Shown here: in pieces, positions 1-64,000 of the stretch
How the letters are laid out: every line of letters starts with the position of its first letter
How positions within the stretch are numbered: the stretch's first letter is position 1
IMG/VR virus record: IMGVR_UViG_3300027797_000011
DNA from: a virus
Taxonomy: Duplodnaviria > Heunggongvirae > Uroviricota > Caudoviricetes
DNA length: 64,000 nt
Direction: 5' to 3' (one strand)
The notes under the pieces: model-generated
Told to the model about the DNA's origin: nothing
Seen by the model: only the letters and a program-made list of their open reading frames with translations
Database searches by the model: none
Position numbers and translations under genes: made by a program

Positions 1-3000
1 GTGACAATATTTTTAATTGTTGATTCTAAGCTAGTTGATTCATTAACTTTAGGTGCCATCAATGCATTGAACAATCTTTCAGCTACAGGAGCAGGTTGTT
101 GTTGAGTTTGTTGTTGTATTCCCATACCTTTCCTTGTTATATCCATTAAATGGTTGATCCAATCCTCGCCTAATTTTTTAACATCGAACGCATTTGACCA
201 TACAGCCAATGCTTTCTCTGGCGGATCACTTTTTAAACTGTTGCGTAACATTGTTCCGCTAATTCCAGTTCCTCGAGGTGTAACACCGAGGCTTACCTTA
301 ACATGCTCGTACCCTTGAAACTTATTAACAGCCTTCATTAATGCTTGGGGCATATTAAGATCTTTCCGATCTTCGCCTACCATGATAACAATATTATCAT
401 AACGTGGAGGCTTATTTGGCAATGGATTAATTAATTCATGTTTGATCTTTTGTATTAATTGTCCACCTTGTTGTACTGTGCTAATATTTTTAGCATACTC
501 GGGATATAATTTGTGCCATGTTTGTACCTTGACTGCTGGCGGAATAGGATCATCTTTGCCTTCAGCATTGCCAATAAACAAATAAGGATCACCGCCTAGT
601 TCGCTGGCCTTATTAATTGTATAGTTAAACAGTTCTTCGTGTCCTTTATGCCCAATAAAGGATCCTATTGCTACTACAGCAGTCTTAGATTCGCCTCTCG
701 GACGTTCTGTTCTTGCTGATGTTTTGGCGGCCTGCTTACCGGCAATGACTGCACGTTGTTCTGTACTGGTAATTTTTACAGGACCTAATCTTGTGTTTAG
801 TACAATACCTTCGTAGTCTTTGCCTAACATATCTTTACCGACAATGTTAGGATCTTCTGCAATGGCTTTTTCTAATGCAAGTTTAACTGGTTGTAATTGT
901 GCTTCAACATTTTTTCTAAGTTCTAAGCTAGTACGATCTCTTTTACCTGCGGTATCTGATACTATGCTTTTTAGTTCTTCAATATTTTCTAACGGTGGAA
1001 CAATTGCGGTAACATCTAATGCTTTGTTTTGTGTTAGACTGTTGTCGATAAACATAACACTACTTTGTTGTCCGAGGCCTGTTAATTCTTTTATAACTTC
1101 CTGAGAATTTTCAACAGGCTCACCTGTACTAGCAGTTACTACGTTTAATGGAACTAGTGCAAGTTGTACACCTTGTGGAAGTTTGTCATAATGAATACCA
1201 ACAAACTTTAATTTACCTTCTTCAGTTTCTGTAGCAAATGGTAAAAATAATACTTCACAACTTACTTGTTTGTCTATTAAAAAGTCTGGCCCTAACTTGC
1301 TGTCAACTAATTTAACAGCGTTCATCATTTCTACAAACAAGTCATCAAACAGTTTAGCACGACCTAGTATCTCTGGATCTTGTGTACCTTTTTCTTGATG
1401 GTATTTTACAAATCCCGGTGCATATCTTGGCTCAGTCCGGCTGGTACCCATAAAAGGTTTACCATCTGCGTTCTTACCAAATCGCCCACCAAAGCCGTCT
1501 ACCTTAACATTTAACGGCATATTTTCTAATTTGAAATTACCGTTACCGTCGTGTATCTCATCTAGTAAATCTAAAAAGTCAGCGGCCTTAAGATCTTTAA
1601 GATGCGGCATGCCTTTACGCAGTTGTGCTTTTACTTCGGCTTCGTTTAAACTTTCGTGTTTAGCCTTACCAGCTTTCATATTAGCCATCCAATGTGCTAA
1701 CTGTCCTTTACGTCCGCCTTGTTTGGCAACATTGCGTAATGTACTTATGCTTGCTTTGGTTGGAACTCCGTGACGTTTGCTGTCGCCCTTGTCTTGCGGA
1801 TTCTTTCCATCGGCAAAGTTCTCCGCCACACCTTGCTTACTTTCATTCATACCTTCTGCACCATATTGAGCAATTTTACCTGCTTTGTGCATGTTCTTTA
1901 CTTGTTTGAATACTTTATCTAAATCATCAGTAACACGAACTATCCACCCTTGATCGGCGATGTATTTGAATGGGTCACCAATGGGCACCTGCTTGATAGG
2001 CTTACTAGGATTTTCACTAAACCATTCACCTGTAGGTAATTGTCTGAAATCGCTAGCATCAAACACAGTTAAGTAAGTTTTACGACTACGCATTGCTGGC
2101 AAATCTTTGCGGTCAAAATAAACAATGGGTTGGCCGTTTTGTGTAAACTCTACATAGCGTGTTTCGTGTGCGTTGCCAGTTGCGTATAATGCTGTTCTCC
2201 TTGGATCACCAGCAAACAATCCTTTAGTAGTATTAGTTTTAAGATTTTTATTCTTCCAATAACTATCGTCACCTGTGTCTACACCACTTTGGCTCCAATC
2301 ATCCGTATGCTTGTATGCTTTAAGACTAGACCCAAAATCCGTGATAGGGTTACTATCAATTCGTGTAACCGTTGCTCCTTCCGCCACACCTTGCCCCACA
2401 TTATCTCTATAAGGCCTTACCCAAGTAAATCTTGTGTCAGCAGGTATCCATTTGATACCCAGCCCATTGTTGCCTTTGGCAGGATCCATATCTACCAGCA
2501 ACCAGTTTTTTTCATCGCTAAATGGTACCGTATGTGCTTTCTTCAAGATGCGAATAATTTTGCCCGAGTCTGCTATCTTGCCCATCATGGCATCTTCATT
2601 CTTAATGCTTTCACCCCCGCCATCACCACCCCCGCCATCACCTGAACTGTCTCCGCTGTAGTCAGCGTAATATCCATATCCACCGTACAGGCCAGGACCA
2701 TAGGCAGCATGACGAGCTTTACGTTTTTTATTACGGCGTTCTTCTAAAGTTTGTGTATCAGCAAAGTTTTCATTTGCGGGTTGACTTGCGGCTTTTGCTC
2801 TCTTCAATGCGGCACGTGGTTGTTTTTCTTCCGGATGTTCTTTCTTGTAGGCTTGCACTTCATTGAACTCATCCATGTAGGCCTTGCCCATTTCTATGGC
2901 AGTATTTCTCAACTTACCTAGCTTGCCCACCTTAACAAAGTTATCAATTGCGGCAAACTTAATTTCTTGATCACGCTCTGGATCATTCTTAGTGATCATT

Positions 3001-4049
3001 TGAGCATTACCTGGCTCAAAACAAAGATCTAAGAAAGCCATAAACACACTTTCTTTAGAAGCAGGATCTGGAATATATTTGTTAATTAACTCGAGTGTTC
3101 CTAAGAAACTCTTTTGTAATTCTTTATCATTGCCTTCGGGATTTGCGCCAAAGAAATAGTAGAATTGTTTATCTAAATTCTGTATGTAGGTTCTCTGAGC
3201 AGATGGTATTAATCTCTTGTAAGGAACTTCGTCCTTGTGAGTTTGCTTTTCACCAGTCTCTGGATCGGTATTAATATAAGGTTCGTACTTTTGACTTAGC
3301 CCGCCCCCCTGACCACTAGCAACTGCAAACGATAAATCGTTGTCACGTACATTTGGTTTAATATTTGTTTTTGTTTTCTTTACATCTACTTGATGTTTAA
3401 CACTACTATGTGCAGAAGTTAATGCACGATATATGTATTTGTGAAAAACACCTTTGATGCCTGCTTGAATGTCGTTCCATTCTGAACTATGACTAAAGCG
3501 ATACCACTCATCGGGCATGTCTGTTTCTGTATCATATCGACCAAATTCAAAATCTATTTGAATTTTAATAGGAGGATCTTGGAATTGAAATAGTGCATTA
3601 AGTTGTTCACTACCTTGACTAAATCCTAATAGTGTTGTATCGCCTATTTGTTTATGATCGTATGCAGTTAAAAAATCTCTAATCTCTGGTTCAAGTTCTT
3701 TATTACATTGTGTATCAATGTCGCCAACTTTAGGTTTATGTTTAGTAAACTCTTTGTCACTAATACCATCTGTATTAAAGAAATGTAAACTACTGCCACC
3801 TAAGAATTGTTTTGATTGTAGTAAATTAGGATTCCACAATGGCTTTTTGTATTTGCTATAAAAAGCACCATTGATGTCGTTTAATAATTTATCTAGTAAC
3901 CCCACCATAAAACTACGGTTTTGTACTTTGAGATCGATCTCGTCAGCTTGATAAGGTGCAGTGGGATCGTTAGGATTGGGTAATTCTAAGTTGCCACCTT
4001 CAAAAAGAGGAACAGTCTTTTTAGGTTTGAATAACTCGTTTAAGATCAT
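1..4049 (-). CDS. Very large multidomain protein (over 1340 aa), 3' end truncated by the window edge. Contains a ligase/capping-type motif I (NVKVDGFGGRFG), a Gly/Asp low-complexity linker and an HxGH-like segment.
   Basis: ATG at 4047-4049 (minus) overlaps the stop of the upstream gene in an ATGA arrangement. A continuous minus-strand frame was translated by eye down to position 1. No complete minus ORF appears in the track for 1-4045, and the plus-strand ORFs there are short and mirror-like. Motif KVDG(F)GGRFG sits near 1480-1500; GYGYYADYSGDSSGDGGGGDGGGES near 2600-2700. Confidence 0.6.
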   Translation of the reverse strand, partial: MILNELFKPKKTVPLFEGGNLELPNPNDPTAPYQADEIDLKVQNRSFMVGLLDKLLNDINGAFYSKYKKPLWNPNLLQSKQFLGGSSLHFFNTDGISDKEFTKHKPKVGDIDTQCNKELEPEIRDFLTAYDHKQIGDTTLLGFSQGSEQLNALFQFQDPPIKIQIDFEFGRYDTETDMPDEWYRFSHSSEWNDIQAGIKGVFHKYIYRALTSAHSSVKHQVDVKKTKTNIKPNVRDNDLSFAVASGQGGGLSQKYEPYINTDPETGEKQTHKDEVPYKRLIPSAQRTYIQNLDKQFYYFFGANPEGNDKELQKSFLGTLELINKYIPDPASKESVFMAFLDLCFEPGNAQMITKNDPERDQEIKFAAIDNFVKVGKLGKLRNTAIEMGKAYMDEFNEVQAYKKEHPEEKQPRAALKRAKAASQPANENFADTQTLEERRNKKRKARHAAYGPGLYGGYGYYADYSGDSSGDGGGGDGGGESIKNEDAMMGKIADSGKIIRILKKAHTVPFSDEKNWLLVDMDPAKGNNGLGIKWIPADTRFTWVRPYRDNVGQGVAEGATVTRIDSNPITDFGSSLKAYKHTDDWSQSGVDTGDDSYWKNKNLKTNTTKGLFAGDPRRTALYATGNAHETRYVEFTQNGQPIVYFDRKDLPAMRSRKTYLTVFDASDFRQLPTGEWFSENPSKPIKQVPIGDPFKYIADQGWIVRVTDDLDKVFKQVKNMHKAGKIAQYGAEGMNESKQGVAENFADGKNPQDKGDSKRHGVPTKASISTLRNVAKQGGRKGQLAHWMANMKAGKAKHESLNEAEVKAQLRKGMPHLKDLKAADFLDLLDEIHDGNGNFKLENMPLNVKVDGFGGRFGKNADGKPFMGTSRTEPRYAPGFVKYHQEKGTQDPEILGRAKLFDDLFVEMMNAVKLVDSKLGPDFLIDKQVSCEVLFLPFATETEEGKLKFVGIHYDKLPQGVQLALVPLNVVTASTGEPVENSQEVIKELTGLGQQSSVMFIDNSLTQNKALDVTAIVPPLENIEELKSIVSDTAGKRDRTSLELRKNVEAQLQPVKLALEKAIAEDPNIVGKDMLGKDYEGIVLNTRLGPVKITSTEQRAVIAGKQAAKTSARTERPRGESKTAVVAIGSFIGHKGHEELFNYTINKASELGGDPYLFIGNAEGKDDPIPPAVKVQTWHKLYPEYAKNISTVQQGGQLIQKIKHELINPLPNKPPRYDNIVIMVGEDRKDLNMPQALMKAVNKFQGYEHVKVSLGVTPRGTGISGTMLRNSLKSDPPEKALAVWSNAFDVKKLGEDWINHLMDITRKGMGIQQQTQQQPAPVAERLFNALMAPKVNESTSLESTIKNIV

Positions 4050-4450
4050 TTTTTATGATCTCCGACCTGATAGTAATCTTCTTGCACATCATCTATAAAC
4101 TTATCACAAAGTCTTTTGCATAGTTCGTCTTTAAAATCTTCGTCAAATAGCTTTGCTGGATTATCTGTTAGTTTATGATGTTTGTAAAATAACCTACAGC
4201 CTTTATTAACCATAGGCATCCATGATTTAGTGAATCTGTTTCTGTTAAAATCTGGTGAAGTTATCTGTGTTTTTAATTCTTTTACAAATGGTAGAACATG
4301 TGCTTTGTGTAGTGCATCATTATCAATAATATACCAAAATAGCTCATCGGCCATCTTGGCTTTTTCTTCTTCTGTTTTACTTTTGCCGTAATCGGGGAAT
4401 TTCCTATCTTTTTTGTCGACAGGGACGTTAAAAAATTCGTATAGTTTCAT
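4046..4450 (-). CDS. hypothetical protein (134 aa)
   Basis: ORF track. 4-nt ATGA coupling to the downstream giant ORF. Confidence 0.6.
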   Translation of the reverse strand: MKLYEFFNVPVDKKDRKFPDYGKSKTEEEKAKMADELFWYIIDNDALHKAHVLPFVKELKTQITSPDFNRNRFTKSWMPMVNKGCRLFYKHHKLTDNPAKLFDEDFKDELCKRLCDKFIDDVQEDYYQVGDHKK

Positions 4451-4541
4451 AATGTTTATTGAGCCCTATAAGACACTAAATCATGGATATTCATCAAATA
4501 CTCCGTATGGAATATTTATGCAGTTTTAACCAATCAGAGAT

Positions 4542-4967
4542 TTAGTGATTATAGTTGACAAACAGCAAACTACCTGGTGGCGAAGACGCTTCTCGGTGTA
4601 TTTTTGCTCGGACCCATATGAAATTGCCGTTAAAATTAACGTAATTTGTAGTGGTAGTTACAACAGCATTGGCCCCTCGAGCATACATTATAGGTGTACT
4701 ATCTACATCAAACCAATCTCCGGTCCCCGGAACTACAGTTAAGCTGGCCTGTATAGTACAGGTGCCTGCAAAATTAGGAGCAACAGTATAAGAAACAGTA
4801 TGTAGTCCATCGGATGATCCGTAGTATCCATCACCTTTTAGTTTATCACTATAGAATAGTGTAGCACCTGTAGGTGAAACTGCGGTACTAGGAATAGAGA
4901 CGCTATTGCTAATAACGCCTGTTCCTGAGTTGATTTGAAATACAAACTGTTGACTTAAATTGGACAT
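4542..4967 (-). CDS. hypothetical Ser/Thr/Gly-rich protein (141 aa), possibly structural
   Basis: ORF track. Composition resembles the fibre-like proteins elsewhere in the window. Confidence 0.5.
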   Translation of the reverse strand: MSNLSQQFVFQINSGTGVISNSVSIPSTAVSPTGATLFYSDKLKGDGYYGSSDGLHTVSYTVAPNFAGTCTIQASLTVVPGTGDWFDVDSTPIMYARGANAVVTTTTNYVNFNGNFIWVRAKIHREASSPPGSLLFVNYNH

Positions 4968-4982
4968 TGAGTATTTATCTTG

Positions 4983-7247
4983 TTAAACAGTTTCTGCTTC
5001 GGTGGTGTTTTTAACTGATAGCACTTCTACGTAATTAATACACAGAGTATCTTTATCAACAGTTAATTCAACAACTCCGCCATCAACTAGTTTTCCAAAT
5101 AGGATTTCTTTACTCAATGGTTTCTTGATAAACTCATCAATAGTACGTTGTAGTGGACGAGCACCCATTTTACTGTCAAATCCTTTCTTGATTAACAGCT
5201 CAACAGCGTCTGCGTTAAGTTTAACATGAACGTTTCTATCTTTGAGTAGCACATTGAGCTCATCAATAAACTTCTTAACAATTTTAATCATTGTTGTTTG
5301 GTCTAACTTACCAAAGCGGATAATACCGTCCAATCGATTGCGGAATTCAGGAGCAAAGAATTTGTTAATAGCATCCTTAGGATCGCTGTCTCGTTCTAAA
5401 CTACCAAAACCTACGCTATTCTTTTCAGAATCTGCCGCACCTAAATTACTGGTCATAATAAGAATAGCATTGCGTCCGTCTGCTTTCTTACCATTACTAC
5501 CGGTAATAAATCCGTTGTCCATTAATTGAAGCATAATGGTTAACACATCGGGGTGCGCCTTTTCAACTTCGTCTAACAACAGAACACAATTAGGATGTTC
5601 TTGTAGTTTAGTAATCAATTGACCTGCATTGTCATCAAATCCAATATAGCCCGGAGGAGCACCAATAAACTTAGCAATAGAGTGTTTCTCTTGGAATTCG
5701 CTCATATCAAAGCGTACTAGTTCTACACTCATGCCTAAAGCAAGTTGTTTAGCAACTTCTGTTTTACCAACACCGGTTGGTCCTGCAAACAAGAAACTAC
5801 CTACTGGTTTATTAAGAGCTTTTAACCCTGCCTGTGCAATATAGATTTTATCAAGCAATGTTTCGATCGCTTTTTCCTGTCCATATACTTTACTACGCAG
5901 ATTTTTATCTAGGTCTTTAAGATTACGACTTTCTTTTGATGCAATTTGATCTAACGGCAACCCTGTAATCTTACTTACTTCAAATACAATTTCATCATGG
6001 TCTACTACACCATTATCTTCGTCTTTAACCTTGAAGCGGGCACAGGCACAATCAATTAGGTCGATTGCTTTATCTGGTAATTTCTTGTCGCTCATGTACT
6101 TAACGCTATACTTAACCGCATCCACTATTGCCTGCTTGTTAATCTTAACGCCATGGTATTTTTCGTAATATTTTTTAAGCCCCATAAGGATCTTAATAGC
6201 AGTTGCTTCGTCGGGCTCGCCCACCGTGACACGTTGGAACCGACGCATTAGGGCACGATCCTTTTCAAAGTGCTTACGGAATTCTTCCCACGTGGTACTA
6301 GCAATAACTTTAATACTTCCTTTACCCAATACAGGTTTAAGCATATTACTCATATCGTTACTGCCACCACCGACTGCCCCAGCACCGCTCATCATATGAG
6401 CTTCGTCAATAAACAAGATACACTTCTTTTTCTTTTCTAGCGCACTAATAACCATCTTTAGGCGTTCTTCAAAGTCTCCACGATACTTGCTTCCGGCAAG
6501 CATGGCACTAATATCCAAACTATAAACTGTATGATCTTTAATAAACTTAGGAACGTTGCCTTCTTCAATCCTACGTGCTAGACCTTCTGCAATAGCAGTC
6601 TTACCTACACCAGGATCTCCGATCATCATAACATTAGCCTTGGTTCTACGTGCAAGAACAAGAGTAATTTCTTCAATTTCTTTTTCACGGCCAATTACCG
6701 GATCTATTTGTTTAGCCTTAACTTTAGCAGTTAGACTTGTGCAATATTGCACAATGATTTTTTCTAAATGTCTGTTACTAACTTCTTCGGAATCTATATC
6801 ATCTGTATTAGATCCTTCCTTGTTTAGAAAATCAATAAACTTGTCTTTATCAATTTTAGCTTTACGCATAAAATACAATGCATGGCTTTTCTTTTCACTG
6901 AATATGCTAAGGAAACAATCAATAGGTTCAATCTTAGATCGTCCGCTAAACAATACTTGTGTAAATGCTCTATTCAACATTCTTTCCATAGAATGTGTTT
7001 TCTTTGGTTTATCATCAAATTCTGCATTAATAATTTCTTTTAGTTCTTTATTTAGAAAGATTTCGATATCTTTCTGTAGTAAACTAACTTCGGATCCGTA
7101 ACTTGTTAAAAGTTCTTTAAACTTTTCATCTTCTAATAGACTATGCAAAAAATGTTCTAGTGTAAGAAACTCGTGTTTATACTTTGTAGCTAATTCTACA
7201 GCTCGTTCAAAGATTACAGTTAAACTTTTATCTGGTTCTAACATCAA
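4983..7247 (-). CDS. clpA: ClpA-like AAA+ unfoldase with two AAA+ modules
   Basis: 754 aa. Clp N-domain at the N-terminus. Walker A motifs GDPGVGKT and GPTGVGKT. Length and architecture match ClpA rather than ClpB. Confidence 0.85.
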   Translation of the reverse strand: MMLEPDKSLTVIFERAVELATKYKHEFLTLEHFLHSLLEDEKFKELLTSYGSEVSLLQKDIEIFLNKELKEIINAEFDDKPKKTHSMERMLNRAFTQVLFSGRSKIEPIDCFLSIFSEKKSHALYFMRKAKIDKDKFIDFLNKEGSNTDDIDSEEVSNRHLEKIIVQYCTSLTAKVKAKQIDPVIGREKEIEEITLVLARRTKANVMMIGDPGVGKTAIAEGLARRIEEGNVPKFIKDHTVYSLDISAMLAGSKYRGDFEERLKMVISALEKKKKCILFIDEAHMMSGAGAVGGGSNDMSNMLKPVLGKGSIKVIASTTWEEFRKHFEKDRALMRRFQRVTVGEPDEATAIKILMGLKKYYEKYHGVKINKQAIVDAVKYSVKYMSDKKLPDKAIDLIDCACARFKVKDEDNGVVDHDEIVFEVSKITGLPLDQIASKESRNLKDLDKNLRSKVYGQEKAIETLLDKIYIAQAGLKALNKPVGSFLFAGPTGVGKTEVAKQLALGMSVELVRFDMSEFQEKHSIAKFIGAPPGYIGFDDNAGQLITKLQEHPNCVLLLDEVEKAHPDVLTIMLQLMDNGFITGSNGKKADGRNAILIMTSNLGAADSEKNSVGFGSLERDSDPKDAINKFFAPEFRNRLDGIIRFGKLDQTTMIKIVKKFIDELNVLLKDRNVHVKLNADAVELLIKKGFDSKMGARPLQRTIDEFIKKPLSKEILFGKLVDGGVVELTVDKDTLCINYVEVLSVKNTTEAETV

Positions 7248-7750
7248 TATTTCCTTTTAGTTTTAGTTGATTTTTTTACTGCCATTGCCCATTTTAGGGG
7301 ACTAATACGATCTTGATATACAATACCTTCAAGGTGATCAAATTCGTGTAGGAAACATCTAGCGGTGTACCCTTCTATTTCGGTTGTTAATGTTTCACCC
7401 GAACTATTTTGCCATTGCGCCTTAATAACTTTGGGGCGTTTTATATTAGCAAATATTCCTGGGAAACTCAAACAACCTTCACTATCATCAACCATTGAAT
7501 CACCGCCGGATTCGATGATTACCGGATTAAAAATTCCTACAGCATTATCTGGATGTTCTTTAGAACCCATAACAAACACTCTAGTTTTAATACCGACTTG
7601 ATTCGCGGCAAGACCAATAGCATCATTAGCTATCATAGTCTCGATCATTTCTTTTTCTAACTCTTTTGGATCTACAATAGGATTACTGAAATCAAAATCA
7701 GGCATCCTTTCTCGCAGAATTTCATTGGGGAATTTAACTACTTTATACAT
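7244..7750 (-). CDS. def: peptide deformylase
   Basis: Motifs GLAANQVG, EGCLSFPG and HEFDHLEG, the three canonical PDF motifs. 168 aa. Confidence 0.9.
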   Translation of the reverse strand: MYKVVKFPNEILRERMPDFDFSNPIVDPKELEKEMIETMIANDAIGLAANQVGIKTRVFVMGSKEHPDNAVGIFNPVIIESGGDSMVDDSEGCLSFPGIFANIKRPKVIKAQWQNSSGETLTTEIEGYTARCFLHEFDHLEGIVYQDRISPLKWAMAVKKSTKTKRKY

Positions 7751-7758
7751 ATTATTGT

Positions 7759-8625
7759 TTATGATTGATGAAACTTACTTAGTAACTCTACTTGACCGGG
7801 AGTTAATTGTGTGGGTATTTCAATATTAATAGGCATCAACATTCTGCCTCTGAATCTGTTGTCGTTAATATTAGGCATACCATATCCGGCCGCACTTAGT
7901 ATCTGTCCGTGCTGTGTTCCCGGATTAATTGTTACTTCCAATGTTCGACCGTCGATTGTATCAATTGATAATTTGCATCCCAGTATTGCCTCGACACACA
8001 TAACATTTATTTGTTTAACAAGATCGTCGCCTTGTCTTACAAATCCTCTATGTGCGGCAACTGACACAGTTAAATGAATGTCTCCTCTTGGAACATGAGG
8101 GTGTGAATCGTCACCTAGTCCTTGTACCTTTAACATGGTACCGTCTTGAATACCTGCTGGTATTTTAATATTGATAGTTTGGTTTCTTCCACTAGGTAGT
8201 GTTACTTCCGCTAACCAATCTCTACCATAGAACGCTTCTTCTAATGTAATATTTGTCTGTACATTAATTGATAAGTTTCTAGGCTGTTGCGGTCGTTGTC
8301 TAAAAAATGAAAATGGATCAACGTCTGGAGGCCGGTTAAAAAAATGTGCAAACATTTCTTCTGGATTTACATGCATACCGTTATATGCCTGGTGCGCTCT
8401 TTGATTTTCAAACCAGGGATCTGATCCTCGCGGATTTCGATCATATTCTGAACGTCTAGTAGGGTCGCTTAAGATACTGTATGCAATTTGCACATTTTTA
8501 AATATTTCGCCATCACCACCTTTATCGGGATGATGTTGCCCAGCCAACTTTCGATAGGCTTTTTTTATATCTTCGTATGAAGCGTCTTTTTGGACGCCTA
8601 GTGTTGAGTAATGGTCTGTTAGCAT
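7759..8625 (-). CDS. DnaJ/CbpA-type J-domain co-chaperone (no zinc-finger repeats)
   Basis: N-terminal J domain YSTLGV...[14 protein letters not shown] containing the HPD tripeptide. DnaJ C-terminal beta-domains follow. 288 aa. Confidence 0.85.
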
Positions 8626-8633
8626 AATAATTG

Positions 8634-8667
8634 AAAAAAGGTATAGTACAATTAATTATACTATACC
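8634..8667 (-). terminator. rho-independent terminator after the small secreted-protein gene
   Basis: Perfect 9-bp stem GGTATAGTA/TACTATACC with a 10-nt loop. In the minus sense it is followed by UUUUUU. Confidence 0.6.
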
Positions 8668-8687
8668 TTCCCCTGGGAGTCAAGTTT

Positions 8688-8891
8688 TTATTTCTTTTCT
8701 GGTACTTTTGTACCTTCTAATTTTTTATGAACTTTAATCTTCTTGCAGTCCTGTTTTACGGAACCGTCTTTATTTTTGACAGGCTTGCCGGCCTTATCTA
8801 ATTTGTCATGACATACTTCTTTGGTTTCACCACCTGCATACACATTGGTTGTCAAAAATCCAACAAGTAATAATGCTAATAATTTTTTCAT
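8688..8891 (-). CDS. small Lys-rich secreted protein (67 aa) with signal peptide
   Basis: N-terminus MKKLLALLLVGFLTTNVYA; two Cys; very basic. Confidence 0.55.
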   Translation of the reverse strand: MKKLLALLLVGFLTTNVYAGGETKEVCHDKLDKAGKPVKNKDGSVKQDCKKIKVHKKLEGTKVPEKK

Positions 8892-8900
8892 TTGTTTTCC

Positions 8901-9443
8901 TTATAGTACTGGATCTACTTGTGGAGCTGGAGCAGGTTTGCCTCCAAATCCGCTTGTTACTGAGGGGGTCGATGTTGTAGGCGCTGGTGCTCCAAATCCT
9001 GAACCACTATTAAAGCCTGTTGGCGCTGTAGATGAGCTTCCAAAGCTGCCTCCGCTAACGCTACTTGCCGGAGGTGTTGTGCCGCCGCCAAATCCGGCGC
9101 CTGCAATTGGTGCTGGCGGAGTATATGTTGTGCCGCCTGTTGGTAAGGTAAGTCCGCCATTGTTTGCTCCACTTAATTTTTCTTGAGTTCGACCGTATGC
9201 ACTGATACCAATAACGGCACCCATAGCAATATGGAATAATCCTGCTCCCTGTAATGTTATTGGTTGCCATTGTACATTTACTGCGCCATGACTTATGGAT
9301 TGTAACAGGCTCCATAATATAGGAAATACTACAAAATCCGTAGTACAAACCAACATATACATCCAGCCCATCATTGGACGCCATTTTGAATTCATCCAAT
9401 CTTCTTTTTTCTGTTCGCTCTCGCTTTTAACTTCTTCTGCCAT
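8901..9443 (-). CDS. multi-pass membrane protein with a Gly/Pro/Ser/Thr-rich FG-repeat-like C-terminal tail. Holin candidate.
   Basis: About 3 hydrophobic helices in residues 25-85. C-terminal 90 aa are low complexity with GFGG, SFGS, GFNS and GFGA repeats. Sits at the edge of the lysis region. Confidence 0.55.
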   Translation of the reverse strand: MAEEVKSESEQKKEDWMNSKWRPMMGWMYMLVCTTDFVVFPILWSLLQSISHGAVNVQWQPITLQGAGLFHIAMGAVIGISAYGRTQEKLSGANNGGLTLPTGGTTYTPPAPIAGAGFGGGTTPPASSVSGGSFGSSSTAPTGFNSGSGFGAPAPTTSTPSVTSGFGGKPAPAPQVDPVL

Positions 9444-9470
9444 ATTTCGCTCCTAGTGTGCAATTATTTA

Positions 9471-10253
9471 TTATCGTCCAACATATATCTTGGGTTCAGC
9501 TTCAGCTCGGCGTTTTTCTTCGCTTTTAGGGAATAATCCGTCACCGTATTGTGGGTATTTTTGTTGTCTATCGTATGCTACCCACATGAACACTCCGCCC
9601 ATAACAAATATTATTATTATAATCGCTACACCGATGATCAACTCTTCTCTCAGCTGTTTCATACGGGCCGCACGTCTACGATCCTGTACCTCTTGAATTT
9701 TCATTTGTTTGATGATGAGAACTTTTTGTTCTTTACCCATTTCACGCATCATTTCTTCTACTTCTGTATAAAGCGCACCCAATTCTTTAGGGCTTTGATA
9801 CACCATTATCTCACGTAATTCAGTACCCATTTGTTCTAATTGCTTACGCATTAGAACACGTTGTAGCGCACGTTTACCTAGACTATCATCTCCTGTATAT
9901 AATTGTGTTTTACTACGGCGTTCTTCTTCAGCAAAAATTGCCATGCATTTGTTTAAGTTATCGTAATATGCGCCAAGATGATTACCAATCTCTGTGTAAA
10001 CACCGGTATGCTCGCCCGAGTTAGCCTTTTTGTTTAACTCGACAACTTCGTTTTTTGTACGAATGTATTGATTACGTTGCTCTACTGTGGCTGGTTTTTC
10101 AGGAGGGTGAAGTTTTTGGAACTGTGCATCGATGTCTTTTAATACATCTTTGACATCACCGGCTGCACCCTTGATATCTTTATAGAGTTTACACCCAGCC
10201 TTAACTGCGGAGACTGCTCCGTTAGCTAACGCAAAGAGTGTTAAGGGATCCAT
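9471..10253 (-). CDS. coiled-coil protein with C-terminal TM anchor (260 aa)
   Basis: Starts MDPLTLFALANGAVSAV. Long charged helical region. C-terminal IIGVAIIIIIFVMGGVFMWVAY. Paralogous to 10536..11150. Confidence 0.6.
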   Translation of the reverse strand: MDPLTLFALANGAVSAVKAGCKLYKDIKGAAGDVKDVLKDIDAQFQKLHPPEKPATVEQRNQYIRTKNEVVELNKKANSGEHTGVYTEIGNHLGAYYDNLNKCMAIFAEEERRSKTQLYTGDDSLGKRALQRVLMRKQLEQMGTELREIMVYQSPKELGALYTEVEEMMREMGKEQKVLIIKQMKIQEVQDRRRAARMKQLREELIIGVAIIIIIFVMGGVFMWVAYDRQQKYPQYGDGLFPKSEEKRRAEAEPKIYVGR

Positions 10254-10535
10254 CTGTTTGTCCTCTTACGCCATTCTAAACATATCACTGTGCGATTATA
10301 AACGTCCCCGGTCCATGTCCATCGCACACACTCCCACTCGGGCCATTTTTTAACATCTGGTTCTTTGGCTAGTGCAAATATTAAGATCCATTCAAACATA
10401 GTGTGTTAATATCTGTCCTTGTCATTGTACCAATCTTTAAACATGACTCCAAACACCATTAATAAAGGTATCATAGATAAAAAGAATATTAGGTCATTTG
10501 TGGTGATGATTATGTTGAAGTACATGACTTATCCT

Positions 10536-11150
10536 TTAATTTTTAGCGTAGTCTTCTCGTTCTTTCTTTTCACGAGCTTCGCGTTCTTTTTGTTGCTGCC
10601 GGATAAGTGCGTTGCGAGTTGCTACCTTTTGTTCATATATTCTTTTTTCTTCCATGGCTCCGTATACGCCAACACCACCCATAGCAACTGCAAATAAAAT
10701 AACTGCACCTGCAATAAAATACATACCAAAAATAAACATGTCTGCCATTTTCTTCTTATGCGCTAGTTGGCGTTCCGCTTCTTCACGCTCCGCTTCTGCA
10801 CGTTCTTTAAATAGTCTGGTACGCTCGGCAATCATCTGTTCCCAAATCTGTGGCTTGCCTAACTGCCAGAGAATCATATCTTTAAGATCACGCTCTGCTT
10901 GTCTTAGAGCATCACTGTGCATGGCAATCTGCAGAGCTTCATGCCCTAGCTCGGCATCAGTTTTACCAAGACGTTGCGCCTTGGCTTTTACCTTTGATCG
11001 CTCACGATGAATAGCATCTGAACTTTCAAAAAACTTACTAAATTGTCCTGCAAGACTATTGATGTCTTTGCCCAGTGCAACGGCTTGTTTAATATAACTT
11101 ACAGCAGATTGTGCGGCCGTAAATGCAAGTCCTATTGTAATTGGGTCCAC
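10536..11150 (-). CDS. coiled-coil protein with C-terminal TM anchor (204 aa)
   Basis: Starts MDPITIGLAFTAAQSAVSYI. C-terminal FIFGMYFIAGAVILFAVAMGGVGVYGA. Same architecture as 9471..10253. Confidence 0.6.
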   Translation of the reverse strand: MDPITIGLAFTAAQSAVSYIKQAVALGKDINSLAGQFSKFFESSDAIHRERSKVKAKAQRLGKTDAELGHEALQIAMHSDALRQAERDLKDMILWQLGKPQIWEQMIAERTRLFKERAEAEREEAERQLAHKKKMADMFIFGMYFIAGAVILFAVAMGGVGVYGAMEEKRIYEQKVATRNALIRQQQKEREAREKKEREDYAKN

Positions 11151-11163
11151 ACCGCTAGCTCCT

Positions 11164-11727
11164 TTAGAACCAGAGGTACAGACCGTTAAGACTCAATAAC
11201 AATCCAAATCCTGCTACTACAAAACTTCCCCAGAACATGGCCATGCTAACTGCTAAAATACTTGCTGATAGAACAACGATTGCTAGTTGATAAGCAGTCG
11301 ATGCATAACCAATCCATGGGCTAGACTTCTTGGCTTCTTCACGAACTGCTTCTAGTTCTTTTGCTTTAACAGCAAGTTCTTTCTTGTCTACATCCATGCG
11401 TTCTTTCTCAGCTTGGAATTCTGCTCTTAGTTTTGGATCAGTTGAGGTCTTTGCCGCAATTTCGTAGGTAACACCTCGACCTGCTTTGGCTTGATACTGT
11501 GCCCATGTGTTGTTAGCACCTAGTGTATTGTTTAATACTGTGCTACCTAACTTGCCGCCGTACCAGGCATTCACTGCCAACAACAAAGCAAAGATGGAGA
11601 TAACCATACCTGCTTTGTCTTTGATTTTGGCTTCACGCTCTGAACGTGAACCTACTGGATGCTTGACTGCATCTGCATCTTTAGGTTGTTTTGTAACTAA
11701 GTTTAATATTGAATCAATCATTGACAT
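11164..11727 (-). CDS. membrane protein with central coiled coil and C-terminal double TM (187 aa)
   Basis: Hydrophobic segments at residues 40-58 and 140-187; EKERMDVDKKELAVKAKELEAVREEAKK. Confidence 0.55.
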   Translation of the reverse strand: MSMIDSILNLVTKQPKDADAVKHPVGSRSEREAKIKDKAGMVISIFALLLAVNAWYGGKLGSTVLNNTLGANNTWAQYQAKAGRGVTYEIAAKTSTDPKLRAEFQAEKERMDVDKKELAVKAKELEAVREEAKKSSPWIGYASTAYQLAIVVLSASILAVSMAMFWGSFVVAGFGLLLSLNGLYLWF

Positions 11728-11883
11728 TGTTTACTCCTTACTTCCAGAAAAATAAAATAACTTTTAACTTGTCAATGTACTTTTGTAAGTACTTGGTTTG
11801 TATGTTCCTTGCAAAGTCGGGTTGAGGAAAATTCCATCCAACAAATGCTCCAACAAAAATCCAAAATAATGTTTCTAACATGT

Positions 11884-12507
11884 TTATACTCCTAATACAT
11901 GTAATACATGATTATAATGTTTAATACGATCTTCAAGGCCAATGGTACCGCCGTTGATACGCTTGGTCAATGTTACGATATCACCTTTGTCTGCCCATTG
12001 GTTAAGATTGTTTGCTTCCCAGAACCAGCAGGCGCTTTGTACAGCACCTTCGAATGTTGCTAAGAATTCTGAAACTTCTTCTGGAGTAATTTCAATGCTA
12101 TCTGCAAATGCTTGATAGTTGTTTTTTCCAGTTAGTTGTATTAATCCTCTTCCGCAGTAACGATAACCGTCACCGGACTCCTCTGGACCATTTCCCATTC
12201 TGTTGGCATAGACTCTGTTAGCAATCTTTTCTGGCTTTTGTGCGTATGCGGCAGCTAGCTCGTCTGTTGGGAAATATTTAGGAAAAACTTTACGTAGGCT
12301 TGCGGCCCTGTAATTTAAGTTTTCTTTAATTGCTCTGTATTCGCCACTCTCGTGAGCAGTTTGCGCCATAAAAGCCGCAACTCTCTCTGGCGTGTTAATA
12401 TCGTAATCGGGTAATGCTTGTGCTAAAGCCCCATGCCAGTGATCGATGTAAGGATTTCCCTTGATGATTTCTGCTAATTGAGCTTTAGATAGAATAAAGT
12501 CAGACAT
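11884..12507 (-). CDS. endolysin, glycoside hydrolase family 19 (chitinase-like lysozyme)
   Basis: CGRGLIQLTGKNNY motif plus HESG and conserved GH19 core. 207 aa. Confidence 0.8.
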   Translation of the reverse strand: MSDFILSKAQLAEIIKGNPYIDHWHGALAQALPDYDINTPERVAAFMAQTAHESGEYRAIKENLNYRAASLRKVFPKYFPTDELAAAYAQKPEKIANRVYANRMGNGPEESGDGYRYCGRGLIQLTGKNNYQAFADSIEITPEEVSEFLATFEGAVQSACWFWEANNLNQWADKGDIVTLTKRINGGTIGLEDRIKHYNHVLHVLGV

Positions 12508-12626
12508 TAAAAACCTCCTGTTTCTGTTAGTATTTAATGGATGACTTTTTAAGATTAAGTTGGTAGTTTACTTCTTAGGGTGTTTGCCGCCGCATAGCGG
12601 ACATTCTTCAATATGCATAATTTTTC

Positions 12627-12881
12627 TTAGACAGCACCGGCAATAGATATTAATCCATTTATAGCGGTATTTAATTTTGATAAGTTTTCTAATTCAGACA
12701 TACTTTGTTTAATATTAATCTTTCGTTGGATGTCTCTTAGTAACTCTGCATATTCTTGAGGACTTACATTTCCTTCTTTACACATTTCGGTTAATTCATT
12801 TATAGATTGTGCAGCCTGCATAAACTCAGGATCGTGGCTTTGTATACCTGATAACAGACTTTGATGATACTCTATACTCAT
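12627..12881 (-). CDS. hypothetical protein (84 aa)
   Basis: ORF track. Confidence 0.5.
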   Translation of the reverse strand: MSIEYHQSLLSGIQSHDPEFMQAAQSINELTEMCKEGNVSPQEYAELLRDIQRKINIKQSMSELENLSKLNTAINGLISIAGAV

Positions 12882-13291
12882 TTGGGTTTAGCTCCTATTG
12901 TTCTTTGCATTGTTTCTGCAGATGTTTCTATAGATTCAAACTTAATTTTACAAAATACAGCACTTACTTTATCATTTTTTTGATATTGATCTTTTAGCCC
13001 TTGTGCAATACCGTCAAGATTAACTGACGCTGTAATAACTTTACTATTATTAGGTAAATGTTCTACAAAGTTTTTAAATGCTAATGTCTTTTTAGAAATA
13101 ATTCCCGCCTGCTGTTTTGATTCGTCATGGTTGCTACAATTCTGTTTGGCATAGTAAGCACTAGTTCTAATGTCTGATATTTGATAATATTCGTTACTAT
13201 CGTATTTCATTAGGTATGCTTCTTTTAAATCTGCAAAAGATGCACATCCAGTTAGTGTTACTATCAATGACAATAATATTAATTTTTTCAT
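12878..13291 (-). CDS. lipoprotein (137 aa)
   Basis: Signal peptide with lipobox LTGC (MKKLILLSLIVTLTGCAS). Confidence 0.6.
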   Translation of the reverse strand: MKKLILLSLIVTLTGCASFADLKEAYLMKYDSNEYYQISDIRTSAYYAKQNCSNHDESKQQAGIISKKTLAFKNFVEHLPNNSKVITASVNLDGIAQGLKDQYQKNDKVSAVFCKIKFESIETSAETMQRTIGAKPK

Positions 13292-13572
13292 TTTACACTT
13301 TCAAATATTTCTTTTTGTGATTTGTACCATTCAATCCATCCTTCGGATTTAATTGCACATTGATGATACTGTCCATAATTATCAACCACTACACTAATTA
13401 CTTCGCTTAATTTAACTGTTTCGGGTACTTCTTTTAATTCTGGGCAGGATACCAATAGTTCTTCAGGTACGCTAGGAAAGTTTCTTTTTACAGGCGCTGT
13501 TGAAGAACATCCTGTAATTAAAAATGCAAGTATGATAAAAATTACAAGGACAAATAATTTAATTAATTTCAT
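13288..13572 (-). CDS. small lipoprotein, o-spanin (Rz1-like) candidate
   Basis: Lipobox ITGCSS; Pro-rich mature region with Cys. 4-nt overlap with the upstream TM/coiled-coil gene. Confidence 0.55.
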   Translation of the reverse strand: MKLIKLFVLVIFIILAFLITGCSSTAPVKRNFPSVPEELLVSCPELKEVPETVKLSEVISVVVDNYGQYHQCAIKSEGWIEWYKSQKEIFESVK

Positions 13573-14069
13573 TTGTTGACCTCTACTGAGGTTACTGGAC
13601 TTACTATAACTGTGCCTTTTCTTAATCTTGCCGCATCATTAAGTATTATAATTGCTTCGGGGGCAACCTTGCATTCTGCATCAATTATTTTCTCAACTTC
13701 TTTTATTCTATCTTGATATACTATTTGATATTCTTTAACTGTTTTAATTTTGTTAACTATTTTAGTTTTAATTACTGTATTAGTTTGTTGACTCTTTGCT
13801 TCAGCTTCTGCGATCTTTTGTTCCATTTCTGCAACTCGAGCTCTCCATTCTGCTTCGGTGCTGTATCCACCTTTAAAATATACCCCGCCGACAAGTAATA
13901 CTATGCTTAATATTTGTAGTAATAAATGTATTGGTGCAAGTTGTGGGAACCAACGCAATAAGCGATTCAAAAGAAAAAAGGATAGTAGAAATCCCACTAC
14001 CCCAGCAATCAGCATACCATGTATTACCCAGAGTAGCAAGCTATCTGGAATAAAATGCAACATCCACAT
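13569..14069 (-). CDS. N-terminal TM plus periplasmic coiled-coil protein, i-spanin (Rz-like) candidate
   Basis: Hydrophobic N-terminus of about 65 aa, then AEWRARVAEMEQKIAEAEAKSQQ coiled coil. Immediately upstream of and overlapping the lipoprotein gene. Confidence 0.5.
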   Translation of the reverse strand: MWMLHFIPDSLLLWVIHGMLIAGVVGFLLSFFLLNRLLRWFPQLAPIHLLLQILSIVLLVGGVYFKGGYSTEAEWRARVAEMEQKIAEAEAKSQQTNTVIKTKIVNKIKTVKEYQIVYQDRIKEVEKIIDAECKVAPEAIIILNDAARLRKGTVIVSPVTSVEVNK

Positions 14070-14070
14070 T

Positions 14071-14874
14071 TTACCAACCTTCCTTTTGCACTATGATTGC
14101 ATTATCTCCGTTCTTAATTAGAAACTTATTATCTAGTTTATGGATTTCGTAATTTCCTAAATATTTTTCAAGATAGACAGTTTGATTTCTACTGTTATCA
14201 TCTAATTGTATACCGCCCTGTATACTTTCTTTAATTGTATTATATTCACCTAGTGCTAGTAGTTTAAGATTTAAAGTTTCTGCATACGGTTTGTGAATTG
14301 CTAAGTTATTTGCTTCATCTATATCTGCGCTATCAATAGCACCTTGATTAAAAAACTCGGTAACTTTTTCCTGTTTTAAAGTTAACATTTTATTAGAGTA
14401 GTCAACTTCAGTTAATGGTAGTTGTTCTGAAAGAGCATGTTCGGTGGCATCGTATAAATTCATATCTTTGAAATATCTAAAATTCCACTCTTTACAATCA
14501 CACAATAATCCTACTCCGTTAAGTATTTCCATAATCTGTCTAGGTACATCTTGAGTTCTTTCAAGTTCAACAAACACGCTATACTGTCCGTCGCGTTCTT
14601 CGCCTGTACTCATATCAGCATCTAATGCAAACTGATAACCTTTTTCAATAAATTCCATTAGGTCGGTTGCAGGTAATTTTTCTTTAACTTTAAAAGACAT
14701 GACAACTACATCTTTGTCTTTGCCCATTTTACTTTTAAATTGATCAAGACTAAACGTAGGAGAAACCATATCAACGAGATCTCCAGACCTTAGACCTTCA
14801 AACAATTTAGGCTTGCTGTGCTGGTTCTTGTGTTGCGGTATCATCTGCTGGGATCTCCTGTTGAGGTTCTGCAT
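14071..14874 (-). CDS. hypothetical protein (267 aa)
   Basis: ORF track. Confidence 0.55.
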   Translation of the reverse strand: MQNLNRRSQQMIPQHKNQHSKPKLFEGLRSGDLVDMVSPTFSLDQFKSKMGKDKDVVVMSFKVKEKLPATDLMEFIEKGYQFALDADMSTGEERDGQYSVFVELERTQDVPRQIMEILNGVGLLCDCKEWNFRYFKDMNLYDATEHALSEQLPLTEVDYSNKMLTLKQEKVTEFFNQGAIDSADIDEANNLAIHKPYAETLNLKLLALGEYNTIKESIQGGIQLDDNSRNQTVYLEKYLGNYEIHKLDNKFLIKNGDNAIIVQKEGW

Positions 14875-15352
14875 CGGTCATTTGATCGTCTATGCCTTTG
14901 TATCTCATTAAGTCTGAATTGGCTGCGTTCTCTTTGTCAAGATAACCTTGGAAGATATCTTGCATTAATTTTGTTGGCATAGTAACTGTAACGATCCAAA
15001 CTGGATGTGCATCTATCTTGCCTTTCTTTGTGCCAGGACGGAAGTCGCTGGGGTCGTGTATCTTACGCGGAATTAGCACATGATCTTTTGCATAGCCTAC
15101 TTTACAACCATAATCAGTTAACCTGGCGCCGCCCATAGGATCTGGCATATTTTCATAGGGCCACATGAATTTACAAGCAACTGTATATCTGCTCATTTCT
15201 GGGCCGGTCACTAATTCGCCTTCTTCCCAATTAGGAAAAACATAGATATCCAATTCATCGAGAACTCTTTCAAAGTCTTTTAATACTTTAAAGGCGCTGT
15301 CGTTAACAGTTAGTGTTTCTAGATTTTTAATAACGTCGATTATATCGTGCAT
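14807..15352 (-). CDS. hypothetical protein (181 aa; true start may be internal)
   Basis: ORF track; overlaps the downstream ORF by 68 nt. Confidence 0.5.
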   Translation of the reverse strand: MHDIIDVIKNLETLTVNDSAFKVLKDFERVLDELDIYVFPNWEEGELVTGPEMSRYTVACKFMWPYENMPDPMGGARLTDYGCKVGYAKDHVLIPRKIHDPSDFRPGTKKGKIDAHPVWIVTVTMPTKLMQDIFQGYLDKENAANSDLMRYKGIDDQMTDAEPQQEIPADDTATQEPAQQA

Positions 15353-15475
15353 GAATAGTCTCTTAATGCATTATTTATGTTTTGATTCGCTGATACAAAA
15401 ACTCCCTATTTGAAAGCCTTTTTTCAAATTGGATGTAAATATTGTTGCAGGTCGTTCTTAAAAAAGGGGCATAAT

Positions 15476-16210
15476 TTGTCTAGAGTACGTAGAAAAGAAC
15501 GTGATCAACGTATTGATCAACGTGGCGAAAACTTAATTGAAATTAAACAATTTCAAAGAAAGAAGCCGCAAGTCCAAATAGTTCCAAGGAATCTTGCACA
15601 AGAAACCTATCTCGAACTGTTGAAAAATCCCAGAAAATACATAGTTTTTGCAATCGGGCCAGCTGGCACGGGTAAAACTATGCTGGGTGTACAGATGGCC
15701 ATTAAACTTTACCAGGAGGGAGTGATTAGCAAAATTATTATCACAAGGCCGGCTGTAAGTGTAGATGAAGAGCACGGGTTTTTACCCGGTACATTAAATC
15801 AAAAAATGGAGCCGTGGACAAGACCTATTATGGATGTATTTGAAGAATACTATCATCCAAAAGAAATTGCCGCAATGCTAGAAGATAATGTGATAGAAAT
15901 ATCGCCTCTTGCTTATATGCGTGGCCGCACTTTTAAAAATGCATTTGTTGTTGCAGACGAAATGCAAAACGCCACACCCTCACAGATGAAGATGTTATTA
16001 ACCAGACTAGGCAACAATAGTCGTATGGTAGTTACTGGAGACTTGAATCAAGCAGACCGACCTAGGGAAAACGGATTGCTAGAATTTTGCAATTTATACG
16101 GACAAGGAGGTGAGTATCGTATGATTGCCATGGCAAGGTTTGAAACAAGAGACGTTGAGCGTCACCCAGTTGTTAAGGAAGTTTTATCGATCTACAAGGA
16201 GTCCGAATAA
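15476..16210 (+). CDS. phoH: PhoH-like ATPase
   Basis: Walker A AIGPAGTGKT and the PhoH core. Probable TTG start at 15476 preceded by AAGGGG at 6-nt spacing; the track ORF extends further 5' to 15410. Confidence 0.85.
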   Translation: MSRVRRKERDQRIDQRGENLIEIKQFQRKKPQVQIVPRNLAQETYLELLKNPRKYIVFAIGPAGTGKTMLGVQMAIKLYQEGVISKIIITRPAVSVDEEHGFLPGTLNQKMEPWTRPIMDVFEEYYHPKEIAAMLEDNVIEISPLAYMRGRTFKNAFVVADEMQNATPSQMKMLLTRLGNNSRMVVTGDLNQADRPRENGLLEFCNLYGQGGEYRMIAMARFETRDVERHPVVKEVLSIYKESE

Positions 16211-16237
16211 CAACATAATACCTAACTAAACTCGAGA

Positions 16238-16290
16238 GAAACCGCGTAACAATCCGACCTGCATCAGAAATTGTTACGCGGTTTTGTTAT
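16238..16290. terminator. bidirectional rho-independent terminator between the convergent phoH and clamp-loader genes
   Basis: 13-bp inverted repeat ACCGCGTAACAAT...ATTGTTACGCGGT, with an A-run upstream and a T-run downstream. Confidence 0.65.
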
Positions 16291-17216
16291 TGTCCTCGAA
16301 CTAATCTTCCCAGTTTTACCAGTGTAGCAGATAAGTTAATTTCTGGATCTGCAATTAATCCGTGATCAACTAATCCTTGTTTGATGATTAATAGAGCACT
16401 ATCTTTTGTTTCTTCATCTGCGCCAAACAAATCTATATTATCGTACATCCAGCGGAACACGCCGCCGAGCTCTTCAGGTCTTGCACTCGAACATATCAAT
16501 TTACGAGCTTCTTGTAGCTTTTGTTTCTTAAACAATTCAACCATAGCAATTTTATAGTCTGCTTGTCCTGCATCACTGCTATTGGCCCCAATCAAAGATC
16601 CGTCTTGTACATTTTGTTGTACAAAATTAATACATTTACGTAGATCGGGATATGTTGTTTTAACATAAGTGTCGAGCGTGTCTAAATCAAACTCTACATT
16701 TTCTTCTACTAAAATTGTAGCAACACGAGCAGTAAACTCTGTTTGGTCAATGCTGGTAAAATGCATACTTTGGCATCGACTATGAATTGCTGGAATAATC
16801 TTATTAGGATGATTGCAGGTTAGTATGAATCTACTAGTACCTGAAAACTCTTCCATAACGCCACGCAGGGCCGCCTGTGCTTCTGGTGTTAGATAATCTG
16901 CCTCATCTAACAGTACAACCTTAAATGGACCAAACGGAATCATACTGACAAAGTTAGTAATACGTTCTTGTACTTCTTTAATACCACGTTCTCGACTTGC
17001 GTTCATTTCAAGAACATCATATTCTTCAATGCCAATTTCACCAATCAACATTTTAGCAAGGGTAGTTTTACCAATACCCGGACTGCCGCTTAACAACAGA
17101 TGCGGAATACTTTTGTCTTTAATCCACGTGGTAATTTGTTTTCTTTGATTTTCATCTCGAAATACATATTCGTTTGTTGTTTTCGGCCGATATTTTTCTA
17201 CCCATAATTCTATCAT
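16287..17216 (-). CDS. clamp-loader ATPase subunit (T4 gp44 / RFC small-subunit family)
   Basis: Walker A SGSPGIGKTT, Walker B LLDEADYL, and the SRC motif IHSRCQ. 309 aa. Confidence 0.85.
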   Translation of the reverse strand: MIELWVEKYRPKTTNEYVFRDENQRKQITTWIKDKSIPHLLLSGSPGIGKTTLAKMLIGEIGIEEYDVLEMNASRERGIKEVQERITNFVSMIPFGPFKVVLLDEADYLTPEAQAALRGVMEEFSGTSRFILTCNHPNKIIPAIHSRCQSMHFTSIDQTEFTARVATILVEENVEFDLDTLDTYVKTTYPDLRKCINFVQQNVQDGSLIGANSSDAGQADYKIAMVELFKKQKLQEARKLICSSARPEELGGVFRWMYDNIDLFGADEETKDSALLIIKQGLVDHGLIADPEINLSATLVKLGRLVRGQ

Positions 17217-17464
17217 TAAAATACCTCAATGCTTGTTACGTTAAAATGTTCTTTAATATGATCGGTAATTTTTTCTTTTGCACAATTAACTATGCCTAAA
17301 TCAAAAGTAGTATACGCACAATGTTGTGAATTTGCTATTTCTATTTGTTTTAGACATTCTACTATAACATCTTTTGCAAATGTTTCAAGTTTTTCGGCAC
17401 TAATCCATTTTCCACTGATGTCTGTTCCTACCGTATCTACTAGTGCTTTTACATTTTCATTCAT
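17216..17464 (-). CDS. hypothetical protein (82 aa), possibly clamp-loader associated
   Basis: ORF track; translationally coupled to the clamp-loader gene. Confidence 0.5.
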   Translation of the reverse strand: MNENVKALVDTVGTDISGKWISAEKLETFAKDVIVECLKQIEIANSQHCAYTTFDLGIVNCAKEKITDHIKEHFNVTSIEVF

Positions 17465-17823
17465 GCTTTCAACGCTTCCATTGTAATAATTTTATCAATT
17501 TCTCTGCCAAAGTCTTGGTCGGGTGTAATAATATACAGTCCTTCCATGTGACGATCTTTGCGTTGGTCGTATCGACGAGTTTGTACAACTCGTCCACCTG
17601 CGGCTTGATGTATTTCAAAGCGAACACTAGTTTCCCTAGACAGTTGAACGCTGTCTTCGTCTATACGAATTTCGTTAGGGGAAGAATCAGATCCATCATC
17701 AAATAACCATTCTTTAAATCTTTGTTTTAATGTTCTTTTCCTCATAAGTTTTTTTTCCAATCGTGCTACGTTCCTTGAACTTGACATTTTAGCGGTTGCG
17801 TGTACTTGTCCGTATTGACTCAT
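17461..17823 (-). CDS. hypothetical basic protein (120 aa)
   Basis: ORF track. Confidence 0.5.
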   Translation of the reverse strand: MSQYGQVHATAKMSSSRNVARLEKKLMRKRTLKQRFKEWLFDDGSDSSPNEIRIDEDSVQLSRETSVRFEIHQAAGGRVVQTRRYDQRKDRHMEGLYIITPDQDFGREIDKIITMEALKA

Positions 17824-18284
17824 TTCTTTTTTCCTTCTGCTTCTGCTACACGTTTACGCAAACTTGAACTACTAAAAGAATGATCTCGTCCATTATAAAC
17901 AATTTCAATTCCTCGACTAATACAGATTTGTTTACCTGTAAACTCTTTGTCTGCGTATTCTACACCTAATATTCTAACATCTACAGGTAGAATAAGCAAT
18001 AGGTCTTCTAGGTCTTTTTCAGTTTGATAAACAACAACTTCGTCCACATTACGATTTGTGCTTAGTTGAATTTGTCTTTCTACAATACTTTGGATTGGAG
18101 GATTTTTATTACCTGGGCGGTCAATAGTTGGGTCAGTTTGCAATGCGGCAATTAAGTAATCGCAGTGGTTCTTTGCTTCACTAAGCATAGCAACATGCCC
18201 AGCATGGAATAAATCAAATGTTGAAAATGTAATGCCTACTTTTTTACCTGACTCTTTTAATTCTTTTATTTTATTAAAAATCAT
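17820..18284 (-). CDS. cytidylyltransferase-family nucleotidyltransferase (TagD / RfaE domain II-like)
   Basis: HxGH signature TFDLFHAGH near the N-terminus. 154 aa. Confidence 0.75.
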   Translation of the reverse strand: MIFNKIKELKESGKKVGITFSTFDLFHAGHVAMLSEAKNHCDYLIAALQTDPTIDRPGNKNPPIQSIVERQIQLSTNRNVDEVVVYQTEKDLEDLLLILPVDVRILGVEYADKEFTGKQICISRGIEIVYNGRDHSFSSSSLRKRVAEAEGKKK

Positions 18285-18553
18285 ACGTAATCCTTGTACA
18301 TTTGTTTGGAACCAGCTTTGCCTAGTTCATGTACAAATATTTCATGTGTGCGTTGCATCATGGCACATGCCATCATTAGTAACTCTTCTCTGGTGTCACA
18401 CATCATAATTTGTTGTTCTACAGGAGCCATTAGTTCTTCCATACGCCTTGCCACTGCGTTTTTATCAATCATACCAATTCCTCGAGAATGCCCAATGCTT
18501 CGGCAAAAATTAATAAAAAGCCTGCAAAGAATATGTTGCCAATCATTAAACAA
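18281..18553 (-). CDS. hypothetical protein (90 aa)
   Basis: ORF track. Confidence 0.5.
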   Translation of the reverse strand: MFNDWQHILCRLFINFCRSIGHSRGIGMIDKNAVARRMEELMAPVEQQIMMCDTREELLMMACAMMQRTHEIFVHELGKAGSKQMYKDYV

Positions 18554-18640
18554 CCCCCTGCGCTAATCCGGATAACGCTTTTTATTAGGCTAATGTATAG
18601 GTGTTTTGTTGGGTCTGGTAATTTTGTTAAGTCTTTCATG

Positions 18641-18883
18641 TTAGTCCTTTTTGGATAGATATTTTATAACTTTCTTTTTATCGTGTTCTCGGAGCCATTC
18701 TTCTTCTGGAGCATACTTTGAACAACGATTTAATGCATCTTCTAAAATCCATTTTAGTCTATATAGGTCTTGTTTATATCCCCAACCTACAAAACCGTCG
18801 TTATAAGGACTGCACGATTCGTATGCGGCTGAATTGATCTGGCCGGCGATCGAGTTTATGTCAATTTTATATTTGTGTCCCAT
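18641..18883 (-). CDS. hypothetical protein (80 aa)
   Basis: ORF track. Confidence 0.5.
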   Translation of the reverse strand: MGHKYKIDINSIAGQINSAAYESCSPYNDGFVGWGYKQDLYRLKWILEDALNRCSKYAPEEEWLREHDKKKVIKYLSKKD

Positions 18884-18886
18884 ATA

Positions 18887-19351
18887 CTACACATAAATGA
18901 TTTCGTCAAATCCTTCTTCTTTAGTAGGTTCTTCGAAATTGTTAATCATAGACTGCACAACATCATCTGGTATAACTTTTCCAGGTCTGCTGTTCAATCG
19001 GCGCTGTAATTCTTCTTGTTCTGGAGTACGAAATACTACAGCAATCATTTTATAGTCGGGCAACATATTGAATTTGCGTTTACGACTTTGAATGGTAGTA
19101 CTAGTTTGATCCCAAATAATATCTTTGCCGGCGCTTCTAGCATCAATAACATCATTAATCATTTTAGTTAACGCGGCCTGCATTGAGTCGTTAAACACTT
19201 CTGAATAGGTTTTATTTTGGTTAGATGCTTCTTGGTCAACAAACTTATCAGTACTTACAAAGACTGTTGTATCCCAATCAGTTTTTCTATGTCCAACCCA
19301 CGTAGTTTTTCCGCTACCAGGGATGCCAACTAATATATAAGCAGTTGGCAT
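18887..19351 (-). CDS. P-loop kinase (AAA_33 / zeta-toxin-like nucleotide kinase fold)
   Basis: Walker A LVGIPGSGKTT at the N-terminus. 154 aa. Confidence 0.7.
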   Translation of the reverse strand: MPTAYILVGIPGSGKTTWVGHRKTDWDTTVFVSTDKFVDQEASNQNKTYSEVFNDSMQAALTKMINDVIDARSAGKDIIWDQTSTTIQSRKRKFNMLPDYKMIAVVFRTPEQEELQRRLNSRPGKVIPDDVVQSMINNFEEPTKEEGFDEIIYV

Positions 19352-19797
19352 TATAGATCTCCGTCTTTGCGATTTTCTGAATAAAAGGCATCAAACTCTC
19401 CACCCGGATATCGAGCTTTAAGTTTGTTAACATTTTCTGCAATAACATCATTGGGATCTAGATTTAAAGCACGGCATGCATTGATCCAATACCACATTAC
19501 ATCACCTAACTCTCTTTTCATATGAAAGAGATTTTCTTCAGTAAATGGTTTTCCTTGAAACAGTATCTTTTTAGGAATTTCAATAAATTCCCCTGCTTCG
19601 GCCGCAAGCCCGAGACATGCAGTAATTAACAACGGAACATTAGTATCGGGACCGTGTTCTCCTTCGCCAATATAATTCCCATCCACTTCATCCATACGGT
19701 TCATGAATGTGGTAAGGTCGTTGCTTTCTTTGCTGGTAACGGCTTCTACAAAATCTTTGTATTTGTTTAAATCAATTTGGTTGTGCATCGGATACAT
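19351..19797 (-). CDS. mazG: MazG-like nucleoside triphosphate pyrophosphohydrolase
   Basis: EAGE-type motif LAAEAGEF and ELGDVMWYW, characteristic of MazG. Confidence 0.8.
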   Translation of the reverse strand: MYPMHNQIDLNKYKDFVEAVTSKESNDLTTFMNRMDEVDGNYIGEGEHGPDTNVPLLITACLGLAAEAGEFIEIPKKILFQGKPFTEENLFHMKRELGDVMWYWINACRALNLDPNDVIAENVNKLKARYPGGEFDAFYSENRKDGDL

Positions 19798-20149
19798 TCA
19801 AGTTAAGGGCGCCAATTTTAACACGCATTGCATCGTCAGGCGCTTCATCGCTTACACACAGTATAGCATTATTATCGGCTAATCGTATATCTATAATTTC
19901 GCCGTTTTCGGCCTCGTACTTGTGTCCTCTACTCCAACGACCGTGTTCCATAAGAATCCATTGGCCCACTTCAACATCTGTTTGATCTGGTCCAATAGCA
20001 AACACTTTCCCCCAGCGAGGATGAATACCTGAACTTTTACCATCATCGCTCTGTAACAAAATACCGCTTTTTGTTTTATCCATGCCGAAATTCATATCAG
20101 AAATAAGTACCTTATTTCCTAACGGCCTGATAGTTCCTTTTACAGTCAT
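19772..20149 (-). CDS. GroES / T4 gp31-like co-chaperonin
   Basis: RPLGNKVLI start resembles GroES RPLHDRVIV. About 125 aa beta-barrel-type composition. Confidence 0.6.
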   Translation of the reverse strand: MTVKGTIRPLGNKVLISDMNFGMDKTKSGILLQSDDGKSSGIHPRWGKVFAIGPDQTDVEVGQWILMEHGRWSRGHKYEAENGEIIDIRLADNNAILCVSDEAPDDAMRVKIGALNLNVSDAQPN

Positions 20150-20442
20150 TTTGTTTCCTTAATTTTACTTTTAGGTTGTGCAGGTTCTATAGTTGGACGT
20201 TTAGGGGTATTAATTTTTACTTGACTTAATGACAGTTCTTCGTCGGATACTGTCCTAGGATCATTGTCATAATATTCTGCCAAAACAGATTCTCTAGTTT
20301 TAATAATTTTACCATCTGGGCCTAGTTCATCGCCTCGAGCATTAACACGTACATTACCTACTGCGGGCATGGTCTCGTGTTTGGCCATTAATGCTTCCAT
20401 GTCAATTTCTTTACCCTGCATTGTTTTATAAATTCGTTTCAT
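20146..20442 (-). CDS. hypothetical protein (98 aa)
   Basis: ORF track. Confidence 0.5.
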   Translation of the reverse strand: MKRIYKTMQGKEIDMEALMAKHETMPAVGNVRVNARGDELGPDGKIIKTRESVLAEYYDNDPRTVSDEELSLSQVKINTPKRPTIEPAQPKSKIKETK

Positions 20443-20451
20443 AATTTCTCC

Positions 20452-20973
20452 TTATTTTAGGAATTCTTTAATATCTAGCTCGTATTTGATACTGTTTATT
20501 TTATGAACACCTATTAGGTATAGCACGTAACTGGCTACACTACTGCCTCGCCCTACGCCCCATACTATTTTGTTTTCACGCATTGTGTCAACTAAGTATT
20601 TAAGGTACTTTAACAACGTGATCATATTATGTTGGGCAAATAGGTCTAGTTCTTCTTTTACCCTAATCTGTGCAACAATATCCGGAGCCTGCTCTAAAAC
20701 CCAATTTTTAATATCAAATATTTTATAGTTTTCGGGCATATACCAGATATCCTGTCTAAGACTATCAGCAAACTCCATGGTATAATTAGGCTCAGTATAT
20801 TGATGGATTTTTGGAATATGATCTGCATTAGTACTCACAGACGAATTGAACTGCACTACATCGGATGTATTTTGTAAAAAGATATTTTCAAAATCTTGTA
20901 GTCGTCCGGAATACAAAGACTCAAATGCTTCTTTGCTGTCTAAAATTACATTACCGTATTTGTCAATATCCAT
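20452..20973 (-). CDS. DnaE (Pol III alpha) palm-entry fragment homolog, 173 aa stand-alone
   Basis: C-terminal EELDLFAQHNMITLLKYLKYLVDTMRENKIVWGVGRGSSVASYVLYLIGVHKINSIKYELDIKEFL follows the DnaE consensus ...ELxVIxxMGFxxYFLIVxDFIxxxxxNxIxVGPGRGSAAGSLVAYxLGITxxDPLxYxLLFERFL. The ORF stops just before the catalytic PDxD region. Confidence 0.55.
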   Translation of the reverse strand: MDIDKYGNVILDSKEAFESLYSGRLQDFENIFLQNTSDVVQFNSSVSTNADHIPKIHQYTEPNYTMEFADSLRQDIWYMPENYKIFDIKNWVLEQAPDIVAQIRVKEELDLFAQHNMITLLKYLKYLVDTMRENKIVWGVGRGSSVASYVLYLIGVHKINSIKYELDIKEFLK

Positions 20974-21004
20974 ACTGACAGTATAACAGGTTATTTGAGC
21001 AAGG

Positions 21005-21247
21005 TCAATTAACTTTGATTAGATCGCCGAGATCTTTATTTTGATTGTTTCTGGTTTTTGTAAGAAGAGCATGACTTCTTTTTAGTTGTTCTTGTCTAAG
21101 TGAATCTAAGATAACAACAATTTGATCACACATAATACCTTGACCAAATCGAGCCGCCGTATGATACTTTTGAGAAAGATCGATTATTTTATTTTCTAAT
21201 TCGGAATCTTTTAAAGTTGACGGATCAGCTAATAACGGATGATACAT
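21005..21247 (-). CDS. hypothetical protein (80 aa)
   Basis: ORF track. Confidence 0.5.
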   Translation of the reverse strand: MYHPLLADPSTLKDSELENKIIDLSQKYHTAARFGQGIMCDQIVVILDSLRQEQLKRSHALLTKTRNNQNKDLGDLIKVN

Positions 21248-21248
21248 A

Positions 21249-22115
21249 TTACCATGCGCCTAATGAAATTCGACTCCACATGTTTGTGCCTGTGCATATA
21301 TAGAAATATCTAGAGTCGGCGGTAATAGTACCAATACTGCCAGTAGCGGTTGCACTGGCCGGAATGTCACCGGCAACCCTAAGATTGCCTGAGAAAATCC
21401 AATTGCCAGTTGTTTTTACTGAAGAAGTAGCATCATCTAATATAATGGTTGCTATCGTTGCAGTTACTCCTGAGGGACTTTTGTTGAATTTGATATAAGA
21501 AAAATCAGGGCTACCGAGGCCGGCGCCTGTATCACTTGCTGTATCTAATATTAATGCAGTTCCGTTATTAACACCGTTTGCTCTTATATAGATTCCTGTT
21601 TGATTAGTTACAGTTGTTCCTATGTATACTAACGATGTTCCTGTTTGTCGATTTGTTACGCCAACCGAAAGAGAATTCCTAAAAGTTTTATGACCTGGGA
21701 TAAGAGCCGTAAGGGTGAAGTTAGGCTGTCCGTATGTTCCACTAAATGTTATGTCCGATGTAGTTGTTATCGCTGTAGGAGCAATAGTTCCAGTAGTCAA
21801 AACAGCAGTCCCACTAGAAACCATTCTTCCGGAAACATATACATTGCCACCAACAAACAAGTCTTGTCCGATACCAACACCACCCCAAGTTACCAACGCA
21901 CCGGTTAGTGTTGAATATGCTTGAGTCTGATTTTCAAAAATGCTAGGTTCACGCAGGTCTGCCTTTTGTGCTTGCAGTATACTAATTTCACTTGCTGCCT
22001 GAGTTAGTCCCTGCTTAATTGAGCTAAAATTAGTTCTAAATCCTTGACTATCGTTGTCTCTTCCTGGGATTGGATAAGTGGTGTCAATTTTACTAGGGTC
22101 GATTTGGCTGGTCAT
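21249..22115 (-). CDS. tail-fibre-like / receptor-binding protein, Ser/Thr/Gly-rich (288 aa)
   Basis: Composition; C-terminal YFYICTGTNMWSRISLGAW resembles the C-terminus of 33852..34799. Confidence 0.55.
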   Translation of the reverse strand: MTSQIDPSKIDTTYPIPGRDNDSQGFRTNFSSIKQGLTQAASEISILQAQKADLREPSIFENQTQAYSTLTGALVTWGGVGIGQDLFVGGNVYVSGRMVSSGTAVLTTGTIAPTAITTTSDITFSGTYGQPNFTLTALIPGHKTFRNSLSVGVTNRQTGTSLVYIGTTVTNQTGIYIRANGVNNGTALILDTASDTGAGLGSPDFSYIKFNKSPSGVTATIATIILDDATSSVKTTGNWIFSGNLRVAGDIPASATATGSIGTITADSRYFYICTGTNMWSRISLGAW

Positions 22116-22120
22116 TGTTA

Positions 22121-25100
22121 TTATACCTCTCTATTGGGGAATAGCAAATATTTAGCAACAGAATTGTCCAGGGTGTTTAATACAATTAACCTATCAATAT
22201 CGAAGTTAATTGTTTTAAAATCGATGCCATATGCTTCAATTCTTCTAATTATTGTCTGGCTATTTCCGGGCAAACAATAACACAACGGCATGCATAATAT
22301 TCTTCCTAACGGGATGCCCGAAGAATCTTGTACAGTTCTCATGAATTTTGGCAATAGATATTCGTCTACATCTGCAATTGATTCTAAAGCACCCCGCATG
22401 TTATCTATACTATTTGGATATAAAGTAGTATTGTCATATTCTACCGATTCGCTAACAGTTTGTCCAGAATCGCTAATCATGTTATCGGTTAATTTAACGT
22501 ACACAACTTCGTATATTTTATTTCCGGTATTATCTAGAGCAAACGCCGATGTTAATTTACCAAAATAAAGTTTTCTTCTAGAAAAATAATTTTGCATAGC
22601 CGCTACATAATCACCTAGATTAAGTTGCTCTATTCCGTATTCAAACACAAACTCTATTTTAGATTGTGCGCCAAATTCTGGATCGTACGGTCTATATAAT
22701 AAATTAGGATCGAATATATATTGGTCAGTGATAAATGTATTAAATTGGTCTCGAACTGCACTAGACAACAATGGTTGAAATAATATTTGTGTATATCGAG
22801 ATCCAGTGTATGCCAAAACATTAATCTTAAATGTTTTAACCAGTTGGCTCGATGAATTACTGTCAGTTGCTCTAACTGTAATCGTATATGTTCCTGCCGA
22901 AGTTCCGTAAACTACTTTACCCTGAATAGCACCATCTGTAGTAAATGTTAATCCCGGAGGTAATGTTCCTGATTGTAATGCGTATGTGATTTTTAAGTAG
23001 GTATCTTCATGGACTGATTTTATGCTTAATTCTGATTGTTCGCCTGGATATACTGCACCGACAATGTCATTAGTGACCCATGTCATTTTGCTCAGTACAG
23101 CTCCTAAAATTGTTAGACTAAATGTTCTATCTCTAAATTGTGTTTGGTTCTTAAGAATATTATATTTAGAAACTCTAACTTTAAATGTGTATGTTGTACT
23201 ATACGTAGGAGAATATTGTATGCGACCGCTTATGCCGCCGGTTGTTGGATTTAATTCTAATCCGGGCGGTAATATACTGGAGTTATTTTGATTAACAATA
23301 TTCCAATCATAGGTAATTGTTCCTGCACCAGGATCGCAGTCGTATGTTTCTAATTGTATAACTTGATATGTTCCTGATCGTACTGATCCCAAATTAGCCG
23401 GAGTCATCCATTGCGGCGGCACGGGATAAGTTCCGTTAGGTATTAGTGTTGTTGGATCATTAACATCTATGGCATATTGTGCTTTAACCTTAGCAGATCC
23501 GTTGGCCGCAGTTAAGGAGAATTGATATACTTTATTAACATAACGTCCACTTACACCAAATGCCTGTTGACTTTCGTGTTCGTAAGGATTAATATCATAC
23601 CCTTCGGCATCATAGGTTCCGTTGGAACCGGCCCTATAAAATAAAGTAAGAGAATCTTGAACTTGTCCGTATAAGTGTCCTGTTTGACTAAGAGTTAGTC
23701 CAGGCGGTAATTGTCCTTCACCGTCTTCAATATAAAACACAATTGGTTTATTTGGAGCCAATACATCGTATGTTGCTGTAAATTGGAAATTAACAAACTG
23801 TCCATTGATTAGAAAGCGTTCCCCACTCGGCCCAATTGTAGGTTTTGGTCCCGGTGTTGTTATAACTGGCGCTGTTGGGCCATTAACGTCGATATAGAAT
23901 TTTCGGTCAGCTACACCATGGGTATTTTGTGCTCGAATAACAAATGTTGAATTTGTAGTTTGATATACAGATGTTGGAATTCCGGCAATGTTTCCCGACG
24001 ACGTAGTCAATGACATACCACTAGGTAATGATCCAGAAATTAGTCGGTAAGCTATATTATCTCCTGATGCATTAATAGTTCTGCTAGAATAAACTAATTC
24101 AGTGGCAGTATAGATAAACCCAGGAGGTGTGGTCCATACAGGAGTTGGAAGTGGTTGTTGTGGAGCAACAATCGGTGCAGTAAATTGTTCACTACCTTTA
24201 ATAAAGTTAATTTGATAAATTGTTCTTGAAATTAGGTCACCTGCAAGCACAACTACTTTTACAATATTGCTTCCTGTTTGAACAGTGATAGGAAATGACC
24301 AATTTTCCGGAACTATACCTAATGTATCGATGCTAACTTGAGCCTGAATATTATCAACAAACGATTTAATAGCAACAGTACTTACTGAGCTCGGAATGTT
24401 TACAACATATTGTGTTATATCTTTGTTAAATGACGGTTCTAAAAATCCTGAATTTACATGGATGTTTTTTAGATACGAATTTGCGCTACCTGTCTTTGAA
24501 AGATTTATATAATAACTTTGTTTAGTAATTAAATCTTCTGCGGTTATTGTAATAGTAGCAGTTGAATTGCCCACTACTACAGGAATATCTTGTGAAAATT
24601 CGCCCGATGTAACGCTCACACCATTAACTTTGATAGTTGCCCGTGTAGACGATTTGAACGGTTTAATCTTTATAGAAGAAACATCGTATGTAAAATTAGA
24701 ATTGTAAACAGTTACCGTTGAATTAAATGCAGGGTAATAAGATCCGGTGCTTAGTTCTATACTAGTTAGATTGGTAGAAGTGCTGAACCCTTCGGCCGCC
24801 CGCCCAATAAACACATTATAGGTAGTAACACTATCTCCCGAGTTTGCTCTAACAACAATTGGTATACGAGTAAGACCTACAGGTATTGTAATAGGATCAG
24901 AGAAAGTACCGGACGCTACTCCAACATTGTTAACTGACACGGTTGAAGTTGGATCTGTTACAAAAGGTTTAAATTGGAATGGAGTTGTGAAATTATATGG
25001 AAGGCCAATAAAATAATCATTAATATTAAAACTAAATGCAGGGTCTAATGTACCTACATTTAATATTAAATTAGTAAGAGTTGAAATATTGCTACCAACC

Positions 25101-27952
25101 CTGGTAATATATAATGTTGTTGTATTAACATAGGACGGGTCAGCCGCAGTACAGACAATACTGATAGTGTTATTACCAACCCATTCAATTTTATTTGTGA
25201 GAGAGTTAACGTAGTTATAACCTATAAGTGGCACAGTAGTAGTTGCACCTGAAAGTACTGTTGATCCGTTAATTTTTAATGTAGCTCCTACGTCATTTGC
25301 CACAACAAATATATCTGTTGATGTGGTAAAGTGCGAGGCATAGCTGGTATACGTGTTTATATCTTGAACAAATCCTTCTTGGAGAGTAGGACTCTGATAC
25401 AATATACCCGAGGTTATATCAACAACAGATAATGAATTATCGTAGTTAGCAGAACGATTAACAGTTAATCTATATGTAGAAGTAGTTATACTATCTTGAG
25501 CAAGTACTACAGTTCGTATAGTGTTAGTTCCTATAGATAAAGGAATTGAACCAGTTGATTGGCCGGACAGTACAGATATATTATTAACAGTGACAGTGGC
25601 GTTACTTTCTTCTACTGTGGGAGTAATTTTTAACGATGATATTGTATAACCAACATTTGCAGAATAACTTGTGACCAATGACTGGAACTGCGGAGTTAAT
25701 ATTGCATTTGTTACAAAATTAGAAAGACGAGAGTTAGAACTGCCCAACCTTCTAACAACCACATTGTAAATATTTTGTGTAACATTATCTGGTGCGGTAA
25801 CCGCAATAACTATATTGTTATTACCAACTAGTAGATTAATAGGTTCTGACGTGCGCCCCGGAGGTACATTTCGATCATTAACTACCACATACGAATATTC
25901 CTGAGAAGCTGTAGGAGTTACGTTTATAGTTGATATGAAGTTAGTTACAGTAGCAATATAGTTTGTTATAGTTGAACTAAACGCCGGAGCAAGTGTACCT
26001 GATGAAAGTAACAGAAAACTTAATGTTGCTGTACTGCTAAATCCTCTATTAATAGTTATTCTATAAAAGTGCGTGGTTGATTGGTCTGAAGAAATAATTC
26101 TAACATCAATTGCATTAACACCTAATTTTAAATTAATAGGTTGTGATAATATTCCTGACTGTGCCAATATTCCGTTGATGTATATAGTTCCAGCGGTATC
26201 AATCGAAGTTGCATTAGCTCTAACAGTGGTTATGGTATTGGCAAGATATGCTGTATAGAAAAATGTGTTACTATTGAAACTTGCAGTAAACGATCCTACA
26301 CTAATCGAAAGAGCTGATAATAATGAAATATTACTTAATCTAGAAACGTTAATAGTATAAGTTCGAGTAGTTAAATCCTGTGCAGTAACAACAATAGTTT
26401 CAACATTTCTTCCATAAACTAGATCTTCAAGATAGACAAGACCAGAAGTTGCAGTATTTCCGTTAATGGCAATTGAAGCAAATTGGTTTGATATTATTGG
26501 AGTTATTCCTAATTTGCTAACTGCTGTATCAACAGTTAATGAATAGGTAGTTACTGTGCTTCTAAATGCAGGAAATAATGTGCCTGCATTAAATGATAAA
26601 CTTTGTAAAGCATTGTCGGGACTTTTTACTCGGTTGATACTTATAGTATATGTACTAGTTGTTCTGTATTGAGAAGTTACCCTAATGGTACTAGTAGTGT
26701 ATCCAACGGGTAATTGTACAACTGGTGTTGCAGATCCGGATGTTACTGTTGTTGATGTATTAAACAGGATAGTAGAATATATACTTGCCGAAACAGGAGT
26801 AAATGTTAAACTAGTAGTAAGATTACCTACCGTTAATAGATAATTTGTTATAGTTGAATTAAAAGTAGGGGAAAAAGTCCCAGCACTTGCAGTTAGCGAT
26901 GATAGAGATGAGTTATTGCTATCCGCAGTTAACGCCCCATAAAAATAAGGACCAACCAAATATGGAAAGGTTGGAGTACCGTTAGAATCTTGTGTGGCAA
27001 AATATGCATAGGTGCCTAAAGGATAGTCCGGAGTTACACAATATCTTCCATTGTATAGATCTAGGGTAACGGTGTTGCTTGTTAAATAATCCCAATCTTC
27101 GACTAATGTTCCTAAATCAAACGATGCATTAATAACTTCACCTGTACCAATTGACACGGGAGTGTTAGTATATATATTGGCACCAATAATTTTTGTAACC
27201 TTAGTGGCAGTTGTGATAGAATTGCCGGTTATGGACATTCCCGGCACTATACCTGATACACTATAAACTAAGAATGATGTAGCCGAAGTTACTGTTCCGT
27301 TAACAACTAGTGTTCTTGCGGCAGGCCGATTAACTTTAGATGTAGTCCTGTAACCCGAAACCATTAGTGTTGCTGTACTAGAAGCACTTACTGGATTAGA
27401 ATATCCGTATGGACCGTAGATAGGGTATCCGTCTAACGCCCAACCTAATATTTTGCTATGACCATCTGATTCGACATATCCGGAAGTTCTATTAGAAATA
27501 GCACCCCAAGAATCGTCATTGATAAATCTTGTATCGACATAATGGTATATGCCTGAGATATTTGGGCTTCCACTGCTAGAGTCTTCGCCAAATATTTCTG
27601 CGTCAACAAAGTTTACGGTCCAGGTTGTGCCATTGCTTCCCCCAGTGCTAATTCCTGCGTTTGGGCTAAAAAATACAACACCTATAGTACTAACACCTAA
27701 TATACCATATGGTACCTTAGAGTTTGTTCCGGACGTTGGCAGATTTTTACCACCTCTATACGGCCAAGCATAGTTAAATCCTTGGGTTTGTATAGTATTG
27801 GCGTTTAGTGTATTAGGAAAGGTGCCGTAAGTAGCAAGCCCTGGTAAACTTTGTGTAACAATATTCCAGGATGTTGACCCTGTTGTATATGTAACAGTTA
27901 ATTGACCAGGTACGCCGTTACCTGAAAATGAATGAGAGGGATTAAACGACAT
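22121..27952 (-). CDS. giant adhesin / tail fibre (1943 aa) with N-terminal He_PIG-type Ig domains and at least 9 cadherin-like beta-sandwich repeats
   Basis: Repeated LSxLxxSxGTLxPxFxxxxTxYxxxV units of about 90 aa (LSSLTASAGTFSPTFNSTITNYLLTV, LQSLSFNAGTLFPAFRSTVTTYSLTV, and others). He_PIG-like YRLISGSLPSGMSLTTSSGNIAGIP. Confidence 0.8.
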   Translation of the reverse strand: MSFNPSHSFSGNGVPGQLTVTYTTGSTSWNIVTQSLPGLATYGTFPNTLNANTIQTQGFNYAWPYRGGKNLPTSGTNSKVPYGILGVSTIGVVFFSPNAGISTGGSNGTTWTVNFVDAEIFGEDSSSGSPNISGIYHYVDTRFINDDSWGAISNRTSGYVESDGHSKILGWALDGYPIYGPYGYSNPVSASSTATLMVSGYRTTSKVNRPAARTLVVNGTVTSATSFLVYSVSGIVPGMSITGNSITTATKVTKIIGANIYTNTPVSIGTGEVINASFDLGTLVEDWDYLTSNTVTLDLYNGRYCVTPDYPLGTYAYFATQDSNGTPTFPYLVGPYFYGALTADSNNSSLSSLTASAGTFSPTFNSTITNYLLTVGNLTTSLTFTPVSASIYSTILFNTSTTVTSGSATPVVQLPVGYTTSTIRVTSQYRTTSTYTISINRVKSPDNALQSLSFNAGTLFPAFRSTVTTYSLTVDTAVSKLGITPIISNQFASIAINGNTATSGLVYLEDLVYGRNVETIVVTAQDLTTRTYTINVSRLSNISLLSALSISVGSFTASFNSNTFFYTAYLANTITTVRANATSIDTAGTIYINGILAQSGILSQPINLKLGVNAIDVRIISSDQSTTHFYRITINRGFSSTATLSFLLLSSGTLAPAFSSTITNYIATVTNFISTINVTPTASQEYSYVVVNDRNVPPGRTSEPINLLVGNNNIVIAVTAPDNVTQNIYNVVVRRLGSSNSRLSNFVTNAILTPQFQSLVTSYSANVGYTISSLKITPTVEESNATVTVNNISVLSGQSTGSIPLSIGTNTIRTVVLAQDSITTSTYRLTVNRSANYDNSLSVVDITSGILYQSPTLQEGFVQDINTYTSYASHFTTSTDIFVVANDVGATLKINGSTVLSGATTTVPLIGYNYVNSLTNKIEWVGNNTISIVCTAADPSYVNTTTLYITRVGSNISTLTNLILNVGTLDPAFSFNINDYFIGLPYNFTTPFQFKPFVTDPTSTVSVNNVGVASGTFSDPITIPVGLTRIPIVVRANSGDSVTTYNVFIGRAAEGFSTSTNLTSIELSTGSYYPAFNSTVTVYNSNFTYDVSSIKIKPFKSSTRATIKVNGVSVTSGEFSQDIPVVVGNSTATITITAEDLITKQSYYINLSKTGSANSYLKNIHVNSGFLEPSFNKDITQYVVNIPSSVSTVAIKSFVDNIQAQVSIDTLGIVPENWSFPITVQTGSNIVKVVVLAGDLISRTIYQINFIKGSEQFTAPIVAPQQPLPTPVWTTPPGFIYTATELVYSSRTINASGDNIAYRLISGSLPSGMSLTTSSGNIAGIPTSVYQTTNSTFVIRAQNTHGVADRKFYIDVNGPTAPVITTPGPKPTIGPSGERFLINGQFVNFQFTATYDVLAPNKPIVFYIEDGEGQLPPGLTLSQTGHLYGQVQDSLTLFYRAGSNGTYDAEGYDINPYEHESQQAFGVSGRYVNKVYQFSLTAANGSAKVKAQYAIDVNDPTTLIPNGTYPVPPQWMTPANLGSVRSGTYQVIQLETYDCDPGAGTITYDWNIVNQNNSSILPPGLELNPTTGGISGRIQYSPTYSTTYTFKVRVSKYNILKNQTQFRDRTFSLTILGAVLSKMTWVTNDIVGAVYPGEQSELSIKSVHEDTYLKITYALQSGTLPPGLTFTTDGAIQGKVVYGTSAGTYTITVRATDSNSSSQLVKTFKINVLAYTGSRYTQILFQPLLSSAVRDQFNTFITDQYIFDPNLLYRPYDPEFGAQSKIEFVFEYGIEQLNLGDYVAAMQNYFSRRKLYFGKLTSAFALDNTGNKIYEVVYVKLTDNMISDSGQTVSESVEYDNTTLYPNSIDNMRGALESIADVDEYLLPKFMRTVQDSSGIPLGRILCMPLCYCLPGNSQTIIRRIEAYGIDFKTINFDIDRLIVLNTLDNSVAKYLLFPNREV

Positions 27953-28027
27953 ATTTCACCCACCAAAAATATCTACATTTTGAAATCATAAAGGTATTTA
28001 CCTAAAATAGTAAACCTTTAAATAGGA

Positions 28028-28852
28028 TCAAATAGCAAACAATTCTTTTACTTCTTCTCGAACATCATCGTACGGTACAATGTTAATTGCTTGATTTTGG
28101 AAGCTATCTAAAATAGTTTTAGTAGCAGTTAATATATCAAGTCCTTTACTTTGCAGATAGTAAAGTTTATCGAGATTTAAGTGATCTGTTGTGGAACCTA
28201 AGGAAGATACAACCTCGTTGCAATCGGTGTAAATGTCAGGCCTACTGCGGCATCTACCGTTTTCTCCTATTATAAAGTTTCCGCTTTCAATGTGTGCTTC
28301 ACTACCCTCTGACCCTTTATCGAGAACAGTCATCCCTTGAAATACTGTTTGACTGTCCTTTCCGGCAACTCCAAGAATAATCTGATTACTACTAGAATCA
28401 ATATGTTGATGAATAATCTTTGTAATAATTTCAGTGTCGCCGCCCACGGTATTCATCATAAGACCATACGAATTAAATTCAGCACCTTCTTCTAAATATA
28501 CTTGGATAATGTGTTTGTTGAATTTTCCGTTTTTAACAAACATTCCAAAATTGATTCCAGCGCCTTCCGCTACATGAATATCGTACAAAAATACCTGTTG
28601 TAGTTTATGATCTGCTTCGTTAATTACAATTAAATCCAACTTACCCTCGGGCTTAACTTGAATCTTAATATGTTTTGCTAACAATTCCTTTTCTGTAGGA
28701 TTTTGCCGCAGTACCATAGTATTGCTGTGACCTTCTGCAAGCTCAACGGTGCTAGCCTCAACAACTTTAAACTCTTTACCAAAATATTTTTCTGGGGAAT
28801 ATTGCCAATCTGGGTCGCCTTTTTCAGCTTTGAGAAAACTGTGAATAGCCAT
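28028..28852 (-). CDS. sufD: SufD/SufB-family Fe-S cluster assembly protein (shortened, 274 aa)
   Basis: C-terminal CRSRPDIYTDCNEVVSSLGSTTDHLNLDKLYYLQSKGLD aligns to the SufBD signature SRPELEIYADDVKCSHGATVGxLDxxQLFYLxSRGI. Confidence 0.65.
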   Translation of the reverse strand: MAIHSFLKAEKGDPDWQYSPEKYFGKEFKVVEASTVELAEGHSNTMVLRQNPTEKELLAKHIKIQVKPEGKLDLIVINEADHKLQQVFLYDIHVAEGAGINFGMFVKNGKFNKHIIQVYLEEGAEFNSYGLMMNTVGGDTEIITKIIHQHIDSSSNQIILGVAGKDSQTVFQGMTVLDKGSEGSEAHIESGNFIIGENGRCRSRPDIYTDCNEVVSSLGSTTDHLNLDKLYYLQSKGLDILTATKTILDSFQNQAINIVPYDDVREEVKELFAI

Positions 28853-29591
28853 CTTCTATTATCCTTTTATATAATTCTGGACCACCATGTTCTTTAATTT
28901 CCCCGTCTACAATAACATGCACATGGGTAGGAACAATCATGTCTAAAAATTGTTGATTATTTGTAATTACGGCCATTGATTTTTTACCATCTACATAGCT
29001 GTTTAAAACGGCGCCTAATATCTGTAGGTCTTCTTCCTCTAAATTAGAATCTATTTCATCTATAATGACAAAATCTGGATCTAACATCAACATCTGAAGA
29101 ATTTCGTTTTTCTTAAATTCTGATAGATTCATAAAATCGTAATCCATCATCGCATCCCCATGCCCTGATGGTAATTCGAGCATAGTACACAATACCTTAT
29201 AATCTTTTTCTAATTCGTTTTCGGAACGAGTATCTTTCTTGGCTTTCATCATAGCTTTAATTAGGTCTATGTTTCTAAGCCCGTAGATTTCTGGAGGATT
29301 TTGAAAAGTTGTGTGTATACCTAACTTTGCCCTATCCTCACAATCTAATCTAGTTATGTTTTTATGTTTAAAAGTAATCGATCCCTCAGTTTGAATTATT
29401 GAAGGATGCCCGGCAATTAAATGAGCAAGACTGCTTTTGCCAGAATGTTTAGGGCCCAAGATTGCATGAATCTCGCCCTGTTTGATGTTTATTGATATAT
29501 TTTTTAGTAGGTCTTTAGTATCAACTACCGCAGACACGTTTTTTATTGTTAGCATTGTTTTTATTATAAAGGTTTCAAACTCTCTTGTCAA
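28824..29591 (-). CDS. sufC: SufC-like ABC ATPase
   Basis: Walker A ILGPKHSGKSSL. The region NLSEFKKNEILQMLMLDPDFVIIDEIDSNLEEEDLQ matches SufC [36 protein letters not shown]. 255 aa. Confidence 0.75.
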   Translation of the reverse strand: MTREFETFIIKTMLTIKNVSAVVDTKDLLKNISINIKQGEIHAILGPKHSGKSSLAHLIAGHPSIIQTEGSITFKHKNITRLDCEDRAKLGIHTTFQNPPEIYGLRNIDLIKAMMKAKKDTRSENELEKDYKVLCTMLELPSGHGDAMMDYDFMNLSEFKKNEILQMLMLDPDFVIIDEIDSNLEEEDLQILGAVLNSYVDGKKSMAVITNNQQFLDMIVPTHVHVIVDGEIKEHGGPELYKRIIEDGYSQFSQS

Positions 29592-29647
29592 AAATTATGA
29601 TCATACTATGATCGATCGCCGGTCCTCCTTTATGTGCTAATCAATTT

Positions 29648-29676
29648 CTTGATGAAGTATTTATTCGCGGGTAAAT
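29648..29676 (+). promoter_or_regulatory. candidate sigma70-like promoter for the plus-strand gene 29709..29981
   Basis: TTGATG, 17 nt, TAAATA, about 30 nt upstream of the AGGAA RBS. Confidence 0.3.
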
Positions 29677-29708
29677 AAACACATACATTTTTATAAGGAA
29701 ATCTTAAA

Positions 29709-29981
29709 ATGGAATATATCATTGGTGTTATTTTTATTGCCTTAGTAGCGTTCTTTTTTCTTAACAGAAAACAGATCGAGGTAATCGAGGAAGTTAAAGC
29801 TGTAGAAAAAGCTGTAGTTGAAGAAGTTAAGGCGGTTGAAGCAGTAGTTGAAGAAGTAGTAAAGAAAGTACGTAAACCACGTGCTACTCCTGCTACCTCG
29901 GCTGCTAAGAAGCCGGCCACTAAGAAGCCAGCCGCTAAAAAAGCTGTAGTTAAGAAACCTACTACTTTAAAGAAGGCGTAA
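29709..29981 (+). CDS. small membrane-anchored protein with VEEVKAVE repeats and a histone H1-like Lys/Ala/Pro basic tail
   Basis: RBS AGGAA 9 nt upstream. N-terminal TM IIGVIFIALVAFFFL. C-terminal AAKKPATKKPAAKKAVVKKPTTLKKA. Terminator follows. The overlapping minus ORF 29630..30016 looks like a mirror artefact. Confidence 0.6.
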   Translation: MEYIIGVIFIALVAFFFLNRKQIEVIEEVKAVEKAVVEEVKAVEAVVEEVVKKVRKPRATPATSAAKKPATKKPAAKKAVVKKPTTLKKA

Positions 29982-31043
29982 TTCTTTAGCCTTATCGTGC
30001 AAGGCAAACGAGGCAATATTTTTGCCTTTTGATTCGCACATAATATCGTGCGTATTGAGAAAGCTCAAAGCCCATTCGTTAACTGCTGTATTCCAGTAGA
30101 AATCAGAATGTGCTCTGAGCTTTTGTTTTTTGTATCCGGCAGTTAGTAACGTGTGATGATGGGGCATTATGTTAGTGTCATGATCCACGAGATAATCTTC
30201 CCGAGATACTGAATAATGACAAGTAGGGCGCATACTACGCCAACTGTCCAGGACACGAATAACACGACTATCTTGGTTACTGATATATTCCCCCTCACGT
30301 ATCCAGTGATGGTGAATGTCAAGCACAATAGGAACGATATCGCTAATAGTAAGGCAGTCATCTAAGCCCCAGGAGTTTTCTTCGTTTTCAATTGTGATAC
30401 AATTTCTTGCTTCGGGGGTAAGTCTTTTGTAGGCAGATCGAATACCTTCGGGACCTTGTTTACCCGAGATGTGGACGTTGATTTTAAAGTCCTGAAATGA
30501 TTTACCGTAACCCATGTACCTGGCCATATCTGCATGATATTCAAACTCCTCTATTGATCTTTCAACAATACCTGGGTTATCGCTTGCCAGCACAGTAAAC
30601 TGGCCAGGATGCATAGACAACCGAACACCGTTCTTGCGAGCCGCATCTCCCACGGTTCTAAATTCTCTTTCGAGATATGTTCTAACGTTGCTAGTCCGCC
30701 AAAACCCAGCCCAATCACGCTGAGTATATACAGGCAGTATATCGCTTGAGAGTCGTACCATTCTAAGATTTTCATCTAGTGCTCCTACACGTTCGACGAG
30801 CAACCGAGTAGACTCAATGTTACCTACCATTAAGTCCCAAAGTCTTTGCTCTGCGACTTCTTTGCTCTGTCTATTTAACCATGCAACAGTAGTGGAGCCA
30901 GTATTATATTTCTTAGCATCGTCCTTAGCGTCGATACCATTAACTTGTCCTGCGTGATCAATCCACTTGCAGGCAAAACCAATTCGTTTAGTCACTAGAT
31001 TTGTCTTTCTTTGAAAGCATAAAAGAACCGTCGCCGTTGTCAT
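29967..31043 (-). CDS. uvdE: UV-damage endonuclease (UvdE/UVDE family); true start probably internal
   Basis: TIM-barrel UVDE pattern including RLSMHPGQFTVL and NCITIENEE. 358 aa. Local GC higher than surroundings. Confidence 0.7.
   Translation of the reverse strand: MTTATVLLCFQRKTNLVTKRIGFACKWIDHAGQVNGIDAKDDAKKYNTGSTTVAWLNRQSKEVAEQRLWDLMVGNIESTRLLVERVGALDENLRMVRLSSDILPVYTQRDWAGFWRTSNVRTYLEREFRTVGDAARKNGVRLSMHPGQFTVLASDNPGIVERSIEEFEYHADMARYMGYGKSFQDFKINVHISGKQGPEGIRSAYKRLTPEARNCITIENEENSWGLDDCLTISDIVPIVLDIHHHWIREGEYISNQDSRVIRVLDSWRSMRPTCHYSVSREDYLVDHDTNIMPHHHTLLTAGYKKQKLRAHSDFYWNTAVNEWALSFLNTHDIMCESKGKNIASFALHDKAKELRLL
30003..30031 (+). terminator. rho-independent terminator for 29709..29981
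   Basis: Hairpin GGCAAA-cgaggcaatatt-TTTGCC followed by TTTTG. Confidence 0.55.
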
Positions 31044-31470
31044 CCCAGCTCAGGGTGTCACCTTCTTTCCATCCCATTTGGGCTAGCATCTCGGGAGTAA
31101 ACGGAAGGATTAATTCTCCAGTCTCTGGATCTTCTTCTACAGTAAGTAGATATTTTATTGGAGGCAGTTTAACAGAAATAACATTCATAGTACGCATAGC
31201 CCGCCATGCCTGCACATCGGTTGCCCATACTGTGATCAGACCATCATTGGGTGGAACGTCTATAATATCTTCACTTATCACACGGCTTGCCGCAGGCAGT
31301 AAATCTTCTCGTAATGTGCATGGTAATGTTCGAACTTCACCATTTACTTTTTTAAAGTCTACAATACATTCGTGTTCTGCAAGCATAGATTTAATCATTT
31401 GATAACGAGCATCAACGGGCAAGTCGCTATCGGCAAAATCTAACAAAGGAGGTGTATAATTATGTTCCAT
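30988..31470 (-). CDS. hypothetical protein (160 aa)
   Basis: ORF track. Confidence 0.5.
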   Translation of the reverse strand: MEHNYTPPLLDFADSDLPVDARYQMIKSMLAEHECIVDFKKVNGEVRTLPCTLREDLLPAASRVISEDIIDVPPNDGLITVWATDVQAWRAMRTMNVISVKLPPIKYLLTVEEDPETGELILPFTPEMLAQMGWKEGDTLSWDDNGDGSFMLSKKDKSSD

Positions 31471-31479
31471 AGTATTATT

Positions 31480-32412
31480 TTACACTATTTTTCGGAAATA
31501 GTCAATCGTTTTTTGTAATCCAGTTTCTAAATCAATTTTTGGTTCCCATTGTAAAACTTTTTTTGTTTTGTTTATATTTGGCTGTCGTTGTTTTGGATCA
31601 TCTTGCGGCAACGGCATTTGCAGTATTTGGCTCTCTGTTCCTGTAAGTTTAATAACCATCTCGGCCAAATCAAACATTGTAAACTCTCCAGGATTTCCTA
31701 AATTCAACGGACCAATCATTTCGTCATCCGTATTCATCATAGCCATCATTCCGTCAATAAGATCGTCTACATAACAGAAACTACGGGTTTGTTGACCACT
31801 TCCGTATACTGTTATGTTTTTTCCTCGCAATGCTTGTACAATAAAGTTACTTACTACACGACCATCATCAGTAGCCATACGGGGCCCGTATGTATTAAAG
31901 ATACGAACAATCTTTGCATTTACGTTATGTACTCTATAATAGTCGTAAAATAATGTTTCGGCGGCACGTTTGCCTTCATCGTAGCAACTACGTATACCAA
32001 TTGGATTTACATTCCCCCAGTACTCTTCGGGCTGTGGATGTACTTTGGGATCACCGTAAACTTCGCTGGTGCTAGCCTGTAAGATTCTAGCACCTGTTCT
32101 TTTAGCAAGGCCTAATAAATTATAGGCGCCTAAAACATTTGTTTTCATCGTATGAATAGGGTCCCACTGATATGCCTGAGGACTAGCAGGACATGCTAGG
32201 TTATAGATCTCGTCTACTTCTACATATAACGGAAAACAAATATCTTGACGAATTACTTCAAAGTTTTTATATTCGAGTAAATGTTCGATGTTTTTCTTTG
32301 CACCTGTAAAATAATTATCTACGCAAAGAACATGATGTCCTTCGGTTACCAATCTATCACATAAGTGACTACCGAGAAACCCGGCACCGCCGGTTACTAA
32401 AACTTTTTTCAT
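31480..32412 (-). CDS. UDP-glucuronate decarboxylase / UDP-xylose synthase-like NAD-dependent epimerase-dehydratase
   Basis: [21 protein letters not shown] Rossmann start, and YNLACPASP. Start taken at the internal Met (32410-32412), where an upstream 44-aa ORF ends in an ATGA overlap. Confidence 0.8.
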
Positions 32413-32543
32413 TCTTTTCCTTTTGGTGGGACAATGCCGTACTGAGAATATAACCAATTTAAAAAATGTTCAATTTCTACGTTTGGATACGGGTACGCTT
32501 TGTATGCTGTGATTACTCTTTCTAACCAATCTTTATCTATCAT
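32409..32543 (-). CDS. small ORF (44 aa) translationally coupled to the UXS gene
   Basis: By-eye translation [44 protein letters not shown]; stop overlaps the UXS ATG. Confidence 0.35.
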
Positions 32544-32677
32544 TTTAATTCCAATGCCTGATTACACTTGCTATAATAAAGCAGTTTGTTATTATATAGC
32601 ATAACACAATAGCAGTACGAATAAAAGCGATTCTGTCCGCTTCTACATCCGTACTGCCTGATTTTTCACCCAATGCT

Positions 32678-32899
32678 TTAGCCCAAAGCCGCCAAAGTTG
32701 TTTCATTAGCGTTCCATAGCTCAAGAGCCTTTGCAGGATAGATCTGCACAGATCCCTTTTCGGTAGAGCTCTCAACAGCATAACCTTCTGGAGTTAATTC
32801 CGTTGAGTATGTACCGACAACAGTTCCGTGCCATTGCGACCCGGATATTTTTTTAACTAAATCGCCTAATTTGAATTTCATGTACATATCTCTATTCAT
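32678..32899 (-). CDS. hypothetical protein (73 aa)
   Basis: ORF track. Confidence 0.5.
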
Positions 32900-33348
32900 T
32901 AAGCTTCGTAAGTTGCCGAATTGGCGCCGTGTTCAGCACACTCAACTCGTACACAATGACAACGACCACCACTCTTTTCACGTATCAATTGGTCAGCAAA
33001 GTTAAAAGCATGTTCAGCAAACTTCTCTACACCAACTCCGTCAAAGATACGGATCTCTGCTAGGTCTAATGCTTCTAGTTCTCGAAACTTGGCCAGATGG
33101 GGATCTGTCTTGTCTAAGGCCATCTTGTGATCAAAGTTATCTTCTAGCCATGCTTTCAGCGGTTTGAGTCCGCCAAAATCCACCGCCCAGTTTTTATTGT
33201 CTAATGAGTCACACCCAAATGTGAATGTGAACGCTAGACTGTAACCGTGTAGCAGGTGACAATGACTGTGATCTGCATTAGGTTGACGAAATACCGCCGA
33301 CAGACCAATGTTGTGTCCGTAATGTTTTGTTGAGAAATATTTTGCCAT
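32899..33348 (-). CDS. queD: 6-pyruvoyl-tetrahydropterin synthase / QueD-like
   Basis: CHLLHGY (Cys-x3-His-x-His zinc motif) and the PTPS fold signature. 149 aa. Confidence 0.75.
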
Positions 33349-33462
33349 CTCTAGTCTCCTTTATTAAGGTAGCAAGTTTGACGACATGCAGAGTTTATAA
33401 AGCGGGATGAATGACGTGAAAAGTCCGCTGATGACTTATTATATAGACTACTATTTAACTTG

Positions 33463-33792
33463 TCAATCCCTATTGGGTAAAGTTCTTAGTATTTCTTTTC
33501 TTATATGCTTTATATCTTCAATGATATCTTGTAAGATTTCTCTATCGTTAATTTTGATAGTAATCAGTTCTTTAGTGATTCGCATAGTCCAATACCACCA
33601 TACTATAGTTAACAGCAAGCCACCTGCTCCTACTAACCATTCTAGTTTATATTGATATATTGTTGCCCAATCAAAAATGATGCCTAATACTGATACCAGT
33701 ACTATTGCGCTAAGAGCCATCCATAATTTACGTTGCTTTTCGAATTGCCTTAAAGTTTGAATTTGAGTTTGAATTTGAGTTTGATTTTCCAT
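33463..33792 (-). CDS. membrane protein (109 aa)
   Basis: Two hydrophobic helices; QIQTQIQT repeat at the N-terminus. Confidence 0.5.
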   Translation of the reverse strand: MENQTQIQTQIQTLRQFEKQRKLWMALSAIVLVSVLGIIFDWATIYQYKLEWLVGAGGLLLTIVWWYWTMRITKELITIKINDREILQDIIEDIKHIRKEILRTLPNRD

Positions 33793-33851
33793 AATGTTTC
33801 CCCCTGAGTAAATATATTTACTCTGAACACTTACGAATTTTTGTTAGTAGT

Positions 33852-34799
33852 TTATCCTACGATCTGACCAAAGGGTGCCCAAGTACCTGGCGAGCCGCCC
33901 ATGGTGCAAACCCAACCAATGTAGTTACTAATCATAGGACCGCTGTTCCAAACAATATCACCTACTTGATATGATCCAACAGTTGGTGCTCGATCTCCTA
34001 CAGCAAATAGTTTATTTTGGAATTTAATATTTCCTGATACTTCAAATTCTTCACTTGGGTTTTTAACATTAACACCTACTTTGCCATAAAGATTAATCAA
34101 TGTATTTGAATTTGATTCACGACCAAGAACAATATTTCCGTTAGTACCTACAGTTAATCGAGTTTGATTGCCAACAACAATATCAACACCTTTGTTATTG
34201 AATGTTCCAATTTTAGCTCGTCCGTCTTCATTGCCTTCTAAAATAATTTGAACATTATTAGGTTCGTCGAATACTGAAAACACAGCATCGCCGTCTTCTC
34301 TTCCGATACTAAATCTTTGTCTTGTGGAAAATACAAAATCTCCGAAGTTAACATTACCTGCTACATTTAGTTTATCGAGTGTTCCTATATTTCTTAGATT
34401 ACTCTTGGTAATAGATGCACCTAATTCGGTAGCAGTTATAACAGGTTGCCCACCAATTAGATATGCTTTTTCATTGGGTAAGTCGACATGCTCTGAAAGG
34501 AAGAAACAATCAGGGTTTGTTCTATAAACAAGTTGCTTGTTTTGTATTTTATCTTGCCATAACAACCCTGTACCGGCAAGTTGTGTACCTTCAGGTGCCG
34601 CAAAAACAAGAAACTTCTTTTCATATCTAGAATCTGATATGATTTCAGTTGTGCGTACAAGTCCTACGTCAAGCACTCCGTGTATTTTAACGTTTCCACG
34701 AAGAATAACGTGATCATCATTTAAAACGAGTACTTGTTGAGTGGTGTTATCTAAAATTCCTGTTATTTCTGACATTGTCGTATTCCGTAAGTAATGCAC
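33852..34799 (-). CDS. tail-fibre-like protein (315 aa)
   Basis: Gly/Asn/Val-rich beta composition. C-terminal NYIGWVCTMGGSPGTWAPFGQIVG is similar to the end of 21249..22115. Confidence 0.55.
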   Translation of the reverse strand: MHYLRNTTMSEITGILDNTTQQVLVLNDDHVILRGNVKIHGVLDVGLVRTTEIISDSRYEKKFLVFAAPEGTQLAGTGLLWQDKIQNKQLVYRTNPDCFFLSEHVDLPNEKAYLIGGQPVITATELGASITKSNLRNIGTLDKLNVAGNVNFGDFVFSTRQRFSIGREDGDAVFSVFDEPNNVQIILEGNEDGRAKIGTFNNKGVDIVVGNQTRLTVGTNGNIVLGRESNSNTLINLYGKVGVNVKNPSEEFEVSGNIKFQNKLFAVGDRAPTVGSYQVGDIVWNSGPMISNYIGWVCTMGGSPGTWAPFGQIVG

Positions 34800-35610
34800 C
34801 GTCTCGTATCCGAGTATGGGTGTTCCTACTATTTAGCAGGATTACGGCAAGCCTACGTCCTCGGTCCTTTATAATCATAACCAAGCAACCACCAGATTTT
34901 TGTATCCAGCCTGTCTTACTAAGGCCTATACTAGTGTCTTTAACAACCAGGGAATTTGTTGTACGGAAATCAACAAAATACGATTTCTTTCGGCCGGGAA
35001 CTTGTATTCTTTTGCTGGTTTTTGTTGAAAAATTCCTAATAATGTCAAATGCGTAAGCATAGTCTATTAACTTAGCCAGATCAATAACTGTGCTAACATT
35101 CTCTTCAAACAGTCCTGTAGGATCGACAAATCTTGTATTGTGCATACCCAATGAGTCAGCAGTAGCATTCATCGCGGCCAAGGCCGATTCTTCTCCCCCA
35201 GGATAATTTTGAGCCAGGACTTTTGCGGCAACATTGTCACTGCTCATCAAGGACAACAATAATAAATCAGATCTAGTTATTTTTGTGCCATTGGGAAGTC
35301 TAGAATGAATTCCCTTAGTTTTGTTGATGGTTAAAACTTCATCTAGCTTTTGATGGGCATTTAAAACCACTACCACAGTCATTAGTTTAGTAATAGAAGC
35401 AATGCTTCTTATTTCTTGACTGTTTTTTTCTTTAAAAACTTCCCCAGTATCGAGATCTTTAACAATATAATTTGTTGCTAAGATTCCGTTCTGGGGACGT
35501 ATTGTTGATTTTTTGTTTTGTTTTGCAAACGCAGATGTGGATAACACCGCTACAATAAGTAGAGCATTAATTGCGTTTTTTAACAATTTGATCAATAAGT
35601 CCATATTCAA
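34747..35610 (-). CDS. D-alanyl-D-alanine carboxypeptidase (PBP5/6-type serine peptidase), secreted
   Basis: Signal peptide; SxxK (SIASITK), SxN (SSDN) and KTG (LSKTGW) motifs. Confidence 0.8.
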
Positions 35611-36157
35611 GGGCCTCCGAGGCGCTCATGAATTTATCCCTTTCCATGTCCATAATTAACTGATCATATGTCTTGCCCTTGCTGTTATGATCCACATAGA
35701 TCTGAGTGAGGGTCTTTTTCATCTTTACAATTTCAGCAACTTGAATTTCCATGTCAGTAGCCTGTCCACCGGCACCGCCACTAGGTTGGTGAATCATATG
35801 ACGAGCGTTTGGTAGCATATAGCGTTTACCAGGAGCACCAGAAGTGGCAAGTAAACTTCCCATGCTACAGGCTTGTCCCATAACATAGGTACATACATTG
35901 GGTTTAACAAACTGCATTACATCGTAGATTGCCATGCCAGATGTTACTACACCACCCGGGCTATTGATATAAAAGTGAATATCTTTGTCGCAATCGGCAC
36001 TCTCTAAATGCAAAAATTGTGCAACAATAGTAGCCGCACTCTCATCGCCTACTGGGCCATTTAAGAAGATAATACGCTCATTAAGTAACCGACTGTAAAT
36101 ATCAAAGGCACGTTCGCCTGTACTGGTCTTTTCAATGACCATTGGGATTAAATTCAT
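35567..36157 (-). CDS. clpP: ATP-dependent Clp protease proteolytic subunit ClpP
   Basis: Catalytic Ser in [10 protein letters not shown] and His in HQPSGG. 196 aa. Confidence 0.9.
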
Positions 36158-36561
36158 ACTATTTCCTTTTTTAAATATCTTATTAATTCTTTATCTGTTG
36201 GAGTTACTGAATAGTTCTGCTTAAAGAAAATCTCATAACTATCACTACCATACTTACCAATTCCGTATAGATCGGTAGCATTATTTCCATCCCATGTTAG
36301 GTAGTCGCAACTCATACCTACCAATCGCTTATATCTAATATTGTTCATACCCAGGGGTTTGATAATGCTTTTAACAAATTCTTCATCTGCCGCAATCAAT
36401 GCGTGTGGTGTGGGAAACCAGTAGAGGAATTCCGGTAAGGTCAGTTTCACAGGTTTGCGACCAGTTTGGTTCAACATGATAACACCCACCATATGTTCCC
36501 AACTATTGGCTATCTGTTGCTGTACCATTAGGTCATCACGTAATGGCTCAAAGAATTTCAT
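36154..36561 (-). CDS. hypothetical protein (135 aa)
   Basis: ORF track. Confidence 0.5.
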
Positions 36562-37030
36562 TTATTAATTTTCCATGTAGCCGTGCTTCCTCACATGGCT
36601 CGCAGATAGTTTTGATCCACCCACCACCTGTACTCTTACCGGGGTTACCACATGATTCACAAGTAACACCACTCATAGCTTCGGCCATTGCAACTAGTCC
36701 GCTGATATAGTCATCTCCACCTGTATAGTAGAAACGTAGTGTACCGAATTTTTCTTTAACTTGGTCTAGCGTTACCTGCGGAATAGCATCCGGAACTGGC
36801 CGCATGTCTTCTAGCGAAGCTGTACTATTAAAAGTAATTGCCCAGCCACGCTGTTTTTCCTTCCAGTCAATGTGATGTTGGATATTTCCCATAAGCTGAT
36901 CTAAGATATTGAACCAGCCATCGCCACATTCAAAACCCCAACACATACAAGTTTCCATCATGTCCTTGTTGCGGTTAACCATCATCTTTGGATACTTCTC
37001 GCACAACAAAGAATCTAGTTCTTGTTTCAT
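36548..37030 (-). CDS. Cys-rich putative zinc-binding protein (160 aa)
   Basis: CMCWGFECGDGW and CESCGNPGKSTGGGWIKTICEPCEE clusters. Confidence 0.5.
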   Translation of the reverse strand: MKQELDSLLCEKYPKMMVNRNKDMMETCMCWGFECGDGWFNILDQLMGNIQHHIDWKEKQRGWAITFNSTASLEDMRPVPDAIPQVTLDQVKEKFGTLRFYYTGGDDYISGLVAMAEAMSGVTCESCGNPGKSTGGGWIKTICEPCEEARLHGKLINEIL

Positions 37031-37530
37031 TTATATTCCTTATCAAGTCTTGTATTTGTAAGACCTGCAACTATTTGGAAAGTGTCCCACGCTTTCTTAG
37101 CGGCTGGATTTGTAATCAGCTCACTACTTGGCAGAACTGTTTCTAGCCAAATCTCAGGACGGCGTTGCGGACGAGCTCCAAACTGGCGAGGCTGATGCAT
37201 CTTTCCAGAATCATATAGTTTAATACTGACTTCGCGGAACTTACTCTCATCTTCAACAGGATGATCAATCCATTCCGGATTACTAAACGGGCTTCCAAAT
37301 GTCTGCCCACCACCGTAACCTTCCCAAATACCAGTCCACTGGTCATCGTTGTGCGGATCAAAATCTGTACGAGTAATTAGTATTAGGACATCATCGATAT
37401 CAACCTTGCCGTCAACAATGTCTTTAATACACCGACTGTAACTAAGACCGATTTTCATTTTGTTCTTTCTTTTCCATATCGTATTGTTTAACCATTCTAT
37501 ACAACGGCTCCATCCGTTCTTGGAATACAT
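37027..37530 (-). CDS. hypothetical protein (167 aa)
   Basis: ORF track. Confidence 0.5.
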   Translation of the reverse strand: MYSKNGWSRCIEWLNNTIWKRKNKMKIGLSYSRCIKDIVDGKVDIDDVLILITRTDFDPHNDDQWTGIWEGYGGGQTFGSPFSNPEWIDHPVEDESKFREVSIKLYDSGKMHQPRQFGARPQRRPEIWLETVLPSSELITNPAAKKAWDTFQIVAGLTNTRLDKEYK

Positions 37531-37708
37531 GCGGTGCTAGTTCACTAGCCGCTTTCATATCCCAAGCACTGGGATAATGTCTCAACAAACTAAGAGCATC
37601 TTTCCTAACTTGTTTAGGCACCCTAGGATATACCGTCGAGGACTGCAAGTCTGTTAGGAATCGTATAGTTTGCACTACTGCACGATATCGTTCATCAGGC
37701 AATGTCAT
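37442..37708 (-). CDS. hypothetical protein (88 aa)
   Basis: ORF track. Confidence 0.45.
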   Translation of the reverse strand: MTLPDERYRAVVQTIRFLTDLQSSTVYPRVPKQVRKDALSLLRHYPSAWDMKAASELAPHVFQERMEPLYRMVKQYDMEKKEQNENRS

Positions 37709-37962
37709 TTTATTTTTCCTTTGGACTCGTTATCTAATGCCAGAACAAATCTAAGAGTTTTTTGATCTCCTTCGATATGTAATTCAAAATCACCTATCTC
37801 GCTAAAGTGTTCTGCCATTTCTGCCATCTGTTTAATATGAGCTCGAGTAAGATTAACCACCATGGGTTCTACTGGTTTATTACCATACTCATCTTGAATA
37901 AATTCATTTTTCATTTTTCTTTTCTTCCTTACGTTCAATAGGTGGAGGAAAGTAGGGTTCAA
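37705..37962 (-). CDS. hypothetical protein (85 aa)
   Basis: ORF track. Confidence 0.5.
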   Translation of the reverse strand: MNPTFLHLLNVRKKRKMKNEFIQDEYGNKPVEPMVVNLTRAHIKQMAEMAEHFSEIGDFELHIEGDQKTLRFVLALDNESKGKIK

Positions 37963-38036
37963 TCACATAATGATTGGCACCCCACCACCCAAAGGCAGTA
38001 AAGAAACCGTAGACTACGACTTCTAGTAAGCCCATC

Positions 38037-38837
38037 TTATTTTCCGTTGGTTTGTACTGTTGGAGTTACAACACCATTGATGACCAAGGTCTGACCTTTG
38101 AAGTTGGCAATTGCAACTGGCAGTTGACGCATGGCTTCGGCTTCGGCTTCGGCTTTGAGCAAAGGAATTGCCATTGGGTTGGCTTGCATACTTTCGTTAC
38201 GCTTTTTAGCGGTGGCTACTTTGACTTCTTCAGTCTTATATTCGTTCTTGGCTTTGACTAATTCGTTAGCACTGGCTACAACAGAGTCTGCTGGAATAAT
38301 GTTACGAATCAATACTTGACCAATAACGATAGTACCGTCCAACTTTTCTTCAGCCAAGGTGCGTACAATCTGTTCTTTGATTTCAGTTTCCATCGCCTGA
38401 CGAGCATCGCCCATTTCCAATGCTTCATACTTACGTGCGGCCTTATAGATAGCGTTACGTGCGGCATTGAAGATGTAATTGTACATCAAATAGACATCGC
38501 CATCGTGAACAGCGTGAAAGCTACGGTTCTTGGCATTGTAAATCTCAGCCACCTGTGCTTGATTGATGTTGTAGGTAACCAATGTGTCAAAGTCTTTCAT
38601 TGTGCTGTTGTCTTTGGCCAATGGAGTCATGTCTTCAACTTTGACACTAATCTCTTTGATTGGGAATGTAATAACGTTCCCAATGATAGTCTGATTAAAC
38701 GAGCCAGGTAGCAGTTCACCGGTGCTAACCTGTTTGTCAAAGCCCACACGGAGACCAACTTCTCCAGTTTCAATACGAGTACACCCTGTTGCCAGCACAG
38801 CCGCGGCAAGAACGGATAAAGTCAAAATACGTTTCAT
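38037..38837 (-). CDS. SPFH/band-7 (stomatin/prohibitin/HflC-like) lipoprotein
   Basis: Lipobox LATGC. SPFH-like core with an EAEAEAMR Ala/Glu-rich segment. 266 aa. Confidence 0.7.
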   Translation of the reverse strand: MKRILTLSVLAAAVLATGCTRIETGEVGLRVGFDKQVSTGELLPGSFNQTIIGNVITFPIKEISVKVEDMTPLAKDNSTMKDFDTLVTYNINQAQVAEIYNAKNRSFHAVHDGDVYLMYNYIFNAARNAIYKAARKYEALEMGDARQAMETEIKEQIVRTLAEEKLDGTIVIGQVLIRNIIPADSVVASANELVKAKNEYKTEEVKVATAKKRNESMQANPMAIPLLKAEAEAEAMRQLPVAIANFKGQTLVINGVVTPTVQTNGK

Positions 38838-38848
38838 GGTTTTCCTTA

Positions 38849-39022
38849 AAATAAAATTACGATCACGGTCATTACTAGAATAGCTAATAATGAAACAATT
38901 ATACTATATGCGATAGATTTTGTCAACGTCCAACGTTCCCTACCGTTGAGATTTCTCCAGGCAGTAATGCCAAAGTGAATAAGAATTGCAAGTATAGCAA
39001 AAGCTAACCAAAGTCTAATCAT
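38849..39022 (-). CDS. small double-TM membrane protein (58 aa)
   Basis: Internal ATG with AAAGGAG RBS. MIRLWLAFAILAILIHFGITAW...LLAILVMTVIVILF. Confidence 0.45.
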
Positions 39023-39485
39023 AGGAGTTCTCCTTTGTAAGTTCACACAACAATAAAAAATGATCATACGCTTTGCGTACAGATTCGTGAGCCAAGAGCT
39101 TGTCTGCTTCCACTTGCATGGCTTTGGCACCTGCTTCCGCGGCTTCTCTATAGCTACACCATTCAAGGGCATACTGATCCTTGCCAAATGCTTTGGCCAA
39201 AGCCTTCCATGCTTTCAACTGAGCAGGAGTCAATGGCTCATCACGTTTGGGAACACGCAAAGCACTGGCATCCATAATGCTTTTGCTGATAGCATCTTCG
39301 GCAATTCGAGCCGCGGCAATCATAGGAGCATACGCCGGAGTAATCTTGAACCTACGACTGCTACCTCCCGGATACACGCTTACTAAATGATCACCTTTTG
39401 GAAAACTGTCCAAGTACTTGCTGTCATATTCAGACACGGGTTTATAACTACGTCCAACCTTTTCGTAATAAATCTTTTTTGTCAT
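39015..39485 (-). CDS. hypothetical protein (156 aa)
   Basis: ORF track. Confidence 0.55.
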   Translation of the reverse strand: MTKKIYYEKVGRSYKPVSEYDSKYLDSFPKGDHLVSVYPGGSSRRFKITPAYAPMIAAARIAEDAISKSIMDASALRVPKRDEPLTPAQLKAWKALAKAFGKDQYALEWCSYREAAEAGAKAMQVEADKLLAHESVRKAYDHFLLLCELTKENSYD

Positions 39486-40663
39486 TTGTACACTTTCAAC
39501 AATACAATATCTTCACTCATACGTCCGTTAAGTAATGTTTCTGTAGTCTTAACATTTTTAACAAACCAAGCCTCAACACGCTTCTGTGTATTTTGTTCTT
39601 TAAACTCTTTAAGTTGTTCTACTGGCTTACGCAAAGTCTTTTGAAAGCTCTTGTCAGTAAACTCCGTAATGCTAGTACCTTTGACACCCAGGCCTGCACT
39701 TGTTTTAGGAACATAGACACCAATTTTACGAGTCTTAGTATTGTAAACAATTGCTAGTTGAGCGCCAATTAGACCTGCCAGTGGCACTGAAGTAATACCA
39801 AGTTTAGGATCACTTAGCATAAACTTCATTTTCTTAACCAATTCTTCTGCCGGCTTAACTTTTGTAGCACGTGGCTTCTTAAGAACTTTTTGCTCTGCGG
39901 CAATCTGCTCACACGCGGCACCAATACTTTCGTAGAAGTCTATTAGTTTTTTAACATTCTTGCGACTAACATGTTTGTATGCTTCTCTCAACTGTTCATC
40001 TGCATTACCGCTGGCAAGTTCATGAAGCTCATCCAATCCACGTTGGAAGTATTGTTTGATTATTCGAGCATGAGCGGCCTTGGCACCCTTACCTTTAAGT
40101 AAGTTTACAACTTTGAATGCTTTTGGATCAAATGCTTCTGGATCAGTGATCCAACTGTCAATAGCGTAGTCAAGTTCTTCGCCCATGTCTCCTGCGGTTT
40201 CACGCAACCGGTCTTGAATACTCGGCGGTGCAATTACAGGCTTTGTATCTACAACAGCTTCGCTGTCGTCTTTATCGTTCTTGCCTTCAACAATGATATT
40301 GGTAATTTCATTTCGTAACCATTCTGCAACATTACGATCTTGATTAAACCCAGAACGTTTTTCAGGCATGCCTTTAATCAAGCAGGCGGCAATAGCACCT
40401 ACAGTAGGACTACAACGATTGTCTTTTGTTTTCTTGAAACTTTGGATTGTGACCTTGTCGTATCCGTTACGACCCATCCAGTCAATAACCTTTGGCTTTA
40501 GTTCTTTGCCGGAACTTTCCAAACGGTACCAATCCATTGCCTGGCGGAACCTCCGTGTAAATTGCTCTGCTGTGAGCCCTTCAATATCGTCCCACTTTGG
40601 ACTGTGGTCGCGTTTTGCGTTTTGACGAAGTGCAATTGATGCTGTTTTGAGTTTAGTAACCAT
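39482..40663 (-). CDS. hypothetical protein (393 aa)
   Basis: ORF track. Confidence 0.55.
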   Translation of the reverse strand: MVTKLKTASIALRQNAKRDHSPKWDDIEGLTAEQFTRRFRQAMDWYRLESSGKELKPKVIDWMGRNGYDKVTIQSFKKTKDNRCSPTVGAIAACLIKGMPEKRSGFNQDRNVAEWLRNEITNIIVEGKNDKDDSEAVVDTKPVIAPPSIQDRLRETAGDMGEELDYAIDSWITDPEAFDPKAFKVVNLLKGKGAKAAHARIIKQYFQRGLDELHELASGNADEQLREAYKHVSRKNVKKLIDFYESIGAACEQIAAEQKVLKKPRATKVKPAEELVKKMKFMLSDPKLGITSVPLAGLIGAQLAIVYNTKTRKIGVYVPKTSAGLGVKGTSITEFTDKSFQKTLRKPVEQLKEFKEQNTQKRVEAWFVKNVKTTETLLNGRMSEDIVLLKVYK

Positions 40664-40679
40664 TTTGGTGCCTTTAGTG

Positions 40680-40753
40680 TGGAGCGGGATAGCGGAATCG
40701 AACCGCTGACTTGAACTTGGAAGGATCTCGTTTTACCATTAAACTAATCCCGC
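40680..40753 (-). tRNA. tRNA-like gene, Gly(UCC)-type loop CUUCCAA but with a non-pairing anticodon stem. Possible pseudo-tRNA.
   Basis: Acceptor GCGGGAU/AUCCCGC, T-arm AGCGG-UUCGAUU-CCGCU, encoded CCA. The anticodon stem AGAUC/GUUCA does not pair. Related to tRNA-Gly at 63468..63543. Confidence 0.45.
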
Positions 40754-40800
40754 TTTTTGTTTAAACTATACTTATAGTATAGCACCATTTTGGCTCTGTG

Positions 40801-41073
40801 TCAAGACTTGGTTTTACCAATTTCTTCTACTTTTGGTTCTTCTCTAGTCATTTGGGGATCGTGTTCTTGTATAAATCGTCCGGTCGGATTCATATTCCAG
40901 CTGTCCAATGTAAAAATACGTACAGGTTTCCAATATTTGTTAATGATATTGTTAGCAACAACAAGCCCAATAACTATAACTATAAACCCCATCATTGTTA
41001 AAATACTTCCTGCTAAAAATACTGCCGCTCGATCCATATCCATATTAATCCTCATCATCCCATTCGACTGCAA
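40801..41073 (-). CDS. membrane protein (90 aa)
   Basis: ORF track; central TM helix. Confidence 0.5.
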   Translation of the reverse strand: MQSNGMMRINMDMDRAAVFLAGSILTMMGFIVIVIGLVVANNIINKYWKPVRIFTLDSWNMNPTGRFIQEHDPQMTREEPKVEEIGKTKS

Positions 41074-41608
41074 CCCAGCCTAGTTTTTTTAAATCTTCTC
41101 GAATTTCTTCGGTAACTACACTTTCTGGCACATAGTCACGTCCGTCCGGATCGGGTGTGGGGGTAAAACCATCTAGTCCAAATCCAGCTTCTTTATTGCC
41201 AATACCACTACAGTACCAATCAATATAGTCACCCTGTTCACGCATGTCGGCAACTATTCCTCCACTATGACGCCAACTGGCACTCCAGCGTTGGTCCTTT
41301 AGTATAGGTATAATATCCAATTTGATAAACTGCATATTGCACATGGCCGCGTACAAGTTTTGAGCATAATTGTCATTTGCCTTGACCTTGTCACAAATCC
41401 ATTTGGTACTACGGAGATCATACTCCATATTATCTTTTTGCCATTTTGGATCTACAAGATTTTCTTCATCTTGCTGTTTGGCCGACTTCCAAAAGTTTTC
41501 ATAATACTCCGGAACTTCCTTGCCATCTTCTTTAGCCCGTTCTCTTGCACATTCCAATTGAAAGGTATTGCGTTCAGGACTGCTGTTTATTTTGGAATCG
41601 GTACTCAC
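41045..41608 (-). CDS. hypothetical acidic protein (187 aa)
   Basis: ORF track. Confidence 0.55.
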   Translation of the reverse strand: MSTDSKINSSPERNTFQLECARERAKEDGKEVPEYYENFWKSAKQQDEENLVDPKWQKDNMEYDLRSTKWICDKVKANDNYAQNLYAAMCNMQFIKLDIIPILKDQRWSASWRHSGGIVADMREQGDYIDWYCSGIGNKEAGFGLDGFTPTPDPDGRDYVPESVVTEEIREDLKKLGWVAVEWDDED

Positions 41609-41765
41609 GTTTTAACCACCATTTATACGTTTGAAAATATTTATCGGGACCATATTGCGGCCTAGGCATGTTCCAAGCATCTAATTCTTCTAGATGCTCA
41701 AACCATTTTGCTCTAAGCCACTGTTGAAACGGACTTTCTTTGTGTACGGAAGATTTCAACATCAT
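41574..41765 (-). CDS. hypothetical protein (63 aa)
   Basis: ORF track. Confidence 0.4.
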   Translation of the reverse strand: MMLKSSVHKESPFQQWLRAKWFEHLEELDAWNMPRPQYGPDKYFQTYKWWLKREYRFQNKQQS

Positions 41766-42066
41766 TAGATGCTTTCTTTAAGGTTTCTGCATAATTAAAA
41801 GCCTGCTGTTTAGACATTATGAGCGAAGCTTCATATTCAACATAGCCTTTGGTAAGTAATGTCCAAATAACTTGCCATCGGTTAAGTTCCCACCATTTTG
41901 TTTTTTGTGTGGTATATGTGGTAACAGTGACTCCGCACTCGTCTGATTCAATCCAGACGTTATGGGTATGATTGGTGTCACCACAGTCACAAGGTACTGT
42001 ATAAGACTTAGCATCGCCGAAATCTTTATGTAATAGAATACCTTCAGCAGGAGTTTGTGCTTTCAT
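41713..42066 (-). CDS. hypothetical protein (117 aa)
   Basis: ORF track. Confidence 0.5.
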   Translation of the reverse strand: MKAQTPAEGILLHKDFGDAKSYTVPCDCGDTNHTHNVWIESDECGVTVTTYTTQKTKWWELNRWQVIWTLLTKGYVEYEASLIMSKQQAFNYAETLKKASNDVEIFRTQRKSVSTVA

Positions 42067-42347
42067 TGTAATGTTCTTTGATTATCGTCAGACAAACTTT
42101 TAAGTACTTTTTCTGCGTACTCAGGATCTTCCTCAAGCAATTCATCAATGTCAACCGGGCGAGATTTTCCTTCAAATTCGCCAGATTCAACTAACCGCGT
42201 GATTTCTGCTTGAAGTTCGTTAAGTTCTTCTTGTGTACCCTCGAAGCTATCAAAGCATCCGGGCGCAAATGTAATTGTACGTTTTTGTTCAGTCATTTTT
42301 ATTTGGAGTGTTAGGTCTATTGATGCAATATTCACAAGTTGGATCAT
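42063..42347 (-). CDS. hypothetical acidic protein (94 aa)
   Basis: ORF track. Confidence 0.5.
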   Translation of the reverse strand: MIQLVNIASIDLTLQIKMTEQKRTITFAPGCFDSFEGTQEELNELQAEITRLVESGEFEGKSRPVDIDELLEEDPEYAEKVLKSLSDDNQRTLQ

Positions 42348-42443
42348 CGCACTTGTCTTCTACCCAGATGTTACAAGGCTGACAATAGTAACAGTCATGC
42401 TCTTCCGAATAGTTTTTTGGTGCTTGACAGCAAAGTGTACTAG

Positions 42444-43283
42444 TTAAGTCCATAGGCTTTCACGAATTTTAATAAGGCGAATCATCATAGCTTCATCTTC
42501 TGCTTCATAAGCCTTTTCAATCTTGGTAAGAAGTTTATGAGCTTTATCGCTAGATTTCTTATCTTCTGCGTCTTTGCTATTTAGGCTTGAGAAAAAGCTA
42601 CCTGGGTACTTGACACGCATAGCATCGCAGTGAGCTGACCAACCACTTGCTTCATACGGATCTGGACGATTGCGATAGGTAACGGTCCACCAAGTGTAAA
42701 GCTCGATAATTTCCTTAGCAGATTTGGCCTGATATGTAGGTTCACCGAATCCTTTGCTTCCTGGTTCAGCACCCATGTTTTCGTCAACAGTAAGTCCACT
42801 TGCCCAAGTTAAGTAAGCCATACCGGCTTCTGGACTGCGCCATGTACGTAGTCGTAACCAACCCTTACGGTACCAAGGCACTTCAAATTCAGTCTTAGCC
42901 TCATCACTCCATATGCAGTGATGCCATGCTTGTTCTATTTCCACAAAGTCCACAAGCTCATTGAACATACAAGGAAGAAAACGATTGCCAACATCGCACC
43001 AAGAACCCGGTTGTATGTCGCGAGCATGGGCTGTAAGAGCATGGCTGTGAGAAACCCAGCGATTGTTAATATAATAGCGTATGTCATTTAGCCGGTCCGG
43101 TATGTAGTAAACAAACTTTTGAATATAGTCCAGGCCGTCTTCCGCCAACCAATAACGAAAGTTATGTTTCATTTTTGCAGTATTAGTCCAGTCGTCCCAT
43201 TCTTCAGAAGTACCTGCCTTAAGTTTGGCGGTGCCTCGAAGCCAATCGGCGAATTTTGAACAAGTCCAGTAGTGTGCTCGCAT
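42444..43283 (-). CDS. hypothetical Trp-rich protein (279 aa)
   Basis: ORF track. Confidence 0.55.
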   Translation of the reverse strand: MRAHYWTCSKFADWLRGTAKLKAGTSEEWDDWTNTAKMKHNFRYWLAEDGLDYIQKFVYYIPDRLNDIRYYINNRWVSHSHALTAHARDIQPGSWCDVGNRFLPCMFNELVDFVEIEQAWHHCIWSDEAKTEFEVPWYRKGWLRLRTWRSPEAGMAYLTWASGLTVDENMGAEPGSKGFGEPTYQAKSAKEIIELYTWWTVTYRNRPDPYEASGWSAHCDAMRVKYPGSFFSSLNSKDAEDKKSSDKAHKLLTKIEKAYEAEDEAMMIRLIKIRESLWT

Positions 43284-43315
43284 GATGTTTCTTTCTTAAT
43301 ATAGTAATTATACAG

Positions 43316-43624
43316 TCAAATCTTAACTTTGTCAAATCTTAAATAAAATTCTGACAACTTTTTCTTTTCCAATTCTGCAACAATTACATATTGATGTCCA
43401 TAATTGTATGGATCGGCCCGCCTGTGCCAAATTGGAGTTTCAATAGCATGTTCCATAACAAACTTGCCTGCTTCGCTTTCTTGCCATTCCCAGAGTGGTT
43501 GTGCGGCATATAAGTCCGGATCTTCAACATCACCCATACTGAATTTATGTACAACTACTTTGTGTATTTCTTCTACACAACGATAGCCGTCTTTGTCATA
43601 TTCACGACATCTCACTTTGTCCAT
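43316..43624 (-). CDS. hypothetical protein (102 aa)
   Basis: ORF track. Confidence 0.5.
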   Translation of the reverse strand: MDKVRCREYDKDGYRCVEEIHKVVVHKFSMGDVEDPDLYAAQPLWEWQESEAGKFVMEHAIETPIWHRRADPYNYGHQYVIVAELEKKKLSEFYLRFDKVKI

Positions 43625-44019
43625 ATCAAGTGATACAACGTTAAAAACTTCTCACCATCTTTTTTGTCGTCGAATGCCCAGGTATCCCATGCTGTTCGTC
43701 GAACTCCGTTCCATTTGGACAACTCATTTACTACCCAATCAACCCTAGTGTCTAATGCGTGACTACTAGAACTTTTATTAATTATTTCGGGAGGCCACAC
43801 TTCTTCTAGATACAATGTCCATGCTTTATGTTTTTTATTTAAAACAGGTCTAATAGTTGGATCTTCAATCATATTTACCCAACCCTTTATTACATGATCT
43901 AACTTATCAAGAGCCTGTTCAAGTGTTACCGACATCTGCTTTCTTTCGTTTGGTAAACGTTCTTTTCTTTGCAGGTCGTTTACCGGCAGGTCGTACATTG
44001 AAAGGTTGATTTTTTGCAT
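43612..44019 (-). CDS. hypothetical protein (135 aa)
   Basis: ORF track. Confidence 0.5.
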   Translation of the reverse strand: MQKINLSMYDLPVNDLQRKERLPNERKQMSVTLEQALDKLDHVIKGWVNMIEDPTIRPVLNKKHKAWTLYLEEVWPPEIINKSSSSHALDTRVDWVVNELSKWNGVRRTAWDTWAFDDKKDGEKFLTLYHLIWTK

Positions 44020-44407
44020 GTTCTGCTCGCTCTATTGCGGCATGAATTTGTTCCGAAGTAGGTTCGTCTTCTGTTGGAAAATCAATTGGATTATCTGTGC
44101 TACTTACATGAGCATTTACAGGAATTTTAATTCCAACTTTCTTTAGATAACGGCCTGCTAGTTTCATATCCATATTACGATAGCACATGATTGGTCCTTT
44201 AGCATCTGGGCTAATTTGATCAAACTCACGTACTTCATATATATCGTCGATGCCTGTTTTAATTTCAAGCACATACAACTCGTGACCTTCTTTATGATTT
44301 TCGTTTAAGTGGTCAAGTGTAATAATTTCTACAACTCTACCTTGTACTAGGCTTTGTTCGCCCATATGGATCCAAACTTGATCCTTAATATTATATTCTG
44401 TTTTCAT
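43919..44407 (-). CDS. hypothetical protein with basic C-terminal tail (about 162 aa from the internal Met)
   Basis: ORF track 43919..44527, trimmed to the internal Met MKTEYNIKDQVW to avoid overlap. Confidence 0.45.
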   Translation of the reverse strand: MKTEYNIKDQVWIHMGEQSLVQGRVVEIITLDHLNENHKEGHELYVLEIKTGIDDIYEVREFDQISPDAKGPIMCYRNMDMKLAGRYLKKVGIKIPVNAHVSSTDNPIDFPTEDEPTSEQIHAAIERAEHAKNQPFNVRPAGKRPAKKRTFTKRKKADVGNT

Positions 44408-44769
44408 GTTATTGTTAGGTATGCAATACCTATGTAAGTTATTTGGTGGGCCATTTGATCCAGTCCTAGATGATTCCAGAATACAGGATTTTGAATATCG
44501 CGGTTTCCGTAGTTCATTTTGGCCCAATCAATATGGTAATGAATTAAAGAATCTAATAATCCTAGTATTGCCGCAAAGGCAATGTAGGGGAATCCAGTTA
44601 CACATACAATGGCAAACATTGTGCCAATACCTTGTTTTGCGCTATGGTTAATACCGTGATAATTACCATATATTGCTTTACTATGCACTTCCTTTATTGA
44701 TTGATTAACAAAGTCAATATACCAATGTTTTATTTGTAGGAGGATTAAAAGTAAAAATACTGATTCCAT
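44404..44769 (-). CDS. polytopic membrane protein (121 aa)
   Basis: Three or four hydrophobic helices. Confidence 0.5.
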   Translation of the reverse strand: MESVFLLLILLQIKHWYIDFVNQSIKEVHSKAIYGNYHGINHSAKQGIGTMFAIVCVTGFPYIAFAAILGLLDSLIHYHIDWAKMNYGNRDIQNPVFWNHLGLDQMAHQITYIGIAYLTIT

Positions 44770-45039
44770 TTTATTTAGTTCCGTTAACTAACTGTGCTTA
44801 ACAATAATCTATTGTAATTTTTAACAAAAAAGATAATGGCAAACTGTTTCATTGCCATCATCTTATTCGGCAGGTACTTTTTCTTTCGATTTAGAATCCA
44901 GCAAATCTTTTACAAACTTAACGGCCTTACGGTCAGTATCATATACATATTCCTGATCGTCATTATCATCACTTCGTAAAGTGACGATAACACCATTTTG
45001 TACCTTACGGATTTCTATCGATTCAAACATACTAGTCCC

Positions 45040-45852
45040 TTATTGTTGTGGAACGCTCAAATTGTAATTAAAGTGGAAAATACCAATGTGAGCAGTTTCA
45101 CGGCTTAAATCCTGGTCACACCAAATCTGGTAGCCAGCCTTTTGAACCTGTTGACAGAAGAATATATCTTCTCCAATCTCTAGATTCAATTCAGGAATAT
45201 ATTCTTGTAAGTAGAATGGTCCCTGAATTTTTTCATACACTGAACGATGTACAAGTACACATCCATGTGGTAACACATCAATCAATTCCATCGAAGGGCT
45301 TTGATCTGTTGTGTGGAATTCGGTATATTGTCCTGCCGCACCCATCATACCTGTAAAGTTAGGATTGGGGAATCGTCGTCGGCGATAGTTGACACCTACA
45401 ATTGGCACCTTACGATTTAACAATCGAATAGGAGCATCGATCGGGAATTTCATATCACTGTCTACCCACCAGATGTAATCAAAATCACTCTTCATAAAGA
45501 TATCTGCAAGATTTCTTCGAGCAATAGTGATTACTGATCCAATGTTAAATGCACAGTTGATTTTAATACCATTGGCAACCATATTAGCTGCCGCCATGGC
45601 TAGGTGTTGTGCAAATTCTGCATTAACCATTTCCATTGCTGGAACAGCAATCATAATACTGGGTTGTTTACCTGGATTAGGAACAAACGGATTATTTTGA
45701 TTGTTAGGGGTTGGTGCAGGAGGTTGACCCTTAGGGAACGGGTTAAAGTTTGACAGGGGTGTCTGTGGGGCTCCCATTGGGGCGCCTTGCGGTACGGGCC
45801 TGCGGTCCGGAATAGTTTGCTTAGTTGGGATGTTAAGTTTACCTTTGTTCAT
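45040..45852 (-). CDS. glycosyltransferase (GT-A fold, GT2-like) with Pro-rich N-terminal extension
   Basis: DxD-type motif WVDSDMKF. 270 aa. Confidence 0.6.
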   Translation of the reverse strand: MNKGKLNIPTKQTIPDRRPVPQGAPMGAPQTPLSNFNPFPKGQPPAPTPNNQNNPFVPNPGKQPSIMIAVPAMEMVNAEFAQHLAMAAANMVANGIKINCAFNIGSVITIARRNLADIFMKSDFDYIWWVDSDMKFPIDAPIRLLNRKVPIVGVNYRRRRFPNPNFTGMMGAAGQYTEFHTTDQSPSMELIDVLPHGCVLVHRSVYEKIQGPFYLQEYIPELNLEIGEDIFFCQQVQKAGYQIWCDQDLSRETAHIGIFHFNYNLSVPQQ

Positions 45853-45902
45853 TATGATCCTTGTTGGTTTTTTATAGTTATCTTTATTAAGTACCAGGAT
45901 AA

Positions 45903-46556
45903 TTAAATATTGATATCGCGTTCAGCTGATTCTTTAACAATGTAAGTATCAACCCAACAGACATCAAAATTGTCGTGGTCGCCCCATCCCTTGGGCATAG
46001 TTTCTTGGAAGTGAGTTGCTTTTTCAATTGCCTCATCCATTGAAGATGCTTTAACTTCAAGGAGGTGACGGACATCGAGGTTTACCATGTAAGTGTTCAT
46101 ATCGTTTTCTTTAAATGTAATTGTGGCACCGCCTAGTGTGCCGGGCATAGGCATAGTGAATGATTCACTTTTACTTTTGATAATCGGTAGATTGTCGTAG
46201 TAAGTTTCTCCAATATCTTTAAGATATTCTAACATTAGTTCTTCTGTGTCTACATGTGTATAACCTACATCATCCCATGCCGCATTTGGATCAACTCCCA
46301 TGGTGGCAGCTTCTGTGTAGTATGCTTGTTTAAAATCTGGATTCAGCCAACGAAATGCCTGCTCCTGTCCGGGAACTTCTACATGAACTTCATATACAGT
46401 ATAGTTTTCTGTATCGTATATAGCATGAGCATACGACTGCCCATCAGTATCTCGAAATTCAATAAAGTTAGCATTGTCGCCATAGCATTTCCACATATAT
46501 GGATCGCCGCCGCTCACTCTTGCACCTGCGGCTGTAATAACATCATTTAGTTTCAT
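45903..46556 (-). CDS. hypothetical protein (217 aa)
   Basis: ORF track. Confidence 0.55.
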   Translation of the reverse strand: MKLNDVITAAGARVSGGDPYMWKCYGDNANFIEFRDTDGQSYAHAIYDTENYTVYEVHVEVPGQEQAFRWLNPDFKQAYYTEAATMGVDPNAAWDDVGYTHVDTEELMLEYLKDIGETYYDNLPIIKSKSESFTMPMPGTLGGATITFKENDMNTYMVNLDVRHLLEVKASSMDEAIEKATHFQETMPKGWGDHDNFDVCWVDTYIVKESAERDINI

Positions 46557-46956
46557 TTTTTGTACTCTCTGCTAATTGTTTGTATCCAGCCCAACTAGGA
46601 TGGATCTTGTCTGGTTGTAATCGTGTTATTGGCAATACAGTATCGCCAAAGTTTTTAGCAATGATCTGAACTACATCTTGTACGTTTGGTTTAATTGCTG
46701 GCATGATCCAAAAAACATGTTTAGCATCAACTCGTTGACGCATTGTTAGCAGTTCTTTGAATGTATTCACACCACTGTGGTCATTTGAGCCCAAACTAAT
46801 AATAACAGTCTTTGCTGGCTTCAACCTTAAATCTTTTGAATAATTGTTATTCCATTGCTGAGAATTAATCCCACCTTTGGCTACTATAGTACATTCCGGT
46901 TTAAACTGGTGTGTACCTACAGCAATACTATCTCCTAAAATTAAGCAATCAAGCAC
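46543..46956 (-). CDS. SGNH/GDSL-family hydrolase
   Basis: ILGDSIAVG (GDS block) and DKIHPS (DxxH block). 137 aa. Confidence 0.65.
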   Translation of the reverse strand: MLDCLILGDSIAVGTHQFKPECTIVAKGGINSQQWNNNYSKDLRLKPAKTVIISLGSNDHSGVNTFKELLTMRQRVDAKHVFWIMPAIKPNVQDVVQIIAKNFGDTVLPITRLQPDKIHPSWAGYKQLAESTKNETK

Positions 46957-47031
46957 GATTAGTCCATTTGTTATTCATAGCACTAGTATATGAGAAATAC
47001 CGGTCAATGTCAACAGATATAATAGCCAAAT

Positions 47032-47057
47032 AAAAAAGGCCCGTAGGCCTTTTTTTT
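47032..47057. terminator. bidirectional rho-independent terminator
   Basis: A6-GGCCCGTAGGCC-T8. Confidence 0.75.
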
Positions 47058-47069
47058 CTGTGTGTATGA

Positions 47070-47144
47070 TTAACGGTTAGCAATATACATTGTGATTTCA
47101 AAACCGAAACGCATGTCGCTTGCTTGTGGTGTTGTCCATTTCAT
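47070..47144 (-). CDS. pqqA: PqqA-type peptide (PQQ precursor), 24 aa: MKWTTPQASDMRFGFEITMYIANR
   Basis: Strong RBS AAAGGAG 8 nt upstream. Matches PqqA consensus W-x-x-P-x-x-x-D-x-R-x-G-F-E-(V/I)-T-M-Y-x-x-x-R, with the conserved Glu-x3-Tyr cross-linking pair. Flanked by two terminators. Confidence 0.7.
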   Translation of the reverse strand: MKWTTPQASDMRFGFEITMYIANR

Positions 47145-47166
47145 AATAATTCTCCTTTTAAGTTAG

Positions 47167-47183
47167 CATACTACAGTAGTATG
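47167..47183. promoter_or_regulatory. perfect 17-bp palindrome (operator-like) in the pqqA leader
   Basis: CATACTAC-A-GTAGTATG, about 25 nt upstream of the pqqA ATG. Confidence 0.35.
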
Positions 47184-47262
47184 TATCCTTATGATACAGT
47201 AAAAATAGTCTAAATCATATAGTGAAAATCATTGTTTTGACTTAGTGTTACTACTTACAGTC

Positions 47263-47290
47263 AAAAAAAAAAGATCCGAAGATCTTTTTT
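47263..47290. terminator. bidirectional rho-independent terminator after the OMP gene
   Basis: A10-GATCCGAAGATC-T6. Confidence 0.75.
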
Positions 47291-47338
47291 CTGCCGGTTA
47301 CGAGTTCCGGCACCGCTCAATCTTTGCGGACGATTTAA

Positions 47339-47896
47339 TTAGAACTTAAAGCCAACGCTGACGTTAGTAGCATTGTACTGGCTGTCACCGCGAACTTGAT
47401 CGTAGCCTAGACCAACAAAGTAGTTCTTGGTCAGTGCATACTCAGCACCTAAACGATATGCGCGAGTAGTGTCAGCATTAACGCTGTCAGTTGCGGCACG
47501 ATAACGGTACCCTGCCTTAACACTCAAGTCTTGAGTCACGGCATACTTGACGCCCGGCTCTACTGAGTAGTAGGTATAGTTAGTTGCAGTTTTGAACTTC
47601 TCACCAACAGCACCGCGGCCATAAACGCTTAGGCCTTTTACCGCAGTTGGAACTGTGCCGGTTAAGCCACCTTCAAATCGGGTGTCGCTAAGGTTGCTAC
47701 TAGTATCAGTCTTTTGACGCAGGCTAAAATCAGCTTTGAATGTCTGATTTAGGTCTGTGCCCATTGTTACTTTAGTAGCACGAGCGTCTGCGGTACTGTC
47801 TACACCATCACGGCTACTGTATTCAACAGCGCCAAACCCACCTGCAAAGGCAGTACCTGCGGCCAACAATGCGGCCATTACGATAAACTTCTTCAT
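47339..47896 (-). CDS. outer-membrane 8-strand beta-barrel protein (OmpX/Ail/Lom or OmpW-like)
   Basis: Signal peptide MKKFIVMAALLAAGTAFA. Alternating amphipathic beta strands. C-terminal aromatic VSVGFKF. GC higher than neighbours. Confidence 0.7.
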   Translation of the reverse strand: MKKFIVMAALLAAGTAFAGGFGAVEYSSRDGVDSTADARATKVTMGTDLNQTFKADFSLRQKTDTSSNLSDTRFEGGLTGTVPTAVKGLSVYGRGAVGEKFKTATNYTYYSVEPGVKYAVTQDLSVKAGYRYRAATDSVNADTTRAYRLGAEYALTKNYFVGLGYDQVRGDSQYNATNVSVGFKF

Positions 47897-47988
47897 TAAT
47901 ATTTCCTTTTAAAAGATGATTTATAAAATCATTCTCTATTATATATCCGCGTTAACTACAATGTCAACAGATATTGGTTTATTATTGC

Positions 47989-49005
47989 TTAATTTGCAGC
48001 CAATTTTTCTTTTTCTACTAAATTATCTCGGAATATCTCCCAAGCTCTCTGCCATGACCATTTCTGGCTACCTGCTAATACTGTGTCTCTATTAAGTCCC
48101 ATACAACGATATACAGCAGTGGCTAAATCTTCTTCCATAAATCCAGTTACTCCCTGTTCGATAACATCCAAGGGTCCTTGTACGGGATATGCGGCAACAG
48201 GAGTTCCGCAAGCCATTGCTTCAATCATAACAATACCAAATGTTTCCCAACGGCTGGGAAATACAAATACATCTGCCATGGCAAAGTATTTGGCTAGTTC
48301 TTGACCACGCTTGGCACCCACAAACTTTACATCGGGATACTGCGTTCTGTACTCTTCCAACATAGGACCATCACCTACCATGAACTTAACACCCGCATAG
48401 GGCATTTCAAAGAACGCTTCTAGATTCTTTTCTTTGCTCACACGGCTAACACATACTAGTATAGGGCCATTTACTACTGTGCCTGTACGCTGACTTGGAT
48501 TGAATATATCACGATCGACTCCGCGAGTCCATGAAATTAATTCTCCGTCAAACCCGTGTTCTTTAAGTTCTGCTACCATAGAATCTGTAGTGGTTAATAC
48601 TTTACCACTGTGTTTGTGGAACCAACGTACTAAAGGCCAAGTAAGGGCCTCAGGTACGCCAAACAGCTTTCTAATTCCTTCTGGAAACTTAGTATGATAA
48701 GCAGTGTTGTAGCGATAACCGTGTTTGTCAAGATATTGTCTAGCACACAAACCCATAGGACCCTCTGTGGCGATGTGGATATGATCCGGATTGATCTCCT
48801 CAAATATCTGGCCCATTTTCCAGGGAAAGGCAATCTTGACTTCGTTGTAGCCAGGGCAATCAACATAGCGGAACCTCCTGGGATCAAGATATACAACACG
48901 ATAGTTGTCCCGAACCGCACACGCCTCAATATTTTTGTAGGTTGTAACCACACCATTGATCTGCTCCGGTAAATTATCTGTAACAATTAGGATTGTTTTT
49001 TGCAT
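47989..49005 (-). CDS. glycosyltransferase family 4 (GT-B, RfaG-like)
   Basis: C-terminal EAMACGTPVAAYPVQG (E-x7-E-type GT4 motif) and overall GT-B pattern. 338 aa. Confidence 0.75.
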   Translation of the reverse strand: MQKTILIVTDNLPEQINGVVTTYKNIEACAVRDNYRVVYLDPRRFRYVDCPGYNEVKIAFPWKMGQIFEEINPDHIHIATEGPMGLCARQYLDKHGYRYNTAYHTKFPEGIRKLFGVPEALTWPLVRWFHKHSGKVLTTTDSMVAELKEHGFDGELISWTRGVDRDIFNPSQRTGTVVNGPILVCVSRVSKEKNLEAFFEMPYAGVKFMVGDGPMLEEYRTQYPDVKFVGAKRGQELAKYFAMADVFVFPSRWETFGIVMIEAMACGTPVAAYPVQGPLDVIEQGVTGFMEEDLATAVYRCMGLNRDTVLAGSQKWSWQRAWEIFRDNLVEKEKLAAN

Positions 49006-49026
49006 TCGCCTACTACCTTAAAACTT

Positions 49027-49911
49027 TCAAACTTTAGTTGATATGACATTGTCTTCAGAGTCAATTCGCACGATTTCTGGTCCGGAAACAACAGACTTAT
49101 CCTTCCGGGAATGTCGTTTGGATTGTTTGAATGTATCGCTAACAATAACATTATCCACATCGTCCTTCTCCTTGGTCCATATAATTATCTCCCAACGGCC
49201 ATCGTGATGCTCCACAAGTGCTGTACAACTTTCGACCCAGTCGCCGTCATTCATGTACATCACACCGTTGATTTCTTTTATCTCAGCGTGATGTATGTGT
49301 CCACATATGACTCCATCAAAGCCGCGCTTCTTACAGTAGTTGGCCAAGTTCTCTTCAAACTTGAACACGAAGTCTACTGCTTTTTTAACCTTGTACTTAA
49401 GATACTTGCTAAGGCTAAAGTACCCAAAACCCATGCGGCGACGAATCCAATTAAACTTATTGTTGACTGTAAGAACAATGTCATATGCTTTATCTCCTAA
49501 GAAAGCTATCCAGGGTGCCAGACGAGTTATGCCGTCAAATAAGTCACCGTGTGTGACCAGATAGTGCTTACCATCTGCGCCTATGTGTTCTGTTTGATTT
49601 TTTATCTCAATCAGACCAAAACTAAAACCATATGGTATCATAGGTCTTAAAAATTCATCATGATTGCCTGCTATGAATACAACTCTAGTGCCACGCTTGG
49701 CGTGTCCCAGTACTCTGCGTACTACATTGGTATGGCTTTGTTTCCATCGCCATTTGTTTTGTTGTATCTTCCACGCATCGATGATATCACCAACGAGGTA
49801 GAGAGTATCGCATGAATTATGCTTGAGAAAATTATTGAGTTGTTCCGCCTTGCAGTCTTTTGTACCCAAGTGGACATCACTCACAAAAATACTACGGTAA
49901 GTTTTTTGCAT
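49027..49911 (-). CDS. calcineurin-like metallophosphoesterase, LpxH-like (UDP-2,3-diacylglucosamine pyrophosphatase family)
   Basis: Motifs SDVHLG, GDIIDAW, GNHDEF, HGD and GHIHH, in LpxH order. 294 aa. Confidence 0.6.
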   Translation of the reverse strand: MQKTYRSIFVSDVHLGTKDCKAEQLNNFLKHNSCDTLYLVGDIIDAWKIQQNKWRWKQSHTNVVRRVLGHAKRGTRVVFIAGNHDEFLRPMIPYGFSFGLIEIKNQTEHIGADGKHYLVTHGDLFDGITRLAPWIAFLGDKAYDIVLTVNNKFNWIRRRMGFGYFSLSKYLKYKVKKAVDFVFKFEENLANYCKKRGFDGVICGHIHHAEIKEINGVMYMNDGDWVESCTALVEHHDGRWEIIIWTKEKDDVDNVIVSDTFKQSKRHSRKDKSVVSGPEIVRIDSEDNVISTKV

Positions 49912-49988
49912 TAACTATTTAACGCAAAATCGATTACACTAGTGTTACAGTCTGTATTATATTTGAACTAAAGTCTATTTGACTAAAA

Positions 49989-50717
49989 TTAGTTCAATAG
50001 TGTGTCTAGATAGACATCAGCGTTGGTTCTAGCGCCGTCTGCTCCACTGTTTCTGCGCCACCGCACACTGGTACCTGACGCAAACAACCATCCGCTACTT
50101 GTGGGATCTCGTACTATGGTCACTCTATGTGCTGTGATCTTTGATACCACATATCTAGCTGACGCATTGTCTGTTGCATAAAAGATCATGAAGCCTGCGG
50201 GCAAGTTGCTATGGTAGTATATGCCTGCGGGATGCAGTCGAGCCGCTGCCACACCATTGGCGTTTTTAACTAGGAATTTACGGCTGCTCATCTGTCTCAC
50301 AATGTCAGCTGTGTTATTAGTCAGCCCCAGTATGTTGGCTGTGATTCTAATGTGTTCCACACCACCAGTTACCACTGCGTTAAAACGGTAGCCCAACCCA
50401 CCCTCGTCATCGCCAACGTCTTGTCCGCTGGTGCTGGTAACTGTGGGCAATACGACGGATCTGTAGCCCGATCCTGGATTGGTTATTACAAAGGTAACAT
50501 TGCCACTTGTGACTGTGGCTGTAGCAGTTGCAGTCACACCACCTGGTTCTGTGGGTGCAGGTATGGTCACAGTGAGTGTGCCAGTCACGTTGGGGCTGCC
50601 TTTGACCTGAGTTGTTATACTGGCAATTCTGCCGCCCCCTAGTCCGTCGTCAGTGGTGGTACTCGCTAGCCCAAAGTTGGTGTTGCCAAATAGTCGTTTT
50701 TTTAGTGGTCTTCCCAT
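49989..50717 (-). CDS. hypothetical Gly/Thr/Val-rich protein (242 aa), GC-rich, possibly structural
   Basis: ORF track; composition; elevated GC. Confidence 0.5.
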   Translation of the reverse strand: MGRPLKKRLFGNTNFGLASTTTDDGLGGGRIASITTQVKGSPNVTGTLTVTIPAPTEPGGVTATATATVTSGNVTFVITNPGSGYRSVVLPTVTSTSGQDVGDDEGGLGYRFNAVVTGGVEHIRITANILGLTNNTADIVRQMSSRKFLVKNANGVAAARLHPAGIYYHSNLPAGFMIFYATDNASARYVVSKITAHRVTIVRDPTSSGWLFASGTSVRWRRNSGADGARTNADVYLDTLLN

Positions 50718-50749
50718 GATATTTTATCCTTGTTATCTGCTATTTAGTC

Positions 50750-50773
50750 AAAAAAAAGCCCACCGAAGTGGGC
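50750..50773 (-). terminator. rho-independent terminator of the tmRNA coding piece
   Basis: Minus sense: GCCCACUUCGGUGGGC followed by U8. Confidence 0.7.
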
Positions 50774-50779
50774 TTGGTG

Positions 50780-51110
50780 GTTTCTGTTACGAGGTATTTC
50801 CTACCCTAGGCGGCTGTTAGGCGGCCAATGCGAACTGTTCGTCGTTTGCGTTTACGTGTTGTGCTTCTACGACCGAGTTACCCCAATCCTACGGGTTCTG
50901 CTTTCCCGAGCTGTCCACTCATTTACTTGTTGCCCTGTCGAAACTATGCATCCCCATCAAAAGCATACTATTTTAGTCTGAGCGCATCACATGCGACTTT
51001 TTAACTCAACGACCTAGTATGCTTATGGTGGAGATGGGGGGATTCGCACCCCCGTCCAGAACACTTTTCTCTTTGCTTCATACAGCAATAACCTACAGTA
51101 TATATTTATT
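50780..51110 (-). ncRNA. ssrA: circularly permuted two-piece tmRNA (ssrA). Acceptor piece at about 51026-51110 ending CCA; intervening hairpin 50956-51025; coding piece 50955 down to about 50780. Tag ANDEQFALAA.
   Basis: Minus sense. The 3' end GGACGGGGGUGCGAAUCCCCCCAUCUCCACCA has a T-arm and acceptor. The 5' start GGGGAUGCAUAGUUUCGACAGGG lies 70 nt downstream of the CCA in transcription order. Acceptor GGGGAUG/CAUCUCC has a G3-U70 pair. Tag frame GCA AAC GAC GAA CAG UUC GCA UUG GCC GCC UAA. The spacer forms an AAGCAUACUA/UAGUAUGCUU stem. Confidence 0.8.
51075..51092. repeat. 18-bp direct repeat copy 1 (GCTTCATACAGCAATAAC)
   Basis: Identical copy at 51567..51584; extended imperfect similarity of about 34 bp. 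Confidence 0.8.
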
Positions 51111-51446
51111 CAGAGGAGTTGTCAATAACCTGTTACGCCAAAACTCTCGGGCCGCATCGCTTTGTTCATCGCTTGGAACTAGTACTCCGTCAATCTCACT
51201 TTGCACAATGTCGTACATCACCGTGGCAACACCCGTTCGTTTGTAACCGGAATATACTTCAATGTGATGCGGATACCATTTGTTATCTCTATCATACTTG
51301 AAAACTGCTGTGGAGATTTTTTTAGACCGAACTTTGTTTTTAATTACGGATACAGTGAATATAAGACTGCATTTATTTTTGGTGTAATCGTAAACAACTT
51401 GTTCTTGAGTTTTAATCAAAGAACAGACCAACTGATAGTCTGACAT
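51093..51446 (-). CDS. small GNAT-family acetyltransferase (117 aa)
   Basis: HIEVYSGYKRTGVATVMYD matches the GNAT acetyl-CoA-binding motif A (R/Q-x-x-G-x-G/A). Confidence 0.55.
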   Translation of the reverse strand: MSDYQLVCSLIKTQEQVVYDYTKNKCSLIFTVSVIKNKVRSKKISTAVFKYDRDNKWYPHHIEVYSGYKRTGVATVMYDIVQSEIDGVLVPSDEQSDAAREFWRNRLLTTPLNKYIL

Positions 51447-51452
51447 CAGTGG

Positions 51453-51554
51453 TCAAAAGATCGAAGTTTTTTCTTCGTCTTTGGATTTATCTCTAGTTAG
51501 ATAACCTATACCAAATACTACCCAAAATGCTAAAAATAAACATAAACCTAACAT
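51453..51554 (-). CDS. small TM peptide (33 aa) immediately upstream of the GNAT gene
   Basis: By-eye translation MLGLCLFLAFWVVFGIGYLTRDKSKDEEKTSIF. Lies between direct-repeat copy 2 and the GNAT start. Confidence 0.35.
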   Translation of the reverse strand: MLGLCLFLAFWVVFGIGYLTRDKSKDEEKTSIF

Positions 51555-51566
51555 AACTTTCCTTCT

Positions 51567-51584
51567 GCTTCATACAGCAATAAC
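51567..51584. repeat. 18-bp direct repeat copy 2 (GCTTCATACAGCAATAAC)
   Basis: See copy 1. Confidence 0.8.
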
Positions 51585-51711
51585 TTATACTATACAACAA
51601 TTAAGGAATGTTGTCAACCTTGTCGGACTCCGCAGGGCGTGTGGTTCCTCCGACTAGATTGATAGGCCTCTCACCTACTGCTATCTGCTATGCAGAAATG
51701 CCCCTGTCAGA

Positions 51712-52440
51712 TTAATGATTAATCCACTCGCTATTTTTATATGGTTTCCCAACTTCTGCTTGCGGTAGATAACTGACTATTTTTTTCTTAAAATGTTTTA
51801 TTATAGGATGACCGTGATCGTGTCCAAATGCTTTTAGATACATGATATAACAATTTTTTGTATATCTACCTTTGTGATTTTGATTTATGTAGTTTATAAT
51901 CTTTGTTTTTTTGCCGTTAAACATTTCATGTAATTCACAGGCAGTATTAAATGCATACGCATCAATCTCGTCTCTACATCCTAGGTAACCCTGCTCTTCT
52001 CTTTGCTTAGTTCTACTGGCCGTACTAGGAAACTCTGGTGTTGTTTTCCAGTTCCTACGGCGGTGTTGTCTCATGTGTATAATTTCATGTAGCACAGTAT
52101 CGGCAAATGTTGAACATATTCTAGAGAACATTCTAGGACTTAATTTTACAGGTTTTGTTTTATTATGATAATTGAAATTAATTTCAATGCATTTTTTATA
52201 TTCTGCATCAAAGTCACTATAGTATGCACCACCGATCCAAACTTTTCCCGGATCTACTTTAGTTGAATAAAGTTTTCTAAACCTAATAGGAATATATTGG
52301 TTAATTTGATTTTTAAACTTACGCTGGATTTGCTCGGGCGTAAGTTGTTGATTGACTATTTTGTCATGAGTTTGATATAAAATATCAAAAAGAGTTTTTC
52401 TATCCAATTGGAACCAGTCAAAAGCGGCGTCTTTTTTCAT
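51712..52440 (-). CDS. putative zinc metallopeptidase (HExxH), SprT-like
   Basis: VLHEIIHMRQH motif. 242 aa. Confidence 0.5.
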   Translation of the reverse strand: MKKDAAFDWFQLDRKTLFDILYQTHDKIVNQQLTPEQIQRKFKNQINQYIPIRFRKLYSTKVDPGKVWIGGAYYSDFDAEYKKCIEINFNYHNKTKPVKLSPRMFSRICSTFADTVLHEIIHMRQHRRRNWKTTPEFPSTASRTKQREEQGYLGCRDEIDAYAFNTACELHEMFNGKKTKIINYINQNHKGRYTKNCYIMYLKAFGHDHGHPIIKHFKKKIVSYLPQAEVGKPYKNSEWINH

Positions 52441-52500
52441 GATCTTACCCTATATATCAGTAATTATCCTAAAAAAACTTTCCATTATATTTGTATATAA

Positions 52501-52575
52501 TATGGCGGGCCCTGCAGGAATCGAACCCACATCGCCAAGTTCGAAGCATGGCATTCTATCCGTTGAACTAAGGAC
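52501..52575 (-). tRNA. tRNA-Arg (anticodon UCG), short (72 nt plus CCA)
   Basis: Acceptor GGGUCCU/AGGGCCC, T-loop UUCGAUU, anticodon loop CUUCGAA, CCA encoded. One anticodon-stem mismatch. Confidence 0.6.
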
Positions 52576-52582
52576 CCTTAAA

Positions 52583-52690
52583 AATGGTGTGGCTGGTAGG
52601 ACTTGAACCTACAAGGTGAAGCTAGGCTTCAAACCTATCCCTGAAACCTTTGGCGGGTTTTTCGGAGCTATGCCAATTTCGCTTACAGCC
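52583..52690 (-). tRNA. atypical 108-nt tRNA-like gene with perfect acceptor and T-arm but about 33 extra nucleotides in the anticodon/variable region
   Basis: Acceptor GUGGCUG/CAGCCAC, discriminator A, CCA. T-arm GUAGG-UUCAAGU-CCUAC. D-arm AGC-GAAAUUGGCAUA-GCU. Internal hairpins AAACC-CGCCAAA-GGUUU and GAAGC-CUA-GCUUC. No shorter cloverleaf can be closed. Confidence 0.45.
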
Positions 52691-52781
52691 ACAGTTAACT
52701 TTAACATGTTATTGTATTTAAGTCAAGTAATTGTGAGTAAATTAACTACCGTTATAAATAGCGTTATGAGAGAGTAATAAC

Positions 52782-53411
52782 ATGGTCATGTGCAATCTTC
52801 AACCTGAGTTTGATTCAAACTGGATTGATTTAATCAAATTAGATCCGGTACATCCAACGGACGAAAAAAAGAATTTAATGAGAAGATTGGGAAATGATAG
52901 ACTCATTTATACTCTTATCATGGACGGCAAACCTTGTGCCATGCTTCAGGTGGCGCTCAAAAATAAATGCCCCACTACTGCAAATGAACTTTGGAATAAA
53001 CGGGAAGATGTAGATTTTAACTATGCTGTGTTTTATTCCGTATTCCGGTTACCCGGTGCAGACAATGCCAAGGGGTCTGTAAAAGAATTAATATTTGAGG
53101 CCGCCGCAGACCTACAAAAAAGATATGTAGGAATTTCAAAGTTTATTACATTAAGCCCAATACCTAGTCTTCGTAAAAACTTTAAAAAGAATCCCGGTAT
53201 TGAAGAAGTACAAGAATACATATTCAATAAAAAAGACCCAGTAGCACGATTCCATATGATGAATGGAGCCTTACCCTGGGCTGTTAGACCAAAAGCTGAT
53301 TCTAGCAAATTACGTAAAGATGAAAGTTGGGGTTGGATGGTCAGTTATGATTATACACCACTACTAGACCATCCAACCATTAAACTACATCCTATAGTAG
53401 AAATAGCCTAA
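52782..53411 (+). CDS. malonyl-CoA decarboxylase-like catalytic domain (GNAT-fold), stand-alone 209 aa
   Basis: ITLSPIPSL (MCD TLSPIPGF motif with catalytic Ser) and ARFHMMNGALPW (MCD FHLGNGA motif with catalytic His). Confidence 0.55.
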   Translation: MVMCNLQPEFDSNWIDLIKLDPVHPTDEKKNLMRRLGNDRLIYTLIMDGKPCAMLQVALKNKCPTTANELWNKREDVDFNYAVFYSVFRLPGADNAKGSVKELIFEAAADLQKRYVGISKFITLSPIPSLRKNFKKNPGIEEVQEYIFNKKDPVARFHMMNGALPWAVRPKADSSKLRKDESWGWMVSYDYTPLLDHPTIKLHPIVEIA

Positions 53412-54017
53412 TTACATTGTAGGACCGTTTCCGTTCCTAAAGTCAATACTACCGCCTTCTTCCTTAATACGCCCTTTAACATCTTCAAACAAGATAGGCG
53501 CAAAGTCCGGAGTTTGTTCTACGCAAACGCAATGATACCGTACATCGTTCTCATCGCTGTATAAAACCTCTCCAGTTCTAGCATCAACACCACGAGCCTT
53601 CTTCACACGATTTGCATGAGTATGTCCGTGAATGTTAGTGCCAAATCGCCCCATTGAATCTGAGTGTAACGGAATATGGCTTAAGATCATTCCGTCCATA
53701 ACATGATATGCACGTAATTCTCTAAAGTATATCCTGTACTCGTCATCGCGGAAGATGTCGTGGTTGCCGCGAATCAAAACCTTGTCGCCGTTTAAACGGG
53801 CTAAGGTACTTAAAGCCTTACGGTTAATAACTACGTCACCTAAATGGTAGACCTTGTCAGTGGGTTTTACCCTTTCGTTCCACGCCTTGACCATTGCTTC
53901 GTCCATTTCCTCAGCAGAGTCCCATGGACGTAATTTTGTAACACCATCGTTACGAGTGAAGCGGCAGACGCCGGTATGTCCGAAATGCGTGTCGCTAACT
54001 AAAAATACACTAGGCAT
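53412..54017 (-). CDS. calcineurin-like metallophosphoesterase / Ser-Thr phosphatase-like
   Basis: DTHFGH, GDVV, GNHD and GHTH motifs. 201 aa. Confidence 0.7.
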   Translation of the reverse strand: MPSVFLVSDTHFGHTGVCRFTRNDGVTKLRPWDSAEEMDEAMVKAWNERVKPTDKVYHLGDVVINRKALSTLARLNGDKVLIRGNHDIFRDDEYRIYFRELRAYHVMDGMILSHIPLHSDSMGRFGTNIHGHTHANRVKKARGVDARTGEVLYSDENDVRYHCVCVEQTPDFAPILFEDVKGRIKEEGGSIDFRNGNGPTM

Positions 54018-54255
54018 CTTGCCCTCCTTTCTTTAATATGTCTCTTTTACAATTTTAAATTCTGTTGTCGGATACTTTGCTTTAAACTCTTCAGTCTTGA
54101 CGTAATCGTTATAGTGCTTTGCATCAAAAAACATACGATGGAAAACTGTTTTGTGATCCAAGGTAGTTACTGTGAGATAAACTGATTTTGCTTTGCCAGC
54201 CATTATATGCCTTTCACTGTTTAATGTAATATTATAACATCAGACACAGAGTCTG

Positions 54256-54840
54256 TCAAGGTATTAATTTTCTACGTTCTCGTCTCTCAGCCGCTAATGT
54301 AAAAACTTTCTCATTGTCATTGGTCCAGTCTATTGCTTTCTTAGGAATGATCAAACCTGACTCGAGTGTCACCCCATTAATAGAGTGCGGCTCATTTTCA
54401 TCATAGGTCCATCCTAGGTGTTTCATCATGCGATGCTTGACTAACAGGTTGGGACTACGAAAAACTTCAGTATCATCAAACCCCATCATGACACCAAGCT
54501 CGCAAACTGCACCGCTACGACATACACCTGCTACACAATGCACAATGACGTTCATCCTATTCTCTAATGCATGTTGCAATAATCGAACAAGCTCGGCGGC
54601 CTGCTCGTGACTGCAACGCATAGATTCTTCAAGTGCAAAATCCTTTTCTTCAATGTCTAAAAATTCAAACTGATGAACTTCTTTGAACGTATATTTTGGT
54701 ACAGGAAAATCACCAGGCGGATCCACAATCTGAATCAGCATGGCATTAACTCCGGGGTCAAAATGAAACCCTTTTTTGATGTCGCTTAGTGCAACGTTTT
54801 GAATCCATGGCATAATTGCCTCCTTAACATTCAATGTCAA
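54256..54840 (-). CDS. dual-specificity / tyrosine protein phosphatase (CX5R)
   Basis: Active-site signature VHCVAGVCRSGAV. 194 aa. Confidence 0.75.
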   Translation of the reverse strand: MTLNVKEAIMPWIQNVALSDIKKGFHFDPGVNAMLIQIVDPPGDFPVPKYTFKEVHQFEFLDIEEKDFALEESMRCSHEQAAELVRLLQHALENRMNVIVHCVAGVCRSGAVCELGVMMGFDDTEVFRSPNLLVKHRMMKHLGWTYDENEPHSINGVTLESGLIIPKKAIDWTNDNEKVFTLAAERRERRKLIP

Positions 54841-55030
54841 TGTGTCGACCTTTGTCTAAATCTAAACGAATATTTCTTGCTACTCGTTCTGCTATGATTT
54901 GATCAAGCCTACGCTCTTCAATCTTTTTGCTGTAATCATCGGTTCTTTGTTTCCCCAAACGAGCCTGATCCAACCGATATTGTTCTAGATTATACTTAGT
55001 AACACTTTGTTCTGCTCTTGATATTGCCAT
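54824..55030 (-). CDS. hypothetical protein (68 aa)
   Basis: ORF track. Confidence 0.45.
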   Translation of the reverse strand: MAISRAEQSVTKYNLEQYRLDQARLGKQRTDDYSKKIEERRLDQIIAERVARNIRLDLDKGRHIDIEC

Positions 55031-55257
55031 TACACTCGTTCCTTTTTAACACGACCAATACGTGATGCCTTATTCCAATCGTAGGCAACACCGTCTGGGC
55101 ATAGTCCGTTCTTCACAGCGTCCACACCAAACATCCCAACGATTTCAAAATCTGTTCCAACGATTCTTACAAATTCGTTCATGCACTTAGCAACGTTCAT
55201 TGCTTCGGCAAGTGTAAGAACTTTGAGTGTTTCTTCTTTTCCTATTATTTTATACAT
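55030..55257 (-). CDS. hypothetical protein (75 aa)
   Basis: ORF track. Confidence 0.5.
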   Translation of the reverse strand: MYKIIGKEETLKVLTLAEAMNVAKCMNEFVRIVGTDFEIVGMFGVDAVKNGLCPDGVAYDWNKASRIGRVKKERV

Positions 55258-55345
55258 ACCACTATTATAACGCTGGTTTTACCATAAGTCAACCTAAAAG
55301 AAAACCAAACTGTATGGTCTACGCCACAGTGAGTTTGGCCATATA

Positions 55346-55420
55346 TGGTCCCACCACCAGGAATCGAACCTGGATTTGAGTCTTAGGAGGACCCCGTTCT
55401 ATCCATTGAACTACAGCGGG
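55346..55420 (-). tRNA. tRNA-Arg (anticodon CCU)
   Basis: T-arm CCAGG-UUCGAUU-CCUGG; anticodon loop CUCCUAA; D-arm GUUC/GAAC; CCA encoded. The acceptor has three G-U pairs. Overlaps the 3' end of CDS 55383..55802. Confidence 0.55.
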
Positions 55421-55802
55421 CTATGATATCTGTAGAAGAATATTCTTCAATCCTGTCAAAATATACTACTTTGTTACAATATTCGTGTGCTGTAGATTTT
55501 TTATCCTGTTTCCAGTCGCTGCCTTTGACATATACGTCTGGCTGGTAACGTTTCATCAAACCAATCAAATCTTCAGTGCTATCAAATAATTCAACAATGT
55601 CTACTGCTTTAAGAGCAGATAGCATGATCCTGCGATCGTTTTGATTATTGATAGGTCGACTATTGCCCTTAAGTTCTCGAACACGACGATCTGTGTCAAT
55701 GGCAACAATAAGATAGTCACCATAACTATGTGCGGTGTTTAACAACGCAATATGCCCCGGGTGAAGTACATCAAATGTACCATTCACCATCACCGTGGTC
55801 AT
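55383..55802 (-). CDS. cytidylyltransferase-family nucleotidyltransferase (RfaE domain II / TagD-like)
   Basis: NGTFDVLHPGH HxGH signature. 139 aa. Confidence 0.75.
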   Translation of the reverse strand: MTTVMVNGTFDVLHPGHIALLNTAHSYGDYLIVAIDTDRRVRELKGNSRPINNQNDRRIMLSALKAVDIVELFDSTEDLIGLMKRYQPDVYVKGSDWKQDKKSTAHEYCNKVVYFDRIEEYSSTDIIARCSSMDRTGSS

Positions 55803-56155
55803 TTTTGACTATCGCCTTTACCCACACGATAGTTGTCTTCAACCGAATCCGGAGTACTAACTTCAATTATTGTACCTTCTTCTTGGCAAATTAATTGATG
55901 AGGCTTGCATGGTTCATTATGCCATGTATCTCCCGGTTTGAGATATGTTGTGTATTCTTCAGCGGTAGTAGTATCGATCCACTTGACAAAAAATAAGCCA
56001 TCTAATACATACCACGTTTCTTCTTTATCTTTGTGAAAGTGCAGACTAAACTTTGCACCAGTATTAAATCGCATCAATTTTCCGCAGTACTTGTCATTGG
56101 TGGCCCAAATTAATTCAGAACCCCAACCCTTTTTAACAAAACCTTCTAATCTCAT
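55799..56155 (-). CDS. cupin-fold protein (sugar isomerase/epimerase-like)
   Basis: Cupin motifs G(x)5HxH-like FSLHFHKDKEETWYVLDG and PGDTWHNEPCKPH. 118 aa. Confidence 0.55.
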   Translation of the reverse strand: MRLEGFVKKGWGSELIWATNDKYCGKLMRFNTGAKFSLHFHKDKEETWYVLDGLFFVKWIDTTTAEEYTTYLKPGDTWHNEPCKPHQLICQEEGTIIEVSTPDSVEDNYRVGKGDSQK

Positions 56156-56349
56156 TCTGGTAACTCTCTAAAACGTTGGAGGAAGCTTTCTACATAGCAA
56201 CTGTATTCTCTTGGCTCAGTATTGCTTTTTTCTCTGTAATGGACCCATGTGTGTCCATCGGGAAGATCGATAGTTCGAATTACAAAAAAGATCTTACTAT
56301 CGTTTCCAGACCATCTGCTTCCGTCTTTGGGTAATGTTACTTGAACCAT
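56152..56349 (-). CDS. hypothetical protein (65 aa)
   Basis: ORF track. Confidence 0.45.
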   Translation of the reverse strand: MVQVTLPKDGSRWSGNDSKIFFVIRTIDLPDGHTWVHYREKSNTEPREYSCYVESFLQRFRELPE

Positions 56350-56756
56350 CCTATTTTTTCTCCAGCTTGTTTACGGCGCTCATATTCTTCCGGACTGCTA
56401 GGATACCGTAACGCCCATACAGCACATAATAACATACCTAGGCCAACTCCTGCAACCAGTTTCCAGTTCCCTGTAGTAAACCAAAGAATAATTAAACTGA
56501 TGTCCATAGTGATTACCATGGCCCATTTGCCATACGTAGGGAACACACGTTTTTCAGACCAATTACGAAGAAATGGTCCAAACAATTTGTGATTCATAAT
56601 CCAGTTATGCCAGCGGTCACTGCTTTTAGCAAAACAAAACGCGGCACCCACAGTAGGTGTACTCCAGGGTATACCAGGTGTTACTACTCCAATGTAGGCA
56701 ATACCTAGGCAAATCATGCCCAGTGTAAACCAAAAAGCCTTTTTAATTTTTTCCAT
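56337..56756 (-). CDS. YbaN/DUF454-like inner-membrane protein
   Basis: Trimmed to the internal Met MEKIKKAFWF to avoid the tRNA overlap. Four hydrophobic helices. Confidence 0.5.
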   Translation of the reverse strand: MEKIKKAFWFTLGMICLGIAYIGVVTPGIPWSTPTVGAAFCFAKSSDRWHNWIMNHKLFGPFLRNWSEKRVFPTYGKWAMVITMDISLIILWFTTGNWKLVAGVGLGMLLCAVWALRYPSSPEEYERRKQAGEKIGWFK

Positions 56757-56770
56757 ATAACCTTTAAAGT

Positions 56771-56844
56771 TGGAGCGGGATACGAGAATCGAACTCGTCA
56801 CTAAACCTTGGCAAGGTTTCGAGATACCACTTCACCAATCCCGC
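56771..56844 (-). tRNA. tRNA-Gly (anticodon GCC)
   Basis: Acceptor GCGGGAU/AUCCCGC; anticodon arm AAACC-UUGCCAA-GGUUU; T-loop UUCGAUU; CCA encoded. Confidence 0.8.
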
Positions 56845-56845
56845 A

Positions 56846-57295
56846 TTACACTTTATTTACTTCTATACCACTCTTGGTTAAAAATTCTACACCGTCTGTA
56901 TTTCTGTATGCTTCCCCGTACCATACACGTTTTATTCCGCTTTGATAAATTAATTTGGCACAATCCAAACAAGGACTATGAGTAATAAACATATCACTGC
57001 CAAGGCCAGATTCGTTTGACTTAGCCAATTTAGCAATCGCATTAGTTTCTGCATGTAATACCTCTGGTCTAGTTTTAAGTTCTTTTATTTCTCGCTGGGG
57101 CACTCCATCGACTAAACCAACAACAACTTCATCTTCACAATTGTTATCCCAACCAGCCGGCATACCGTTATAGCCAATACTAATAATTCTATCATCCTTG
57201 ACCACAATAGCCCCAACATGTAATCTACGAGCATGACTAAGTTCTGCAAACGTTTTTGCAGTCTGCATATAAGCATTGACTAATTTCTGCTTCAT
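56846..57295 (-). CDS. dCMP deaminase
   Basis: Zinc motifs HAETNAI and PCLDCAKLI. 149 aa. Confidence 0.85.
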   Translation of the reverse strand: MKQKLVNAYMQTAKTFAELSHARRLHVGAIVVKDDRIISIGYNGMPAGWDNNCEDEVVVGLVDGVPQREIKELKTRPEVLHAETNAIAKLAKSNESGLGSDMFITHSPCLDCAKLIYQSGIKRVWYGEAYRNTDGVEFLTKSGIEVNKV

Positions 57296-58086
57296 TTTAG
57301 TCCTAATTCTTTTCGAATCTTAGTAGCACTAATATCAGTTATTGTTTCGTCAAATGACTCTTCGCCGGCAGTATACCCTACACCACGGCCCCAACCAATG
57401 TGTACAATGTTAGGAACAACTTGTATTTCATACTGTCCTTGGTATAAGGGATCTAGGTCACGTTTGATAAAACTTTTAACTCTAGCTACTTCAAAAGGAT
57501 TACTGCCTTGCCATCCTTGCACATCACGTACTTGAATAATAACTTGACCAGTCTTAGCAAGCAATCGTTCAAACAAGGCACGATGTCCATCATGCCACGG
57601 TTGCCAACGACCTAGCATCTGTACTGTTTCTTTCTTCCAATCGAATACGGGTCGCTTACGATTATCTATAATATGTGCGGCAATAAACTCACCCCACTTT
57701 TCTGCTTTTTGTTCTGTAATACGGAAGTCATAAACTTCAGGTTCTACAAACATGGCATTTGTATCTGCATAGCGACCTTCACGGATAGTGTCAACCCATA
57801 CAGTCCAATCTGCTTTAAAATTATTACGCATCTCAACTAAGGGTGCAACAAAGTCACAGATAACATAGTCAATGTCTGTTATAGCATCTGCTAGATCACG
57901 CATACGTTTACTTTGACGAATACGTCCAGCTTCACTAAAATCCCAGTCATCGTACTTTTTGCGTACATCGTCAGCGTTAAGCCAACCTACACGTTTCTTT
58001 TCTGCTTGTAGATGTTCTACAATATGTTGTGCTAGATAAGTTTTGCCTGCGCCCGGCAGGCCCATAATTAAAATTCGTTTAGTCAT
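57292..58086 (-). CDS. bifunctional P-loop kinase plus NadM-type NMN adenylyltransferase (probable nicotinamide-riboside kinase / NMNAT NAD salvage fusion)
   Basis: N-terminal Walker A IMGLPGAGKT. C-terminal GRWQPWHDGH matches the NadM NMNAT signature GRFQPFHxGH. 264 aa. Confidence 0.65.
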   Translation of the reverse strand: MTKRILIMGLPGAGKTYLAQHIVEHLQAEKKRVGWLNADDVRKKYDDWDFSEAGRIRQSKRMRDLADAITDIDYVICDFVAPLVEMRNNFKADWTVWVDTIREGRYADTNAMFVEPEVYDFRITEQKAEKWGEFIAAHIIDNRKRPVFDWKKETVQMLGRWQPWHDGHRALFERLLAKTGQVIIQVRDVQGWQGSNPFEVARVKSFIKRDLDPLYQGQYEIQVVPNIVHIGWGRGVGYTAGEESFDETITDISATKIRKELGLK

Positions 58087-58573
58087 TTGTTGGATTTCCG
58101 TTTTCGTCTATTTCTAACCAAGTATGGTCGCCCATGTATTTTACATGCGCCATATACTTATAATCGACAGGAGGACTAGATGACCAATCTAGAGGTCCGT
58201 TCTGTGTAAGCAAAGTATGTTGCTTTCTTTCATCCCAAACTATCCAATATGCGTTACCCATTACCGGTTGAAAAGCATATACCGCTCCGTGTACAGCATC
58301 GGTAATTTCTAATCTACGTTTGATTTGGAGTGCCTGTTTTTCTAGAACAGCAACTAATTCCATAATGCGATCGTATTCTTGCTGGGCATACATCCTAGCA
58401 TGATTAATCATTAGGTCTTTTTGTTTTTCAACAGGGACCATTTCAAACTTTGGTCCGCCCGCTTCGGTGGCATAGGGAGTAACATTCCTATTGAAAAAAG
58501 GAATTATAGATCCCGTGCTGGTCGAATCATAGCTGTTTCGACCCTTGGCCAAGTTAGGTTTTTGTATTTCCAT
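58079..58573 (-). CDS. hypothetical protein (164 aa)
   Basis: ORF track. Confidence 0.55.
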   Translation of the reverse strand: MEIQKPNLAKGRNSYDSTSTGSIIPFFNRNVTPYATEAGGPKFEMVPVEKQKDLMINHARMYAQQEYDRIMELVAVLEKQALQIKRRLEITDAVHGAVYAFQPVMGNAYWIVWDERKQHTLLTQNGPLDWSSSPPVDYKYMAHVKYMGDHTWLEIDENGNPTND

Positions 58574-58712
58574 AATTCACTTTATAGGTGCTCTCTGCGG
58601 CGCTTGAATCCACGGTAGCCCTGCTCTTCATGGCCGGTCCTTGTACATGGTCGACATTGACAAGTATTTCGGTGTTCCATTGTAGCTACTACAGAAAGCA
58701 TTTATAAAATAA

Positions 58713-58832
58713 CTTTATTAAAATATACTTCCAACAAGTGTCTTATGCTTGTTGTACCGTGTGCTATGCACATTTCCTTTGCGAGGCTCCCCCGGGTTTG
58801 GGCAACGTAGACGAAAGTATATTTTAATAAAG
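58713..58832. other. large hairpin (18-bp perfect stem enclosing 84 nt with nested helices) inside a 450-bp non-coding spacer
   Basis: CTTTATTAAAATATACTT at 58713-58730 pairs with AAGTATATTTTAATAAAG at 58815-58832. Inner CAACAAG/CTTGTTG and GTGTGC/GCACAT helices. GC-rich CTCCCCCGGG segment. Confidence 0.45.
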
Positions 58833-59026
58833 TGTCTAGCTACTCACACCACATGAGCCCTAGACTGAGCGGTTACTCTGTCCATAACATTTCTTCTTTT
58901 GGAAAGGTGTTATGCCTCACCCAATGCGTTCCCGGTGACTCTATCATGAGCTCGGATGGTCAATGCACTGAACACCTAGCACTCTCTATGGTAACTGCCC
59001 TACCCCCGTTTATTACGTGTACGGGA

Positions 59027-59563
59027 TCACGGGTTATTTCTTTCCCCGCCAAACAACTCTGTAAACCCTCTTTTCTTAAGAATAGAAGTGTATACTTTAT
59101 CTGCATCATTGTTATATGGAAAACAAAAGGCATGTGGATAGTATCCAAGATTTAACTTAAACCAATACATCATTGCCTCTGTATCACTAATTATAACATC
59201 AATTTTCTTTTGTAATCCCTGTATGATGCCCAGATCAATATGATTATGACCGTGGCCACCAACAGTTACATTAGGATCGAGTGTTAGTTCTTTTAACTGC
59301 TCAACGGTCATATAGTCTTCAAAGTTCCCTGCCCTTGCTTTAGCATGTGCTTCTTCACAAGTGGGAAAATTCAAATTCTGCCTGCTATCTCTGCAATATA
59401 TATTTGAACTAACAAAAAAATACTTGTCTGTATTAATGTTTTTAATCTGCGGCCAATAATAATATTGGCTATACAATCCGTCGTCAAAGGTTAATATATA
59501 ATCTTCTAAGGGAAGATCAAATAAAGCCTCTCCGACTTCATGTATCATTAATACAGGTTTCAT
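59027..59563 (-). CDS. polysaccharide deacetylase (NodB / CE4 family)
   Basis: LTFDDG NodB motif 1; HGHNH. 178 aa. Confidence 0.7.
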   Translation of the reverse strand: MKPVLMIHEVGEALFDLPLEDYILTFDDGLYSQYYYWPQIKNINTDKYFFVSSNIYCRDSRQNLNFPTCEEAHAKARAGNFEDYMTVEQLKELTLDPNVTVGGHGHNHIDLGIIQGLQKKIDVIISDTEAMMYWFKLNLGYYPHAFCFPYNNDADKVYTSILKKRGFTELFGGERNNP

Positions 59564-59836
59564 TTAACCAGTACGGTGAATGATGTGATATCCAAATTGT
59601 GTTTGTACAGGTCCGCTAATATGCCCGATTGGCAGGCTAAAGGTTGCATCTTCAAAAGGCTTAACCATCATACCTGTACTAAACTGTCCTAGATCGCCAC
59701 CGTTCTGTCCGCTTGGGCACTTACTAAAACTACGGGCCACTGCCGCAAAATCTTCCCCAGCAGAGATTTTCTCTTTTAAATCTACTGCCTCTGCCAATGT
59801 GGGCACTAAAATATGACTTGCTCTAACTTGACTCAT
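59564..59836 (-). CDS. parvulin-type peptidyl-prolyl isomerase (PpiC-like)
   Basis: ASHILV...GGDLGQF...GYHIIHR. Start trimmed to the internal Met to clear tRNA-Pro. Confidence 0.65.
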   Translation of the reverse strand: MSQVRASHILVPTLAEAVDLKEKISAGEDFAAVARSFSKCPSGQNGGDLGQFSTGMMVKPFEDATFSLPIGHISGPVQTQFGYHIIHRTG

Positions 59837-59855
59837 TTTATTTCCTTTATTAATA

Positions 59856-59932
59856 TGGTCGGTGTGACACGATTCGAACATGCGACCACTGCGTCCCAAA
59901 CGCAGAGCTCTACCAAGCTGAGCTACACACCG
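59856..59932 (-). tRNA. tRNA-Pro (anticodon GGG)
   Basis: Acceptor CGGUGUG/CACACCG; anticodon arm CUGCG-UUUGGGA-CGCAG; T-loop UUCGAAU; CCA encoded. Confidence 0.8.
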
Positions 59933-60171
59933 TTATTCTTCTTTCTAATTTTCATTCCAACATAAGTTCCGCAAAACGCACCTGCCATTGCCGGAATCAT
60001 CAACCAATGGTTAGTTGTATAATTTATAACTGCTATGCTTCCTAATATATAACATGCTACTGACCAAAAACTTGCTCCCAGCACATTGTCATTTGCTACA
60101 CATCGCAGATAGTAAGTATACACAACGTCAAGTAAAAAAATTGCAAAAAATGTTGTAATGTAATCTATCAT
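59923..60171 (-). CDS. small polytopic membrane protein (82 aa)
   Basis: ORF track; 2-3 TM helices. Confidence 0.45.
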   Translation of the reverse strand: MIDYITTFFAIFLLDVVYTYYLRCVANDNVLGASFWSVACYILGSIAVINYTTNHWLMIPAMAGAFCGTYVGMKIRKKNNGV

Positions 60172-60175
60172 ACTA

Positions 60176-60250
60176 CTGGTACCTGGTCACGGTTTCGAAC
60201 CGCGGACCTTCGCCGTGTAAAGGCGTTGCTCTACCCCTGAGCTAACCAGG
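60176..60250 (-). tRNA. tRNA-Val (anticodon UAC)
   Basis: D-arm UAGCUCAGGGGUAGAGCA; anticodon loop UUUACAC; T-loop UUCGAAA; CCA encoded. Confidence 0.8.
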
Positions 60251-60257
60251 CAATATC

Positions 60258-60494
60258 TTATTCGTCAGTTTTTTCTGCAATATATTCTGCTAGTCTAGCT
60301 TGATATTGTTCTTCTGTCAAGCCGTGCCAACCGCAACAATTACCAGTTGGACTGCGGCCGCAACCGCATGTACCTTTTTTCATTTCTTCTACACTTGGTG
60401 ACATATTTCTCTTTCCAAAAATTGCATCATAGTTATTGCCAAACTTTTCTTGGCTAACACTATATGGACGAGGTCTACTTCCTTTAGACATCAA
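60258..60494 (-). CDS. SEC-C motif zinc-binding small protein
   Basis: CGCGRSPTGNCCGWHG resembles the SecA C-terminal CPCGSGKKYKxCHG metal-binding motif. 78 aa. Confidence 0.5.
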   Translation of the reverse strand: MMSKGSRPRPYSVSQEKFGNNYDAIFGKRNMSPSVEEMKKGTCGCGRSPTGNCCGWHGLTEEQYQARLAEYIAEKTDE

Positions 60495-60676
60495 TCACTT
60501 CCTACATCCGACTCAGTACGAGTCTTTTTCTCCCTGACGGGTTTAATCAACGATGCAAGTTCTGCTTGAACTGTACTACGTAAAAACTCTCCACGCTTAT
60601 GTGGATCAAGGATTTGTGCCGCAAATCGCTTTGCTTGTGAACTCATTTTGTAACTAGGACCTGGTTTAATATACAT
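60491..60676 (-). CDS. hypothetical protein (61 aa)
   Basis: ORF track. Confidence 0.45.
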   Translation of the reverse strand: MYIKPGPSYKMSSQAKRFAAQILDPHKRGEFLRSTVQAELASLIKPVREKKTRTESDVGSD

Positions 60677-60695
60677 TATTACCTCTTAAAAAAAT

Positions 60696-60785
60696 TGGCG
60701 GTGTGACTGAGACTCGAACTCAGAAGCCGGATTACGCCGACCGACAGATTAGCAATCTGCTCTAATACCATTATAGGACCACACC
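60696..60785 (-). tRNA. tRNA-Ser (anticodon GCU), type II
   Basis: Anticodon loop UUGCUAA; long variable arm CGGUCGGCGUAAUCCGGCU; T-arm CUGAG-UUCGAGU-CUCAG; CCA encoded. Confidence 0.8.
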
Positions 60786-60950
60786 AATAATTGATAGCAC
60801 TCGCCGTCTATGACAACGTGTCTATTTAGGAGTCCTGCGCTAACAGTTCCAAAGCATCTAACAGCAGTTATATTAGACTTCGCACCATGCCAGTGGATGT
60901 CGTGTAGTATATGCGTCCATATACGATACCTGCCGAGAGCTATCAATTAT

Positions 60951-61034
60951 TGGTGCCCCAGGTCGGACTCGAACCGACACGCCTTTCGACACTGGCTTCT
61001 AAGACCAGCGTGGCTACCATTACACCACCGGGGC
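60951..61034 (-). tRNA. tRNA-Leu (anticodon UAG), type II
   Basis: Acceptor GCCCCGG; anticodon arm CUGGU-CUUAGAA-GCCAG; long variable arm; T-arm GUCGG-UUCGAGU-CCGAC; CCA encoded. Confidence 0.8.
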
Positions 61035-61107
61035 AAAATTCAACAGGTTAATACTAGTTTAATGACCTAGCAGTCGCCATTTTTAAATCGCTGTAATTAA
61101 CCTAAAC

Positions 61108-61181
61108 TGGTTGCGGGTCCCGGAATCGAACCAGGATCTCGAGCTTATGAGACTCGTGAGTTACCGTTTCTCTAACCCGCG
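61108..61181 (-). tRNA. tRNA-Met (anticodon CAU) with C1-A72 mismatch (initiator-like feature; could also be Ile2/elongator)
   Basis: Anticodon arm CGAGU-CUCAUAA-GCUCG; T-arm CCUGG-UUCGAUU-CCGGG; acceptor CGCGGGU/ACCCGCA; CCA encoded. Confidence 0.7.
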
Positions 61182-61400
61182 ATAATTTTTACTTGCGTCT
61201 TTTTTGAGTTTTAACAAATAATCTTTTCCGATTTTTCCTTCTTCAATTTCTCGTAGGGCTGTAACAATTGGCCCACCTTTCTTACTTACCAAAGGCATGT
61301 GTCCCCGTGTTAATTCCCGGGCACGAATAGATGCAACTAATACTAGATCGTATCTATTACCAATTTGTTCAACTGCTAACTGACTTGTAATACGTGCCAT
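61161..61400 (-). CDS. rpoZ: DNA-directed RNA polymerase omega subunit (RpoZ)
   Basis: MARITSQLAVEQIGNRYDLVLVASIRARELTRG...VTALREIEEG aligns to E. coli RpoZ [33 protein letters not shown]...VIALREIEEG. 79 aa. Last about 20 nt overlap the tRNA-Met 5' end. Confidence 0.8.
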   Translation of the reverse strand: MARITSQLAVEQIGNRYDLVLVASIRARELTRGHMPLVSKKGGPIVTALREIEEGKIGKDYLLKLKKDASKNYRGLEKR

Positions 61401-61458
61401 TGTTTAATTCCTTTATGTATTGATTATACAGTAAATCTAATTTATTGTCAATACCTTT

Positions 61459-61532
61459 TGGTGCTCTAACGTAGAATCGAACTACGATTCCTGTCATACC
61501 AAGACAGTGTTCTTCCATTAAACTATAAGAGC
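61459..61532 (-). tRNA. tRNA-Thr (anticodon GGU)
   Basis: Anticodon arm CUGUC-UUGGUAU-GACAG; T-arm CGUAG-UUCGAUU-CUACG; CCA encoded. One acceptor mismatch at 6-67. Confidence 0.75.
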
Positions 61533-61735
61533 AATGATTGGTACCCCTAGGTACGAAAGCGGTAAATATTTGTATGAAGACATACGAAAGCGTTACCCCC
61601 GGAGGATTACACTTTCATCTATCATTACATGAGGGTGTCTGCATCGTTATGGTTCGAGATATCTACGATATAGAACTAACTGTGCGATATTTTACCAACG
61701 TCAACAAAGCACTTCGCTTTATCAATAATTTGTGA

Positions 61736-62668
61736 TTAGATTATTCCAACAGAGGATAATGTTGTAATTTTTCTAAGAGGCTTGCTTTGTACTTTTGGTT
61801 TGATATCTTCAACAAATGCGTCAAATTGATCAAACGGTATTTTATGTTCTTGACGTCCTTCACCGAAAAATTCCTGAACAATCATTCCTTCGGGACTTTC
61901 TAGAAAAAATATTTGTCCAAATTCATATTCATACGGAATCTTAAAATCCTTTCCGGCTAACTTTAGCACAATATTTTCTTTTATGTCTTTAATCATTTCT
62001 GTTAATGATTGTCTGGTATTGTCCCACATGCAATTTTTATAAGCAAAATTACTGTCAATTTCTTCAACAAAGTCAATAAAATCTTGATTTAACACACGTA
62101 ATAGTTTAAATTCATCTTCATACATGTGATCTGCAATCAAAATATTAACATTCTTAAGAGAAGTTCTTTGTTTAATTTCTCTCATAGTTTGTCTAATCAC
62201 TTGCAAGTATTCACCTTGAAACTCTTCATCAACTACTAGGTTGATTTTTAAGTTGGGAATATTCTTAGCAAAAAGTTCAATATTTTTAAAGTATTTGTCC
62301 GGTAACTTGTTATCTCTTAGCACTTCCATAAAGTGTAAACTGATTGTCATGTAAAACTTGTCTTTGTGCTCAAGACTATCAATAAATCTCTTATAGTGCC
62401 ATGTGCTTAGAGTACCGTTAGTATAGGTATATGTTTTTGCCTTCTCAGTCGCTTGATTTACTAGATGTTGAAATCCTTTAAGCAACAAGGGCTCACCACC
62501 ATTTAAAACAAAACAAGTTTCATCATGGTATAATTCTAAGAGTTTACCAACTTTAGATGTATAATAATTGAAAGGACGTACATCTTGATCAAAATAATTA
62601 TAACAATACTTGCAACCTATATTGCACTTTGTAAACAGTTGATATACTAAGCAGAGTTTCTTTTTCAT
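61736..62668 (-). CDS. radical SAM enzyme (unassigned subfamily)
   Basis: CxxxCxxC cluster CNIGCKYCY and glycine-rich VLNGGEPLL. Start moved to the internal Met (MKKKLCLVYQL) because the longer track ORF would run through the tRNA at 62726..62802. No C-terminal SPASM cysteines. 310 aa. Confidence 0.7.
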   Translation of the reverse strand: MKKKLCLVYQLFTKCNIGCKYCYNYFDQDVRPFNYYTSKVGKLLELYHDETCFVLNGGEPLLLKGFQHLVNQATEKAKTYTYTNGTLSTWHYKRFIDSLEHKDKFYMTISLHFMEVLRDNKLPDKYFKNIELFAKNIPNLKINLVVDEEFQGEYLQVIRQTMREIKQRTSLKNVNILIADHMYEDEFKLLRVLNQDFIDFVEEIDSNFAYKNCMWDNTRQSLTEMIKDIKENIVLKLAGKDFKIPYEYEFGQIFFLESPEGMIVQEFFGEGRQEHKIPFDQFDAFVEDIKPKVQSKPLRKITTLSSVGII

Positions 62669-62725
62669 GTTAAGCCTTATTGGTAACATTCTATTTATTT
62701 CTATTATCTTGGCCAGGACAAGTAA

Positions 62726-62802
62726 TGGTACCCCTGGGCAGATTCGAACCGCCAACCAACAGATTTTAAGTCTATCCGCACTACCAATTAGCGTACAGGG
62801 GC
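62726..62802 (-). tRNA. class-I tRNA with anticodon UAA (Leu anticodon, but only a 5-nt variable loop)
   Basis: Acceptor GCCCCUG/CAGGGGU, discriminator A, CCA. D-arm UACGCUAAUUGGUAGUGCG. Anticodon arm AUAGA-CUUAAAA-UCUGU. Variable UGGUU. T-arm GGCGG-UUCGAAU-CUGCC. Confidence 0.65.
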
Positions 62803-62872
62803 ATTGAATGGGCTTCTCACCCAATTGGCCCTAGACGGACTGTCGATAGTTCTCTTTCACACTATCCTGGTT

Positions 62873-62949
62873 TGGTACCTTCGGGCGGATTCGAACCCCC
62901 AACCACCTGCTTCTAAGGCAAGCCGCACTACCAATTAGCGTACGAAGGC
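62873..62949 (-). tRNA. class-I tRNA with anticodon UAG (Leu anticodon, short variable loop), paralog of 62726..62802
   Basis: Same D-arm UACGCUAAUUGGUAGUGCG; anticodon arm CUUGC-CUUAGAA-GCAGG; variable UGGUU; acceptor GCCUUCG/CGAAGGU; CCA encoded. Confidence 0.65.
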
Positions 62950-63108
62950 ATTATAAGGCGGGAGCCCGACTATCTTGTTGTTAGCAAGCCTCATCGGATT
63001 GTCTCGAACACAAGAGTTTATACTACCTTATAGTCGTCTGCGGTGTCACATGGCCAACCAAAGCCATGCTAGACTATCTGGGACTCATTGTGTCGTCTAT
63101 CCCTAAAC

Positions 63109-63185
63109 TGGTACCCCGTGTCTGATTCGAACAGACAGCCAACTCCTTTTGAGAGAATCCGCACTACCAATTAGCGTAACGGGGC
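63109..63185 (-). tRNA. class-I tRNA with anticodon CAA (Leu anticodon, short variable loop), third paralog
   Basis: Same D-arm; anticodon arm AUUCU-CUCAAAA-GGAGU; variable UGGCU; T-arm GUCUG-UUCGAAU-CAGAC; acceptor GCCCCGU/ACGGGGU; CCA encoded. Confidence 0.65.
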
Positions 63186-63194
63186 ATAAAAACT

Positions 63195-63269
63195 TGGTCC
63201 GGCCTAGAAGAATCGAACTCCTATTCACAGGGTAGAAGCCTATTGTATTTTCCATTATACGAAAGCCGG
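63195..63269 (-). tRNA. tRNA-Arg (anticodon UCU)
   Basis: Anticodon arm AUAGG-CUUCUAC-CCUGU; T-arm AGGAG-UUCGAUU-CUUCU; acceptor CCGGCUU/AGGCCGG; CCA encoded. Confidence 0.7.
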
Positions 63270-63278
63270 AAATAAAAC

Positions 63279-63370
63279 TGGTACCAGCGGAGGGGATCGA
63301 ACCCTCTCAAGAACGCTAATCTGGCGCTAAAAGGCTTATAAGACCTCTCTGACTTCCAAGTCTCGCTGGC
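63279..63370 (-). tRNA. type II tRNA (long variable arm) with unusual anticodon loop CUUAUAA (apparent anticodon UAU); identity uncertain (Leu/Tyr/Ser-derived?)
   Basis: Acceptor GCCAGCG/CGCUGGU, A73, CCA. T-arm GAGGG-UUCGAUC-CCCUC. Variable-arm hairpin AGCGC..GCGUU. Non-standard D-arm. Confidence 0.5.
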
Positions 63371-63377
63371 AATAATT

Positions 63378-63466
63378 TGGCGGGGGGATGGTAGAATCGA
63401 ACTCCAACCTCGTTAAAAGTCCATCTGTTTTCAAGACAGCGCAGGGCCCAGCCCCGATAACCCCCC
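63378..63466 (-). tRNA. tRNA-Ser (anticodon UGA), type II, with imperfect T-stem
   Basis: Acceptor GGGGGG/CCCCCC, discriminator G; anticodon loop CUUGAAA flanked by CUGU/ACAG; long variable region; CCA encoded. Confidence 0.5.
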
Positions 63467-63467
63467 A

Positions 63468-63543
63468 TGGAGCGGGTAGCCGGTATCGAACCGGTCTACT
63501 TCAGTTTGGAAGACTGATGTGTATCCATAAACACCTTACCCGC
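63468..63543 (-). tRNA. tRNA-Gly (anticodon UCC)
   Basis: Acceptor GCGGGUA/UACCCGC; anticodon arm UCAGU-CUUCCAA-ACUGA; T-loop UUCGAUA; CCA encoded. Confidence 0.75.
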
Positions 63544-63548
63544 ATAAT

Positions 63549-63622
63549 TGGTACTTCGTTGGAGAATTGAACTCCCATCTACGCCATGTCACGGCATTGT
63601 TCTGCCATTAAACTACCGAAGC
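63549..63622 (-). tRNA. tRNA-Val (anticodon GAC)
   Basis: Anticodon arm AUGCC-GUGACAU-GGCGU; T-loop UUCAAUU; acceptor GCUUCGG; CCA encoded. Two stem mismatches. Confidence 0.55.
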
Positions 63623-63630
63623 ATTATTTC

Positions 63631-63798
63631 TTTTCTTGTACTTTTCTAAGACTATCTTTCTTTACTAGACAATCTCGTTGTGTGCCATCTTTAAAAACTC
63701 GTAGATATTCTATGCCGTCTATTACACGGATGTCTTTGGTGTCTTTACAATAGAATTTTTCTTTGTTAAAGACATTTTCAAAAAATAATGTTTTCATG
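63631..63798 (-). CDS. small hypothetical protein (about 55 aa)
   Basis: By-eye translation MKTLFFENVFNKEKFYCKDTKDIRVIDGIEYLRVFKDGTQRDCLVKKDSLRKVQEKK between two tRNAs. Confidence 0.35.
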
Positions 63799-63813
63799 AT
63801 CTACTCCTATATA

Positions 63814-63889
63814 TGGCGTCCCTAACGAGATTCGAACTCGTGTACCCAACGTGAAAGGCTGGTGTCCTAGGCCTCTAGACGATAGGGAC
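63814..63889 (-). tRNA. tRNA-Glu (anticodon UUC)
   Basis: GUCCCUAUCGUCUAGAGGCCUAGGACACCAGCCUUUCACGUUGGG...UUCGAAU...UAGGGACGCCA. Near-identical architecture to E. coli tRNA-Glu. Confidence 0.85.
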
Positions 63890-64000
63890 ATATTGAATTT
63901 GTAAGCCTACGCCGCATTTATCGTAGATTTATTCAGGACTTACCGGCCGCCTAGCCTGACCTCGAGCACGATGGATATCACTTGGGATCCATCCAGCGTA

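Follow-up and report, generated by a model that had tools for sequence, protein, structure and literature searches.

Of the subunits of bacterial RNA polymerase (RNAP), omega is the least well understood; it has been linked to beta-prime folding, sigma choice, and ppGpp site 1. An open reading frame (ORF) resembling its gene, rpoZ, is found in a 64,000-nt stretch of DNA that is filed as viral (IMG/VR record IMGVR_UViG_3300027797_000011; Caudoviricetes) and is referred to here as the window. This raises the question of whether a phage encodes an omega subunit and, if so, what such a protein might do during infection. A first-pass annotation of the window had proposed that the ORF codes for a phage-encoded RpoZ homologue.

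Assignment to the omega family

The rpoZ-like gene (61161..61400, minus strand) has an ATG start and a TAA stop and codes for a protein of 79 residues (MARITSQLAVEQIGNRYDLVLVASIRARELTRGHMPLVSKKGGPIVTALREIEEGKIGKDYLLKLKKDASKNYRGLEKR). The ORF is intact, and no frame disruption was found. A search for the RpoZ family by profile, which had been set beforehand as the test of the assignment, resulted in a clear match to both PF01192 (RNA_pol_Rpb6; E = 3.6e-16, 59.4 bits with a curated cut-off of 26) and TIGR00690 (rpoZ, an NCBIfam equivalog; 48.5 bits with a curated cut-off of 23.6). Two narrower NCBIfam omega equivalogs stayed below their cut-offs (35.4 vs. 58 and 25.4 vs. 76), and the phage omega thus belongs to no specific bacterial subgroup. 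Omega chains from the PDB match residues 1–62 or 1–66 with E = 1e-13 to 1e-12, and tblastn revealed 56% sequence identity to the enterobacterial (E. coli/Salmonella-type) omega over residues 1–62.

An AlphaFold2 model, computed from 54 homologues, has a mean pLDDT of 83.7 and consists of four helices (residues 7–13, 16–31, 44–53, and 59–73). When this model was compared to the PDB using Foldseek, the top 50 matches listed were without exception omega chains of RNAP (TMq about 0.68, up to 0.69), among them 4jk1, a crystal of the E. coli holoenzyme with ppGpp. With the Pfam and NCBIfam thresholds passed and the fold check in agreement, the proposal of a phage-encoded RpoZ homologue is borne out; the product of 61161..61400 is almost certainly an omega-family protein that is encoded by a phage. 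The protein had also been described as aligning to RpoZ along its length. This holds for residues 1–66, which represent the omega fold and are spanned by the alignment to omega from E. coli and Vibrio, but not for the last ca. 13 residues (67–79), which form a basic tail without a bacterial counterpart.

The phage protein shares family and fold with bacterial omega (RpoZ; PF01192, TIGR00690; E. coli, Vibrio cholerae) and keeps the bacterial motifs GNRxDLVL, RARE/Q, and ALREIEEG. Nine positions are invariant in the 54 aligned homologues (G14, R26, R28, E29, L30, T47, E51, E53, and G55), and the core motifs show little or no variation (G14 N15 R16 D18 L19; R26 A27 R28 E29 L30; T47 A48 R50 E51 I52 E53 G55).

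The residues that contact ppGpp are of special relevance, and their inspection in an alignment had been recommended. On the beta-prime side of the beta-prime/omega interface of E. coli, these are R362, R417, K615, I619, and D622. On the omega side, residues 2–5 help to coordinate the ppGpp phosphates at site 1 (PMC7676912). Residues 2–5 are retained in the phage protein apart from V4I (A2 R3 I4 T5 vs. A2 R3 V4 T5, thus MAR(I)T at the N-terminus instead of MAR(V)T as in E. coli), and each of the four is at least 90% conserved among the 54 aligned close homologues, nearly all of which start with MARITS. The idea of a “ppGpp-blind” omega was considered and is unsupported because of this retention, which in itself proves nothing about function. 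The N-terminus is variable in distant viral branches, where MAR is replaced (e.g., by TARYTS, SNQITS, or MGLSA) and some proteins carry extensions.

Three differences to bacterial omega stand out. The loop between helix 2 and helix 3 is two residues shorter in the phage protein, and two single-residue gaps are required at this position in the alignment. The C-terminal tail of viral omegas is rich in Lys and Arg, with a net charge of +1 to +6 (mean +4, n = 64), as compared to −3 in E. coli, −3 to −9 in gammaproteobacterial omegas, and +1 (about neutral) in Pandoraea. Finally, the genomic context differs. Bacterial rpoZ is located between gmk and spoT, whereas phage rpoZ is part of an array of tRNA genes and is preceded by a consensus promoter of its own. 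Among the loci retrieved for comparison (prefix L), gmk is upstream and spoT downstream of omega at every bacterial locus with testable flanks (L094–L098, L105, and L106). This arrangement, which is a mark of cellular loci and not a defining feature of the RpoZ protein family, occurs in none of the retrieved viral loci nor in the window; SpoT and Gmk homologues were not detected anywhere within its 64 kb.

Phage origin of the window and viral relatives of its omega

Not every gene in the window has a viral appearance. The region is rich in cellular-type genes, and the host-like maintenance proteins encoded there comprise ClpA, ClpP, DnaJ, peptide deformylase (Def), a GroES-like protein, a peptidyl-prolyl isomerase (PPIase), MazG, PhoH, SufBD/SufC, and UvdE. 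The MazG gene that had been annotated at 19351..19797 was confirmed (PF03819, E = 8e-9). There are also 18 tRNAs and a tmRNA. The latter is permuted and matches the betaproteobacterial two-piece family, which is the only hint to the host. The tRNAs, the tmRNA, and the Clp, DnaJ, Def, and Suf genes could indicate a cellular contig, derived from a bacterium with a small genome or binned wrongly, on which the gene is the cell's own rpoZ. We regard this as hardly conceivable. Besides the absence of gmk and spoT nearby, a T4-type clamp loader is encoded in the window (phrog_168, E = 2e-76), together with a 1943-residue cadherin/YHYH protein matching virion and baseplate PHROGs, a tail-fibre-like protein, and members of phage-only PHROG families. 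The minus strand carries nearly all ORFs, and 39 tRNA/tmRNA predictions were obtained in 17 kb for L001, a stretch of the same contig that reaches slightly past the window. The relatives are filed in IMG/VR, and the closest cultured ones are all jumbo phages. The clamp loader is nearest to that of Pseudomonas jumbo phage PA5oct (287 kb; 53.6% sequence identity), followed by those of Atu_ph07, Phosso, SCTP-2, RsoM2USA, and XacN1. On the basis of gene content, the relationship to PA5oct, synteny with contigs of 291–354 kb (see below), and the lack of a gmk-rpoZ-spoT context, we conclude that the window is part of the genome of a PA5oct-like jumbo phage and not of a bacterium.

Relatives of the phage omega occur on at least 143 IMG/VR stretches (50–94% sequence identity), some of them on contigs of 315, 320, 331, and 367 kb. 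Several samples contributed the 11 metagenomic contigs that encode an identical protein. In the protein database, 1141 matches were found, the best 120 of which are 58–96% identical; the 54 aligned homologues stem from these 120. The contigs encoding four homologues (P0019, 291 kb; P0020, 354 kb; P0042; P0007) are syntenic with the window, the shared neighbours being drawn from dCMP deaminase, DUF454, cupin, CTP-transferase-like, DSPc phosphatase, metallophosphatase, and MCD genes. The size of this viral clade had not been seen in the first-pass annotation.

The window protein carries the viral signature, which consists of TS at positions 5–6, GNRYDLVL, the shortened loop, VTAL.EIE.G.(I/V)G..YL, the basic tail, and a viral neighbourhood. 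Monophyly of the viral omegas rests on these shared signatures and on context, not on a tree. The median dN/dS is 0.25 over the 571 viral pairs with usable dS; for individual pairs, dN/dS is 0.022/0.171 (window vs. L013) and 0.13/0.57 (window vs. L011). For the window ORF, dN/dS is 0.13–0.25. Purifying selection on the viral omega is clear and, as judged from these comparisons, phages of this type have long carried the gene, which is maintained as a protein.

Cellular relatives are more distant. A scan of GTDB, which needs shared 8-residue words and therefore bounds the nearest cellular relative only weakly, returned seven matches. The best of these (60%) is on a 7-kb contig in a Lentimicrobiaceae metagenome-assembled genome (MAG). 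It was rejected as a cellular relative, as it is a viral-type omega without gmk and spoT and probably represents a mis-binned phage contig. The best cellular omega matches are at most 57% identical to the phage protein, a soft bound in view of the word-limited scan. These data bear on the possibility that the phage recently captured a host rpoZ and carries it as a passenger without a role in infection. Omega is indeed a cellular gene, and the phage has many other host-like genes, but a recent capture fits neither with these distant cellular matches nor with a deep viral clade (50–96% sequence identity) that is marked by signature features of its own and by conservation of synteny. The dN/dS of about 0.25 and the conserved promoter and Shine-Dalgarno sequence (see below) also argue against a passenger, which we consider very improbable. 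We take both this reading and that of a cellular contig to be effectively excluded.

The tRNA array and the overlap with tRNA-Met

All features of the locus are on the minus strand. In the 5′ to 3′ direction, a predicted tRNA-Thr(GGT) (61459..61532) directly upstream of rpoZ is followed by a sigma-70 consensus promoter (61423..61451; TTGACA-17 nt-TATAAT, a sequence match at 12 of 12 positions) and a Shine-Dalgarno sequence read as AAAGGAA (61408..61414), which is located 7 nt before the ATG at 61400. The ORF extends into tRNA-Met(CAT) (61108..61181; ARAGORN, with an Rfam score of 56.9 bits), which is directly 3′ of rpoZ and is followed by the co-oriented tRNA-Leu(TAG) (60951..61034) and tRNA-Ser(GCT) (60696..60785). 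A scan of the minus strand from 61400 to 60700 revealed no terminator-like sites, and tRNA-Leu and tRNA-Ser are probably part of the same transcription unit as rpoZ.

Several of these elements are conserved. The −35 and −10 hexamers are kept in relatives although the flanks diverge, and the Shine-Dalgarno sequence is kept in L001, L013, L011, L012, and L014. A sigma-70 match of at least 11 of 12 positions within 120 nt upstream of omega was found at 10 of 60 distinct viral loci, compared to 3.5% of control windows; among the rows listed, these promoters are 50–69 nt upstream of omega. The Thr-rpoZ-Met arrangement recurs in L001–L011, L013, and L017, while other viral omegas have different tRNA partners (Ser/Arg, Gly/Ala, Gly/Ser, or an upstream Met). 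Overall, a tRNA on the same strand is within 100 nt of omega at 19 of the 60 distinct loci, and tRNAs are within 3 kb at 35 of them. That tRNA-adjacent placement and a sigma-70 promoter recur in the viral clade is an observation absent from the first-pass annotation.

The overlap between the 3′ end of rpoZ and the 5′ end of tRNA-Met(CAU), which had been given as 20 nt, is real but has a length of 21 nt (61161..61181, minus strand). The last six rpoZ codons (RGLEKR) and the stop codon make up the 5′ end of the tRNA, with the TAA inside the D-loop. Codon 74 starts with the first base of tRNA-Met, so that the boundary is exactly between codons 73 and 74. Relatives with 76–96% protein sequence identity have the same overlap of 21 nt (L001–L011, L013, and L014) or one of 18 nt (L012). 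In contrast, the stop codon is 6–9 nt before the tRNA in L017–L019, L043, L052, L061, L064, and L084. In L017, the stop codon is 6 nt ahead of the homologous tRNA, and the alignment places the ancestral stop codon just upstream; on this basis, the overlap is a derived feature of the subclade to which the window belongs.

In this subclade, 5′ processing of the tRNA would cut off the omega stop codon and would lower the yield of omega, which is odd if abundant omega is needed. Such a loss might be regulatory. Cleavage by RNase P would truncate the omega mRNA behind codon 73, leaving it without a stop codon. Ribosomes would then stall on it, and the product would be tagged by the phage tmRNA and degraded by ClpAP, which would tie omega output to tRNA processing. 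The exact coincidence of the tRNA 5′ end with the codon boundary, the preservation of the overlap across the subclade (76–96% sequence identity), and the presence of phage genes for tmRNA, ClpA, and ClpP agree with such self-limitation. Against it, the overlap is derived and is missing from the majority of the clade; there, the stop codon precedes the tRNA by 6–9 nt or no tRNA is near. It is simpler to assume that the ancestral stop codon was lost and that this was tolerated in a tail the protein can do without. We judge self-limitation by tRNA processing to be improbable and rate the stopless message as a by-product of this tolerated change of frame, not as designed control.

Omega and host transcription

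Near-consensus sigma-70 promoters are not restricted to the rpoZ locus. TTGACA-N16–18-TATAAT with 11 or 12 of 12 matching positions occurs 13 times on the coding strand of the window and once on the other strand, while 1.6 occurrences are expected from shuffled sequences. Phage PA5oct is devoid of an RNAP of its own and is rifampicin-sensitive (PMC7318152). Given these 13 promoters on the coding strand and the lack of an RNAP in PA5oct, the region is most likely transcribed by the host sigma-70 holoenzyme. Phage genes resembling those for beta or beta-prime were detected neither within the 64-kb window nor in the neighbourhoods (up to ca. 21 kb each) sampled from genomes of 290–370 kb. As far as PA5oct and the promoter content indicate, the phage appears to be without an RNAP of its own.

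We slightly favour the view that the gene codes for a genuine, expressed phage omega, belonging to a large and old viral clade in PA5oct-related jumbo myoviruses, that serves the host RNAP. Regarding the mechanism, we see an even chance that phage omega is loaded on the host RNAP core and sustains or biases sigma-70 transcription. The host sigma-70 holoenzyme would transcribe phage rpoZ early from the consensus promoter, as the leader of the tRNA transcription unit. Phage omega would bind host beta-prime at the normal omega site and would keep the host core saturated, which would stabilise beta-prime and core assembly. Saturation would in turn favour the sigma-70 holoenzyme on the many consensus promoters and tRNA genes of the phage throughout a long infection, and could be of benefit once host gene expression declines. 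In this, phage omega would act beside ClpA, ClpP, DnaJ, the GroES-like protein, the deformylase, PPIase, tmRNA, and tRNAs. It has been reported that omega chaperones beta-prime and favours sigma-70, and that its absence moves the holoenzyme from sigma-70 to sigma-S (PMC7700224). The more general suggestion in the first-pass annotation, that the phage tunes RNAP assembly or the stringent response, is plausible.

Some points fit less well with a supporting role. E. coli can do without omega, which makes it hard to see what is gained from an extra copy. The basic tail (mean charge +4, while most bacterial tails are acidic) and the loop that is shorter by two residues may point to a role other than substitution for host omega. 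The viral protein might displace host omega in order to alter RNAP rather than to maintain it, which we consider possible but clearly less probable than service to an otherwise unaltered host enzyme. This could be achieved by a changed response at ppGpp site 1, by weaker sigma-70 binding that aids a switch to late transcription of the phage, or by docking of a phage activator to the basic tail, similar to GafA. The tail and the shorter loop are common to the clade, which agrees with such an alteration, as do precedents from other systems: structured dominant omega mutants lower sigma binding about fivefold (PMC7700224), and GafA activates transcription of a gene transfer agent by direct contact with omega (PMC9638019).

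The gene neighbourhoods can be read in the same direction. MazG is encoded in the window; a gene for a SutA RNAP-binding domain (30.8 bits, cut-off 29.3) is found in L002, a sibling strain which is 99.9% identical over the shared 5.2 kb; and L091 carries a gene for a SpoT-type HD hydrolase (SAH) ca. 2 kb downstream of viral omega. However, SutA and SAH neighbours were each encountered only once among the 60 distinct loci, with the SutA-like gene detected solely in L002 when the window and all loci were searched. In addition, residues 2–5 are as in E. coli save for V4I, which does not indicate a ppGpp-blind design, and many promoters used by the phage itself are of the sigma-70 consensus type.

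A more elaborate form of this reading would be that a widespread jumbo-phage lineage, with a basic-tailed omega in tRNA operons, makes the host RNAP phage-adapted via ppGpp site 1, sigma competition, or recruitment of a phage factor, and that omega in the subclade of the window is also gated by tRNA 5′ processing and tmRNA/ClpAP. We consider this rather unlikely. If true, omega would be a regulatory subunit that is exploited by viruses, and the phage protein would be a natural variant for dissecting the long-unclear function of omega.

The presence of omega in phages is of wider relevance. A large phage family keeps omega under purifying selection while PA5oct depends on host RNAP, which implies that the supply or the identity of omega limits transcription in real infections. 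Viral omegas, with their basic tail and shorter loop, are natural variants with which it can be tested what omega does. Omega also joins the single components of the host machinery that are brought along by jumbo phages, namely tRNAs, tmRNA, chaperones, and proteases.

Full-text searches of the literature and of the jumbo-phage genomics papers PMC7824862 and PMC12619734 revealed no description of an omega encoded by a phage, although a listing in some supplementary table is possible. PHROGs are without an omega family, and the only match to them is marginal (E = 0.024) and concerns an unrelated family of unknown function. Megablast of the last 5 kb of the window against GenBank phages resulted in tRNA matches only. 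When four viral omegas were compared by tblastn to 50,697 GenBank phage records, each query retrieved the same 6–9 records. An Acinetobacter “phage” MD-2021a contig (one of two) is bacterial DNA, carrying gmk-rpoZ-spoT and pilus genes. The match in an UNVERIFIED Campylobacter phage record is flanked by gmk and spoT and was rejected as the omega of a cultured phage, as were two further records, which are Salmonella genome contigs. The remaining records, outside the two that were inspected for context, are unannotated fragments of 1.6–4.4 kb. Apart from these fragments, there was no genuine phage record with omega among the 50,697. The phage omega would thus be a member of a known protein family in a viral role and lineage not described before.

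According to the clamp loader, the closest cultured phages are PA5oct and Atu_ph07, XacN1, SCTP-2, and RsoM2USA, large T4-related myoviruses with 39–54% sequence identity. The PA5oct/Atu_ph07/XacN1 group resembles the window phage in having large genomes and tRNA genes; XacN1 is described as carrying 56 tRNA genes. Dependence on host RNAP, as in PA5oct (PMC7318152), would also be common ground with the window phage as proposed here. An omega gene was not detected in PA5oct, Atu_ph07, XacN1, SCTP-2, or RsoM2USA by tblastn with the four viral omega queries.

Virus-encoded RPB6 homologues, which belong to the same omega/RPB6 superfamily, occur in poxviruses and African swine fever virus (ASFV), and these viruses encode a whole polymerase. 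The phage protein differs from them in being of the bacterial omega type, and it presumably joins the host enzyme. Jumbo phages of the phiKZ/AR9 type likewise encode homologues of cellular RNAP subunits. They have split beta and beta-prime subunits and are without an alpha or omega homologue (PMC7598289). The window phage shows the reverse, with omega only and with promoters of the host sigma-70 type. A further parallel is provided by GafA and omega in the gene transfer agent RcGTA (PMC9638019), where omega is a regulatory handle for virus-like elements. GafA and SutA bind to host omega or to the beta lobe, whereas here the phage supplies the subunit itself.

Putative RNA polymerase- and ppGpp-related genes near viral omegas

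The locus L002, from a sibling strain, is 99.9% identical to positions 58831..64000 of the window and diverges beyond them. It carries, about 3.3 kb from the omega gene, a 61-aa ORF (L002 6538..6723) which matches the RNA polymerase-binding domain of SutA (PF20661, 30.8 bits, with a cut-off of 29.3 bits). As judged from this domain match, the ORF would code for a second putative RNA polymerase-binding protein near omega. A gene with the SutA domain was found in L002 alone, neither in the window nor in any other locus compared.

In the viral locus L091 (IMGVR_UViG_3300032297_000559), omega is encoded about 2 kb upstream of a gene (approximately 5100..5498) which matches SpoT in its HD domain, the one that hydrolyses ppGpp. 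The similarity to SpoT residues 39-151 amounts to 35% sequence identity (E = 3e-10), and the HDVVEDT motif is present. The product is possibly an alarmone hydrolase of small size. No other compared locus has a SpoT-type HD gene beside a viral omega. The related phage contig L011 (JGI 3300081886) carries, about 5 kb from its omega gene, a gene of 397 codons (3964..5157) whose annotation is PF00016, the family of the RuBisCO large subunit; it possibly codes for a RuBisCO-like protein.

Stable RNAs and promoters

The tRNA set is very large (window 40680..63889, minus strand; L001 1..17140). The window carries 18 tRNAs and a tmRNA, all on the minus strand, and 39 tRNA/tmRNA predictions were obtained for the 17-kb end of the window's own contig (L001 1..17140), which reaches slightly past the window. 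Among the calls is a 92-nt tRNA-Ile(TAT) (63279..63370) which may contain an insertion. The tRNA-Met overlapping rpoZ (61108..61181, minus strand) was inspected by eye. Three of its features are initiator-like: positions C1 and A72 are mismatched (C1·A72), A11 pairs with U24 (A11:U24), and CCA is encoded in the gene. The run of three G:C pairs found in the anticodon stem of initiator tRNAs is absent.

The phage-encoded tmRNA (50726..51118, minus strand) is of the permuted, two-piece type and encodes the tag ANDEQFALAA. It scores 119 bits against Rfam tmRNA_permuted and 118 bits against the betaproteobacterial two-piece family RF01850, a similarity that hints at a possible betaproteobacterial host.

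Sigma-70 promoter matches (11-12/12) number 13 on the coding (minus) strand of the window versus one on the other strand, with 1.6 expected from shuffled sequence. Their -35 hexamers start at 61451, 55292, 54259, 51617, 51125 (at the tmRNA gene), 47967, 47013, 43335, 40804, 38926, 33466, 29591, and 8683.

Proteostasis, Suf-like, and repeat protein genes

Proteostasis genes are found on the minus strand at 4983..8625, 19772..20149, 35567..36157, and 59564..59839. The set comprises a ClpA-like ATPase (754 aa), peptide deformylase, DnaJ, ClpP, a parvulin-type PPIase, and, with a weak match, a GroES-like Cpn10. SufBD-like and ABC ATPase (SufC-like) genes (28028..29591, minus strand) adjoin a gene for a 1943-aa protein (22121..27952, minus strand) which has nine cadherin-like repeats, a YHYH domain, and He_PIG Ig domains, and which matches virion and baseplate PHROGs.

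Misfiled database records

The 7-kb contig CAZEDO010000145.1 (L093), from a Lentimicrobiaceae MAG, encodes a viral-type omega identical, but for one or two residues, to the omegas of the IMG/VR contigs L053 and L057. Neither gmk nor spoT is encoded on this contig, which is probably phage DNA that was mis-binned with the bacterial MAG. Two GenBank records, which are mislabelled or chimeric, were rejected as evidence for omegas of cultured phages: CAKLQH020000003.1, filed as Acinetobacter phage MD-2021a, carries a bacterial gmk-rpoZ-spoT segment together with pilus and ispH genes, and MG065691.1, filed as UNVERIFIED Campylobacter phage A11a, also carries a bacterial gmk-rpoZ-spoT segment. Searches for phage-encoded host genes can be misled by both.

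Follow-up and report, generated by a model that had tools for sequence, protein, structure and literature searches.

What is a tRNA that carries a leucine anticodon and lacks the long variable arm? The 64,000-nt stretch of phage DNA analyzed here (the window) contains three such genes, with the anticodons UAA, UAG, and CAA. An earlier note, made from the sequence alone, had offered three options, namely that these tRNAs are charged with some other amino acid (codon reassignment or misreading), that they are substrates of LeuRS by virtue of A73 alone, or that they act as decoys. Our preferred answer, to which we assign a probability of about 0.8, is that the three genes are functional type I leucine tRNA isoacceptors, that is, bacterial-style tRNA-Leu species in which the long arm has been replaced by a 5-nt loop, and that they would presumably be charged by the host LeuRS.

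ARAGORN placed three paralogous class I tRNAs on one scaffold exactly where the earlier note had seen them (Table 1), and with the anticodon in the same register, at positions 34 to 36. The 5-bp anticodon stems admit only one reading. They fix 7-nt loops and leave no alternative to this register, and a shifted reading that would yield UUA or UCA (suppressors) was rejected; the three anticodons read sense leucine codons and no stop codon. The loops themselves (CUUAAAA, CUUAGAA, and CUCAAAA for the UAA, UAG, and CAA copies, respectively) are canonical, with U33 and A37 in each. When aligned, the genes are identical from U8 to G26 (TACGCTAATTGGTAGTGCGG), and the shared D arm, the G1·U72 pair, A73, the encoded CCA, and the 5-nt variable loops (UGGUU in the UAA and UAG copies, UGGCU in the CAA copy) were all seen as described. 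Each gene has the makeup of a canonical elongator tRNA (a cloverleaf with a 7-bp acceptor, a D arm, a 5-bp anticodon stem, and a T arm with GTTCRA), and the UAG copy has a single G·G mismatch in its T stem. At 5 nt, the loops fall below the textbook bacterial class II criterion (a variable arm of >10 nt) and agree with the type I definition, a leucine anticodon together with a 4- to 5-nt variable loop in place of the long arm. End-to-end matches to Rfam RF00005 scored 54.9 (UAA), 51.8 (UAG), and 48.9 (CAA) bits (E = 6e-11 to 3e-9), the last of these coming from a 901-base scan at an E-value threshold; the CAA copy is absent from the 24-kb listing made at the gathering threshold, although its score lies above the gathering score of 29. 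The conventional class II tRNA-Leu(UAG) reported nearby was likewise recovered.

Table 1. tRNA features of the window
Feature	Coordinates	Strand	Description	Evidence
Type I tRNA-Leu(UAA)	62726..62802	minus	77 nt, G1·U72, A73, encoded CCA	ARAGORN, Rfam, arm-by-arm parse
Type I tRNA-Leu(UAG)	62873..62949	minus	77 nt, G1·U72, A73, CCA	ARAGORN, Rfam, parse
Type I tRNA-Leu(CAA)	63109..63185	minus	77 nt, G1·U72, A73, CCA	ARAGORN, Rfam
Class II tRNA-Leu(UAG), conventional	60951..61034	minus	84 nt, 13-nt variable region	ARAGORN; Rfam, 54.2 bits; parse
Dense tRNA array	59856..63889	minus	14 tRNAs, all with encoded CCA; small ORFs in between	ARAGORN
Further tRNAs and permuted tmRNA	40680-56844			

A missing arm might simply be the mark of a class II tRNA-Leu gene in decay, and nothing else about the genes points that way. 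Exact copies occur in other viral contigs (4 of the UAA gene, 2 of the UAG gene, and 15 of the CAA gene), with orthologues in 76 viral-contig stretches, and the architecture is common to hundreds of related sequences. Across 79 different relatives of 77 nt, pairing is kept in 97.3% of stem cells, and compensatory changes, with both sides altered, are seen in 18 of the 20 pairs. The covariation score was 0.762, compared with 0.198 in shuffled alignments (0 of 500 reached the observed value) and at most 0.164 when partners were slid, and covariation was present in all four helices. Moreover, all 89 unique class I leucine sequences have A73, A15-U48, CCA, and a variable loop of exactly 5 nt, and the Rfam scores of the three genes are typical of the other tRNAs in the array. 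These are genuine tRNA structures under selection, far beyond chance; conservation and covariation refute the pseudogene reading.

The same relatives reveal what the body is used for. Beyond the window, 76 viral contigs contain the exact D arm 106 more times, in every case with a leucine anticodon, such that with the three genes of the window included, 109 of 109 tRNAs carry one (CAA in 52, UAA in 31, UAG in 25, and CAG in 1). The class I body thus associates exclusively with leucine anticodons, and these span both leucine codon boxes, which is what one would predict for the substrate of an anticodon-blind LeuRS. A generic class I leucine pattern (D loop plus spacing), which would also have accepted anticodons for Ile, Met, Val, and Phe, hit leucine anticodons in 118 of its 119 bacterial-genome matches and in all 106 matches in further viral contigs. 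The earlier note had also taken the set to be the product of recent anticodon shuffling on one scaffold, a view that the relatives do not support: copies with the same anticodon in other contigs are 94 to 97% identical outside the anticodon arm, compared with 78 to 87% for the other two types, which makes the isoacceptor split older than the divergence of these phages. Searches of GenBank phage DNA contributed little; a 1.1-kb query found no relative of the region (only the adjoining tRNA-Gly matched), and a 77-nt query returned mostly generic tRNA similarity. One match that was followed up, in Citrobacter phage NM4.3, is a tRNA whose anticodon is CAU, and it is uninformative with regard to leucine.

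The three genes carry the full E. coli-type leucine set, namely, A73, U8-A14, the A15-U48 Levitt pair, and U54-A58, together with a D-loop core in which G18G19 follows a 4-nt alpha region and A20a lies in a 3-nt beta region. The combination of A73, A14, A15-U48, and a 3-nt beta region with A20a is present in 90% of class I and 91% of class II leucine tRNAs, and elsewhere in 29% of Tyr, 3% of Arg, and 2% of Pro tRNAs (1 of 50) and in 0% of every other isotype. It is specific only as a combination; taken singly, A15-U48 and G1·U72 are also frequent among the other isotypes in these AT-rich phages. For the E. coli-type LeuRS, these elements are listed as the identity set, with the long arm and the anticodon dispensable, and an arm-less minimal tRNA-Leu remains chargeable (PMC9976931). 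A LeuRS substrate is therefore the best-fitting of the three options in the earlier note, except that what has been kept is the whole identity set and not A73 alone. Profile hidden Markov models (HMMs) built for each isotype to emulate the tRNAscan-SE isotype check (86% cross-validated accuracy) gave an ambiguous answer, with 43 of the 89 class I leucine bodies scoring best on class II Leu and 27 on Thr; within the window, the UAA copy was assigned to Leu, the CAA copy to Thr, and the UAG copy to Thr by a small margin over Leu. Nearest-neighbor body identity weakly favored class II Leu (0.709 versus 0.684 for Thr).

Could the bodies instead be charged by a synthetase other than LeuRS, with the result that UUA, UUG, and CUA take on a new meaning or are mistranslated on purpose in the course of infection? 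It was the missing class II arm that raised this suspicion, and the HMMs do place two of the three tRNAs marginally nearer Thr than Leu. Natural precedents also exist for a mismatch between identity and anticodon, such as the nematode class II nev-tRNAs, whose anticodons are those of neither Leu nor Ser (PMC3333845). We nevertheless regard this as highly improbable, given how the codons are used. When the phage ClpA and UDP-glucuronate decarboxylase were aligned to E. coli ClpA and human UXS1, the codons TTA, TTG, and CTA stood opposite leucine in 17/30, 13/19, and 11/21 cases (52 to 68%), compared with 14/29 (48%) for control leucine codons and 5% for nonleucine codons. (These two references were used in place of the large-database matches to the phage ClpA, which were all at least 78% identical, probably belong to the same phage group, and are not independent.) Reassignment is thus unsupported, since the three codons fall opposite leucine at least as often as the controls do, and the alignments show that they mean leucine in the phage's own genes. 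Nor do the tRNAs suit the alternative enzymes: ThrRS needs G35 and U36, AlaRS needs G3·U70, and SerRS needs the long arm and G73, whereas the three phage tRNAs have C3-G70 and A73 and lack the arm. For most other synthetases, bases of the anticodon are major identity elements (PMC9976931), and these enzymes would not accept UAA, UAG, or CAA; the use of one body for the anticodons of both leucine boxes (109/109) is, by contrast, the pattern predicted for a LeuRS that is blind to the anticodon.

Under the preferred reading of the genes as leucine isoacceptors, they would be transcribed together with the rest of the minus-strand tRNA array, matured by enzymes of the host, and charged with leucine by the host LeuRS. 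A LeuRS of the E. coli type recognizes A73 and the shape of the D-loop/T-loop corner and ignores both the anticodon and the long arm. The UAA copy is predicted to read UUA, as well as UUG by wobble, the UAG copy to read CUA and CUG and possibly all CUN, and the CAA copy to read UUG. In this way, the tRNAs may decode UUA, UUG, and CUN as leucine and supply the A/U-rich leucine codons that dominate in a phage of 39% G+C; TTA, TTG, and CTA together account for 70% of the leucine codons of the window. The UAG copy is not strictly required for decoding, because the class II tRNA-Leu(UAG) that coexists in the window has the same anticodon. This redundancy within a single array is one reason to consider that the three RNAs are not used by the ribosome at all and instead act on host factors (anticodon nucleases, for example) as decoys or sponges, or have a regulatory or priming role; another is that phage tRNA arrays have been tied to anti-defense (PMC10264068). 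We consider such a role very unlikely. Conservation extends to everything that charging and decoding require (A73, CCA, the identity set, U33, A37, and the 7-nt loop), the acceptor and anticodon stems both covary, the anticodons fit the phage's most used leucine codons, and the sequences contain no sign of a decoy function.

Much of the build of the three genes is recognizable in E. coli leuZ tRNA-Leu(UAA), for which a crystal structure in complex with LeuRS has been solved. The phage genes share with leuZ the acceptor ends (GCCC.../...GGGUACCA), G1·U72, A73, the D loop AAUYGGUAG (A14 A15 Y16 Y17 G18 G19 U20 A20a G21) on a 3-bp D stem, U48, and features of the T loop and anticodon loop. The 15-nt variable arm of leuZ, in contrast to the 5 nt of the phage genes, appears in the alignment as one clean 10-nt gap located exactly at the arm; position 13-22 also differs, being U·U in the phage genes and G·A in leuZ.

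That leucine tRNAs of bacteria are always type II, the premise from which the earlier note had proceeded, is too strong. In Streptomyces coelicolor, a type I tRNA-Leu(CAA) with a 5-nt variable loop has been proven biochemically to be leucylated by the single LeuRS of that organism, with U8-A14 mattering for charging and 5 nt being the shortest loop charged well (PMC6614811; Fan et al. 2019, NAR). As in the window, a leucine anticodon is combined with a 5-nt loop and the tRNA coexists with a class II tRNA-Leu, in that case within one cell. The two systems differ in several respects, however. The S. coelicolor loop (A44-C45-A46-G47-C48) ends in C48, whereas position 48 in all of the phage copies is a U that pairs with A15; ScoLeuRS does not use A73 as an identity element (PMC6614811); and the S. 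coelicolor tRNA is encoded by a solitary chromosomal gene in a high-G+C actinomycete, in contrast to a three-isoacceptor set within an array. Furthermore, and this counts against the preferred reading, the S. coelicolor tRNA is not leucylated by E. coli LeuRS in vitro (PMC6614811), which means that not every bacterial LeuRS accepts every arm-less tRNA-Leu and that recognition may need lineage-specific features of the enzyme (the leucine-specific domain). Animal mitochondrial tRNA-Leu is also type I, with a leucine anticodon on a class I body, but it has a dedicated mitochondrial LeuRS and a relaxed structure, and the human mitochondrial tRNA is not charged by ScoLeuRS (PMC6614811). Finally, a short-loop tRNA-Leu(UAG) in a mycobacterial tRNA cluster resembles the phage genes in lying in an accessory cluster with a long-arm copy elsewhere in the genome; it is mentioned in passing, without biochemistry (PMC6582537).

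Phages with known hosts harbor similar genes. Cultured vibriophage KVP40 (host, Vibrio) has tRNA-Leu-1 (CAA) and tRNA-Leu-2 (UAA), each of 77 nt, and Streptomyces phage Coruscant (host, Streptomyces) has a 75-nt tRNA-Leu(UAA); all three have a 5-nt variable loop, an AAUUGG-type D loop, and A73, both KVP40 genes encode CCA, and Leu-2 has G1·U72. They lie in tRNA arrays like that of the window and are annotated plainly as tRNA-Leu. Their identity to the window's genes is about 70 to 80%, their D-stem sequence is different, and KVP40 has two isoacceptors, with the UAG copy absent from the stretch examined. Our literature search turned up no paper that explicitly describes type I tRNA-Leu for phages and nothing on the aminoacylation of KVP40 tRNAs. 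Given the proven S. coelicolor case, the KVP40 genes, and the abundance of the class I leucine build in viral contigs and Actinomycetota genomes, the set is not as unusual as had been supposed; the three genes are new members of a known, widespread, and under-described kind.

The surroundings of the genes add little. The spacers at 62803-62872 and 62950-63108 showed no significant structure when folded (z = -1.4 and -1.3), and promoter- and terminator-like matches across 59500-64000 were about as frequent as expected from shuffled sequence, with nothing notable among them. A radical-SAM gene directly downstream (61736-62680) could be assigned to no specific family and showed no link to tRNA, and no aminoacyl-tRNA synthetase was found among the subset of window ORFs that was scanned.

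Why the arm was shed is a separate matter. One speculative and rather unlikely possibility, which would supplement and not replace the reading of the genes as leucine isoacceptors, is that the loss is adaptive: leucine-charged tRNAs without an arm would escape anti-phage toxins or nucleases of the host that recognize class II tRNAs by that arm (AbiEii or MenT-type nucleotidyltransferases and arm-dependent nucleases being candidates), and the phage would retain leucine decoding when the host tRNA-Leu is inactivated. Counted over the window and its 76 related viral stretches, class I leucine tRNAs outnumber class II by 160 to 52, a ratio (about 3:1) that comes from tRNA-rich viral stretches chosen for carrying the D arm, and the three class I anticodons could cover all six leucine codons by wobble. 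Only leucine has lost the arm in these phages; tRNA-Ser and tRNA-Tyr retain it. SerRS depends on the long arm. This pattern would arise because leucine alone among the class II isotypes could lose the arm and keep its synthetase; bacterial LeuRS does not need the arm (PMC9976931). Phage tRNAs have also been found to evade tRNA-targeting defenses through sequence changes (PMC10264068). Against this, many Actinomycetota carry an arm-less tRNA-Leu as an ordinary, solitary gene on the chromosome, where no anti-defense logic applies, and the window retains a class II tRNA-Leu(UAG). Neutral loss under deletion bias, allowed by the tolerance of LeuRS, fits the data equally well, and the case for adaptation is purely circumstantial, there being no known example of a defense system blocked by loss of the arm.

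For the window, the suspected anomaly of the genetic code is removed; tRNA-Leu is a suitable annotation for the genes, and the standard table can safely be used to translate the phage's proteins. More broadly, the rule that tRNA-Leu is class II cannot be relied on for phages or for several bacterial lineages, which is relevant to tRNA annotation pipelines in which a conflict between isotype and structure raises a flag. The D-loop-plus-spacing signature predicted a leucine anticodon in 224 of 225 matches (bacteria and further viruses pooled). The finding also bears on which LeuRS enzymes tolerate arm-less substrates, and it yields a testable idea, that shedding of the arm aids phages in evading tRNA-targeting defenses. 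If this were true, large, tRNA-rich phages would have taken up the arm-less tRNA-Leu as a means of sustaining leucine decoding under such defenses, and the three isoacceptors of the window would constitute a self-sufficient, defense-proof set for that purpose.

Using ARAGORN, the Rfam general tRNA model and sequence alignment, we found the three paralogous class-I (type I, short variable loop) tRNAs with leucine anticodons at 62726-63185, together with a conventional class II tRNA-Leu(UAG), to be just as the earlier note had described them. The Rfam matches were end to end for all three (gathering score, 29). Each gene has a 7-bp acceptor stem opening with G1·U72, followed by A73 and an encoded CCA, a canonical 7-nt anticodon loop on a 5-bp stem, and a variable loop of 5 nt. 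All three have the same sequence from U8 to G26. Pair counting over 79 distinct 77-nt class-I Leu sequences revealed that 97.3% of cells in the cloverleaf pair, with changes on both sides in 18 of 20 pairs. The covariation score was 0.762, compared with 0.198 for shuffled sequences (0 of 500 reached 0.762) and at most 0.164 when partners were slid by 1 to 3 columns. The three class-I tRNA genes are under structural selection. As for whether they might be pseudogenes, that reading is excluded by the 97.3% pairing and the covariation in the 79 relatives.

Positions, strands and distinguishing features of the genes considered here
Feature	Position	Strand	Details
ClpA homologue	4983-7247		
UDP-glucuronate decarboxylase	31480-32457		
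Second tRNA-Gly(UCC)	40680-40753		
Permuted (two-piece type) tmRNA	50726-51118	-	Rfam tmRNA_permuted 119.1 bits, beta_tmRNA 117.9 bits; tag peptide ANDEQFALAA
Conventional class II tRNA-Leu(UAG)	60951-61034		84 nt; 13-nt variable region; ARAGORN
tRNA(CAU)	61108-61181	-	C1·A72 mismatch topping acceptor stem
Class-I tRNA, anticodon UAA	62726-62802	-	77 nt; ARAGORN; Rfam 54.9 bits
Class-I tRNA, anticodon UAG	62873-62949	-	77 nt; ARAGORN; Rfam 51.8 bits
Class-I tRNA, anticodon CAA	63109-63185	-	77 nt; ARAGORN; Rfam 48.9 bits
tRNA with anticodon UAU	63279-63370	-	92 nt; canonical anticodon loop CUUAUAA; A73; G1·U72; very short D arm
Class II tRNA-like gene	63382-63466	-	85 nt; anticodon loop CUUGAAA (anticodon UGA); G73; CCA
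tRNA-Gly(UCC)	63468-63543	-	A8 and U14; U73

Established examples of type I tRNA-Leu come from animal mitochondria and S. coelicolor; in the latter, the sole leucyl-tRNA synthetase (LeuRS) leucylates a tRNA-Leu(CAA) whose variable loop is 5 nt long (PMC6614811). According to the same paper, almost all bacterial tRNA-Leu are type II, and the S. coelicolor enzyme is the only prokaryotic LeuRS known to accept both types as substrates; a short-loop tRNA-Leu(UAG) within a mycobacterial tRNA cluster is mentioned in passing elsewhere (PMC6582537). The window's three genes add to this already known type and are not a new one. Our literature search found no published discussion of type I tRNA-Leu in phages; GenBank records of cultured phages do carry such genes, namely tRNA-Leu-1 (CAA) and tRNA-Leu-2 (UAA) of KVP40 (77 nt each) and tRNA-Leu(UAA) of Streptomyces phage Coruscant (75 nt), all under the plain annotation “tRNA-Leu.”

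The exact 20-nt D-arm of the three is present in 76 IMG/VR viral-contig stretches, in which ARAGORN identified 106 further tRNAs bearing it, all of 77 nt and all with Leu anticodons (counting the window's three as well, CAA 52, UAA 31, UAG 25 and CAG 1). Leu-anticodon tRNAs across those stretches number 160 of class I versus 52 of class II, and some of the class-I scaffolds carry the D-arm GUGGCGCAAUUGGUAGACGC, typical of ordinary bacterial tRNA-Leu. We also searched with a generic pattern (a Leu-type D-loop, AATTGGTAG, plus A35 and a T-loop at the class-I distance) that permits Ile, Met, Val and Phe anticodons as well. Among the matches listed, the anticodon was Leu in 118 of 119 tRNAs from bacterial genomes and in 106 of 106 from at least 105 further viral loci. 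The bacterial matches listed include many solitary tRNA-Leu(CAA) genes of Bifidobacteriaceae and other Actinomycetota, while others lie in tRNA arrays of cyanobacteria, Planctomycetes, Saprospiraceae and other groups. A solitary class-I tRNA-Leu(CAA) appears to be the rule in Bifidobacteriaceae and is present in many other Actinomycetota, and the S. coelicolor type would thus be far more widespread than PMC6614811 implies. In these solitary genes (bacterial loci L080-L199), the variable loop is GCAGU, and CCA is not encoded in the commonest sequences. Given that the type recurs in viral contigs, bacteria, KVP40, Coruscant and S. coelicolor, we do not share the view that a diversified class-I Leu set is unusual.

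Evidence of three kinds favours leucine as the amino acid carried by the three tRNAs. A 2023 review of tRNA identity (PMC9976931) states that E. coli LeuRS relies on A73, the A15-U48 Levitt pair, G18G19, A20a and D/T-loop tertiary pairs, that the anticodon and long arm are dispensable to it (arm-less variants stay active), and that anticodon bases are major identity elements for most other synthetases. Every E. coli LeuRS identity element listed there is present in the three genes. They share G1·U72, A73 and the D-loop layout with leuZ, the E. coli class II tRNA-Leu(UAA), the sole structural difference being one 10-nt gap at the variable arm. Across the window and the related stretches (1043 unique tRNAs), class-I Leu and class II Leu tRNAs had the combination of A73, A14, A15-U48 and a 3-nt beta region with A20a at nearly equal frequency (90% and 91%, respectively); its frequency was 29% for Tyr, 3% for Arg, 2% for Pro and 0% for every other isotype. 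G1·U72, a feature singled out earlier, is not Leu specific, since it is frequent among several A73 isotypes of these phages (Leu class I, 65%; Val, 57%; Lys, 49%; Ile, 42%). AlaRS requires G3·U70, and SerRS requires the long arm and G73, all of which are absent from the three genes. Moreover, a single tRNA body is combined with anticodons of the two Leu codon boxes and, in the exact-D-arm set, with no others, which is what an anticodon-blind synthetase predicts. The isotype-model check suggested in the earlier note was emulated with HMMs, one per isotype, trained on the remaining phage tRNAs after masking the anticodon and deleting the variable region (86% accuracy in cross-validation), and its outcome was mixed. 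Of the 89 class-I Leu bodies, 43 ranked class II Leu first and 27 ranked Thr first; within the window, the best model was Leu for the UAA gene, Thr for the CAA gene and, narrowly ahead of Leu, Thr for the UAG gene.

The main reservation about leucine charging is that E. coli LeuRS failed to charge the S. coelicolor type I tRNA (PMC6614811). That S. coelicolor tRNA has C48 and is without the U48 needed for A15-U48, whereas this pair is present in 100% of phage family sequences; the latter fits recognition by an E. coli-type LeuRS, without proving it. Codon meaning was assessed by aligning the phage ClpA with E. coli ClpA (full length, 44% identity) and the phage UDP-glucuronate decarboxylase with human UXS1 (PDB 2b69; 58% identity). 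With both proteins pooled, the reference residue was Leu opposite 17 of 30 TTA, 13 of 19 TTG and 11 of 21 CTA codons, compared with 14 of 29 for CTT/CTC/CTG and 5% for non-Leu codons. Leu being the commonest partner of TTA, TTG and CTA alike, the suggestion that the tRNAs are charged with another amino acid, with reassignment of UUA, CUA and UUG, is not supported, at least as bulk reassignment.

With the anticodon arm set aside, each of the three genes shares 94 to 97% identity with copies of the same anticodon found in other contigs but only 78 to 87% with the other types, and each anticodon type has a distinct acceptor and T-stem signature. Judged by these identities, the genes are paralogues whose split is old, and recent anticodon shuffling, as proposed in the earlier note, finds no support in this genome. 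In a few family members, one type's acceptor is combined with a different anticodon. How the arm came to be lost is a separate matter. Neutral loss, allowed by LeuRS tolerance, is sufficient. An unlikely alternative is that the loss evades toxins recognizing class II tRNAs by the long arm; a 2026 preprint suggests, by analogy with MenT3, that the abortive-infection toxin AbiEii may have such a preference. The Ser and Tyr tRNAs of these phages retain the arm.

The source of the window is a large phage. Its G+C content is 39%, and the minus strand holds 82 of 92 approximate ORF calls; the window encodes a T4-type clamp loader (54% identity to its counterpart in Pseudomonas jumbo phage PA5oct), the ClpA homologue, and a large protein whose matches are to families of virion structural and baseplate proteins, as well as the permuted tmRNA and ca. 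20 tRNAs (ARAGORN, Rfam). The tmRNA may hint at a betaproteobacterial-type host. A DNA search of the tRNA region against GenBank phages found no close relative; the tRNA-Gly(UCC) at 63468-63543 was the sole piece with matches (88 to 91% identity to tRNA-Gly genes of T4-like Aeromonas phages), and its positions 8 and 14 invert the U8-A14 tertiary pair that is usual in tRNAs. The class-I Leu genes are part of a co-oriented tRNA array. Over the 4.5 kb around them, matches resembling promoters or terminators were close in number to the shuffled-sequence expectation, and folding found no structure in the two spacers separating the three genes; we infer that the array tRNAs are cotranscribed and processed. 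The C1·A72 mismatch of the tRNA(CAU) is the hallmark of bacterial initiator tRNA, and, on sequence grounds, the phage appears to carry an initiator tRNA of its own. The UGA gene was missed by ARAGORN and unreported by the Rfam tRNA model, its best Rfam match being the tRNA-Sec model (43.2 bits, under the gathering score of 47); we regard it as a probable tRNA-Ser(UGA) whose arm geometry is unusual.

Just upstream of the class-I Leu genes, the variable region of the UAU tRNA forms a 5-bp extra arm with a 7-nt loop, CAGAUUA. A long variable arm with AGAU was found in 36 of 36 UAU tRNAs of the first set of viral stretches (19 unique, on at least 3 unrelated scaffolds), compared with AGAU in 1 of 137 control long-arm tRNAs. 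In an independent second set of viral loci, 8 of 13 unique UAU tRNAs had a long variable region, mostly with NGAUUAG or AGAUAAU. The anticodon of the major tRNA-Ile is GAU. One speculative possibility is that the extra arm mimics an anticodon stem-loop, such that IleRS would accept this AUA-reading tRNA without lysidine. Of the Ile codons in the window, 27% are ATA. A literature search found no description of an anticodon-mimic arm on a UAU tRNA.

Among the window's Leu codons, TTA accounts for 34%, CTA for 19% and TTG for 17% (together, 70%), and the three anticodons can cover all six Leu codons via wobble. The simplest role of the three genes would be to provide decoding capacity for the phage's A/U-rich codons, as is usual for phage tRNA arrays.
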